Source: a virus | Taxonomy: Duplodnaviria; Heunggongvirae; Uroviricota; Caudoviricetes | Reading direction: 5' to 3' (one strand) | IMG/VR virus record: IMGVR_UViG_2880372215_000012 | DNA length: 38,479 nt | Part shown: positions 1 to 38,479 of the stretch, piece by piece | How the letters are laid out: each line of letters starts with the position of its first letter | Numbering within the stretch: the first letter of the stretch is position 1 | The notes under the pieces: generated by a model | Told to the model about the DNA's origin: nothing | What the model saw: the letters and a program-made list of their open reading frames with translations, nothing else | Databases searched by the model: none | Position numbers and translations under genes: made by a program

Positions 1-10358: not shown

Positions 10359-10999
10359 TTGTCGGTATACCTCTCTCGTTTGCTCAGTTGTTCAGGAATA
10401 TGGTGCAGCAGCTCGCCATCACCACAGTAAATGGCGGCATGATTCGGCACCGATGAACCAAAACAGCACAGCAGCACATCGCCCGGTTGTGCTGATGACA
10501 ACGGCACCTGATACAGCCCTGTGGCCTCCAGATTATCCAGATAGAGATTCTGACCGTGACGCCACCAGTCATCCTCGCGATGAAAATCCGGCATCTCAAT
10601 CCCCGCCAGATGATAAGCATCCCGGAACAGCGTGTAACAGTCCGTCACCCCGTGCTCAAAGCGCCGCCCGGTGAGATGCGGCACACAGCGGAACTTATGA
10701 ATCGTCCCCCGGCAGACCAGCCACCACGGCAAATCACTCTGCACCTGCAGCCGCCGGTCGGCCTCACTCAGCCAGGGCAGACCACCGGGGTGGCTGTGGA
10801 CCAGCGCCACAATCTCACCCTGCATTTCTGCCTGCAGCCAGTCTTCCGGCGACATACGGAAATACGCCTCCGGCTCACCGGAGATATTCACGCAGGGGAA
10901 ATATCTTTCCCCCTCCGGCGTGCTTACCACGAAGCCGCACGACTCCGCTGGCGCACATCGCCGGGCGTGCGCCAGAATCGCTGATTCTGTCTGTGTCAT
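10256..10999 (-). CDS. K: Tail assembly protein K (MPN/JAB plus NlpC/P60 domains)
   Basis: Near-identical to lambda gpK (MTQTESAILAHARRCAPAESCGFVV..HSHPGG..). Confidence 0.9.
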   Translation of the reverse strand: MTQTESAILAHARRCAPAESCGFVVSTPEGERYFPCVNISGEPEAYFRMSPEDWLQAEMQGEIVALVHSHPGGLPWLSEADRRLQVQSDLPWWLVCRGTIHKFRCVPHLTGRRFEHGVTDCYTLFRDAYHLAGIEMPDFHREDDWWRHGQNLYLDNLEATGLYQVPLSSAQPGDVLLCCFGSSVPNHAAIYCGDGELLHHIPEQLSKRERYTDKWQRRTHSLWRHRAWRASAFTGICNDLAAASTFV

Positions 11000-11004
11000 G
11001 GGAT

Positions 11005-11703
11005 TTACTGCGAAAGTTTGTTAATGGAAAGGAAGCCGCCAAAGTTGCCGACGTTATTGCGGAACTTACAACCGCTCAGGCATTTGCTGCATTTATCCTT
11101 CGTGATATCGGACGTTGGCTGGTCATATTCATCCGCGACCGCCGGACCGTGATAACCGCACTCATCGCCGCGATAGGTCCAGGTGCAGGTGTTGGCCAGC
11201 ATGATACGTCCCGGAAAAACAGCGCCGTCCGTTTCCGTCGGCGTGGACAGTACAAAAGAGGCACTCACCGCGCTCAGTTCGCTGCACTGCTCAATGCGCC
11301 AGCGGCTGATCACCTCCTGCTCCGGATCGGCGTCGCTGTTTCCGTTGACGAAGTTCACCGCATCCAGAAAACGGGCGTAAACCTTACGCCGGACCACCGT
11401 TCCGCCGACCAGACTCTGCAGGTCTTCCGCCATCCCCGTGACCATGCCGTGCAGGTTAGAAACCGTCAGTGTCGGACGGGCAGAACTGCCCTTGCCGTTC
11501 AGTTCAAATCCCGTCCCCTGAATGGGGTATGCCTGATACTGCCGCCCCTGCCAGGTAACCGGCTCACCTTTTTCGTTCTGCTCATTACAGAAAAAATAAC
11601 GTTCACCACCGACCTCTGTCAGATCGATTTCCCAGAGCACCGCCTGGGCTGACTGAGTGAGGCGTGTCGTCTCATGATGTGTTTCCTGTGGAATATCCTG
11701 CAT
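11005..11703 (-). CDS. L: Minor tail protein L
   Basis: 232 aa; matches lambda gpL including the C-terminal Cys cluster. Confidence 0.9.
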   Translation of the reverse strand: MQDIPQETHHETTRLTQSAQAVLWEIDLTEVGGERYFFCNEQNEKGEPVTWQGRQYQAYPIQGTGFELNGKGSSARPTLTVSNLHGMVTGMAEDLQSLVGGTVVRRKVYARFLDAVNFVNGNSDADPEQEVISRWRIEQCSELSAVSASFVLSTPTETDGAVFPGRIMLANTCTWTYRGDECGYHGPAVADEYDQPTSDITKDKCSKCLSGCKFRNNVGNFGGFLSINKLSQ

Positions 11704-11712
11704 CAGAGCCTC

Positions 11713-12042
11713 CTATGCCACGACCTGTTCAAAATCTGCCGTTATGGTTACCCACAGCGCCCCCACGCTTGCCGACCATTTACGACAAACCACCCTGATC
11801 GGTTTCCAGTCATAAGGTGGCGTCCACTGAAATGCACGGACGCCACCGTGCCGTTCCAGAAAGGCTTTTAAAGATGGGTGTTCACATTTACGAACACGTA
11901 TCGTCACGCTGTAAGTCGACAACTGGTTATTCAGTCCCGCCGCACGACGCTGTTCATAACCATCGCCCAGCTTCACTGTCACCACTTTCGGCTCTGATAC
12001 CACATTCATATCCGGGCGCACTTTCCAGTGAAACGTCTCCAT
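11713..12042 (-). CDS. M: Minor tail protein M
   Basis: 109 aa; matches lambda gpM (..TYSVT..HGG..WTPPY.. ..FEQVV). Confidence 0.9.
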   Translation of the reverse strand: METFHWKVRPDMNVVSEPKVVTVKLGDGYEQRRAAGLNNQLSTYSVTIRVRKCEHPSLKAFLERHGGVRAFQWTPPYDWKPIRVVCRKWSASVGALWVTITADFEQVVA

Positions 12043-15000
12043 TACCGATATGCTCCACTTAACCGACCACCATCACGGGCCTGCTGTTGCATAAAGTCCG
12101 CTGCCGCTTTTTTCCCGAGGTCATAAACCGCCTTCAGGGCAGCCGGACCTATCTGCCCGTTCGTGCCATCGTTATTGATCTCGATGTTGTACTGCGGGGA
12201 AAACATCGCCATACCTGAACCCCCAATATCCGCCACAACCCCCAGCTTACCGTCAGCACCACGACGCAATGGCAGAATGGCTTCAGGTCCCGCTTCCCCC
12301 ATCACACCCGCGCCTTTTGCAAAAGCAAAAAACGTCGGACGGTTAACCACCGTGCCACTGTAACGACTCAAATCAGCAGACTGATAAATCCCCCCATTGG
12401 CATTCAGGGAAAGGCTGCTGAGATCAAATCCCAGTACACTGCCAATCCCTTTTATCGATTTCATCATGGTTGCCTGCGCCAGGATTTTCGCCATATCTGA
12501 CAGCACAGAAGAGGTGAAGGATTTGAAATTGAGTTTGCCGGTAGTGACAAAAGTTGCCAGGCCATTTCCCATGTTGCTGAAGGCTGACGAGAACACCTGT
12601 TCTGCTGTTTCTGCCGTATTATCTGCATCCACGGTAAAATCCTGAAATGCACGCAGGACTCCGTTTTTCCAGTTACCCTGTACAACTTCAAGCTGTTGCC
12701 AGTAACGGCGATTCTCATTCAGTTGTCGGTTCAGGCTCTCCGTCAGCGCCTGCTCGGCCTTTCTGTAGTCATCCGTGTTATATGTCCCTTTCTGCTCACT
12801 ATCCCGCCTCAACTGCTCCAGCTGTTGCTGGTATTTCTGGCGAAGACTCAGTTGTACCTGATATCGCTGTCGCTGCTGATCACCCATACCCACCGTGGCG
12901 ATATCCAGGTCATGTTGCTGACGCTGAGCGCGCTCTTCTTCAGCCAGTTGACTGGTCAGCTGAATTGTTTTTTTCTTCAGCTCGTTGAGTGCCGTCTGTT
13001 TCTGAAGCTCCTGCTGTTTTACATCCAGCAGCGTCAGTGCCTGAATCAGTTCATCTTTACGGGCCAGCACACTCTTTTCATCTGCCGTCAGTTTTTTCCC
13101 GTCCAGGTCGCTGATGCGCTGCTGCAGAGCCAGAAGCTGTTTACGCGCTTCTGTCATCCTTTCCGTGGCAATGCCTGCTGACTGTCTGGCAGCAGCAATC
13201 TGTCCTTCCACCTGTGCCTGTTGCTGACTGTACTGCAGCAATAACCGGGTGGCCTCATCATTACGGGTTTCGCGTGTTTTTTTCTTACCGGATGCCAGGG
13301 CTTTCTCGTAACGTTCATTTTCACGTTGTATCGCCGCATCCCTGACAGCCTGATCGGCGTACTGCATGGCATTAATACGCGCTATTTCACGCTGATGTCG
13401 TGCTGCTTCCGTTTCATTCATCCGGTTCAGTGCAGCATTTTCAGCATTACGGCGTTTCTGTTGCTCCTGATAATTCCGCTCTGCCTGCTCTTTTGCATCC
13501 TGCAAATCCTTCTGGCGTTTTTTCTCCTGAAGATCGTTAAGACGCTGCTGATCGTATTCAACCTGAGAAGATGATGCCGTCCAGGGGAGTCTTTTCGCCC
13601 GCGACACTTTCTCCTGTAAAGCGGCAATCTGTTCATCCAGCGAGTCTTCACGACCAATATTCATGGCCGCATCCCAGAAACGACTCCACAAATCAGACAG
13701 ATACTTCAGCGTACTGCCAAGCGCATTGAGGTTATTATCAATATCCGCAGTACGCCGACCGGTTTCCTCTGCCAGTGCAGACATGGCTATCCGTGCAGCA
13801 TCACTGGACCGCCCCTGCTCCCCAAGGACGCGTATCTGCTCAAGCTGAGTGGCAGTAAGAAAATGCAGCTCATTGTCCAGAGCCTTCGCGGCATTTACAG
13901 GATCATCCTTCAGCCGCTTAAACTGATTTATGGTATCGCTGACCGACTGGCCAACCGATCGCTCCATCTGTGCGGCAGCTCTCGCCACCATACCGATATC
14001 GTTTCCACGAAATGCACCACTCCCCACCACCTGAGCCAGCGCACCGGCTGCAGCATGTTGCGTGATACCATTCCCGGAAATAGCACGACTGAGCGTCCAC
14101 AGCTGCCCGGCAGTGACTCCGGCATAATGCCCCGTCAGCGACAGCTGGCGGTTAAATTCTTCCCCCTCCTTCTGACCGTCATACCAGGCTTTACCCAGAC
14201 CATAGACAGCCGCGGCAATACCGCCAATAACCGCTCCTGGCATCATGCCTTTCGGTGACATCAGTGTGTCTATCCACCCGGCACGGTTAGCCAGCGTTAT
14301 TCCGGATCCCCTCAGCGCACCTAAATTGCCGCGGGCCAGTTCACCTATCAGAACGCCTATCTCCTGACGGGCTGCTGCACTTTTCAGACCCAGCGAATGC
14401 GTGGCTTTTCCTGCCTGCTCCATTTTGCGGATATACACTTCTGCAGCACTGCTTACCCCCAGCTGGGCAGCCTTAGCACGAAGCAACTCAGAAGAAGAAA
14501 GATTCTGGCGGGTTGCCTGCTCTTTAAGCTGACGGATAAACGCCACTTTCTGTCGGGTAGCCTCTTCCTCAGCCTGTGTAAGAACACGGGTTTTCGCCGT
14601 AACCTCAGAAATCAGCGCCAGATAATCCTGCTGACCAATCCCGCCACTGTTTCTGGCCTGTCGGATCTGTTGCTGAATACGCTGTAATTCCTGCAGCCCC
14701 GCACCGGCCTGTTTCACACTGTCAATCTGACGATAAAACGCAGCAGCCGCTTTATCCTGAGCCTCCGCCAGAGCCATGGCCTGCGCCTGTTCCTCGCGCA
14801 TTTTCTGGCTCAGTGCCTCCATACGCTGGCGGGTTTGCTCCACCTCGCGGGCCATGCGTTCATGAGCCTGTGCGCTCTTCTCCACCGTCTGCGCATGGAC
14901 GGATGCGGCTGTTGCAGCCGAAGAAGCCGCCTGCATTGTCTGCCGGGCGGCCTGAGTCTGACGCTCCATAAAACGCTGCATACGGGCAGAAGACCGTTCT

Positions 15001-15107
15001 GCATCGCTGGCTGCACCATTCAGAAGGTTTTTGATACGGGGAATTTCATTTTTAAACTCTGCCGCATCAATCCCCAAATCAATGACCAGGTTGGCTATCT
15101 GGTCCAT
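12042..15107 (-). CDS. H: Tail tape measure protein H
   Basis: Start taken at MDQIANLVIDLGIDAAEF (lambda MAEPVGDLVVDLSLDAARF); C-terminus ..NNDGTNGQIGPAALKAVYD..RDGG matches the lambda gpH C-terminus; coiled-coil-rich middle. Confidence 0.9.
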   Translation of the reverse strand: MDQIANLVIDLGIDAAEFKNEIPRIKNLLNGAASDAERSSARMQRFMERQTQAARQTMQAASSAATAASVHAQTVEKSAQAHERMAREVEQTRQRMEALSQKMREEQAQAMALAEAQDKAAAAFYRQIDSVKQAGAGLQELQRIQQQIRQARNSGGIGQQDYLALISEVTAKTRVLTQAEEEATRQKVAFIRQLKEQATRQNLSSSELLRAKAAQLGVSSAAEVYIRKMEQAGKATHSLGLKSAAARQEIGVLIGELARGNLGALRGSGITLANRAGWIDTLMSPKGMMPGAVIGGIAAAVYGLGKAWYDGQKEGEEFNRQLSLTGHYAGVTAGQLWTLSRAISGNGITQHAAAGALAQVVGSGAFRGNDIGMVARAAAQMERSVGQSVSDTINQFKRLKDDPVNAAKALDNELHFLTATQLEQIRVLGEQGRSSDAARIAMSALAEETGRRTADIDNNLNALGSTLKYLSDLWSRFWDAAMNIGREDSLDEQIAALQEKVSRAKRLPWTASSSQVEYDQQRLNDLQEKKRQKDLQDAKEQAERNYQEQQKRRNAENAALNRMNETEAARHQREIARINAMQYADQAVRDAAIQRENERYEKALASGKKKTRETRNDEATRLLLQYSQQQAQVEGQIAAARQSAGIATERMTEARKQLLALQQRISDLDGKKLTADEKSVLARKDELIQALTLLDVKQQELQKQTALNELKKKTIQLTSQLAEEERAQRQQHDLDIATVGMGDQQRQRYQVQLSLRQKYQQQLEQLRRDSEQKGTYNTDDYRKAEQALTESLNRQLNENRRYWQQLEVVQGNWKNGVLRAFQDFTVDADNTAETAEQVFSSAFSNMGNGLATFVTTGKLNFKSFTSSVLSDMAKILAQATMMKSIKGIGSVLGFDLSSLSLNANGGIYQSADLSRYSGTVVNRPTFFAFAKGAGVMGEAGPEAILPLRRGADGKLGVVADIGGSGMAMFSPQYNIEINNDGTNGQIGPAALKAVYDLGKKAAADFMQQQARDGGRLSGAYR

Positions 15108-15422
15108 AACGCACACCTCCGGAAATACCTTCCCCAAGATGCATCAGTTCTTCGTCCGTTCGCTCCGGTATCCCGTTCTCTTCCGGTAAAAGGCTGAAAT
15201 CAGCCACCGCAGCATCACTGCTACCGGACACCATTCTCACGATCAATGCCTTCAGCGAGGCAAACTGCGCATCCATCCACACATCACTGAAGCTCTGCAT
15301 CCGGAAATAATCGCCCCACTCACCAAGCTCAGTGGCCGACATTTCCGACAGCATCCGCCGCCAGTCTGCCCGCCGGAACTCCCGGGCAAGCCGCATGACA
15401 AACTGCATTTCCCGCGTCAGGA
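15079..15422 (-). CDS. T: T-frame segment of the tail assembly chaperone G-T, reached by a programmed -1 frameshift from G
   Basis: ORF in the -1 frame relative to G, open from just upstream of the G stop; conserved G/GT arrangement of lambdoid tail operons. Confidence 0.7.
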
Positions 15423-15803
15423 CTTTTCCGGCGTCAGCACCTCATGCTCCAAATCCCCGGCATTCTCAATGGCTCCCATACCGCTCAGCGACAGAACCAT
15501 CTCCGCCCCCGCTCCCAGGGCATCATACGACCATGTTGTAATAACGGATGCGCAAAGCGTCTCAACATCCTGAGACTGTTCCGCATTCCACAGTGAGCGG
15601 GAAACCAGCCAAGCATTGATATCCATCCCCATCCGCAGAAAAGCAATCTGTCGTTCAGCCTCCGGCAGTTCTCCCTCTTCGGCATCAAACTTTGCCGTTC
15701 GCTGCTGAACAAACGCCAGATATTCAATTCTCTGCAGCCCGGACAGCTCACTGAGCACCACGGACTGCTTTTCATAATTAAACGTGCCCTGTTTCAGAAA
15801 CAT
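15417..15803 (-). CDS. G: Tail assembly chaperone G
   Basis: Position between V and T/H; N-terminus MFLKQ..SVVLSELSGLQRIEYLA resembles lambda gpG. Start could equally be 15806 or 15845. Confidence 0.8.
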   Translation of the reverse strand: MFLKQGTFNYEKQSVVLSELSGLQRIEYLAFVQQRTAKFDAEEGELPEAERQIAFLRMGMDINAWLVSRSLWNAEQSQDVETLCASVITTWSYDALGAGAEMVLSLSGMGAIENAGDLEHEVLTPEKS

Positions 15804-15863
15804 CATGTTCTCCACCTGCAAAAAAGCCCCGGATAACCGGGGCAAATGATGAGTATCGTCCTG

Positions 15864-16607
15864 TTAACCTGCAGCGCTGACAGTCACCGCAGCCACAGCC
15901 ACAAAATTCCCGTCAGCGGTCATGCCCACAATGCTGACGCTGCCCTGCTTCACGCCTTTCACCGTGGCCACAAGTCCGTTCAGGGTCACAGTGGCTGTCT
16001 GTGGATCTGTCGAATGCACACTGATCGCTTTGTCACTGGCTCCGTCAGGTTTTACTGTAAAGGTCAGCGTGGTGGTTGCTCCCACATTGACACTGGCGGA
16101 TGCCGGTGCCACCGTCAGCCCGGTAACGCCCACAGTTTCAGTGCCCTCCTCTGCCAGATATGGACGCCCCACACCGCTGATTTTCACTGTGCGGGTCATC
16201 ACGTCTTTTGAGGCAATGGTTTTACCCAGTGAGCTCAGCCAGCCGCGGAAAACATCAACAGTGCCGTTGGGATATTTGATACGAAACGCGCAGACTTCAC
16301 CGGAGTCGAACAACTGAACCAGTTTTTTCTGCCCGCTGTCACCCGGACGCCAGGCCAGCGTCGCCGAAGTATCACCAACGGATTTCTGCCCCTGGGTTGT
16401 CGTTTTCCAGTCTGCATCTTCATCATCGAGATAAGTGTCATCTTCTGCATCAGCGGTCATTTCGCCAGGTTGCAGATCCTTCACCATCGCAAGACGCAGC
16501 CAGTCAGTGTCCGACAAAGGGTTCGCAAACGCATCGCCGTTGCCGGTATACATCCAGAACGTCGTCCCCGCACCTTTCGTCTTTGCCAGTGGATTTGGCG
16601 TGGTCAT
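15864..16607 (-). CDS. V: Major tail protein V with C-terminal Ig-like domain
   Basis: MTTPNPLAKTKGAGTTFWMY..YLDDEDADW..VDVFRGW.. matches lambda gpV; Ig-like C-terminal domain. Confidence 0.9.
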   Translation of the reverse strand: MTTPNPLAKTKGAGTTFWMYTGNGDAFANPLSDTDWLRLAMVKDLQPGEMTADAEDDTYLDDEDADWKTTTQGQKSVGDTSATLAWRPGDSGQKKLVQLFDSGEVCAFRIKYPNGTVDVFRGWLSSLGKTIASKDVMTRTVKISGVGRPYLAEEGTETVGVTGLTVAPASASVNVGATTTLTFTVKPDGASDKAISVHSTDPQTATVTLNGLVATVKGVKQGSVSIVGMTADGNFVAVAAVTVSAAG

Positions 16608-16617
16608 TACCACCTCC

Positions 16618-17031
16618 TTAATTCGTGTACGTGATCTGGTACGTGATTTCCGCCATCGCCCAGGTGGCCATCTCATTATCACGTTGATAGTTAAAACCGA
16701 GTGGGATCAGGGTGTCGATGAGTCCGGAAAGTGCCGATACATCATTCAGGGCCGGGAAAATGGTGCTCTCCATCCACATATCCAGCTCTGAATCCGGTGC
16801 CTGTGCCCGGATGAAGACAGCAATATGCAGAACAGCCTGCCAGTCATCTTCATCCGTCATTTTTCCGGTGTACTGAGCATCACTCAGCCACACCGCCACG
16901 GCAGGCAGTTCCTGCGCATCAACAAATGCCGGAAGCCCGTCAAAAAACGTGGCGCTGTCTCCACACTGTTCCCGAAGGCGTGCCAGTACGACCTGGCGGA
17001 TTTGTGTATGTCGGTTCATCGGGTCAGCCAT
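16618..17031 (-). CDS. U: Tail terminator protein U
   Basis: ..ATFFDG..PAVAV.L..A.YTG....D.WQA.LHI.VF..AQ.PDSELD.WMES.. matches lambda gpU. Confidence 0.85.
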   Translation of the reverse strand: MADPMNRHTQIRQVVLARLREQCGDSATFFDGLPAFVDAQELPAVAVWLSDAQYTGKMTDEDDWQAVLHIAVFIRAQAPDSELDMWMESTIFPALNDVSALSGLIDTLIPLGFNYQRDNEMATWAMAEITYQITYTN

Positions 17032-17594
17032 AACCTCAGTTGTTGTTTCAGTGCATACCCCAGCTGTTTCGGCATTTCCGCAGCAATGATGCGGTCGCGG
17101 GCATCTTCAAATGCCTGTGTCAGCGGTCCGGACAGCGGGATTTTCACCACATCAATGGGGTAACGATTTTTGCCATCAATACGCCGCATCACATGCCAGC
17201 GACCATTCGCCAGTTGCTGAATAAACGCATCCCGGAAAAGATATTTACCCACCTTCAGCACACTGCCACGGTACTGCAGTTTTCCACCACGCTGGGCCAG
17301 TCTGACCCGGGCTGTCCCCAGCTTAATGGCGGGCAGATTGCCCCGGTTAACGCGGATCCTGGCCGTCATTTTTCCTGACGGACTGGCTTTAAACACCCGG
17401 ACACGCTGACGAACCAGTTTCAGGGGGATCCCTTTCACCTGGTTATCTCCCGCAACGGTATTCCCGGCAACCTGCCGGGTGGCAACCGAGCCCGCTTTCT
17501 GTGCCACACGGTTTATCGCCCATGCGCTGGCCTGTGGCACCATACGGGTATCAAGGCTGTTCAGATTGCGGATGGCATTCTCAAGCCCCTTCAT
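17016..17594 (-). CDS. Z: Tail completion protein Z
   Basis: 192 aa; ..NGRWHVM.R..GKNRYPIDVVKIP.. matches lambda gpZ. Confidence 0.85.
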   Translation of the reverse strand: MKGLENAIRNLNSLDTRMVPQASAWAINRVAQKAGSVATRQVAGNTVAGDNQVKGIPLKLVRQRVRVFKASPSGKMTARIRVNRGNLPAIKLGTARVRLAQRGGKLQYRGSVLKVGKYLFRDAFIQQLANGRWHVMRRIDGKNRYPIDVVKIPLSGPLTQAFEDARDRIIAAEMPKQLGYALKQQLRLWLTR

Positions 17595-17605
17595 CCCACA
17601 CCTCT

Positions 17606-17881
17606 TTACTCAATAAAGATCATTGGCTTACCGTTAAAGCGTTCATGCCGTGTGACCGTCCATTGTTGTCCGTCATAAACAACGCGATCCCCGCGCCGTG
17701 GGCGGTATCCCGAAGAAAACACCACCAGAGAGACCGCAGGTCCGGACAGAGCATTCAGCTCTGCCAGTGTTTCTCCCGGGATCACAGTCATATCGACATC
17801 ATTAATCGAGGCTGTCTTTCCCATCTTTCTGACCGTGATAGCATCCATACGCGCTGCCAGCCGGGAAAAGGGATCAGACAT
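17606..17881 (-). CDS. Putative head-tail adaptor / head completion protein (occupies the FII position)
   Basis: 91-aa ORF between the head module and Z; no direct lambda FII sequence match recognised; called by position. Confidence 0.45.
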   Translation of the reverse strand: MSDPFSRLAARMDAITVRKMGKTASINDVDMTVIPGETLAELNALSGPAVSLVVFSSGYRPRRGDRVVYDGQQWTVTRHERFNGKPMIFIE

Positions 17882-18197
17882 TGAGTTTTACCGGCACTTC
17901 TTCTGCACTGGTTCCGGCATCTGCCCAGACAACCCCGACCAGCGGATCAGAGCCGCTGTTAGTCAGCTGAACTTTTCCTGACTTCAGATAAACCTTCTTA
18001 CCCGTTTTCATGTCATCCGTTTTCAGCTTAGGCAGCATAAACACACCTTCGGTCATGCCGTCGCCTGTTTCACCCTGTGGAATATCGGTCAGCGCCACCG
18101 CAAAAACATCGCCCACCTGCACCAGATCTCCGCTGCTGATGGCTGCACTGGCAACAATCGCCACCGTTTTTCCTTCTTCTACAAAATTCTTTGCCAT
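17874..18197 (-). CDS. Small head-associated protein, possibly DUF2190-type
   Basis: 107 aa from MAKNFVEEGKT..; ATG preceded by GGAGA; lies directly after the capsid gene. Confidence 0.45.
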   Translation of the reverse strand: MAKNFVEEGKTVAIVASAAISSGDLVQVGDVFAVALTDIPQGETGDGMTEGVFMLPKLKTDDMKTGKKVYLKSGKVQLTNSGSDPLVGVVWADAGTSAEEVPVKLNV

Positions 18198-18240
18198 AAC
18201 TGTCTCCGCACAGCCCCGTTCAGGGGCTGATTTCAGGTAC

Positions 18241-18260
18241 AAAAAAAGCCCTTACGGGCC
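18241..18260 (-). terminator. Intrinsic terminator immediately downstream of the major capsid gene
   Basis: On the minus strand: GCCC-gtaa-GGGC followed by T7; a second hairpin (18211..18229) lies just upstream of the next RBS. Confidence 0.45.
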
Positions 18261-18283
18261 ATCAGAGTTGTTGTCTGCGACGT

Positions 18284-20242
18284 TTACGCCGTACATTTCA
18301 CCAGACCGCGGTGATCAACTGGCGCGACACCGGCGTCAATACGCACTTTCGTTGTCACGCCATCCACACTGAAGCCCTCCATCTGATCAATATATGGCGT
18401 ATCCACACCGTTGAGATAAGCCACTTCAATCGTATCGGAGCCTTTTGACGCAGCCAGGTAGAAGGTGGTCTGGCTGTTATCATCAAGACGAGGCTCTGCA
18501 ATAACGGTCGCAAAATCTTTCACCGGGTTAATAATACCGGCGTTAATGTCAGCCCCCTTGACACTTGAGGAGCGAATGACCTGGTTAGCAACAGACTCCA
18601 TCGCCGTCGGTACCAGTACGAACGCAGGACGAATATTCAGATGACGCTCCCCCTCTTTCTGAACGCGCATCAACTGGCGGGCTTTATCCAGCGATGCCAC
18701 GTCCATTGCAGCGCTCTCCAGTACGTTTGCATGTTTCGCTTTATCGAACAGACTTACATTATCTGTGGAGATTTTCGGGTTAGACGTCAGAATGGCATAA
18801 ACCAGATCGGCAATAGTGGATTTCGCCGCACGGCCCAGTTTCATCGGGACATCGGTCAGCATATTCAGATCATCATTGATAATGGCCTGACGGGTGATAC
18901 TGAACAGCTCGCCATAGGTCGCCAGTGCAATAGTGGCCTGTTTATCTCCGGTGGTGACGTATTTATATTCCGCCCCTTCACGCACCTGACGCAGAGCACT
19001 GAAGCCCCCCATACCCACACGATGGGCAATTTTAAAATCAGACAACTGACCTTTCCGCGTCCACTGTTCATAGGTTTCAGGGGCATCTTCCCAGCCCTGC
19101 AGAATGGCTTTGTTCGCAACATCCAGCAGAATATTACCGAAGTCAGACGTACTGTGTGTGAACGCCGCACCGACCATCTGCATCGGGTTATAACTGGAAA
19201 CCCCAATACCCCGTTCAGTCAGTGACATACGGGCATATTCACGCAGGGTCATCCCGTTGTAGACATTATCACGTTCGGTTTTTTCAAATCCGGCACGCGC
19301 CATCAGCGCCTGGCGGATCCCATCCCCCACAAAATTACCGTTTCCGGCATAAATATGAGCCGGGGTATTTTTATTAGATGGCGTGGACTCGCGCCCCATC
19401 TCGTTCAACAGCTTTTCGCGGGCCTGCTCCAGCGAACATTCAGGATCGGCAAGACACTGAGCCTGCAGCGTCTGATAACGCCCGCCAAACATGGCAAACA
19501 GATCATTAATACCGTTTACACGCGCTTTTTGCTCTGCCAGTACCTGCGCACGGATACTGTTTTCATCCACCACAGGTGCTGCTGCCTGCACTGGCGTCCG
19601 GGAGGCTGCAGGTCCATCATCCTGTACGCGTGGAGCACTGTTGCGTGGCGGAGTAATCATGTTTCGAATGGATTCCGGCATCTTTTTAAATTCCTCTGTA
19701 CGTTTTGACTGAATACATGCCATTGCCTTAACGGCTGGCGTCACCTGATCAGCAAATCCATGTGCCAGACATTCGGCACCGGACATCCAGGTCTCATCCG
19801 CCAGCATGGCAGCAATTTCATCGGTGGTTTTCCCGGTTTTCTGTGCATAAGCGGGTAACAGAACCGCCTCAACTTTATCGAGCAGGTCGGCATAGGTGCG
19901 CATGTCCTCCGCATCACCGCCCGTAAAGCCAAATGGTTTATGAATCATCATGAAGGAGTTTTCCGGCATAATGACCGGTTTTCCCACCATCGCAATGACC
20001 GACGCCATTGACGCCGCCACACCGTCGACATAAACGGTAATGGACGCACCATGTGTTTTCAGTGCATTAAAAATGGCGATGCCTTCAAAGACATCGCCAC
20101 CCGGTGAATTGATATTGAGATTAATGTGGGTGATATCGCCCAGTGCATTCAGATCACTGATAAACTGCTTCGCTGTAACACCCCAGAAACCAATCTCGTC
20201 ATAAATATAAATATCCGCGTCACTCTGGTGACCAGCCTGCAT
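18284..20242 (-). CDS. Prohead protease (ClpP/S14-like) fused to an HK97-fold major capsid protein
   Basis: N-terminal region ..DIYIYDEIGFWGV..NSPGGDVFEG..ASMASVIA..MIHKP.. is ClpP-like; the C-terminal ~350 aa is capsid-like; lies between portal and head completion genes. The exact start is uncertain (taken at MQAGHQSDADIYIY). Confidence 0.8.
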   Translation of the reverse strand: MQAGHQSDADIYIYDEIGFWGVTAKQFISDLNALGDITHINLNINSPGGDVFEGIAIFNALKTHGASITVYVDGVAASMASVIAMVGKPVIMPENSFMMIHKPFGFTGGDAEDMRTYADLLDKVEAVLLPAYAQKTGKTTDEIAAMLADETWMSGAECLAHGFADQVTPAVKAMACIQSKRTEEFKKMPESIRNMITPPRNSAPRVQDDGPAASRTPVQAAAPVVDENSIRAQVLAEQKARVNGINDLFAMFGGRYQTLQAQCLADPECSLEQAREKLLNEMGRESTPSNKNTPAHIYAGNGNFVGDGIRQALMARAGFEKTERDNVYNGMTLREYARMSLTERGIGVSSYNPMQMVGAAFTHSTSDFGNILLDVANKAILQGWEDAPETYEQWTRKGQLSDFKIAHRVGMGGFSALRQVREGAEYKYVTTGDKQATIALATYGELFSITRQAIINDDLNMLTDVPMKLGRAAKSTIADLVYAILTSNPKISTDNVSLFDKAKHANVLESAAMDVASLDKARQLMRVQKEGERHLNIRPAFVLVPTAMESVANQVIRSSSVKGADINAGIINPVKDFATVIAEPRLDDNSQTTFYLAASKGSDTIEVAYLNGVDTPYIDQMEGFSVDGVTTKVRIDAGVAPVDHRGLVKCTA

Positions 20243-20255
20243 CCTGAACCAGGAA

Positions 20256-21765
20256 TTATTCTTCGGACTGGTCGTCGGTGTGCTGCGGCTCCTGTCGTTT
20301 CGTTGCGGCACTGCTGCCTCCTTTATCACTGGCCGGATCGGTATCAAATACCAGATCCAGCTTGCGGTTTTCATCAATTTCGGCCTTGCGCCGACGTTTG
20401 ACATCATCCGGATTACGACCACCTGCACGTACCCAGTCTGATTCTGTCGCTGCTCCACCACGAATCTGAATTTTCCAGGCCTCAGCCTCCTTAACAGGGT
20501 CAATCCACGGCATCACCGGTCCGGAATACACCGCGGTATACAGTGAAGAACGGTCAAGATCGCGGGGTAGCCTGATAACACCGGATGCCACAGCCTGTTT
20601 CAGCCAGGCACGATACATCGGGCGGGTGACGGCACCAATAAACCAGTCCTGCAGGATCAGGTAGCCATCAGTGGATTCAACCAGCTCCTGACGCTGGGCG
20701 CTGTAAGTGCCGTTATAGTTGCGCGCTGTACTGGAAAAAATTCAGACGACTGCCCGCCGCCACGGCACGCAACTGACCATTACGAAAAGTTTCAAGGTTA
20801 GGATTGGGGCGATCCGACTTCACCATTCCGATTTCTTCGCCGGGTTTCAGATCGTCGTAAATAATGCCTGGCTGAATGGTAAGCTCGCGTTCCTTATCCT
20901 TGCTGCCATTACCATCCGGTTCATAGCTCTGCCCATCGCCTTTCCGGATGTACATCCCCAGAGCAGCGGCGATCCTTGCTGCAGTCAGCTCAGAATCCTC
21001 ATACTCTTTCAGGGCACTGAGGCGGATCAGCACACCGGACAACAAAGACGTCCCGCGCATCTGGTGCAGACGGCGAACAAATTTAAGATGCAGCATTCGC
21101 TCTGCATCCACTTCTTTGGTTTCCATCTGCCGTCCGGATACGGGACGGCTTTTATACACCAGATATTTTTCGGGACGCCCCCAGTCATCAACAAACACGC
21201 CCTGATTCAGCCTGTTGCTCTCATCACTGGTCATGGGAATAAAGTCTGGCTCGAGCGCCTCCAGCCAGAAATGAACACCGGCAGAAGGCGTCAGGCTGTT
21301 TATGCGCCCGGAAACCATCTGGGCAAACACCTCACCATCGCGCAGCCAGGTACGCAGCATCAGACGTTCCAGCATCGGACGGGTAAACTGCCCGGTGACT
21401 TCCGGACTGACAGACCATTCACTCCATCGGGTGCGTATCTCCGCTGCCAGATCACGGGCAATGGCCCCATTGCGTAATACCGGATGTGGCTCGACAATAA
21501 TCCCGTTTTTCCCCACCACCCGTTCTTCCAGCTTGTCAAATACACCAATAACCAGATCGTGGTTGTTATCAAGGTAACGGGCCTGCTCACGTAACGACAC
21601 GGCCCCGTACTGGCTTAACTGGTCGGCAGTTCGGTTTTCCCGCCGGGCTTTGTGTGTCCGCGTCGTTTTTACGGCCTCATAAGCCTGGATCACCGCACGG
21701 GAACGCAGCCTTGCCGCTTTCCATCCTGGTGAAAAAACGCCAATCACATCATCAAGAATTGCCAT
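20256..21765 (-). pseudogene. Portal protein gene interrupted by a frameshift at an A6/T6 homopolymer (20735..20740)
   Basis: N-terminal ORF 20713..21765 ends ..SRLNFFQYSAQL*, while the downstream frame continues ..IFSSTARNYNGTYSAQRQELVES..MYRAWLKQ.. to 20256. Removing one A from the run joins the two into a ~500-aa portal. Confidence 0.7.
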
Positions 21766-21983
21766 CAGAACCTCGCCAGCCGGTACCCGGGATGCCCCCG
21801 TCGTCGTGTAATCAGAGCCGCAAGGCGGCGCTCCCACTCCTGCCGTCCCTGCCGGATCTCAGATAAGTTTTCCATGGTCATCTGCTGACCATTAAAGGTG
21901 ACGGATTTTCCGTCCAGCACCGCCATTTCAGCTTCCGTATAACGCTGAATCATGGCTTCGATATCATTCTGGTTCATAACCAT
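21765..21983 (-). CDS. Head-tail joining protein, gpW-like
   Basis: 72-aa ORF between terminase large subunit and portal, with overlapping stop/start; size and position as lambda W. Confidence 0.6.
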   Translation of the reverse strand: MVMNQNDIEAMIQRYTEAEMAVLDGKSVTFNGQQMTMENLSEIRQGRQEWERRLAALITRRRGHPGYRLARF

Positions 21984-24076
21984 CCTCCGGAAGTCAGCCA
22001 GGGGTTAACATCGTCAGTTACTGTTTTCTTCCGTTTTTGTTTTTTAACAGGCGTGGATACCGGTTCCGGTGAGGGTGACGGTTCGGTACTGTCCGGGACA
22101 CTCTCCAGCCAGGTTTCCCGGCTCGCCCACCCCGGTGCATCCGGCCAGCGGATCTTTTCGTATCCATGCAGAATGACCAGAGCCTCGGCATACACCATCA
22201 GGTCAAAAGCTTCGTTGGCACCGCGACCCGGCTTACTCCATTTCCCGTCACTACTCCGCTCTTCATACGTCAGTTCGTCGTAAAACCAGCTCCCCAGCCA
22301 GTCAGGGAAATGCACATAGCCGGGACCTGGAGAGTCACGCCATAACGCGTTATTCACCCGGTCTTTCAGTGCATCCGTCTGAAGAAGCCAGAGCGGCACA
22401 TCACCTGCGGCCTGCGCCCGTCGGCCCGTTCGTCCGGTGTTATCAGGGAATGTACGGGTGATCAGTTTTGCGCGCCGGATGCTGTCGCCCTTAAACAGGT
22501 AAATACGTTTACCAAGGCCATCACGACGGCAACGACGCCAGAATTTATAGGCATTATCAGTGACCCCGTCTTCACCGCCGGAGTCCACCGCCATTGCCAT
22601 CAGTCGCATTTGTTGAGAAGGATCGGAGGCCAGCGGCCAGCTTTTATGAAAAACATCCGTCAGCAGGACATCCCAGTCTTCCGGATAGCTGGCCGGATCA
22701 ATTCGCTGGCTCTCACCGTCGCTGTCACCGCGCAATGACTGCGTGATGTTGTAACGATCAATAATCCAGCGTTCGCCACGGCTGCCATAGCCCGTTACCT
22801 GAACCACAAAACGGCGATGACGTCCCGCCTGCACATCCACTGTCGCCACAAGGAAATTAACGCCATCCGGCACACTGCTGGAAGGAACTGGCTCTGCCCG
22901 CTGCTCAAGCAGTTCACTTTTTCGTTGCTCCATGCTGGCGCGGGGAAGATAAGGTAATCCCCAGTCGGTATTGATAACCGTCTTGAGTGTTTCTTCACTT
23001 CCGGTTGTCTCGTATTCCTGTTCTGCAGTAAGCAGTTTGTAAACGAGTTGCGAGAGTGTCTGGTAAGCAGCTGCCGGACCCTCCATCCAGAATGACGCAA
23101 TACGTGAGCGTCGGGGATCACCATAACGACTACCATCCGCATTGATGGATTCACCATCCCGCAACCAGACCCCACGTCCGTTCAGCTCACGTTTTTGTTC
23201 AGGCATAATCCGTCCTGAACAGGAAGGACACTGAATATAAGCCGCCTCACTTGCCAGCACGGGATCGGCAATATCACGGAAACCAGCAACCACATCGCCG
23301 CAGGGCTGAAAATACTCACCACAGTGTGGACAGGGCCAGTACCAGCGACGGCGATCGCCACGGTTATAGAGCGACAGTATCCCCGTGGTTGGTGGAGCCT
23401 CATGCGGTGAAGTCCGTCGCCATTTCACATCCTTCACATCCCTGCCGGGGGAACTCTCCACCAGCGTCATACCACTGGACATAAATGTGGTGGTACGTTT
23501 TGAGGCAAGAGAGAAGGCATCCCCCTCGCCATCAATATCTTCCGGAAAACGGTCATAATCCGTCAGCGCCACGCATTTATAATCTGATGAGGACATGATA
23601 TTGACTGACGGCCAGCCGATTTTCAGGTAGTTGCCAGCAAGGAATGTTCTGTCATAAACGTTGTTGTCATTTTTGTTCGGACTCAGGCGACTGACCACTT
23701 CCGGGCTGACGCGAAACGTTCTGGCGAGTCGTTTTTTGGAGTGTTCGCGGGCTTTTTCCTCCGTCATCTGAATGATCAGCATATCCGCAGGATCGCAAAT
23801 CACGTTGTAAATCACCCAGCCGTCAATCAGGCCGATAGTCTTGCCGGTTCGTGCCGGGCCAACAAATATCACTGCGTCGTATTCACGCGAGGCCAGGCAG
23901 TTCATCGGCTCAATAACATACGGTGCCACCAGCGGATCCCACGGGACTGAGTTCCCGGCCCCCATGGGCACCCGCATATACTGAGCAACGGCATCAGCAA
24001 CCCGCATTCGTCTCGGTGCGCGAAGGATATAACCTGAATCGGTTCGTGCTGCCTTTGCGGTTTCCTGATTCAGCAT
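21974..24076 (-). CDS. Terminase large subunit (lambda gpA family)
   Basis: 700 aa; Walker A GPARTGKT near the N-terminus; CPHCG..CPSC zinc-ribbon-like motifs; position after the small subunit. Confidence 0.9.
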   Translation of the reverse strand: MLNQETAKAARTDSGYILRAPRRMRVADAVAQYMRVPMGAGNSVPWDPLVAPYVIEPMNCLASREYDAVIFVGPARTGKTIGLIDGWVIYNVICDPADMLIIQMTEEKAREHSKKRLARTFRVSPEVVSRLSPNKNDNNVYDRTFLAGNYLKIGWPSVNIMSSSDYKCVALTDYDRFPEDIDGEGDAFSLASKRTTTFMSSGMTLVESSPGRDVKDVKWRRTSPHEAPPTTGILSLYNRGDRRRWYWPCPHCGEYFQPCGDVVAGFRDIADPVLASEAAYIQCPSCSGRIMPEQKRELNGRGVWLRDGESINADGSRYGDPRRSRIASFWMEGPAAAYQTLSQLVYKLLTAEQEYETTGSEETLKTVINTDWGLPYLPRASMEQRKSELLEQRAEPVPSSSVPDGVNFLVATVDVQAGRHRRFVVQVTGYGSRGERWIIDRYNITQSLRGDSDGESQRIDPASYPEDWDVLLTDVFHKSWPLASDPSQQMRLMAMAVDSGGEDGVTDNAYKFWRRCRRDGLGKRIYLFKGDSIRRAKLITRTFPDNTGRTGRRAQAAGDVPLWLLQTDALKDRVNNALWRDSPGPGYVHFPDWLGSWFYDELTYEERSSDGKWSKPGRGANEAFDLMVYAEALVILHGYEKIRWPDAPGWASRETWLESVPDSTEPSPSPEPVSTPVKKQKRKKTVTDDVNPWLTSGGWL

Positions 24077-24567
24077 TACTCCTCCTGCTGTAATTCCTCC
24101 TCATCATCCGCACCTGCTTCGGTCACCCGCAGGGCTATCTGATCGCGCAGATCATCAATAATGGACTGAACACGGCTCACAGCGGCAGGCTGCAGACCAC
24201 AGTCACGTTCCAGAATATCCGGTAATGTCTCCAGCACCTGCACGACCGCTTTTGCCCAGATGGCAAACTCCCGTCTGACATCACTGGCCGGAATGAGTTG
24301 TGCCGTTTCCTGTTCGAACTTAAGACGCTCACGTTCAGACTGATACCAGGCTTTGCGTTCATGTGGATCCATTTCGCCCTCAGCAACCGGCGGTGGTAAC
24401 CCCATAAATTCAGTCAGAATATCGGTCAACCGGTATAGCTTGAGTTTGTCATGTCCACCAGCGGGACGAATGTTTTTCAGTCTTGCCACGACAGTCTGGC
24501 GGTGCAGACCAGATAAAGCCGCCAGTTGATTAATATTCAGCACCAGGTTTTTCAACTCATGATCCAT
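24076..24567 (-). CDS. Terminase small subunit (Nu1-like, N-terminal winged HTH)
   Basis: 163 aa; HTH LNINQLAALSGLHRQTVVARL; acidic C-terminus; translationally coupled to the large subunit. Confidence 0.65.
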   Translation of the reverse strand: MDHELKNLVLNINQLAALSGLHRQTVVARLKNIRPAGGHDKLKLYRLTDILTEFMGLPPPVAEGEMDPHERKAWYQSERERLKFEQETAQLIPASDVRREFAIWAKAVVQVLETLPDILERDCGLQPAAVSRVQSIIDDLRDQIALRVTEAGADDEEELQQEE

Positions 24568-24595
24568 ATTTCCTCCGGAGAGCTTTAAACATGCA

Positions 24596-24657
24596 TCGTG
24601 CGAACAACTTTAAGAAAACGCGTTCGATGTCGAACAAAAAACACTCAATTCGACATA
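24596..24657. promoter_or_regulatory. Cluster of palindromes (GTTCGAtgTCGAAC; ATGTCGAA-N15-TTCGACAT) 30-90 bp upstream of the terminase small subunit; candidate terminase-binding (cosB-like) or operator sites
   Basis: Read directly from the sequence; function inferred from position only. Confidence 0.3.
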
Positions 24658-25381
24658 CAAAAAACAAATAACCATTAATAATCAATAAGATGCAAAGATG
24701 ATGGTGGCCGATAAAAATGCAAAAACTAGCCTTTTTCCGCGACGCTCCCGCCCCGTGGCAGGCCACCCCACCGGGAGGAGCCGTCAGCCTGAAAGCCATG
24801 ACGAACGTCTGATACAGCCCTTGCATGAATGGCATCGGGATAATCCAGAAAGGAATAGCATCGACCCACAAGAATCTGTGTGAGTGTCCTGTTTCTTCCA
24901 CCCCCGCACAGGACTGGCGAGCATGAGGGACAAACCCGCGAATCATTAGCGCGGTAAAAACCCGGTGTGCATCGTTTTTGATTATTCCCGCACACTCGCG
25001 CAGAAGGAGTTCCCCGTCGGGCTACGGTCATGGTTAATGCGGGAATACAGCGACGATACAGCGCATGATGTGTCAGGCTTGAATACCTTTATCCGTTAAA
25101 AGGGATATCAGTTAAGTTATCCCGTGTAGGGTATAAGCCATTATCAAAGCCACTCTGTAGGGAGTGGCTTTTGTAATGGCAATAAAAAAGCCCCGCGAAT
25201 GCGAGGCTAAATCCAGGTATTTTTAATGACTGGCTCTTATCTCAACGCAGCCCCTTACCGCGCGCCAGATGCTCAATATCAAGCATCAGCAATGAGATGT
25301 TTAACCATGATTCACTCCAGAAGTGAGCACCACCCTGTCTACAGAGCCAGATGTGAAGGATGATGAGTAAAATTATCGCTA

Positions 25382-25849
25382 TCATCGAAGGCATTGCGTC
25401 CTGATGTATTCCTGAAGCGTTCTCAGTGCTGTTTGGTCGCGGATAATTCCGTCCCGGATACCGAGAACGTTTCGTCCAGCAACTGGAGAGAGTTCGACGG
25501 TGGCATCATTGCCCATGCCGGAGGCGCTGGAGGTTTCGTCTGAGGATGGCACAGGGCATTTTCCTTTGACGAACACCCGACCACCATTATCAAGCTTGCG
25601 CCGAAGAGCATCATTTTTAGCTTTCGCATCAGCTAACTCCTTCGTGTATTTAGCATCGAGTGCATCAGCAGCACGCTGGCGCTGCTGCATGTCAGTAATG
25701 GTGGCGGTCGCCTGCTTCAGCTCACTGACTTTTTTATCACGCTGTTCTTTATAGGCGATGGCGTTATCACGGTAATGATTAACCGCCCATGACTGGCAGA
25801 CGATGATGCAGATAACCAGAGCGGAGATAATCGCGGTTACTCTGCTCAT
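25382..25849 (-). CDS. Rz: Spanin inner-membrane subunit Rz
   Basis: [34 protein letters not shown].. matches lambda Rz. Confidence 0.85.
25423..25629 (-). CDS. Rz1: Spanin outer-membrane lipoprotein Rz1, embedded in the +1 frame of Rz
   Basis: [21 protein letters not shown].. with lipobox VVGC and a Pro-rich segment, nested entirely within Rz as in lambda. Confidence 0.7.
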
Positions 25850-26343
25850 TGTTGCCCCCACAAACAGACTTCACGCTCAATCTCGCGGCGAGTCATCAGC
25901 CCTTTCCATTGCTTACCGCCAGCGTATGTCCAGCGCCGTAGCTGATCACATGCGCCTTTGATATCACCCTGGTTTATTTTGCGAAGAAGCGTCGATGTTC
26001 TGAAATTACCAGCGCCCACGTTGTAAACGAACGAGTAAAGAGCGCCGCGCGTTGTTTCCGGTATATCGACTTTGATGTACGGGTTAATTTGTCTGGCGAC
26101 CGTGGCAAGGTCTTTATTCAGGAGGGCTTTGCATTCTGCTTCGGTATACGTTTTACCGGGAATGATGTCTTTTCCGGTGTGTCCGTGACATACAGTCCAT
26201 ACGCCAACGATATCTTCGTATGGTATGTAGCTGACACCTTCCAGGCCATCGTCACCACTCGGACCAGTGATGAGCACAGACGCTATGGCAGCAGCCCCAC
26301 CACCAATAGCAGCAGCAACAGCCTTGCGTAATGATGGCGACAT
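25846..26343 (-). CDS. R: SAR endolysin (phage 21 R-type lysozyme with N-terminal signal-arrest-release helix)
   Basis: [28 protein letters not shown].. Gly/Ala-rich SAR segment followed by a lysozyme domain (..[12 protein letters not shown]..). Confidence 0.9.
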
Positions 26344-26558
26344 TATTCACCTCTCGCAGCCTTACGCTTATCTTCTTTAATCTTGAAATAAAGGTTTGTC
26401 AGATACGTCAGCAAGCCAAACACCAAGCTACCCAATACGCCTATTGCCACCCACTGGGATGGGGAGACTTTGTCCAGCAACTGCAGTAGCCAGTATCCCG
26501 TCCCCACCGCTGACGTGGTGTATGACACACCTGTTGTTATTTTTTCCATCTGGTACAT
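26343..26558 (-). CDS. S: Holin, phage 21 S-type (pinholin-like), with possible dual starts at 26558 and 26549
   Basis: ..[49 protein letters not shown]; two in-frame Met codons three codons apart (MYQMEKI); directly precedes R. Confidence 0.85.
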
Positions 26559-27423
26559 ACCCCGTCTCCCGTTATCCGGAAGCTGACAACAATAAAAAGC
26601 CACCAGTTAATTCCTGATGGCCCTGATGCATAAACGTCATAATACCTGACTGTTATGATTGACAATAATGATAATGTTTATATAGAAAGGTTCCCGATGT
26701 GTGTTACATATCATTTCTCCACGGGGAATATCCCCACGCCAGCGCAGACTCTTTTACCCGTTCTCTTCTGCGCTGGCTCTTTTTTATTATGCTGCTGCAT
26801 TTACCTCTGGCACCATGCTTTCTATCTCAACACAATACGTGGTACTTCTTGTAACCAATATCATAACGATTAATCGACATAGAATTTCTCCCGTGTACAG
26901 GAACAGAGTTAAAAAGCCGGAACCGGAATCAAATCACAGGATGACCATCTGCCAGTGGCAGGTCATAAAAAAAAGGCCGCGCCATGCGCAGCCAGAACTC
27001 ACAAGGAAAATGATAGAAGGAAATAACATTAGTGATGTACGCATGGCGCCTCCCGCTAAGTTCTGCAATGATCAAACAGAACTCGCTACGTGCCCTTAAA
27101 ACTCGATCATTTAGCCCCTCCAAGGAGGATTCACCATGCGGTTGATTTTTTAATAAACAGTAAACAAAAAAGTCAAGAATTATTCATTCTGTTCTTTCAT
27201 CATCGGCCACAGCAATACCACAATGCCGCAGACCAGAGCGCCATCAGTCAGTACCAACATTATCCTGCTGGTGAAATCCATCATCACCATCACTAAAAGC
27301 AGGATCACAACAGCAAGCAGACACAGTTTATAAAACAATGTTCAGGAAACGCATTCAGCATGCCTAAGGTTCTATTCCTACGAATAGCCAACTTGCAACT
27401 TAAAATATTATTTATGCAGCCAA

Positions 27424-28182
27424 TTAAATTCTGGTCCTTACAATATCAACCTGAAGATTCTTATCTTGTGCTGATTGATAAATGACAAACCTTTTACTAC
27501 CTGCATTGAAAGAAGTAGACAAAACCAGACAATTATCATAACGAGCAAGAACATAATACCAACCATCATTATAATTAATCATTTCATATTCTTTCTTAAA
27601 CTGTGGTTTGTAATATCCTGTCAGAAATGAAAAAAGCCAGAAATATGCCACAAAAGCAATCATCACAATCTCAAAAAAATGTTTTTTTATAAATGGCTTA
27701 TCATAGAAGCATGATACCGATAAAAATCGCCCATAAGATCTTATCGAAATTGTAACCGCCAGCGCAATCGCTGCTGACAGTAGCAAAAGAGGTACCTGAA
27801 TCTTCTGTCTCAATATAGAAAACTCAATAATTGCCGGCACAAACAATAATTCCACAGCAAAATAAAGGCGAAATACATTTAGCTCTTGCATAGAATGTTT
27901 TCTTTTCACTGCGAAAAAGAATACAACACCAATACCCCAACCGATAAGAAATATAGCAATGACGATAACTGCAAAAAATAAACTTCTGGCAACATCATCA
28001 ACACCTGCACCTACAATCCACCATGGGAAGCCGTAGTAAAAAGAAGTACCCCATCCATAGAAATAAGCACTCCCCCATCCAAGGCATCCCATGTAGGCAA
28101 TAAAAAGTGAAGAACTCCTGAGCAGCGCACCATCCTTCATAACCACCCCAATACAAGATGATAACATTGGCTTACAACTCAT
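27424..28182 (-). CDS. Hypothetical polytopic membrane protein (moron between Q and the lysis cassette)
   Basis: 252-aa ORF, strongly hydrophobic and aromatic-rich with several predicted TM segments; AT-rich; no family recognised. The start may be the internal Met at 28140. Confidence 0.5.
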   Translation of the reverse strand: MSCKPMLSSCIGVVMKDGALLRSSSLFIAYMGCLGWGSAYFYGWGTSFYYGFPWWIVGAGVDDVARSLFFAVIVIAIFLIGWGIGVVFFFAVKRKHSMQELNVFRLYFAVELLFVPAIIEFSILRQKIQVPLLLLSAAIALAVTISIRSYGRFLSVSCFYDKPFIKKHFFEIVMIAFVAYFWLFSFLTGYYKPQFKKEYEMINYNDGWYYVLARYDNCLVLSTSFNAGSKRFVIYQSAQDKNLQVDIVRTRI

Positions 28183-28282
28183 AACAAAAGCAATTCAATG
28201 CCGTCAAGAGGTTACAGGCTAAAAAAACTCTATTACATAGCAGCCAGCATGTTTACCGTACAAGTACAACTCAGGGCATAAA

Positions 28283-28312
28283 AAAACCCACTCGGCAGCG
28301 GGTTTATACATT
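28283..28312 (-). terminator. Candidate tR'-like terminator downstream of the Q gene
   Basis: Minus strand: AAACCC-loop-GGGTTT followed by a T-run, about 50-70 bp below the Q stop; a promoter-like AT-rich segment lies between. Confidence 0.35.
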
Positions 28313-28350
28313 TTTTACAACATACCAAATTTGCATGAAGTATATGGCTT

Positions 28351-29040
28351 TTAATCCAGTTTTGCAATATTTTGCTGTAAAAATGCTGCCTTTTGTTTTG
28401 AACGTGTTCTCGTCACAAGCAATAAAGCATCACTATCAAGCTGTAGAAAAATGTGCTTCATTGCAACCCAGCGTTCAGTAAATGTCTCGGACCAGTTTTT
28501 TGTTGTCACTCCCACCAATGATGCCAGTGTCTGGTATTCATAGGCCTCACGCCCTGCAAGTTCGCTCTTCACATCCTGTGCAGCCAGCCAGATTAACGTC
28601 TTCAGGCGATCCAGTGTCTTACCTGCAATTTTTCTGTTACTTAACAAATCTTTAAACTCGCTCCATGCCCATTGCGTTATGGTGACCTGATGCCCCCATC
28701 GAACGCTTTCGCTGTAACACCAAAGCAACCATGCTTTCTGATGTTCATCGAGAGACAAAACCGCGCGGCGCCATGAAGAGGTTGAGAATTCAACCGGGCT
28801 GACCAAAGCAATGGATGAACCTTTTGCGTACGACTGCTTACCGGAAGTCGGCGTATTATCCAGCGTAATCATCTTGCCAGTTACCACATCCAGAATGCGC
28901 GGCTTCTTTCGTTTGTATGTACCAGTATCAAATTGTGCATGCTCCTGCCAGGCTTCGAGCTGGCCTTTCGTTGCTCCGTTCAAGTCAGCAGTAGCTGCCA
29001 TAAGTTGCTCACGAACATACTGTAAATATTGGGTATTCAT
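28351..29040 (-). CDS. Putative late-gene antiterminator Q (non-lambda Q type, about 229 aa)
   Basis: Called mainly by synteny (downstream of the nin genes, upstream of the late promoter region and lysis genes) and size; start placed at MNTQYLQYVREQ (29040). Confidence 0.55.
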   Translation of the reverse strand: MNTQYLQYVREQLMAATADLNGATKGQLEAWQEHAQFDTGTYKRKKPRILDVVTGKMITLDNTPTSGKQSYAKGSSIALVSPVEFSTSSWRRAVLSLDEHQKAWLLWCYSESVRWGHQVTITQWAWSEFKDLLSNRKIAGKTLDRLKTLIWLAAQDVKSELAGREAYEYQTLASLVGVTTKNWSETFTERWVAMKHIFLQLDSDALLLVTRTRSKQKAAFLQQNIAKLD

Positions 29041-29512
29041 GCAGTAAATCCTTTCTATATTTTGGCATAATTCTTCAACATTCGGTAATCGTTCAAAACC
29101 GAATCGGGGAAACGACATAAGCACAGGAGCCCCAGCGACAGCGAAGGAGTTCTGATATATAAGACTCAGACATCATTCATTCCCCGGTTCTCCAATATCT
29201 GTTTCACTCATCATCCATAACTACCTGTAATTGCCCCCCTTTTTTTGTAACAGTTCTTATATTGCTATATAGAATAGCCATTACTAATGCATTTAAATTT
29301 AATAAAATAAAATTATAAAAAACATAAAACACCACGCAAACACACTTAATAAAAACACCGTTACATTAAAAGATAATAAAAACCGCAATAAAAAACGAAT
29401 AAATCAATTGTCTCACGCAATTATAAAACATCATATTGATTACGCACCTTGCATTACAAACTCATGTATGTAAAATACGCGCACCATTCAAAAAAAAGGA
29501 AGACAATAACAT

Positions 29513-30472
29513 ATGAAAAAAAGTGTCATCGCTGGCGTCTTTATTGCTCTGTCATTTACCACGTGTTCAGCTATCGCGAACAGCCTTGCATTATCATTAG
29601 CAAATGATGATGCAGGGAAGTTTCAACCAATACTTAATGATATTTATGGCAATAAACATGAAAACAGAGATGATTACTCACAAGGCTTATTTCTGGGATA
29701 TAGCCACGATATCTCAGACTCGAGCCAATTATCTCTCCATATTGCGCAAGATATTTACTCTCCATCAGGCAGTAATAAAAGACACAACACAGCTGTAACT
29801 GGAGACAGAGCTTTTAGTGCATACACTCACACTGGTATTGAATGGAACTCCCTTGCGAATGACTGGATTCGCTATCGATTAGGTACTGACATAGGTGTTG
29901 TTGGCCCCGACGCAGGCGGTCAGAAAGTACAAAATAAAGCTCATGAGATTATTGGGGCAGAAAAATATCATGCATGGGATGATCAAATAGAGAATCGCTA
30001 CGGTTATACTGTAAAAGGGATGCTATCCATGACACCAAGTATGGATATTTTAGGTGCTAATGTTGGATTATACCCTGAAGTTTCTGCTGTTACTGGAAAC
30101 TTATTTCAATATGTAGCATATGGCGCAACCATTGCCATTGGTAATGATAAAACCTTCAATTCGGATAATGGCTTTGGTCTGCTGGCTCCCCGTGGTTTAA
30201 TGCATATGTCCGATACAAGCGGATTCAAATACAAGATTTTTGCAGGTATGGAAAGACGAGATGTCAATCGCAACTATACTCTCGAAGGAAAAACAATACA
30301 GACGAAACAAACAACAGTATCGCTAAACAAAACTGTTGATGAATATCAAGTTGGCGCAACAATTGGGTATGCACCTGTAGCCTTCACACTAGCATTTAAT
30401 AAAGTAACATCAGAATTCAAGACAGGGGATGACTATTCATTTATAAATGGAGCAATCACCTTCTTTTTTTAA
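29513..30472 (+). CDS. lpxR: Outer-membrane beta-barrel protein, probably LpxR-family lipid A 3'-O-deacylase; opposite-strand moron between ninI and Q
   Basis: 319 aa; signal peptide MKKSVIAGVFIALSFTTCSAIA; C-terminal ..GAITFFF aromatic terminus typical of beta-barrels; length and remembered motifs fit LpxR. RBS AAGGAAG upstream; about 300 bp of roughly 75 percent AT upstream. Confidence 0.55.
   Translation: MKKSVIAGVFIALSFTTCSAIANSLALSLANDDAGKFQPILNDIYGNKHENRDDYSQGLFLGYSHDISDSSQLSLHIAQDIYSPSGSNKRHNTAVTGDRAFSAYTHTGIEWNSLANDWIRYRLGTDIGVVGPDAGGQKVQNKAHEIIGAEKYHAWDDQIENRYGYTVKGMLSMTPSMDILGANVGLYPEVSAVTGNLFQYVAYGATIAIGNDKTFNSDNGFGLLAPRGLMHMSDTSGFKYKIFAGMERRDVNRNYTLEGKTIQTKQTTVSLNKTVDEYQVGATIGYAPVAFTLAFNKVTSEFKTGDDYSFINGAITFFF

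Positions 30473-38479: not shown

What the first reader, a model, noticed from the sequence alone, without database searches (positions are those of the whole stretch)
15405..15445. G-T programmed frameshift region with a non-canonical slippery sequence
The T frame is -1 relative to G and is open from 15441 down to 15079; the G stop is at 15417..15419. The only A-rich slip candidate between the T-frame and G-frame stops is CCGGAAAAG (complement at about 15423..15431), not lambda's GGGAAAG heptamer. The G/GT arrangement is conserved but the slip site appears to differ.
Basis: partly seen in the sequence, partly recalled or inferred. Interest (0 to 1): 0.4.

Follow-up and report, generated by a model that had tools for sequence, protein, structure and literature searches.

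The report
Known N15-type G-T frameshift site
This prophage makes its long tail-assembly chaperone (GT) by a -1 ribosomal slip on GGAAAAG rather than lambda's GGGAAAG, but the same heptamer is already annotated as the slip site in phage N15 and was the commonest form in a survey of lambda-like tail gene clusters in enterobacteria, so it is ordinary.

Summary
On the minus strand, G (Pfam PF06894) stops at TGA 15419-15417. The T frame (PF06223) is -1 and open from 15441 to 15079. The 25-nt overlap, G GTG CTG ACG CCG GAA AAG TCC TGA, has no canonical X_XXY_YYZ. The only shift-prone motif is in-phase G_GAA_AAG (15429-15423).

It aligns exactly with lambda's G_GGA_AAG and differs by one base. It is not a new variant. 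GenBank AF064539 (phage N15) labels these seven bases "slippery sequence for -1 translational frameshift". Among 53 distinct lambda-like G-T junctions, falling into 23 protein clusters from many enterobacterial genera, 42 carry G_GAA_AAG. All three of its synonymous positions are fixed while neighbouring third positions vary freely.

The likely mechanism is tandem slippage. tRNA-Lys moves from AAG to AAA, and tRNA-Glu moves from GAA to GGA with a central G·U pair. The product would be a 242-aa GT fusion with the junction ...TPEK|VLTREMQF.... I found no conserved stimulator.

Two points remain of modest interest. This heptamer was used in vitro as a poorly slippery control. Databases annotate T as a stand-alone gene, and the fused product is absent from a 15-billion-protein collection. 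Nothing was tested experimentally.

The parts
15417..15806 (-). Gene G, tail assembly chaperone. Start is ATG 15806 or the adjacent ATG 15803 that NCBI's PGAP annotation pipeline uses; stop is TGA 15419-15417; 129 or 128 aa.
   Evidence: Pfam PF06894 E 1.8e-39. PGAP name 'phage tail assembly chaperone G'. Moderate Shine-Dalgarno-like (SD) match, -7.0 kcal/mol.
15423..15429 (-). Shift heptamer G_GAA_AAG (GGAAAAG). GAA sits in the P site and AAG in the A site; after the -1 slip the tRNAs face GGA and AAA.
   Evidence: Only slip-prone in-phase motif in the overlap. Aligns with lambda G_GGA_AAG. Identical to the N15 annotated slippery sequence. Present in 42 of 53 distinct junctions. Synonymous positions fixed.
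15442..15444 (-). TGA in the T frame: the 5' limit of the region where a -1 shift can give a GT product.
15417..15419 (-). G stop codon TGA, 3 nt after the heptamer: the 3' limit of the shift region.
   Evidence: TCCTGA follows the heptamer in 53 of 54 close-clade variants.
15079..15423 (-). T-frame part of GT. The first codon, GTC 15423-15421, re-reads the G of AAG; stop is TGA 15081-15079. Predicted GT is 242 aa with junction ...LTPEK|VLTREMQFVMRLAREF...
   Evidence: Pfam PF06223 E 5e-15. Fusion built and aligned end to end with lambda, Gifsy and Fels GT.
15438..15443 (-). SD-like GAGGTG, 8 nt upstream of the heptamer. A possible but unproven stimulator.
   Evidence: -9.2 kcal/mol against the anti-SD, in the top 3% of control positions. 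It is polymorphic (GAGGTG 36, GAGGCG 18) and the family as a whole shows no enrichment (p=0.14).

Best explanation
A small fraction of ribosomes translating G shift back one base on G_GAA_AAG (15429-15423). The proposed state has tRNA-Glu on GAA in the P site and tRNA-Lys on AAG in the A site. tRNA-Lys re-pairs perfectly with AAA. tRNA-Glu re-pairs with GGA through G-C, a central G·U, and A-U. Translation then continues in the T frame (GTC CTG ACG...), skips the G stop 3 nt downstream, and yields a 242-aa GT fusion. Most ribosomes terminate and yield G. By analogy with lambda, G and the G part of GT coat the tape measure protein while the T part recruits the tail tube protein, so the G:GT ratio is set by slip efficiency. 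Shown here: the anatomy, the homology of the site, and its nucleotide-level conservation. Inferred: that the shift occurs, that both tRNAs slip, and its efficiency. A low level, at or below lambda's ~4%, is expected because no stimulator was found.
For: 1. G (PF06894) and T (PF06223) lie between the tail tube and tape measure genes. T is -1 with a 25-nt overlap.
2. The slip-site Lys is invariant in the GT alignment, and TPEK|V aligns with lambda SAGK|V.
3. The N15 record marks GGAAAAG as the slippery sequence.
4. The same in-phase heptamer occurs in 42 of 53 distinct junctions from Salmonella, Citrobacter, Kosakonia, Kluyvera, Enterobacter, Providencia, Sodalis and others, at 36-66% protein identity.
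5. Across 23 clusters, heptamer position 1 (a G-frame third position after Pro, Ala, Leu, Thr, Val or Met codons) is G in 22, against a 34% background. Glu is GAA in 18 of 18 against 57%. Lys is AAG in 20 of 23 against 35%. Neighbouring third positions have 1.2-2.0 bits of entropy. A fixed position 1 matters only if the P-site tRNA re-pairs, which favours tandem slippage.
6. The T 'start' ATG 15408 has no usable SD (-4.3 kcal/mol, spacing 0, against -13.3 for H and -14.5 for V). It is replaced by CTG or CTT in Gifsy-1, Gifsy-2 and Fels-1.
7. A_AAG is the most shift-prone tetramer in E. coli (PMC4066793). G_GA is a recognised non-canonical X_XX class (PMC5009743). Re-pairing of tRNA-Glu from GAA to GGA through G:U has been proposed for mycobacteriophage chaperone sites (PMC10885494).
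Against: There is no experimental evidence for this locus or, as far as I could find, for this heptamer in vivo. In a reconstituted E. coli system, AUG GAA AAG (G_GAA_AAG) was the 'unfavourable for slippage' control and gave mainly 0-frame product (PMC6924986). An A_AAG tetramer without a stimulator was barely above background (about 0.15%; PMC4066793). I found no conserved stimulator: downstream folding z-scores were -1.09, +0.38 and +0.36, the covariation term was unfavourable, and an upstream SD-like element is not enriched across the family. The conservation counts come from related sequences, so the binomial contrasts overstate independence.
Confidence: 0.75

Rival explanations
1. The site and product are the same, but only tRNA-Lys slips (AAG to AAA). 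This would be single-tRNA or 'hexanucleotide' GAA_AAG frameshifting, as at CGA_AAG in B. subtilis cdd and IS1222. The preceding GAA would matter only through the wobble behaviour of its tRNA.
For: A_AAG alone supports -1 shifting in E. coli, and its efficiency depends on the 5' codon's tRNA (PMC5009743; PMC4066793). The family tolerates a middle-position mismatch in the P-site codon: G_GAA, G_GCA and G_GGA all occur.
Against: Heptamer position 1 is G in 22 of 23 clusters although it is a synonymous third position after six different amino acids. A single-tRNA slip does not need that base. Tetramers shift about ten-fold less than heptamers.
Confidence: 0.15
2. T is an independent gene translated from its own ATG at 15408, as annotated in GenBank and RefSeq records. 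No frameshift is needed.
For: mEp460, Tritos and PGAP records annotate a 109-aa T starting at this ATG. That protein is recorded on at least 1000 contigs. The ATG is present in all 54 close-clade variants.
Against: There is no usable SD. The ATG is absent in Gifsy-1, Gifsy-2 and Fels-1, whose T frames nonetheless align from the heptamer onward. The heptamer's synonymous conservation is unexplained under this model. Lambda gpT exists only as gpGT (PMC5009743).
Confidence: 0.07
3. The frame change is made at the RNA or DNA level (transcriptional slippage on the A run), or T is a decaying remnant that is not expressed.
For: None specific. The heptamer contains a run of four A.
Against: From established knowledge, four A is far shorter than the homopolymer runs known to give transcriptional slippage. 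T is intact, matches PF06223 and is conserved across genera. The region occurs in 1847 of 5426 complete E. coli genomes.
Confidence: 0.03

Closest known systems
Phage N15 genes 14/15 (GenBank AF064539)
   Same: The heptamer GGAAAAG is identical, in the same phase (GCG GAA AAG) and at the homologous place in a G-like/T-like pair. The record labels it 'slippery sequence for -1 translational frameshift'.
   Different: Only about 36% protein identity. In N15 the G stop is 15 nt after the heptamer, here 3 nt. N15 has a predicted 7-bp stem starting 4 nt downstream (z -3.5) that this window lacks.
Phage lambda G/GT frameshift at G_GGA_AAG
   Same: Same gene order V-G-T-H, same Pfam families, same -1 direction, and the same aligned Lys codon. 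Both give Gly-Lys-Val in the -1 frame. Efficiency in lambda is about 4% (PMC3296357).
   Different: One base differs (GGG to GGA in the -1 frame), so the P-site tRNA is tRNA-Glu re-pairing with a central G·U rather than tRNA-Gly re-pairing cognately. The overlap is 25 nt against 64 nt.
Gifsy-1, Gifsy-2 and Fels-1 prophage G/T (Salmonella)
   Same: CCGGAAAAG followed by TCC or CCC and then TGA is identical at only 67-70% nucleotide identity overall. The Gifsy-1 and Gifsy-2 records describe T as made by translational frameshifting.
   Different: They have no ATG at the T 'start', and the T-frame upstream stop lies 6 nt further 5'.
Hexanucleotide -1 frameshifting at CGA_AAG (B. subtilis cdd, IS1222)
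   Same: An A_AAG A-site slip with a P-site codon that cannot re-pair cognately (PMC5009743).
   Different: Those sites rely on stimulators (per and my recollection). Here position 1 is conserved, pointing to partial P-site re-pairing, and no stimulator was found.
G_GA-type heptamers of RNA viruses (e.g. pea enation mosaic virus G_GAU_UUU_UGG_UAG)
   Same: X_XX is G_GA, and there is a 0-frame stop exactly 3 nt after the heptamer. In the pea virus that stop matters for efficiency (PMC5009743).
   Different: Those sites are read by eukaryotic ribosomes, have a different A-site codon, and use 3' RNA structures. The stop-codon effect has not been tested here.

Membership tests
Lambda-like G/GT tail assembly chaperone with programmed -1 frameshift | Two overlapping ORFs between the major tail (tube) gene and the tape measure gene | tested here: met
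   The tube gene (PF16461), G, T and the tape measure gene (PF06791, PF09718) are consecutive on the minus strand.
Lambda-like G/GT tail assembly chaperone with programmed -1 frameshift | Sequence homology to gpG and gpT | tested here: met
   PF06894 E 1.8e-39 and PF06223 E 5e-15. About 35% identity to lambda GT over the full length.
Lambda-like G/GT tail assembly chaperone with programmed -1 frameshift | Downstream ORF in the -1 frame, open across the G stop | tested here: met
   The T frame is open 15441-15082 and the overlap is 25 nt.
Lambda-like G/GT tail assembly chaperone with programmed -1 frameshift | Canonical X_XXY_YYZ heptamer in phase within the overlap | tested here: not met
   No in-phase heptamer of that form is present; the motif is G_GAA_AAG. 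This is a feature of lambda itself rather than of the family: 42 of 53 junctions lack it.
Lambda-like G/GT tail assembly chaperone with programmed -1 frameshift | Detectable GT fusion protein at a low ratio to G | not testable with these tools
   Needs expression with immunoblot or mass spectrometry.
N15-type G_GAA_AAG shift site | GGAAAAG in the phase G_GAA_AAG at the position aligned with the lambda slip site | tested here: met
N15-type G_GAA_AAG shift site | Nucleotide-level conservation beyond what the protein requires | tested here: met
   Position 1 is G in 22 of 23 clusters; GAA 18 of 18; AAG 20 of 23. Flanking third positions are variable. Caveat: the sequences are related.
Stimulated bacterial -1 frameshift signals (dnaX or IS3 type) | Conserved upstream SD-like element and/or downstream hairpin or pseudoknot | tested here: not met
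   Family-wide SD enrichment p=0.14. Window downstream folding z -1.09, +0.38 and +0.36. No covariation support. The window's own GAGGTG is strong but polymorphic.

The most novel reading that the evidence does not exclude
G_GAA_AAG, and more broadly G_GNA_AAR with a mismatched middle base in the P-site codon, is the predominant and strongly selected G-T shift site of enterobacterial lambdoid phages. Yet the same heptamer behaves as a poor slip site in a purified E. coli system. One possibility is that these phages use a stimulator not yet recognised, such as the 0-frame stop 0 or 3 nt downstream (as in pea enation mosaic virus), the nascent acidic G tail, or E-site context. Another is that they work at a much lower GT:G ratio than lambda. 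Both slipping tRNAs (Glu and Lys) carry mnm5s2U34, so such sites could be doubly sensitive to the host tRNA thiolation pathway that tunes lambda's G:GT ratio.
Probability: 0.2. Interest if true: 0.45.

Novelty: already known. Interest (0 to 1): 0.2.

Why it matters
The main value is for annotation. This G-T pair, at 95% nucleotide identity or more, is present in about a third of complete E. coli genomes (1847 of 5426). In every record I inspected, T is annotated as a stand-alone 109-aa gene. The predicted 241- and 242-aa GT fusions are absent from a 15-billion-protein collection. Frameshift finders that search only for X_XXY_YYZ will miss most enterobacterial lambda-like chaperone shifts.

There is also a small mechanistic point. 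A heptamer used as a 'non-slippery' control in vitro appears to be a naturally selected shift site. That gives a ready natural test case for models of P-site mismatch tolerance. It is not a new kind of system.

Tried and rejected
1. Canonical heptamer: I looked for one anywhere in the overlap and found none. GGGAAAT at 15413-15407 lies after the G stop and out of phase, so it is irrelevant.
2. Downstream stimulatory structure: 50-nt and 90-nt folds gave z +0.38 and -1.09. RNAalifold on five relatives gave an unfavourable covariation term. The mean z over 23 cluster representatives was -0.44. Rejected for this window.
3. The N15-type stem CGCCAGU/ACUGGCG forms only 4 of 7 pairs here. It has almost no compensatory changes in any group, because its 3' arm encodes the conserved KLA motif.
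4. Upstream SD-like stimulator: strong in this window but polymorphic, and not enriched across the family. Left as unproven.
5. Independent initiation of T: rejected on the missing SD and the non-conserved ATG.
6. Transcriptional slippage: rejected because the A run is only four bases.
7. Literature: full-text searches found no open paper naming GGAAAAG as a phage slip site. Xu et al. 2004 (Mol Cell) and Licznar et al. 2003 (EMBO J), which probably tabulate it or measure GAA_AAG, are not held. The precedent therefore rests on the GenBank N15 annotation, not on a paper I could read.
8. Existing annotation of the fusion: an exact look-up of the predicted GT sequence found nothing.

Full report
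**What is in the sequence**

The window is a cdtI/mEp460/Ayreon-type lambdoid phage or prophage, with its morphogenesis genes on the minus strand. Around the finding, the order is:
- a lambda-type tail tube gene with an Ig-like domain (15864-16607; PF16461, PF02368);
- a GC-rich terminator-like hairpin (15843-15826);
- G (15806 or 15803 to 15417; PF06894, E 1.8e-39);
- the T frame (PF06223, E 5e-15);
- the tape measure gene, starting at ATG 15107.

Read on the minus strand, G ends ...CAT GAG GTG CTG ACG CCG GAA AAG TCC TGA, with TGA at 15419-15417. The T frame is one base back. It is closed by TGA at 15444-15442 and open from 15441 to the stop at 15081-15079. Every coordinate in the finding is correct.

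A -1 shift can only be productive within the 25 nt between the two stops. None of the six in-phase heptamers there has the X_XXY_YYZ form. The only shift-prone motif is G_GAA_AAG at 15429-15423. From shuffles of the window, an in-phase copy inside that short region has a chance probability of about 4e-4.

**Is it the homologue of lambda's site?**

Yes. I built the predicted GT fusions for the window, Gifsy-1, Gifsy-2, Fels-1 and lambda and aligned them.
- The Lys of the slip site is invariant.
- TPEK|V in the window aligns with SAGK|V in lambda.
- In the -1 frame both encode Gly-Lys-Val: GGA AAA GTC here and GGG AAA GTG in lambda.
- The two heptamers differ by a single base.

**Is it selected, or a lineage accident?**

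Gifsy-1, Gifsy-2 and Fels-1 are only 67-70% identical to the window at the nucleotide level. They still keep CCGGAAAAG followed by TCC or CCC and then TGA, with diverged flanks.

I then scanned one genome per bacterial species with the GT alignment and added phage records. This gave 66 loci and 53 distinct junction sequences:

| In-phase heptamer | Junctions | Where found |
|---|---|---|
| G_GAA_AAG | 42 | Escherichia, Salmonella, Citrobacter, Kosakonia, Kluyvera, Leclercia, Atlantibacter, Enterobacter, Providencia, Sodalis, Phytobacter, Pluralibacter, Symbiopectobacterium and others; phages N15, HK225, mEp213 |
| G_GGA_AAG | 6 | lambda proper and close relatives, one Stx2a phage, an Escherichia albertii prophage, Edwardsiella |
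| A_AAA_AAG | 2 | other Stx phages |
| G_GCA_AAA | 2 | Kluyvera, Ewingella |
| G_GGA_AAA | 1 | Providencia |

After collapsing to 23 clusters at 70% GT protein identity:
- Heptamer position 1 is G in 22 clusters. This base is a G-frame third position following Pro, Ala, Leu, Thr, Val or Met codons. The background frequency of third-position G is 34%.
- Glu is GAA in 18 of 18 clusters, against a 57% background.
- Lys is AAG in 20 of 23 clusters, against a 35% background.
- The five G-frame third positions upstream have 1.2-2.0 bits of entropy.
- A conserved Glu four codons upstream is split GAA 10, GAG 12.

Two caveats apply. My site-finder required an in-phase NNNAAAR, so only positions 1, 2, 3 and 7 are informative. 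The sequences are related, so the contrasts are not independent trials. Even so, the pattern is what nucleotide-level selection on a shift site looks like.

A fixed position 1 is needed only if the P-site tRNA re-pairs in the -1 frame. This favours tandem slippage over a Lys-only slip.

Within the close clade, 79 viral contigs gave 54 distinct sequences with 86 of 728 columns variable. The heptamer is invariant there. Over seven bases that alone is not significant.

**Is it new?**

No. GenBank AF064539 (phage N15) carries a misc_feature at 10027-10033 labelled "slippery sequence for -1 translational frameshift". The bases there are GGAAAAG, in the phase GCG GAA AAG. The Gifsy-1 and Gifsy-2 records describe T as part of a frameshift product.

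The Atkins et al. 2016 review lists X_XX = G_GA as a recognised intermediate between hexanucleotide and heptanucleotide sites. It also lists CGA_AAG-type sites in bacteria (PMC5009743). The PRFect paper lists a 'twofour' motif without spelling it out in the text I read; it presumably means two identical bases followed by four, which GGAAAA fits. It also notes that tRNA-Glu can re-pair from GAA to GGA if G:U is allowed (PMC10885494).

I could not read Xu et al. 2004 or Licznar et al. 2003. Full-text searches found no open paper that names GGAAAAG as a phage slip site.

**Mechanism**

The best reading is a -1 programmed frameshift, with tRNA-Glu on GAA in the P site and tRNA-Lys on AAG in the A site.
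- tRNA-Lys moves to AAA. A_AAG is the most shift-prone tetramer in E. coli (PMC4066793).
- tRNA-Glu moves to GGA, pairing through G-C, G·U and A-U.
- The next codon read is GTC. The G stop is bypassed and a 242-aa GT protein results.

By analogy with lambda, G and GT bind the tape measure protein and the T part recruits the tube protein. The ratio in lambda is about 30:1, or about 4% shifting (PMC5009743; PMC3296357).

T is unlikely to be translated on its own.
- Its ATG (15408) has only a -4.3 kcal/mol SD-like match at zero spacing. H and V score -13.3 and -14.5.
- The ATG is replaced by CTG or CTT in Gifsy-1, Gifsy-2 and Fels-1, whose T frames still align from the heptamer onward.

**What does not fit neatly**

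The Rodnina laboratory used exactly AUG GAA AAG as the 'unfavourable for slippage' control next to G GGA AAG, and saw mainly 0-frame product (PMC6924986). A_AAG without a stimulator is barely above background in vivo, about 0.15%, against 5.6% with a pseudoknot (PMC4066793).

I therefore looked for stimulators.
- Downstream folding of the window is unremarkable: z -1.09, +0.38 and +0.36. An alignment fold has an unfavourable covariation term.
- The window has GAGGTG 8 nt upstream of the heptamer. It pairs at -9.2 kcal/mol with the anti-SD, in the top 3% of control positions. It is polymorphic, though (GAGGTG 36, GAGGCG 18).
- The family as a whole shows no SD enrichment (p=0.14).
- The G stop lies 3 nt after the heptamer here and in 14 other junctions, 0 nt after in five, and 15 nt after in the N15/lambda type. 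In pea enation mosaic virus a stop 3 nt after G_GAU_UUU matters for efficiency. That is only an analogy.

So either the site works at a low level without help, or a stimulator remains unrecognised. Both slipping tRNAs carry mnm5s2U34. Given the lambda result of Maynard et al., I infer but did not test that this site may be particularly sensitive to the host thiolation pathway.

**Annotation consequence**

The region occurs at 95% nucleotide identity or more in 1847 of 5426 complete E. coli genomes. PGAP and phage records annotate G and a 109-aa T separately. The 109-aa T is recorded on at least 1000 contigs. The predicted 241- and 242-aa GT fusions are not in a 15-billion-protein collection.

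**Verdict**

This is a member of an already recognised and, in my survey, predominant shift-site variant of the lambda-like G/GT system. It is not a novelty. Interest is low (0.2). The residual interest lies in the contrast with in-vitro slipperiness and in the systematic mis-annotation.

Noticed in passing
window 15826-15843 (minus strand): A 7-bp all-GC hairpin followed by TTTTTT lies between the tail tube gene and G. The homologous element is annotated as a rho-independent terminator in the mEp460, Ayreon and N15 records. It could lower G, T and H transcription relative to the tube protein.
   Followed up: partly
window 15079-15408 (minus strand); RefSeq locus L163: T is annotated everywhere as a stand-alone 109-aa protein starting at ATG 15408. 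Ayreon even calls a shorter ORF from 15342. That ATG lacks a usable Shine-Dalgarno match and is specific to this clade. The fused GT sequence is absent from a 15-billion-protein collection.
   Followed up: yes
window 15407-15413 (minus strand): GGGAAAT lies just after the G stop and resembles lambda's GGGAAAG. It is past the stop and phased GGG AAA in the G frame, so it cannot serve as the shift site. It could mislead motif scanners.
   Followed up: yes
loci L016, L018 (G_GCA_AAA TAG), L046 (G_GGA_AAA TAG), L029, L062 (G_GAA_AAG TAG), L160, L162 (A_AAA_AAG): Other heptamer variants occupy the same aligned site. In five junctions the G stop (TAG) directly abuts the heptamer. The family consensus is G_GNA_AAR, so the middle base of the P-site codon is the tolerant position.
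   Followed up: partly
loci L157 (N15), L017, L020-L025, L031, L159: 4 nt after the heptamer: A possible 7-bp stem CGCCAGU...ACUGGCG with a 20-nt loop encloses the G stop in the N15/lambda-type junctions (N15 z -3.5). It has almost no compensatory changes, because the 3' arm encodes the conserved KLA motif. It forms only 4 of 7 pairs in this window.
   Followed up: partly
loci L048-L054, L056-L060 (genome-contig hits): G-T junction sequences identical to lambda's appear on short, roughly 1x-coverage contigs in assemblies of unrelated bacteria (Neobacillus, Kitasatospora, Chromatium, Shewanella, Leeuwenhoekiella, Pseudomonas and others). This is most likely lambda DNA contamination of the sequencing libraries rather than real prophages.
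   Followed up: no
window 15438-15443 (minus strand): The SD-like hexamer upstream of the heptamer is polymorphic within the close clade: GAGGTG in 36 distinct sequences and GAGGCG in 18. This changes Val to Ala in G and weakens anti-SD pairing from -9.2 to -5.6 kcal/mol.
   Followed up: partly
window 18284-20503 (minus strand): A 739-aa ORF lies in the head-gene region. Related phage records name a 'ClpP protease-like/scaffold protein' or 'head maturation protease' for genes under the same long match. I did not check which record feature corresponds to this ORF, and did not examine it further.
   Followed up: no

Follow-up and report, generated by a model that had tools for sequence, protein, structure and literature searches.

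A common mEp460/Gifsy-2-type head and packaging module with a frameshifted portal gene in the probable O157:H7 prophage Sp3/CP-933K

The viral sequence analysed here (IMG/VR record IMGVR_UViG_2880372215_000012, Caudoviricetes; 38,479 nt over its whole length, hereafter the window) carries at positions 17606-24567 a contiguous string of genes on the minus strand, which in all likelihood belongs to the late operon of Sp3/CP-933K, a defective lambdoid prophage of Escherichia coli O157:H7, and makes up its head and DNA-packaging half. Many O157:H7 chromosomes match at 100% over 8.5 kb, and the site adjoins ybhC. The same high confidence, given as one joint assessment, extends to the assignment of the virion module to the mEp460/cdtI/Gifsy-2 type, to the view that in this lineage head and tail have moved as a unit, and to the tail-tip block L-K-I-J being the only recent lambda-like exchange. 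This combination of head and tail is a common, named phage type and no special case; the head gene set, which differs from that of lambda, had already been catalogued, and the region is therefore known and ordinary. The portal gene of the present copy is broken, and the module is a decaying remnant.

Gene content of the head and packaging module

The string runs in the order of lambda (Nu1-A-W-B-C/Nu3-D-E-FI-FII-Z...J; reference J02459) throughout, and its genes, from TerS to a 91-aa protein, lie where the first-pass annotation had placed them; all features described below are on the minus strand. The 163-aa small terminase subunit TerS (24076-24567) is of the DUF1441, or Gifsy-2, type (Pfam DUF1441, E 4.6e-44; PHROG 141 'terminase small subunit', E 2.7e-77). 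It gives no match to Pfam Phage_Nu1, which bears out the earlier description of a non-Nu1 small terminase, and cross-matches lambda Nu1 weakly (PHROG 57, 8e-9; about 1e-8 in either direction). The large subunit TerL (21974-24076, 700 aa) carries the GpA_ATPase (E 9e-72) and GpA_nuclease (E 2e-85) domains of Pfam and shares PHROG 15 with lambda A, to which it is 24.6% identical in amino acids (99% to mEp460 gp02). At the position of lambda W lies a 70-aa head-tail adaptor (21765-21977; PHROG 118 'head-tail adaptor', E 1.4e-37) identical at 100% of residues to mEp460 gp03. It had been called gpW-like, which holds for its position and not for its family: lambda W falls in PHROG 75, and the adaptor has no Pfam gpW match, only a weak one to DUF6148. 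The portal gene follows (20256-21765). Its product is 21% identical in amino acids to lambda gpB (E 6e-9), and its unbroken orthologue in mEp460, which is 99-100% identical, reaches 459 bits with TIGR01539 portal_lambda (cut-off 172.7) and also matches Pfam Phage_portal_2; through this orthologue the gene is placed in the lambda family, and its earlier designation as a different portal is thus right with respect to sequence distance and wrong with respect to family.

The next gene (18284-20242) encodes a 652-aa fusion of a ClpP-like prohead protease, a linker presumed to be the scaffold, and the major capsid protein; PGAP instead takes a GTG codon at 20311 as the start, which lengthens the product to 675 aa. 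Pfam CLP_protease covers residues 23-168 (E 5e-36) and Phage_capsid_4 residues 355-649 (E 1.4e-54), while residues 9-651 align to positions 2-651 of the 652 of NCBIfam NF045540 (ClpP-like prohead protease/major capsid protein fusion protein), that is, over its full length, with 980.5 bits for a curated cut-off of 475; the match to PHROG 133 is likewise full-length. The GVAASMA and MIHKP motifs of the fusion correspond in the alignment to GMAASMG and MIHQP of ClpP 1y7o, which hold the catalytic Ser and His, respectively, and the third, acidic residue aligns as a Glu or a shifted Asp, with no clean Asp. The capsid domain also matches Pfam Mu-like_gpT (3.7e-8), and the C-terminal part matches PDB 8rkx/8rkc 'Mu GpT domain-containing protein' (E 2e-4). 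We found 3638 homologues in the database, many of them named 'ClpP-like prohead protease/major capsid protein fusion protein'; the best 120 of these 3638 are all at least 75% identical and E. coli is oversampled. An AlphaFold model built from a 16-sequence alignment (76-96% identical to the query) reached a mean pLDDT of 34 and a pTM of 0.20, and it is the profile matches which point firmly to a genuine fusion of a ClpP domain with a capsid domain, as the first-pass annotation had proposed.

Just past the stop codon of the capsid gene lies a terminator-like hairpin (18247-18260), GGCCCGTAAGGGCT followed by TTTTTTT, and the mEp460 record annotates a rho-independent terminator at the equivalent position. 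Downstream come a 107-aa head decoration or cement protein of the DUF2190 type (17874-18197; Pfam Phage_cement_2, E 9e-21; PHROG 122 'head decoration', E 1.8e-47, lambda D being in PHROG 49) and the 91-aa head-closure protein (17606-17881; Pfam PF13856 'Gifsy-2', E 1.8e-17). The latter occupies the place of FII before Z and may be its remote relative: it matches Phage_attach, the lambda FII family, at E 0.0018, below the cut-off, and falls in PHROG 153 (E 9e-47), which lambda FII itself matches weakly at 3.9e-7, although pairwise BLAST similarity between the two is absent.

When lambda Nu1, W, B, C, Nu3, D, E, FI and FII were searched against the window by tblastn, none matched at E<1e-3; head genes aligning to lambda C, Nu3, D or E at high identity were thus looked for and not found. 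Separate counterparts of gpC/Nu3 (S49), gpD, gpE and FI are likewise missing from the BLAST matches, and the Pfam and PHROG families differ. Lambda and the window share gene order as well as the Pfam, TIGRFAM and PHROG families of TerL and portal, but the window protease is of the S14 ClpP type whereas gpC is S49, the capsid protein, a Phage_capsid_4 member and not one of the gpE family, shares its polypeptide with the protease, decoration is by a DUF2190 protein in place of gpD, FI is wanting, and W is in another PHROG. On these comparisons TerL and portal appear to belong, at a distance, to the families of their lambda counterparts, whereas TerS, the 91-aa protein and the protease domain look like remote lambda relatives, and the capsid, decoration and W-position proteins seem to belong to families other than lambda's. 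The claim of a different lineage for head and packaging genes therefore stands insofar as they lie much further from lambda than do the tail genes, and needs qualification for TerL and portal, of lambda's own families, and for the remote relatives just named.

An HK97-like head module is ruled out for lack of sequence similarity: with HK97 gp1-gp7 no head gene matched the window by tblastn at E<1e-2, and H-J alone matched HK97, at 28-37%. Gene by gene, no head gene is thus close to either lambda or HK97. The comparison with HK97 and Mu is one of strategy. In HK97 gp5, whose scaffolding delta domain is joined to the capsid protein, and in Mu gpI/gpZ and gpT, a scaffold carried on the capsid or protease polypeptide is removed by the phage protease; unlike in these phages, the window has protease, linker and capsid protein in one polypeptide. 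The HK97 protease is of a herpesvirus-like family and not ClpP-like.

From the families represented, one may propose how such a module would work. The DUF1441 small terminase would recognise the packaging site, and the gpA-type large terminase would cut and pump the DNA, while a lambda-family portal would nucleate the procapsid. The single 652-aa polypeptide would supply three functions, with an N-terminal ClpP-like maturation protease, a helical linker (about residues 170-350) presumably acting as internal scaffold, and the capsid protein in the C-terminal 300 residues or so; after assembly the protease would cut away itself and the linker. The DUF2190 cement protein would then decorate the shell, and the W-position adaptor and FII-like 91-aa protein would close the head and dock the lambda-type tail. 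Autoproteolysis, the scaffold role of the linker and the mature N-terminus are here suggested by domain content and by analogy with HK97 and Mu. Our literature search returned no paper on the protease/capsid fusion and no solved structure of this capsid type; as far as we found, a very common protease-scaffold-capsid fusion stands without a published solved structure or mapped cleavage site.

Relatives of the module and limits of the resemblance to lambda

Among the matches listed, the closest phages are mEp460, Ayreon, cdtI and others, at 97% nucleotide identity over 19.1 kb (window 5500-24600). In mEp460 (NC_019716), cdtI (NC_009514), Ayreon, Tritos and relatives, genes and order are identical from TerS to J, TerL through M are 95-100% identical in amino acids, and the protease/capsid fusion, the cement protein and the 91-aa protein are the same. 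The window differs from this group in TerS (86% in amino acids to mEp460 gp01, the 5' half falling to 74% in nucleotides), in lom (89%), in the side tail fibre (62-76% in amino acids), in its frameshifted portal and in lying within a prophage that has neither immunity nor replication genes. Salmonella prophage Gifsy-2 (NC_010393) presents the same succession, namely a DUF1441 TerS, a gpA TerL, a small adaptor, a lambda-family portal, a 696-aa ClpP/capsid gene, a small decoration gene, a PF13856 protein and then Z through J, evenly diverged from the window at 42-76% in amino acids over TerS to J; its M and L genes, unlike those of the window, are separated by morons (a lom homologue and sodC).

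The first-pass annotation had viewed the region as a foreign head and packaging module recombined with a near-lambda tail, the crossover lying between the 91-aa gene and Z. All eleven tail genes Z, U, V, G, T, H, M, L, K, I and J were indeed found by tblastn in lambda order, and their likeness to lambda proved very uneven. Z, U, V, G, T, H and M (11713-17594), which belong to lambda-type families (Pfam Minor_tail_Z, Phage_tail_U, Phage_TTP_12), share with lambda 50, 52, 55, 32, 38, 26 and 56% of their amino acids, respectively, and 50-70% of their nucleotides (about 66% for Z-U-V), compared with 95-100% amino acid identity to mEp460 and 42-69% to Gifsy-2. The sole segment near-identical to lambda comprises the tail-tip genes L, K, I and codons 1 to about 983 of J (6700-11703), where amino acid identity is 93, 98, about 80 and 88% (L, K, I and J; about 79-98% overall) and where sliding nucleotide identity reaches 93-100% only at about 11700-10260 and 9985-6700, the segment being interrupted by a divergent patch inside I (about 9985-10260). 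Beyond it, the last 150 or so codons of J together with lom (5567-6700) have diverged to 44-51% nucleotide identity per 100-nt window, lom being 45% identical in amino acids to lambda and 89.5% to mEp460. A tail near-identical to lambda from Z through J and lom was therefore an overstatement, true of L, K, I and J only, the remainder standing at 25-56%.

A crossover at the 91-aa/Z boundary has some arguments in its favour and is, in our judgement, unlikely. BLAST-detectable similarity to lambda starts exactly at Z, at about 50% in amino acids, the upstream genes being undetectable or at 21-25%; in VT1-Sakai this head type is paired with another V/H/M set, one closer to lambda at 80% identity; and head and tail genes of lambdoid phages have been reported as separate co-transfer modules (PMC9836094), which also counts for it. 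The pairing in VT1-Sakai and the identity step at Z therefore imply that head/tail reassortment occurred somewhere in the history of the group. Against a crossover at this boundary in the present module, however, Z-M reach no more than 25-56% amino acid and about 66% nucleotide identity to lambda, and nucleotide identity to mEp460 is flat at 96-100% from about 11500 to about 24360, boundary included, while Gifsy-2, which shares the whole TerS-to-J module, shows 45% for the 91-aa protein and 42% for Z. No recent junction at this point appears relative to mEp460, to Gifsy-2 or to the 60 listed of 275 matching phage records, and, among the matches listed, each of the 14 phage records in which 80% or more of the module is covered contains both its head and its tail. 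Sharp junctions with lambda are seen at other points, namely about 11700 (M/L), about 10260-9985 (inside I) and about 6700 (J codon 983 or so). As no identity step is seen against mEp460 or Gifsy-2, the 91-aa/Z boundary is at most an old module boundary and not a visible recombination junction, and the switch point proposed there has to be given up.

The frameshifted portal gene

Relative to mEp460, the portal gene is inactivated by a +1 nt frameshift at 20740/20741, where the alignment reads GAGTTTTTC (GAG-TTTTTC) in mEp460 and GAATTTTTTC in the window; a run of five T has become six, and an adjacent G-to-A substitution accompanies the extra T. The gene thus measures 1510 nt against 1509 nt in mEp460, and residues 1-343 and 343-503 of the mEp460 portal fall in two frames, one open over 20713-21765 (343 N-terminal aa followed by eight out-of-frame codons) and the other over 20256-20738 (the C-terminal 161 aa). 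The first-pass annotation did not mention this frameshift. It follows that the module cannot build heads alone. The Sp3 portal copy is a pseudogene, in line with the immobility of Sp3, whose head function was scored absent in the 2009 survey of the Sakai prophages (PMC2669165).

That the frameshift is a homopolymer error of sequencing or assembly, the portal being truly intact, is as good as refuted: a T run is a typical error site, but the identical 45-mer occurs once per genome in 286 independently assembled complete E. coli genomes, together with the adjacent substitution, PGAP annotates two portal pieces in the genomes bearing this allele, and the Sakai analysis of 2009 already listed the Sp3 portal as defective (PMC2669165, Table 1). 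The intact allele is present in at least 718 complete genomes.

One might also suppose that the lesion is bypassed, a +1 ribosomal slip on TTT_TTT_C restoring exactly the mEp460 protein sequence (..SSEFFQY..) and yielding portal in amounts that would allow the module to function or to complement further O157 prophages; taken jointly, slip and function strike us as very improbable. Read from the alignment, the GAG-to-GAA change leaves the amino acid unaltered, and tRNA-Phe, by slipping +1 from TTT onto TTC, would regain the original frame; the remaining head genes are intact and 99-100% identical to those of a viable phage. A head needs only 12 copies of the portal, and so low a demand also speaks for bypass, as does the reported mutual complementation of defective O157 prophages (PMC2669165). 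However, intact relatives have no slip site, which makes the change a mutation and not a conserved recoding signal, and neither a rare codon nor a stop follows the T run to stimulate a +1 shift. Moreover, Sp3, devoid of repressor and replication genes (PMC2669165, Table 1), neither circularised, replicated nor was packaged (PMC2669165, Table 2). We accordingly retain the pseudogene reading and give only a very slim chance to the T6 allele, fixed in the O157:H7 lineage, yielding a little full-length portal of wild-type sequence by slippage; if it did, the otherwise intact Sp3 head genes would remain spare parts for other O157 lambdoid prophages.

Place of the module among E. coli prophages

At least 80% of window positions 17000-25500 is found in 1776 of 5426 complete E. 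coli genomes, so that this head type is present in about one third of them. A gene often labelled 'Clp protease' or 'protease/scaffold' is, as the profile matches indicate, also that of the major capsid protein, and in comparisons with lambda it is L-K-I-J, and not the joint between head and tail, that should be taken as the site of the recent exchange. Apart from getting the annotation right, the region is of little consequence; it is an example of textbook lambdoid mosaicism.

Gene order and protein families of the virion module

Every gene of the head and tail region lies on the minus strand. Mapping of lambda proteins and those of mEp460, the closest phage reference, placed a small terminase (TerS, 24076-24567), a large terminase (TerL, 21974-24076), a 70-aa protein at the position of lambda W (21765-21977), the portal (20256-21765), a 652-aa ClpP-like prohead protease/major capsid protein fusion (18284-20242), a 107-aa decoration protein (17874-18197) and a 91-aa protein (17606-17881), downstream of which follow Z, U, V, G, T, H, M, L, K, I, J, lom and a side tail fibre gene; the limits drawn by the first-pass annotation (17606-24567) proved exact. 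A terminator-like hairpin (18260-18247), annotated likewise in mEp460, sits after the capsid gene, inside the operon. About 620 bp upstream of TerS (24568-25190) hold no convincing gene and presumably contain the packaging site; a strong terminator-like hairpin (25208-25189) delimits this stretch. At the end of G (15417-15431, minus strand) the sequence reads CCG GAA AAG TCC TGA with T in the -1 frame relative to G, an arrangement consistent with the G/G-T frameshift conserved among lambda-type tails; the lambda heptamer is G GGA AAG and that of the window differs (G GAA AAG).

The fusion carries the Pfam domains CLP_protease (residues 23-168) and Phage_capsid_4 (355-649), its motifs GVAASMA and MIHKP line up with the Ser and His catalytic motifs of ClpP, and it scores 980.5 bits (cut-off 475) against NCBIfam NF045540, [quoted passage not shown], a name already used in RefSeq for this gene. 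These strong profile matches are the basis of the predicted two-domain architecture. The C-terminal part weakly matched solved Mu GpT-domain capsid chains (8rkx, 8rkc; E 2e-4), an AlphaFold model from a shallow alignment reached a mean pLDDT of 34, and a literature and structure search for the capsid type of the fusion returned no paper or solved structure. The start codon is ambiguous (20243-20311, minus strand): mEp460 uses an ATG at 20242 (652 aa), PGAP calls a GTG at 20311 that lengthens the product to 675 aa and makes the gene overlap the 3' end of the portal gene, and the longer N-terminus predominates among database homologues.

TerS belongs to Pfam DUF1441 and PHROG 141, with only a weak cross-hit to PHROG 57 of lambda Nu1, while TerL combines GpA_ATPase and GpA_nuclease domains and shares PHROG 15 with lambda A at 24.6% identity. 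The portal family was assessed on the intact mEp460 orthologue, 99-100% identical to the window portal, which passed TIGR01539 portal_lambda with 459 bits (cut-off 172.7) and aligned directly with lambda gpB at 21% identity (E 6e-9). The decoration protein falls in Phage_cement_2/DUF2190 and PHROG 122 ("head decoration"). Since lambda FII itself matches PHROG 153 (weakly, 3.9e-7), the 91-aa protein (PF13856, PHROG 153) is best read from its profiles as a remote FII-like head-closure protein.

Domain content and gene order are direct observations; the named families and analogy with lambda, HK97 and Mu suggest how the module may work. Terminase would package DNA through the lambda-family portal, the fusion protein would co-assemble with protease and linker directed inward, autoproteolysis would then strip both, the cement protein would stabilise the shell, and the W-position and FII-like proteins would dock the tail.

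A portal frameshift and the source prophage

The first-pass annotation overlooked that the portal gene is broken. Residues 1-343 and 343-503 of the mEp460 portal fall in two frames of the window, whose gene measures 1510 nt versus 1509 nt, and alignment places the change at 20740/20741, where GAG TTT TTC of mEp460 has become GAA TTT TTT C. The context (20713-20765, minus strand) reads TCG TCT GAA TTT TTT CCA, in which the G-to-A substitution is silent. The truncated frame ends at 20713; were a ribosome to slip by +1 from TTT to TTC, the exact mEp460 portal protein would be regained. A sequencing error is ruled out, since 286 complete genomes each contain the exact 45-mer spanning the site once, with the portal split into two pieces in their PGAP annotation. 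As an intact allele (at least 99% identity) occurs in at least 718 genomes, the frameshift is a real, lineage-specific inactivating mutation. Head assembly from this copy would be blocked unless another prophage provided a portal.

Window positions 17000-25500 match numerous E. coli O157:H7 chromosomes at 100% identity, and 1776 of 5426 complete E. coli genomes carry at least 80% of this interval. The copy annotated in E. coli strain TR01 adjoins ybhC, bears nleH1-1, nleC and nleB2, and is devoid of repressor and replication genes. The prophage matches Sp3 of Sakai, a defective lambdoid prophage known as CP-933K in EDL933. Sp3 has been described as missing repressor and replication functions, with a defective portal and with neither circularisation, replication nor packaging (PMC2669165); the frameshift is consistent with that portal entry. 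The same table scores head function as absent (PMC2669165), presumably having overlooked the capsid domain within the "protease" gene.

Several further features accompany this prophage. Downstream of the tail fibre genes lies a low-GC (0.38-0.40) cargo block (1-3743), for which the TR01 annotation gives the type III effector genes nleH1-1, nleC and nleB2, beside the remains of a gene for tail fibre assembly. The TR01 copy is otherwise 99.7-99.9% identical and misses 1310 bp at 33927-35236; this stretch, with minus-strand ORFs at 33969-34859 (296 aa) and 34856-35182 (108 aa), looks by size and ORF pattern like a putative IS629/IS3-family element. For a low-GC gene between Q and the nin genes (29513-30472, plus strand), the TR01 annotation gives an LpxR-family lipid A deacylase. 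At about 32300-32400 a truncated bet directly abuts ninE, which indicates that the whole immunity and replication region was deleted.

Relationship to lambda and the joint between the 91-aa gene and Z

That the head genes differ from those of lambda was borne out: lambda Nu1, W, B, C, Nu3, D, E, FI and FII gave no tblastn match in the window at E<1e-3, nor did HK97 head genes match window genes by tblastn. Against Gifsy-2 (a Salmonella prophage), VT1-Sakai (a further comparison phage) and mEp460, respectively, amino acid identities are 48, 59 and 86% for TerS, 70, 71 and 99% for TerL, 49, 77 and 100% for the W-position protein, 61/74, 78/77 and 99/100% for the N-/C-terminal parts of the portal, 70, 73 and 99% for the fusion (interrupted by IS629 in VT1-Sakai, 56% coverage), 60, 50 and 99% for the decoration protein and 45, 57 and 100% for the 91-aa protein; of these, TerL alone has a lambda hit (25%; thresholds E<1e-3 for lambda and E<1e-2 for window proteins).

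Near-identity of Z to J and lom with lambda had also been claimed, and it holds only for L, K, the end of I and J to about codon 983. With lambda placed first and the other three in the same order, the percentages are Z 50, 42, 43, 99; U 52, 53, 48, 99; V 55, 69, 57, 98; G 32, 56, 33, 95; T 38, 52, 41, 100; H 26, 60, 24, 98; M 56, 61, 56, 100; L 93, 66, 76, 99; K 98, 76, 88, 98; I 80, 62, 61, 94; J 88, 67, 76 (a match covering only 16%), 97; and lom 45, 33, no hit, 89. In a 100-nt sliding comparison, 93-100% nucleotide identity to lambda is confined to about 11700-10260 (L, K) and about 9985-6700 (end of I and the J portion), Z-U-V reaching only about 66%. Two sharply bounded mosaic patches at about 50% nucleotide identity occupy 9985-10260 (some 275 nt inside I) and 6237-6700 (the last 150 or so codons of J). 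In lambda, J binds the receptor through its C-terminus, and the divergence of this part suggests a receptor specificity other than lambda's.

In favour of the switch proposed for the 91-aa/Z joint, similarity to lambda climbs exactly at Z to about 50%, the genes before it being undetectable or at 21-25%; the window sequence itself displays no junction there. Identity to mEp460 is flat (96-100%) from about 11500 to about 24360, across the joint, and Gifsy-2, which has the whole TerS-J module at 42-76% with its genes in the same order and a protease/capsid gene encoding 696 aa, presents no step either (91-aa protein 45%, Z 42%). A real mosaic junction lies inside TerS, whose 5' half (24360-24567) falls to 74% nucleotide identity with mEp460, the remaining module being at 96-100%. 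mEp460, Ayreon, cdtI and Tritos, which are isolated, viable lambdoid phages, and others cover 92-100% of the whole virion module (5500-24600) at 95-97% nucleotide identity. VT1-Sakai has the same head type (70-78% amino acid identity), but its V, H and M are 80% identical to lambda, so that reassortment of head and tail shaft occurred somewhere in the wider group, in agreement with lambdoid head and tail genes being separate co-transfer modules (PMC9836094).

Among the matches listed, head and tail occur together in 14 of the 14 phage records covering at least 80% of the module; with the flat mEp460 identity and the sharing with Gifsy-2, this argues that the head type and lambda-type tail form a long-standing pairing that is stable and common. 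The first observation is partly confirmed and its interpretation partly supported, and the region is a very common prophage module that is already known and catalogued.

Follow-up and report, generated by a model that had tools for sequence, protein, structure and literature searches.

The lambda-like prophage Sp3 of E. coli O157:H7 Sakai, designated CP-933M in strain EDL933, has been studied before with respect to its functionality. In Table 1 of Asadulghani et al. (2009; PMC2669165), both the portal and the integration functions of Sp3 are scored as defective ('D') and the prophage is listed as lacking a repressor and replication functions; in experiments, neither excision/circularization, nor replication, nor packaging of Sp3 was found (PMC2669165). 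The Sp3/CP-933M portal pseudogene is thus already known, being tabulated as defective in that study and annotated in Sakai, where RefSeq labels the 3' fragment (ECs_0827) as a pseudogene with the product name 'phage portal protein'. In EDL933, PGAP annotates two separate 'phage portal protein' CDSs, the 3' one of which encodes 111 aa.

The nearest relatives of this gene are the portal genes of the phages mEp460, cdtI, Ayreon, Tritos and phi458 and of a prophage in E. coli O55:H7 CB9615, which share 98.6-99.9% nt identity with it and have the same neighbors (terminase, gpW-like gene and ClpP/capsid fusion). Unlike the Sp3 gene, all of them carry AGTTTTT at the site described below and form a single 502-aa ORF. 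The lambda portal protein gpB (8k38 and related structures) belongs to the same family (PF05136) and its gene occupies the corresponding place among the head genes of the operon, although the sequence similarity is distant; downstream of the portal gene lambda carries C/Nu3/D/E, whereas a ClpP-protease/capsid fusion is found in the DNA analyzed here. What the present analysis adds to this picture is modest, namely the exact nucleotide change (coding-strand G to AT), its dating to the time after the O55:H7 split and its allele counts over 5,426 complete E. coli genomes.

The analyzed stretch of DNA (38,479 nt in total, hereafter the window) is prophage Sp3. It aligns in reverse orientation to positions 891197..928364 of the Sakai chromosome with 99.99-100% identity, at a locus situated between ybhC and ybhB and within the annotated 'prophage Sp3, lambda-like phage'. 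The differences from Sakai consist, in full, of a 1310-bp IS629/IS1203 insertion and two single-base differences in C-runs, so that the Sakai portal pseudogene (ECs_0826/ECs_0827) represents the same locus as the one in the window, without any difference in the portal sequence. The 1701-nt portal region was 100% identical in all matches listed (40/40), which comprise dozens of complete O157:H7 chromosomes and include Sakai, EDL933 (resequenced), TW14359, EC4115 and Xuzhou21. The first position of the window coincides with the end of nleH1-1, and the last with the boundary of the int pseudogene.

As summarized in Table 1, the portal gene occupies 1510 nt on the minus strand (21765..20256), compared to 1509 nt (502 aa) in intact orthologues. 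Its ATG (21765..21763) is part of a TGATG overlap with the stop codon (TGA) of the gpW-like gene upstream, and its final stop codon ends at 20256. The 5' fragment encodes 343 portal residues, including an S342N exchange, followed by seven out-of-frame residues (FQYSAQL). In the +1 frame, a TGA is located at 20744..20742, after which this frame stays open from 20741 down to 20256. Since the reading frame of the 5' fragment terminates at the TAA (20715..20713), the frame switch must fall within 20716..20741. For the 5' fragment, PGAP uses a GTG at 21837 as start codon (374 aa), which overlaps the gpW-like gene; in the intact orthologues, the annotated start is the ATG equivalent to 21765, and the GTG start therefore appears to be an inconsistent side-effect of the split gene.

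Table 1. Features of the portal locus and its neighbors in the window (positions as given in the analysis; minus, coding strand of the portal gene).
Feature	Position	Strand	Evidence
Portal pseudogene, whole (lambda gpB-type, Pfam PF05136)	20256..21765	-	ORFs, HMM, orthologue alignments
Portal 5' fragment, 350 codons + TAA	20713..21765	-	Frame 0 translation, PF05136 match
Premature TAA in the shifted frame, 7 codons past the insertion	20713..20715	-	Translation
Portal 3' fragment in the +1 frame, 161 sense codons + stop	20256..20741	-	Translation; portal C-terminal 159 residues
Homopolymer A6 (plus strand) / T6 (coding strand)	20735..20740	.	Sole run of at least 6 bases within 20716..20741
Mutation, coding-strand G to AT	20740..20741	-	Alignments with EC052, 00_3305, PU-1 and O55:H7 CB9615
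Large terminase	24076..21974	-	ORF/annotation
Upstream gpW-like head-tail joining gene (DUF6148), stop overlapping the portal ATG	21765..21977	-	ORF/annotation
Downstream ClpP-like prohead protease/major capsid fusion, intact in the window	18284..20311	-	ORF/annotation

The original prediction had proposed, from the letters of this stretch alone, that a portal gene is split over two consecutive ORFs, that the frame switch lies in an interval containing a six-base homopolymer, and that removal of one base would restore a single ORF of about 500 aa. All of these points were borne out. The coordinates proved exact, the interval is delimited by the two stop codons named above and contains the A6 run, and shortening the coding-strand T6 by one T generated a 1509-nt ORF that encodes 502 aa and contains no stop codon other than the terminal one. 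The repaired protein scores 272.5 bits against Pfam PF05136 (Phage_portal_2, lambda family; curated cut-off 32.9), and the 5' fragment alone reaches 249.3 bits while covering profile positions 3-324 of 354. In addition, the two ORFs are collinear with the single 1509-nt portal genes of other genomes and phages (98-99% nt identity).

The genomic context is in agreement with this assignment. The head operon on the minus strand runs from the large terminase and the gpW-like gene through the portal ORFs to the ClpP-protease/major-capsid fusion, and the annotations of Sakai, EDL933 and CB9615 agree with the window in placing the portal after the large terminase/gpW-like gene and before the prohead protease. 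The protease/capsid fusion overlaps the 3' end of the portal gene by 56 nt, an overlap that is also present in intact orthologues. An uninterrupted ORF of about 500 aa including the conserved C-terminal third is, however, absent from the window, as the frame is lost beyond codon 343. Sequence and gene position place the locus in the lambda portal family, of which it is, with its ORF interrupted, a pseudogene and not a functional member. ECs_0826 and ECs_0827, like the two CDSs that PGAP names 'phage portal protein', are accordingly to be read as one pseudogene, a reading which has little import beyond annotation.

To define the change itself, the window was compared with intact portal genes. 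In the genomes EC052, 00_3305 and PU-1, the site reads CTG AGT TTT TCC AGT (L S F S S), while the window reads CTG AAT TTT TTC CAG. The difference amounts to a G-to-A exchange at 20741 together with an extra T at 20740, which on the coding strand results in S342N and extends a T5 run to T6. The conversion of AGTTTTT to AATTTTTT is therefore composed of a substitution and an insertion and goes beyond a pure run-length slip. The original prediction had traced the frameshift to the homopolymer and had suggested that its length be compared in orthologous prophages. This comparison confirmed one part of the explanation, the intact alleles carrying T5 and thus being one T shorter than the window; the other part fell short, as run length is not the whole change and, taken alone, misses the adjacent G-to-A exchange. 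For automated triage of such sites, this argues for some caution: a homopolymer-adjacent frameshift need not be a run-length error, and the neighboring base has to be considered as well, since it was changed here too.

The G-to-AT change can be accounted for either by one complex event or by two steps in either order. Four alleles representing one-step intermediates between the intact and the mutant sequence were searched for by exact match in the 5,426 complete E. coli genomes. AATTTTT, AGTTTTTT and ATTTTTT, the last of which would be in frame (S342I), were each found in 0/5,426 genomes. The fourth, AAGTTTTT, was present in a single one of the 5,426, the human urinary isolate FCI48 (NZ_CM172719.1), in which the portal gene is split at the same spot by an additional A, giving CTGAAGTTTTT (positions 2501..2546 of the FCI48 segment compared). 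As an ancestral step this allele was ruled out, given that the FCI48 portal gene differs from that of the window at 17 positions and belongs to an unrelated prophage. It could stem from a separate mutational event, from a local mutational hotspot or from an error in the assembly.

The distribution of the alleles was determined with a 46-nt probe centered on the site, counting exact matches in the same 5,426 complete E. coli genomes. The mutant allele (…CTGAATTTTTTCCAGTAC) was present in 286 genomes and the in-frame allele (…CTGAGTTTTTCCAGTAC) in 1,227. By this exact search, the shifted allele is confined to the O157:H7 clone. Among phage records covering the portal gene, 16/16, including those of mEp460, cdtI, Ayreon, Tritos and phi458, carry the version that is one base shorter. 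For comparison, a deletion junction specific for Sp3 (window 32335/32336, see below) was matched exactly in 294 complete genomes, and the frameshift allele and this junction occur in nearly the same set of genomes. With 286 vs 294 exact matches, the frameshift appears essentially fixed in the clade carrying this form of the prophage. The 8 of the 294 junction genomes that show no exact match to the 46-nt mutant allele could contain nearby SNPs, deletions or a different allele.

These counts bear directly on the option, left open by the original prediction, that the split merely reflects a homopolymer error in sequencing or assembly, in which case the true genome would be one base shorter and the portal gene intact. 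The location of the site within a six-base run is what one would expect of such an error, and the two C-run indels relative to Sakai indicate that run-length discrepancies between assemblies do occur in Sp3. Nevertheless, many laboratories have recovered this very allele, in a total of 286 complete genomes that span more than 20 years and different platforms, for instance the Sanger-era Sakai sequence and the later resequencing of EDL933. Moreover, the insertion is accompanied by a G-to-A substitution, which a run-length error does not make, and the genomes with this allele largely coincide with those having the Sp3 deletion junction. The identical recurrence over platforms and the adjacent substitution together exclude a sequencing error, which we consider to have practically no probability left: the independent assemblies show the run length of the window and not the one that would be in frame. 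The other option contained in the original prediction, genuine decay of a morphogenesis gene, is instead upheld by the 286 identical genomes, by several further lesions in the prophage and by the reported portal defect of Sp3 (PMC2669165).

The two C-run differences mentioned above are located in the intergenic region between lpxR and Q, at 29133 (C4 vs C5) and at 29239 (C6 vs C7, adjoining a T7). CB9615 agrees with Sakai at 29133. These differences may be genuine variation between strains or errors in the homopolymer lengths of the assembly analyzed.

A comparison with E. coli O55:H7 CB9615, whose lineage is regarded as the precursor of O157:H7, allowed the lesion to be dated. In CB9615, the orthologous prophage likewise occupies the ybhC site, and its portal gene (WP_000985949.1) is intact, with a length of 1509 nt. 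Only three positions distinguish this gene from the one in the window, two of which are the mutation itself (20741 and 20740), the third being a CB9615-private SNP at 20765. As the CB9615 portal gene is intact and differs by little but the mutation, the lesion arose after the split of O55:H7 and O157:H7. The CB9615 prophage furthermore retains int, xis, cI/cro, O and P, in contrast to the prophage in the window. Its own head module is nonetheless damaged elsewhere: the protease/capsid fusion contains a nonsense codon (CAG to TAG) at the equivalent of window position 19312 (position 44083 of the CB9615 segment compared). This nonsense codon shows that decay proceeded independently in CB9615 and that selection on the head module was relaxed. 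The bet gene is frameshifted in CB9615 as well, so that the ancestor shared by the two prophages was probably already decaying.

We also considered whether the shifted frame could be read through. Rescue by the -1 frame was ruled out, as this frame encodes unrelated sequence and stops early; consequently, only a +1 shift could rescue the portal protein. Such a shift might be achieved by a +1 slip of tRNA-Phe on UUU-UUC or by transcriptional slippage on the T6, either of which would give full-length portal protein in useful amounts. The geometry of the site is compatible with this proposal, since the required shift is +1 and a P-site tRNA-Phe re-pairs perfectly on the U6 (AAU UUU UUC C being read AAU UUU UCC), and the +1 product would be wild type save for S342N. 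The ability of UUU UUC to permit re-pairing at +1 is a necessary property of a slippery sequence, yet one that is far from sufficient. In these two respects, the need for a +1 shift and a P-site tRNA that can re-pair, the site resembles the programmed +1 frameshift of the prfB type. In contrast, the three further features of that type, an in-frame stop or rare codon in the A-site, a suitably spaced Shine-Dalgarno element and conservation among homologues, are all missing from the portal site. The codons following the slip site (UUC and CAG) are ordinary ones and neither slow, rare nor stop codons; inspection of the sequence revealed no Shine-Dalgarno-like element at prfB-like spacing; and homologues do not share the need for a shift, which exists in 0/1,227 genomes with the in-frame allele and 0/16 phage records covering the gene, while the shifted allele is restricted to one young clone. 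No stimulatory RNA structure was detected when the coding strand of 20640..20770 was folded (z = -0.34 vs shuffles). As for transcriptional slippage, this is efficient on runs longer than T6. Finally, neither excision, replication nor packaging was found for the prophage (PMC2669165). Recoding to a useful product is thus extremely improbable, in line with the original prediction that the frameshift is unlikely to be programmed, which the genome and phage counts and the fold score given above substantiate. At most, re-pairing of tRNA-Phe on the U6 might in principle yield traces of full-length protein.

The portal lesion is not the only one in Sp3. Relative to CB9615, the int gene has lost 4 bp (GGAT, plus strand) near its 5' end (window 37475/37476), which accounts for the Sp3 int pseudogene ECs_5702. 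A deletion of ~7.4 kb relative to CB9615, with its junction at 32335/32336, has removed gam, kil, cIII, a cI-like gene, cro, cII, O, P, ren and part of ninB, and truncates bet, leaving it as a pseudogene. The IS629/IS1203 copy (IS3 family; 1310 bp, 33927..35236, minus strand; orfA 108 aa, orfB 296 aa) interrupts the homologue of ECs_0807, a DUF1382 family protein in PGAP, and is present at this site in neither Sakai nor CB9615; both of its junctions are matched in one piece by few genomes only, for example AR-0428 and NCCP 15739. Several independent inactivating lesions in essential functions are thus found in Sp3, as is characteristic of defective (cryptic) lambdoid prophages. The Q, lysis and terminase genes located upstream of the portal 5' fragment are intact.

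Downstream of these intact genes, the 350-aa fragment might have been kept for a new role, in which it would poison portal assembly of superinfecting or co-resident phages of the mEp460 type. Besides its location, the retention of most of the Pfam portal domain (3-324 of 354) and the fixation of the allele in the clone would be compatible with such a neofunctionalization. Fixation in a recent clone is, however, no evidence of selection, and two observations fit neutral decay: the O157 strain 2017C-4109 carries the same frameshift plus a further 10-bp deletion within the very same fragment (window 21537..21546; annotated as 'frameshifted' by PGAP), and the sister lineage represented by CB9615 broke a different head gene. 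We therefore consider a dominant-negative role of the fragment to be highly improbable. Neither this reading nor the recoding one finds positive support in the data presented here.

A variant of both ideas, which we mention as a very unlikely speculation, is that low-level +1 slippage of tRNA-Phe, or slippage of RNA polymerase, on the U6 run regenerates some S342N portal protein for co-resident prophages, or that the 350-aa fragment interferes with related phages. If true, Sp3 would trickle functional portal protein to prophages sharing its head module and thereby aid the prophage-prophage complementation described for O157.

Taken together, the sequence comparisons almost certainly identify the split as a vertically inherited inactivating portal mutation, and hence a pseudogene, in the defective lambdoid prophage Sp3/CP-933M of O157:H7. 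In the O157:H7 lineage, after the O55:H7 split, the G of AGT-TTT-TCC was replaced by AT, exchanging S342 for N and adding one base. Ribosomes would then read seven wrong codons and stop at the TAA, leaving a predicted product of 350 aa without the C-terminal 159 residues. The part that would be lost includes the best-conserved segment of lambda-type portals. When the portal sequence was searched with phmmer against proteins of solved structure, only query residues 304-489 were aligned, that is, the region around and after the break; the matches were the portal chain of 8vhx and residues 332-474 of lambda gpB in 8k38 (E = 2.5e-4).

A portal protein truncated in this manner is most likely unable to form the dodecameric DNA channel and, as far as can be judged from its sequence, would be non-functional as a portal ring. 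If no working portal is made, the prophage should be unable to build heads that package DNA. This inferred truncation fits both the 'defective' score and the lack of packaging reported for Sp3 (PMC2669165). The repressor/replication region, the integrase and bet were lost earlier or as well, and the prophage is not under selection for virion production; the portal lesion may have drifted to fixation while Sp3 persisted for its cargo.

This cargo comprises the T3SS effector genes nleH1-1 (1..882), nleC (1710..2729) and nleB2-1 (2763..3743), the positions of which were mapped from the Sakai annotation, as well as the lipid A deacylase gene lpxR (~29513..30472) and pphA, and plausibly explains why Sp3 has been retained. 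Different lineages carry different broken head genes, a pattern to be expected under relaxed selection on virion production, and the two sister lineages, one with a disrupted portal gene and the other with a disrupted capsid/protease gene, offer a small but clear example of how a prophage bearing cargo such as nle effectors and lpxR decays.

Elsewhere in the window, the tail assembly chaperone genes G (15803..15417) and T (15408..15079) are arranged on the minus strand in a lambda-like manner, T being encoded in the -1 frame with respect to G. Two codons before the stop codon of G, at 15423..15431 (minus strand), CCG GAA AAG forms a candidate slippery stretch. This site probably corresponds to the conserved programmed G/GT -1 frameshift and is likely to be a real recoding site in the window.

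Follow-up and report, generated by a model that had tools for sequence, protein, structure and literature searches.

A predicted TfpB-family membrane protein, a DUF3927 peptide and the small RNA PasD1 at the Q-to-S moron site of an E. coli O157-type lambdoid prophage

What does a lambdoid prophage carry between its late antiterminator gene Q and its lysis genes, and what might that cargo do for the lysogen? We asked this of a window of 38,479 nucleotides of viral DNA (IMG/VR record IMGVR_UViG_2880372215_000012), where an earlier note had described "unassigned" cargo consisting of a 252-aa membrane protein of no recognised family and a 36-codon hydrophobic open reading frame. Our analysis assigns both genes, to PF27470 and PF13064, moves both start codons, and adds the sRNA PasD1 and a probable second sRNA, neither of which the note had seen. 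Every part of the interval is already catalogued in databases, and it is not a new kind of system. We propose that the interval would be a mosaic moron cassette with four independently mobile parts, the largest of which may encode an envelope adaptor. We are highly confident of the identities and anatomy of the parts as described here, and we advance the adaptor mechanism tentatively; averaged over the two, the probability that we give to the explanation as a whole is about 0.55. The features are collected in Table 1.

Table 1. Features of the Q-to-holin interval and its edges, in window coordinates.
Feature	Position	Strand	Evidence or details
Class II (P21-type) holin gene S, downstream edge of the interval	26343..26558	-	PF04971, E 2e-32; RefSeq class II holin
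Hairpin resembling a terminator, shortly before the holin gene	26596..26624	-	Phage 434 annotates a terminator at the equivalent place
Candidate convergent Esr41-like sRNA with promoter	26659..26790	+	-35 TTGACA 26659..26664; -10 TATAGA 26681..26686; transcript ~26693..26790
PasD1 sRNA (EcOnc13 homologue, STnc100 relative)	26967..27139	-	173/173 identical to EPEC E2348/69 PasD1, NC_011601 1060260..1060432
Putative -35 (TTGACT) of the PasD1 promoter	27171..27176	-	Read from alignment; directly 3' of the DUF3927 stop codon
Gene for a small DUF3927 ('TciB-like') membrane protein of 52 aa, with TTG as start codon	27180..27338	-	PF13064, phrog_1470, homologue alignment, RefSeq WP_000499454.1
tfpB-family inner-membrane protein gene, 238 aa (most likely start)	27424..28140	-	PF27470, phrog_1521, BLASTP and hhalign against M. 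bovis TfpB, AF2 model
Putative promoter belonging to the tfpB-like gene itself	28178..28207	-	-35 TTGACG 28207..28202; 18-nt spacer with TG; -10 TATGAG 28183..28178
tR' intrinsic terminator	28276..28305	-	9-bp stem and T run; terminator annotated at the same spot in phage 434
pR'-like late promoter	28339..28367	-	TTGCAA, 17 nt, TATACT; consensus scan only
Q82-type late antiterminator gene Q	28351..29040	-	Pfam PF06323, E 1.7e-91; RefSeq 'bacteriophage antitermination protein Q'

The element that hosts the interval is an E. coli O157-type lambdoid prophage, and the site is the Q-to-S moron site that had been proposed for it. Several observations support this: the antiterminator gene (its coordinates follow the RefSeq start, and its frame stays open to 29124); a pR'-like promoter that overlaps the 3' end of Q, in agreement with the placement of the lambdoid late promoter, together with tR'; the P21-type holin gene, followed by a phage lysozyme gene, which forms a pinholin and SAR-endolysin cassette immediately downstream of the cargo; a GC content that falls to 0.33-0.39 in the cargo, as compared with 0.49-0.52 for Q and the lysis genes; and expression in lysogens, to which we return below. 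No tRNA gene lies within 25000..30000, and the ORF list and annotation of the window contain no stx gene, which bears out what had been said of both.

The 2.1-kb Q-to-holin interval is 100% identical to sequence in many E. coli O157 chromosomes. Of 5,426 complete E. coli genomes, 561 (about a tenth) have the cassette, counted wherever at least 80% of the interval is covered; O157:H7 strains and EPEC E2348/69 are among them. Phage 434, whose record labels its Q as Q82-like, has 99% nucleotide identity with the interval across the 1.5 kb that the two have in common, the Q-proximal 74% of the interval. The two proteins of the window are identical or nearly so to CPT_434_68/69 and to WP_001302581.1/WP_000499454.1, and Q, membrane protein, DUF3927 and PasD come in the same order. 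In phages 434 and 2B8, however, a SASA-family (NanS-p-like) esterase lies between PasD and the holin, and of this the window keeps a 3' remnant only.

Both reading frames lie on the minus strand where the earlier note had placed them. The long one is open up to 28182, which yields the 252 aa first reported, and it is a real and conserved gene (103 clusters of homologues, best E 1e-157). What did not stand is its start: the gene most likely begins at Met15 and encodes 238 aa, because full-length homologues are nearly all of 236-238 aa and their alignment begins at Met15, and because the first ATG of the frame falls within the -10 element of the conserved candidate promoter. The 252-aa and 247-aa starts were rejected. 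From residue 10 on, the protein is identical to WP_001302581.1.

To which family does this protein belong? The identical protein and all the homologues carry PF27470 (TfpB) as a precomputed assignment. BLASTP against TfpB of Moraxella bovis aligns residues 9-236, which is the full length, at 27% identity (E 5e-23), and a profile comparison by hhalign gives a probability of 99.6% (E 5.7e-25). On these comparisons the protein, for which the note had recognised no family, belongs clearly to the TfpB family. A local Pfam-A search returned no match, that copy apparently being without the recent PF27470 model; the local NCBIfam and PADLOC libraries had no match to it either, and PHROGs gave families of unknown function only (phrog_1521). 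The TfpB family is itself uncharacterised, and is not the well-characterised housekeeping family that the note had weighed against its own reading. In the literature the name "TfpB" mostly has other meanings, including an unrelated PilB-like ATPase of Acinetobacter.

The likeness to Moraxella TfpB extends to a similar length, the same AY.YGWG..YG.PWW motif, and aligned helical and C-terminal regions. Alignments and an AF2 model both recover the architecture of the family, with an N-terminal aromatic/Gly motif, a helical membrane core and a C-terminal beta domain. Modelled with close homologues only, the protein reached a pLDDT of 58; with distant homologues added, pLDDT rose to 83.8, with a pTM of 0.77. 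The model has five helices and a small C-terminal beta domain of five strands, and a structure search with it found no significant match in the PDB or in BFVD. The mean net charge of successive loops in 37 homologues runs from +0.7 at the N-terminus through -1.5, +2.8 and +0.2 to +2.6, and together with the model suggests a cytoplasmic N-terminus, five transmembrane helices and a periplasmic C-terminal domain. The motif AY.YGWG...YG.PWW is invariant, and it would sit at the periplasmic end of helix 1; the beta domain, of about 55 residues and SH3-like, is likewise predicted to be periplasmic. We saw no conserved catalytic-type polar residues in the homologues, and because of this, and of the modelled fold, we tentatively suggest that the protein is a non-enzymatic envelope adaptor, which would bind a membrane-embedded or periplasmic partner and alter a surface property of the lysogen, in the manner of lysogenic conversion or host adaptation.

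How could such a gene be expressed in a lysogen? The promoter block upstream of it is also found upstream of the homologues in the Citrobacter rodentium chromosome and on an ETEC plasmid, both without Q or pR'; the block is kept in three unrelated contexts. In RNA-seq data from uninduced EPEC lysogens, the identical tfpB-like copies have BaseMean values of 147 and 226, as compared with 3-6 for Q, holin and lysin; the excess over these flanking genes is 25-60 times, with reads that are not assignable between the two identical copies. Conservation of the block and expression in EPEC lysogens together point to a promoter of the gene's own that would be active in lysogens. The gene has the marks of a moron: foreign composition, a conserved predicted promoter block and, in its EPEC copies, expression in the lysogen that is independent of late transcription. 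In our model, the late transcript from pR' would halt at tR' in the lysogen while the cargo would be transcribed from its own promoters, and after induction the Q-modified RNA polymerase would read across the whole interval into S-R-Rz.

The short reading frame had been placed at 27180..27290 with 36 codons. It is open from a TTG at 27338 and has 52 codons, and the RefSeq and phage 434 records likewise give the gene 159 bp. PF13064 (DUF3927) matches the product at 53.0 bits, with a cut-off of 25 (E 3e-14; the model spans residues 7-50), and phrog_1470 at E 2.5e-17. The peptide has two hydrophobic segments, of which the additional N-terminal one is conserved in homologues, and it would form a two-segment membrane hairpin, to judge from its sequence. 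It is probably co-transcribed with the tfpB-like gene. We rejected the idea that the two genes form an obligate pair: DUF3927 is missing beside the homologues of Salmonella, Citrobacter, ETEC, Yersinia, Neisseria and Avibacterium, and accompanies a tfpB-like gene in the present module only. The name of phrog_1470 derives from gene tciB of phage P1, and the label "TciB" is a P1 annotation by similarity; a literature search on "TciB" found nothing relevant. The P1 gene has tciA and tciC on either side, and a CRISPRi screen found it non-essential. The window peptide matches both models, and differs from P1 in that its gene is not flanked by the TerB-like tciA or by tciC.

A holin-like size and hairpin form, and a position directly upstream of the pinholin and SAR-endolysin cassette, would suit an antiholin-like or pinholin-interacting role, in which one or both membrane proteins, transcribed just before S-R-Rz, tune the timing of lysis. 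We regard this as highly improbable, since tfpB-like homologues are common at loci without lysis genes, the position and dispensability of P1 tciB speak against it for DUF3927, and in uninduced lysogens expression of the tfpB-like gene is 25-60 times that of the holin.

Downstream of the DUF3927 gene lies PasD1, which is the most informative element of the interval. In EPEC it is an Hfq-dependent sRNA, validated by Northern blot and RIL-seq (PMC8550237), and corresponds to EcOnc13 of EHEC. The window shares with EPEC PasD1/PasD2 the seed (UGUGAG at 27003..26998), the terminator (stem 26993..26975 with a U run) and the Q/holin synteny; from PasD1 itself it has no difference at the level of sequence. 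PasD1 has been described as lying close to the Q antiterminator, LpxR and the holin/lysozyme operon, and the window has the same neighbourhood. The Rfam model STnc100 (RF02076) scores PasD1 at 37.7 bits, below its gathering score of 47, and a published analysis describes PasD and STnc100 as diverged relatives. In EDL933, the transcribed 'STnc100_1' at 902843 (+) would map to the same gene and is probably the counterpart of PasD1. Homologues of PasA and PasC were not found in the window, where the terminator tail was all that they shared. PasD1, with a terminator and a putative promoter of its own, would pair by way of its seed, in an Hfq-dependent manner, with mRNAs that contain CUCACA.

On the opposite strand, and convergent with PasD1, we find what is probably a second, Esr41-like sRNA. 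The candidate transcript ends with an 11-bp terminator stem and has a fold z-score of -6.4. Moreover, in EPEC the antisense 'ORF' E2348C_1013 that overlaps the candidate has a BaseMean of 2064 and a log2 fold change of -2.9 in an hfq mutant. With Esr41 (EcOnc14, on the EHEC island SpLE1) the candidate shares the 5' CAUUUCUCCAYGGGG hairpin region and the terminator, and it adjoins a PasD-type sRNA, as has been published for Esr41 hits; it differs in a larger terminator loop and in a weak Rfam Esr41 score (32.3 bits, E 4e-4, under the gathering score of 102). Two annotated reading frames were rejected as genes on account of their overlap with the sRNA genes and are probably spurious: the RefSeq plus-strand ORF 26701..27099, which overlaps both PasD1 and the Esr41-like candidate, and CPT_434_70 of phage 434, which overlaps PasD1.

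Where do the relatives of the tfpB-like gene sit, and do their neighbours reveal a partner for the proposed adaptor? The window copy belongs to an enterobacterial subfamily of prophages, virulence plasmids and islands. A Yersinia prophage has its homologue directly 3' of a different Q family, and EPEC prophage PP4 has one after a third Q. On ETEC plasmids the homologue adjoins eltAB, and in Salmonella an sseJ-like gene. Shigella plasmids carry it too, with 106 Shigella records in all, and the S. flexneri M90T virulence plasmid pWR501 is one of these plasmids. By contrast, the founder of the family is an ORF of a pilin locus: in M. bovis, tfpB lies between inverted pilin segments beside piv, and the homologues of M. 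bovis, M. lacunata, M. equi and M. oblonga are all inside the inversion locus of the type IVa pilin or next to it. The window copy stands instead behind a phage antiterminator. Linkage to a type IV pilin is a property of the Moraxella founder and no part of the Pfam model, and the window has neither a pilin nor a piv gene near its copy.

The Moraxella loci raise the possibility that the protein is an accessory factor of type IV pili or pseudopilins, binding the hydrophobic N-terminal helix of a pilin-like protein (E. coli PpdD/HCP, BFP or T2SS pseudopilins) within the inner membrane of the lysogen and so modulating pilus assembly or secretion. Distant homologues occur in Neisseriaceae and Pasteurellaceae, both of them piliated groups. 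The functionally analogous TfpY/TfpZ/FimB proteins of Pseudomonas and Dichelobacter are likewise membrane proteins of about 240 aa; their short N-terminus is cytoplasmic and their C-terminal domain periplasmic, and they have no enzymatic domain that can be recognised (PMC11841053). However, the published TfpY-like architecture consists of three N-terminal helices, a mixed sheet with beta-alpha-beta, a helix and a three-stranded sheet (PMC11841053), unlike the five long helices and five-strand all-beta domain of our model. Moreover, M. lacunata and M. equi have a tfpB shortened to about 195 aa, and no inspected locus outside Moraxella, the window included, has a pilin neighbour. We consider a pilus role for the window protein unlikely.

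Small membrane proteins at moron sites frequently have a superinfection-exclusion or anti-phage role, and a prophage membrane protein expressed in the lysogen from such a site might protect the lysogen by stopping incoming DNA at the inner membrane, perhaps jointly with the DUF3927 peptide. The several paralogues per genome in Mannheimia and Aggregatibacter would fit such a role. Neither protein, however, matched any PADLOC defence model at E <= 0.1, and the neighbours of many homologues are toxin and effector genes, on virulence plasmids or chromosomal islands and not in defence islands. We infer that STM1630 is the Salmonella homologue; its promoter has been mapped, and its induction in macrophages and its listing among SPI-2 co-regulated genes point to host adaptation. 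Its deletion caused no defect in macrophage replication; one screen found hypermotility, which a follow-up re-examined with marker-free deletions, its authors suspecting polar effects for some of the screen phenotypes. An anti-phage function thus seems to us improbable.

Could the partner be the outer-membrane lipid A deacylase LpxR, whose export or activity the protein might control, the two genes forming a cassette for the remodelling of lipid A? In the window and likewise in EPEC PP2, 1.3 kb separate the two divergent genes, both regions are low in GC, and in C. rodentium the pair is divergent and separated by only 178 bp, with no Q gene between. Against this, there is no lpxR within the 3.5-5 kb inspected around the copies of EPEC PP4, the ETEC plasmids, the Yersinia prophage and the Salmonella locus, and adjacency may reflect a common prophage ancestry, which makes this partnership very unlikely in our estimate.

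We keep to the more general reading of a non-enzymatic envelope adaptor. The immediate consequence for the locus is a corrected annotation, in both start codons and in the two probably spurious reading frames over sRNA genes. For the largest gene of the cassette, kinship with genes that adjoin LT toxin genes, sseJ or lpxR, or that lie on Shigella virulence plasmids, places it in a pathogen-associated setting, and the link to Moraxella TfpB supplies concrete candidate partners, namely pilins or pseudopilins, LpxR and the phage entry process. More generally, and as a rather speculative proposal, the TfpB family may represent a class of envelope adaptors that has so far gone unrecognised, mobile and associated with pathogens, whose fold the PDB lacks. 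Its members are carried by prophages, by plasmids of Shigella and LT plasmids of ETEC, and by islands of Salmonella and Citrobacter; they would have a role in type IV pili in Moraxella and would have been co-opted in enterobacteria for surface structure or host interaction, possibly by way of type IV pili and pseudopilins or of LpxR-dependent lipid A remodelling.

Our analysis suggests that the Q-to-holin interval is best read as what would be a mosaic moron cassette, whose cargo is real and expressed, yet every part of which is already in public databases, one of them as a published sRNA. The window is a lambdoid prophage with its late genes on the minus strand, and its 2.1-kb stretch 26300..28400 shows 100% identity with many E. 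coli O157:H7 chromosomes. Of 5,426 complete E. coli genomes, 561 contain at least 80% of this stretch; phage 434 shares 26856..28400 at 99% identity. GC content is 0.33-0.39 across the tfpB-like gene, versus 0.49-0.52 in the flanks. Both the long and the short ORF of the earlier note appear in our ORF list, and a search of 25000..30000 found no tRNA genes, in agreement with that note. Toward the holin, 26560..26855 holds what is left of a NanS-p-type esterase gene's 3' end, and two short stretches (about one third of 26560..26966) are ~85% identical to the yjhS/NanS-p (SASA-family esterase) genes of Stx phages. Since an esterase gene occupies the same position in phages 434 and 2B8, the 2B8 copy being cut by a mobile-element insertion, the window prophage appears to have lost its own by deletion. 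Elsewhere, the window contains an Rfam ALIL pseudoknot (34785..34901, minus strand, 121 bits); as the frameshift element found in IS3-family transposases, it indicates an insertion sequence within the prophage.

Features of the interval and its flanks
Feature	Position	Strand	Basis or remark
Q antiterminator ORF	28351..29124	-	PF06323, E 1.7e-91
pR'-like promoter	28367..28339	-	after Q; sequence scan
Strong terminator	28305..28284	-	after Q
Candidate promoter block upstream of Met15		-	-35 TTGACG, 18-nt spacer with TG, -10 TATGAG; sequence conservation
Candidate sRNA with promoter	26659..26790	+	consensus -35 TTGACA at 26659..26664, -10 TATAGA; convergent with PasD1
P21-type holin ORF	26343..26603	-	family-model match
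Phage lysozyme ORF	25846..26343	-	family-model match

What is the long protein? The earlier note recognised no family for it, our local Pfam, NCBIfam and PADLOC libraries returned no matches, and PHROGs placed it in phrog_1521, a family of no assigned function. However, the precomputed Pfam family PF27470, named TfpB, is assigned in the protein collection to the identical protein and all homologues. Given the alignment with Moraxella bovis TfpB over residues 9-236 (27% identity, E 5e-23) and a profile comparison at 99.6% probability, membership in the TfpB family is, as judged by sequence, solid. A profile search over 1.84 billion representatives yielded only 72 relatives, some of which come from Neisseria, Avibacterium, Gallibacterium, Actinobacillus and Pasteurella at 20-29% identity, and a genome scan found homologues in M. 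bovis, M. lacunata, M. equi and M. oblonga. The M. bovis gene is flanked by two inverted pilin C-terminal segments, and that of M. lacunata lies between piv and a pilin fragment on one side and a complete type IVa pilin gene on the other, an arrangement which we take to be that of the classical tfpB in the pilin inversion region. We consider it unlikely that the window protein is a type IV pilus accessory factor. In Pasteurellaceae and Neisseriaceae the gene sits solitary amid housekeeping genes, at times in several copies per genome. The reading frame is intact in M. bovis (261 aa) and cut to ~195 aa in M. lacunata (L027 4001..4588) and M. equi (L031 4001..4594), where intact TfpB may be dispensable.

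The long ORF has 103 homologous clusters at E <= 1e-3, and its full-length homologues are nearly all 236-238 aa, with alignments beginning at Met15 of the 252-aa frame, upstream of which lies a GGGGTGG Shine-Dalgarno-like element. Because of these lengths and alignments, and because the first ATG of the 252-aa frame sits within the -10 element, we place the tfpB-like gene at 27424..28140 (238 aa); the ORF noted earlier is thus real, its 252-aa extent is not upheld. Homologues on the Citrobacter rodentium chromosome and on an ETEC plasmid, both at loci without Q or pR', have the promoter block conserved upstream. Published EPEC RNA-seq gives BaseMean 147 and 226 for the two copies that match the window gene exactly, versus 3-6 for Q, holin and lysin on either side; the gene is therefore active in the uninduced lysogen, as a moron would be. 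Two further roles are superinfection exclusion, which we hold to be as doubtful as the pilus role, and lysis tuning, which seems most improbable. RIL-seq in EPEC joins the sRNA PasA to the 5' portion of E2348C_0686, an identical gene, in 57 chimeric fragments (p 0.02); the window copy contains the PasA-complementary motif AUGAUGUUGCC at about 27990..28010 (minus strand), inside the tfpB-like coding sequence, and the window holds no PasA gene.

AlphaFold2 gave a poor model from close homologues only (pLDDT 58) and a better one with distant homologues added (pLDDT 83.8, pTM 0.77), comprising five long helices (residues 4-36, 47-79, 84-111, 116-137 and 155-181) followed by a C-terminal domain of five strands (184-235). 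Averaged across 37 homologues, net charge comes to +0.7 for the N-terminus and to -1.5, +2.8, +0.2 and +2.6 in successive loops; by the positive-inside rule the protein would have a cytoplasmic N-terminus and a periplasmic beta domain. The residues conserved family-wide are aromatic or small (motif AY.YGWG..YG.PWW), a pattern that would favour binding rather than catalysis. We tentatively propose, with a probability of about one in four, that in the lysogen the TfpB-like protein has a non-enzymatic role as an envelope adaptor. The Salmonella homologue, a neighbour of sseJ and steB, is STM1630, as gene order suggests. STM1630 is macrophage-induced and listed with SPI-2 co-regulated genes, has a promoter of its own that SNPs have inactivated in ST313, and is dispensable for growth inside macrophages; one screen found the deletion mutant hypermotile, and a follow-up study remade the deletion marker-free, its authors suspecting polar effects for some screen phenotypes.

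The tfpB-like gene lies directly 3' of a different Q family (PF06530) in a Yersinia prophage and, without lpxR, 3' of a third antiterminator type in prophage PP4 of EPEC E2348/69, while PP2 of that strain has an lpxR-ylcG-Q82 block identical in layout to the window. It stands ~0.9 kb from eltAB on ETEC plasmids (L009-L012 1487..4214), divergent from lpxR in the C. rodentium chromosome (178 bp between them, no Q in between), next to an sseJ-like gene in Salmonella and next to a CdtB-like gene in Glaesserella parasuis (L035 4001..6355; recognised by eye from N-terminal sequence); 156 records of the plasmid collection carry it, 106 from Shigella, including S. flexneri M90T pWR501. Across such varied contexts the gene thus behaves as a mobile unit independent of its neighbours, with enrichment on virulence-associated elements. 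That the protein is a partner of LpxR strikes us as quite improbable, if a little less so than lysis tuning, and all four rival roles face contrary evidence. Toxin operons adjoin tfpB-like genes in unrelated elements, namely eltAB (heat-labile enterotoxin) and the CdtB-like gene (cytolethal distending toxin). In the window a low-GC moron, lpxR (lipid A deacylase; 29513..30472, plus strand), lies upstream of ylcG-Q and divergent from the tfpB-like gene (comparison loci L013/L014 2364..4217); next to it, the RefSeq and phage 434 annotations show a second, truncated antiterminator gene.

The short ORF, earlier taken to have 36 codons, is open from TTG 27338 and encodes 52 aa, of which PF13064 (DUF3927) covers residues 7-50 (53 bits against a cut-off of 25); it also matches phrog_1470 ("TciB-like", E 2.5e-17). 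Its homologues retain the extra N-terminal hydrophobic segment in two variants, MFYKLCLLAVVILLLV and MTVKLRLAVAALLLFL, which shows protein-level selection and confirms the longer gene. The product is a predicted two-segment membrane hairpin. The TciB name derives from the annotation of phage P1, whose tciB is non-essential; among the inspected loci, DUF3927 occurs beside the tfpB-like gene only in this module.

A sub-threshold Rfam STnc100 match (26964..27169, minus strand) ends in a strong terminator, and PasD sRNAs, with Q, LpxR and holin on their flanks, are presented in a 2026 preprint as relatives of STnc100. With PasD1 coordinates in E2348/69 taken from Pearl Mizrahi et al. 2021, window positions 27139..26967 (minus strand) are 173/173 identical to PasD1, UGUGAG seed included, a gene the earlier note had overlooked; a putative -35 TTGACT lies ahead of it, directly 3' of the DUF3927 stop codon. 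PasD1 has been validated by Northern blot, depends on Hfq, contacts many mRNAs in RIL-seq and has EcOnc13 as its EHEC counterpart. The candidate plus-strand RNA is ~100 nt long, with three hairpins, an 11-bp terminator stem at its end, a fold z-score of -6.4 and a weak Rfam Esr41 match (32 bits, E 4e-4). The overlapping EPEC "ORF" E2348C_1013 has BaseMean 2064 and is 7.5-fold lower (log2FC -2.9) in an hfq mutant; the RNA is probably an Hfq-dependent Esr41-like sRNA. Esr41 (EcOnc14) represses cirA, chuA and bfr and gives resistance to colicins Ia and Ib. Two annotated ORFs, RefSeq WP_012578864.1 (26701..27099, plus strand; overlapping PasD1 and the Esr41-like RNA) and the phage 434 'putative membrane protein' CPT_434_70 (L001 3079..3267, minus strand; overlapping PasD1), have no family match and are probably spurious annotation artefacts.

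The useful results are thus the link to TfpB, the family's pathogen-associated distribution, the corrected boundaries of the genes and the sRNAs recognised in the interval.
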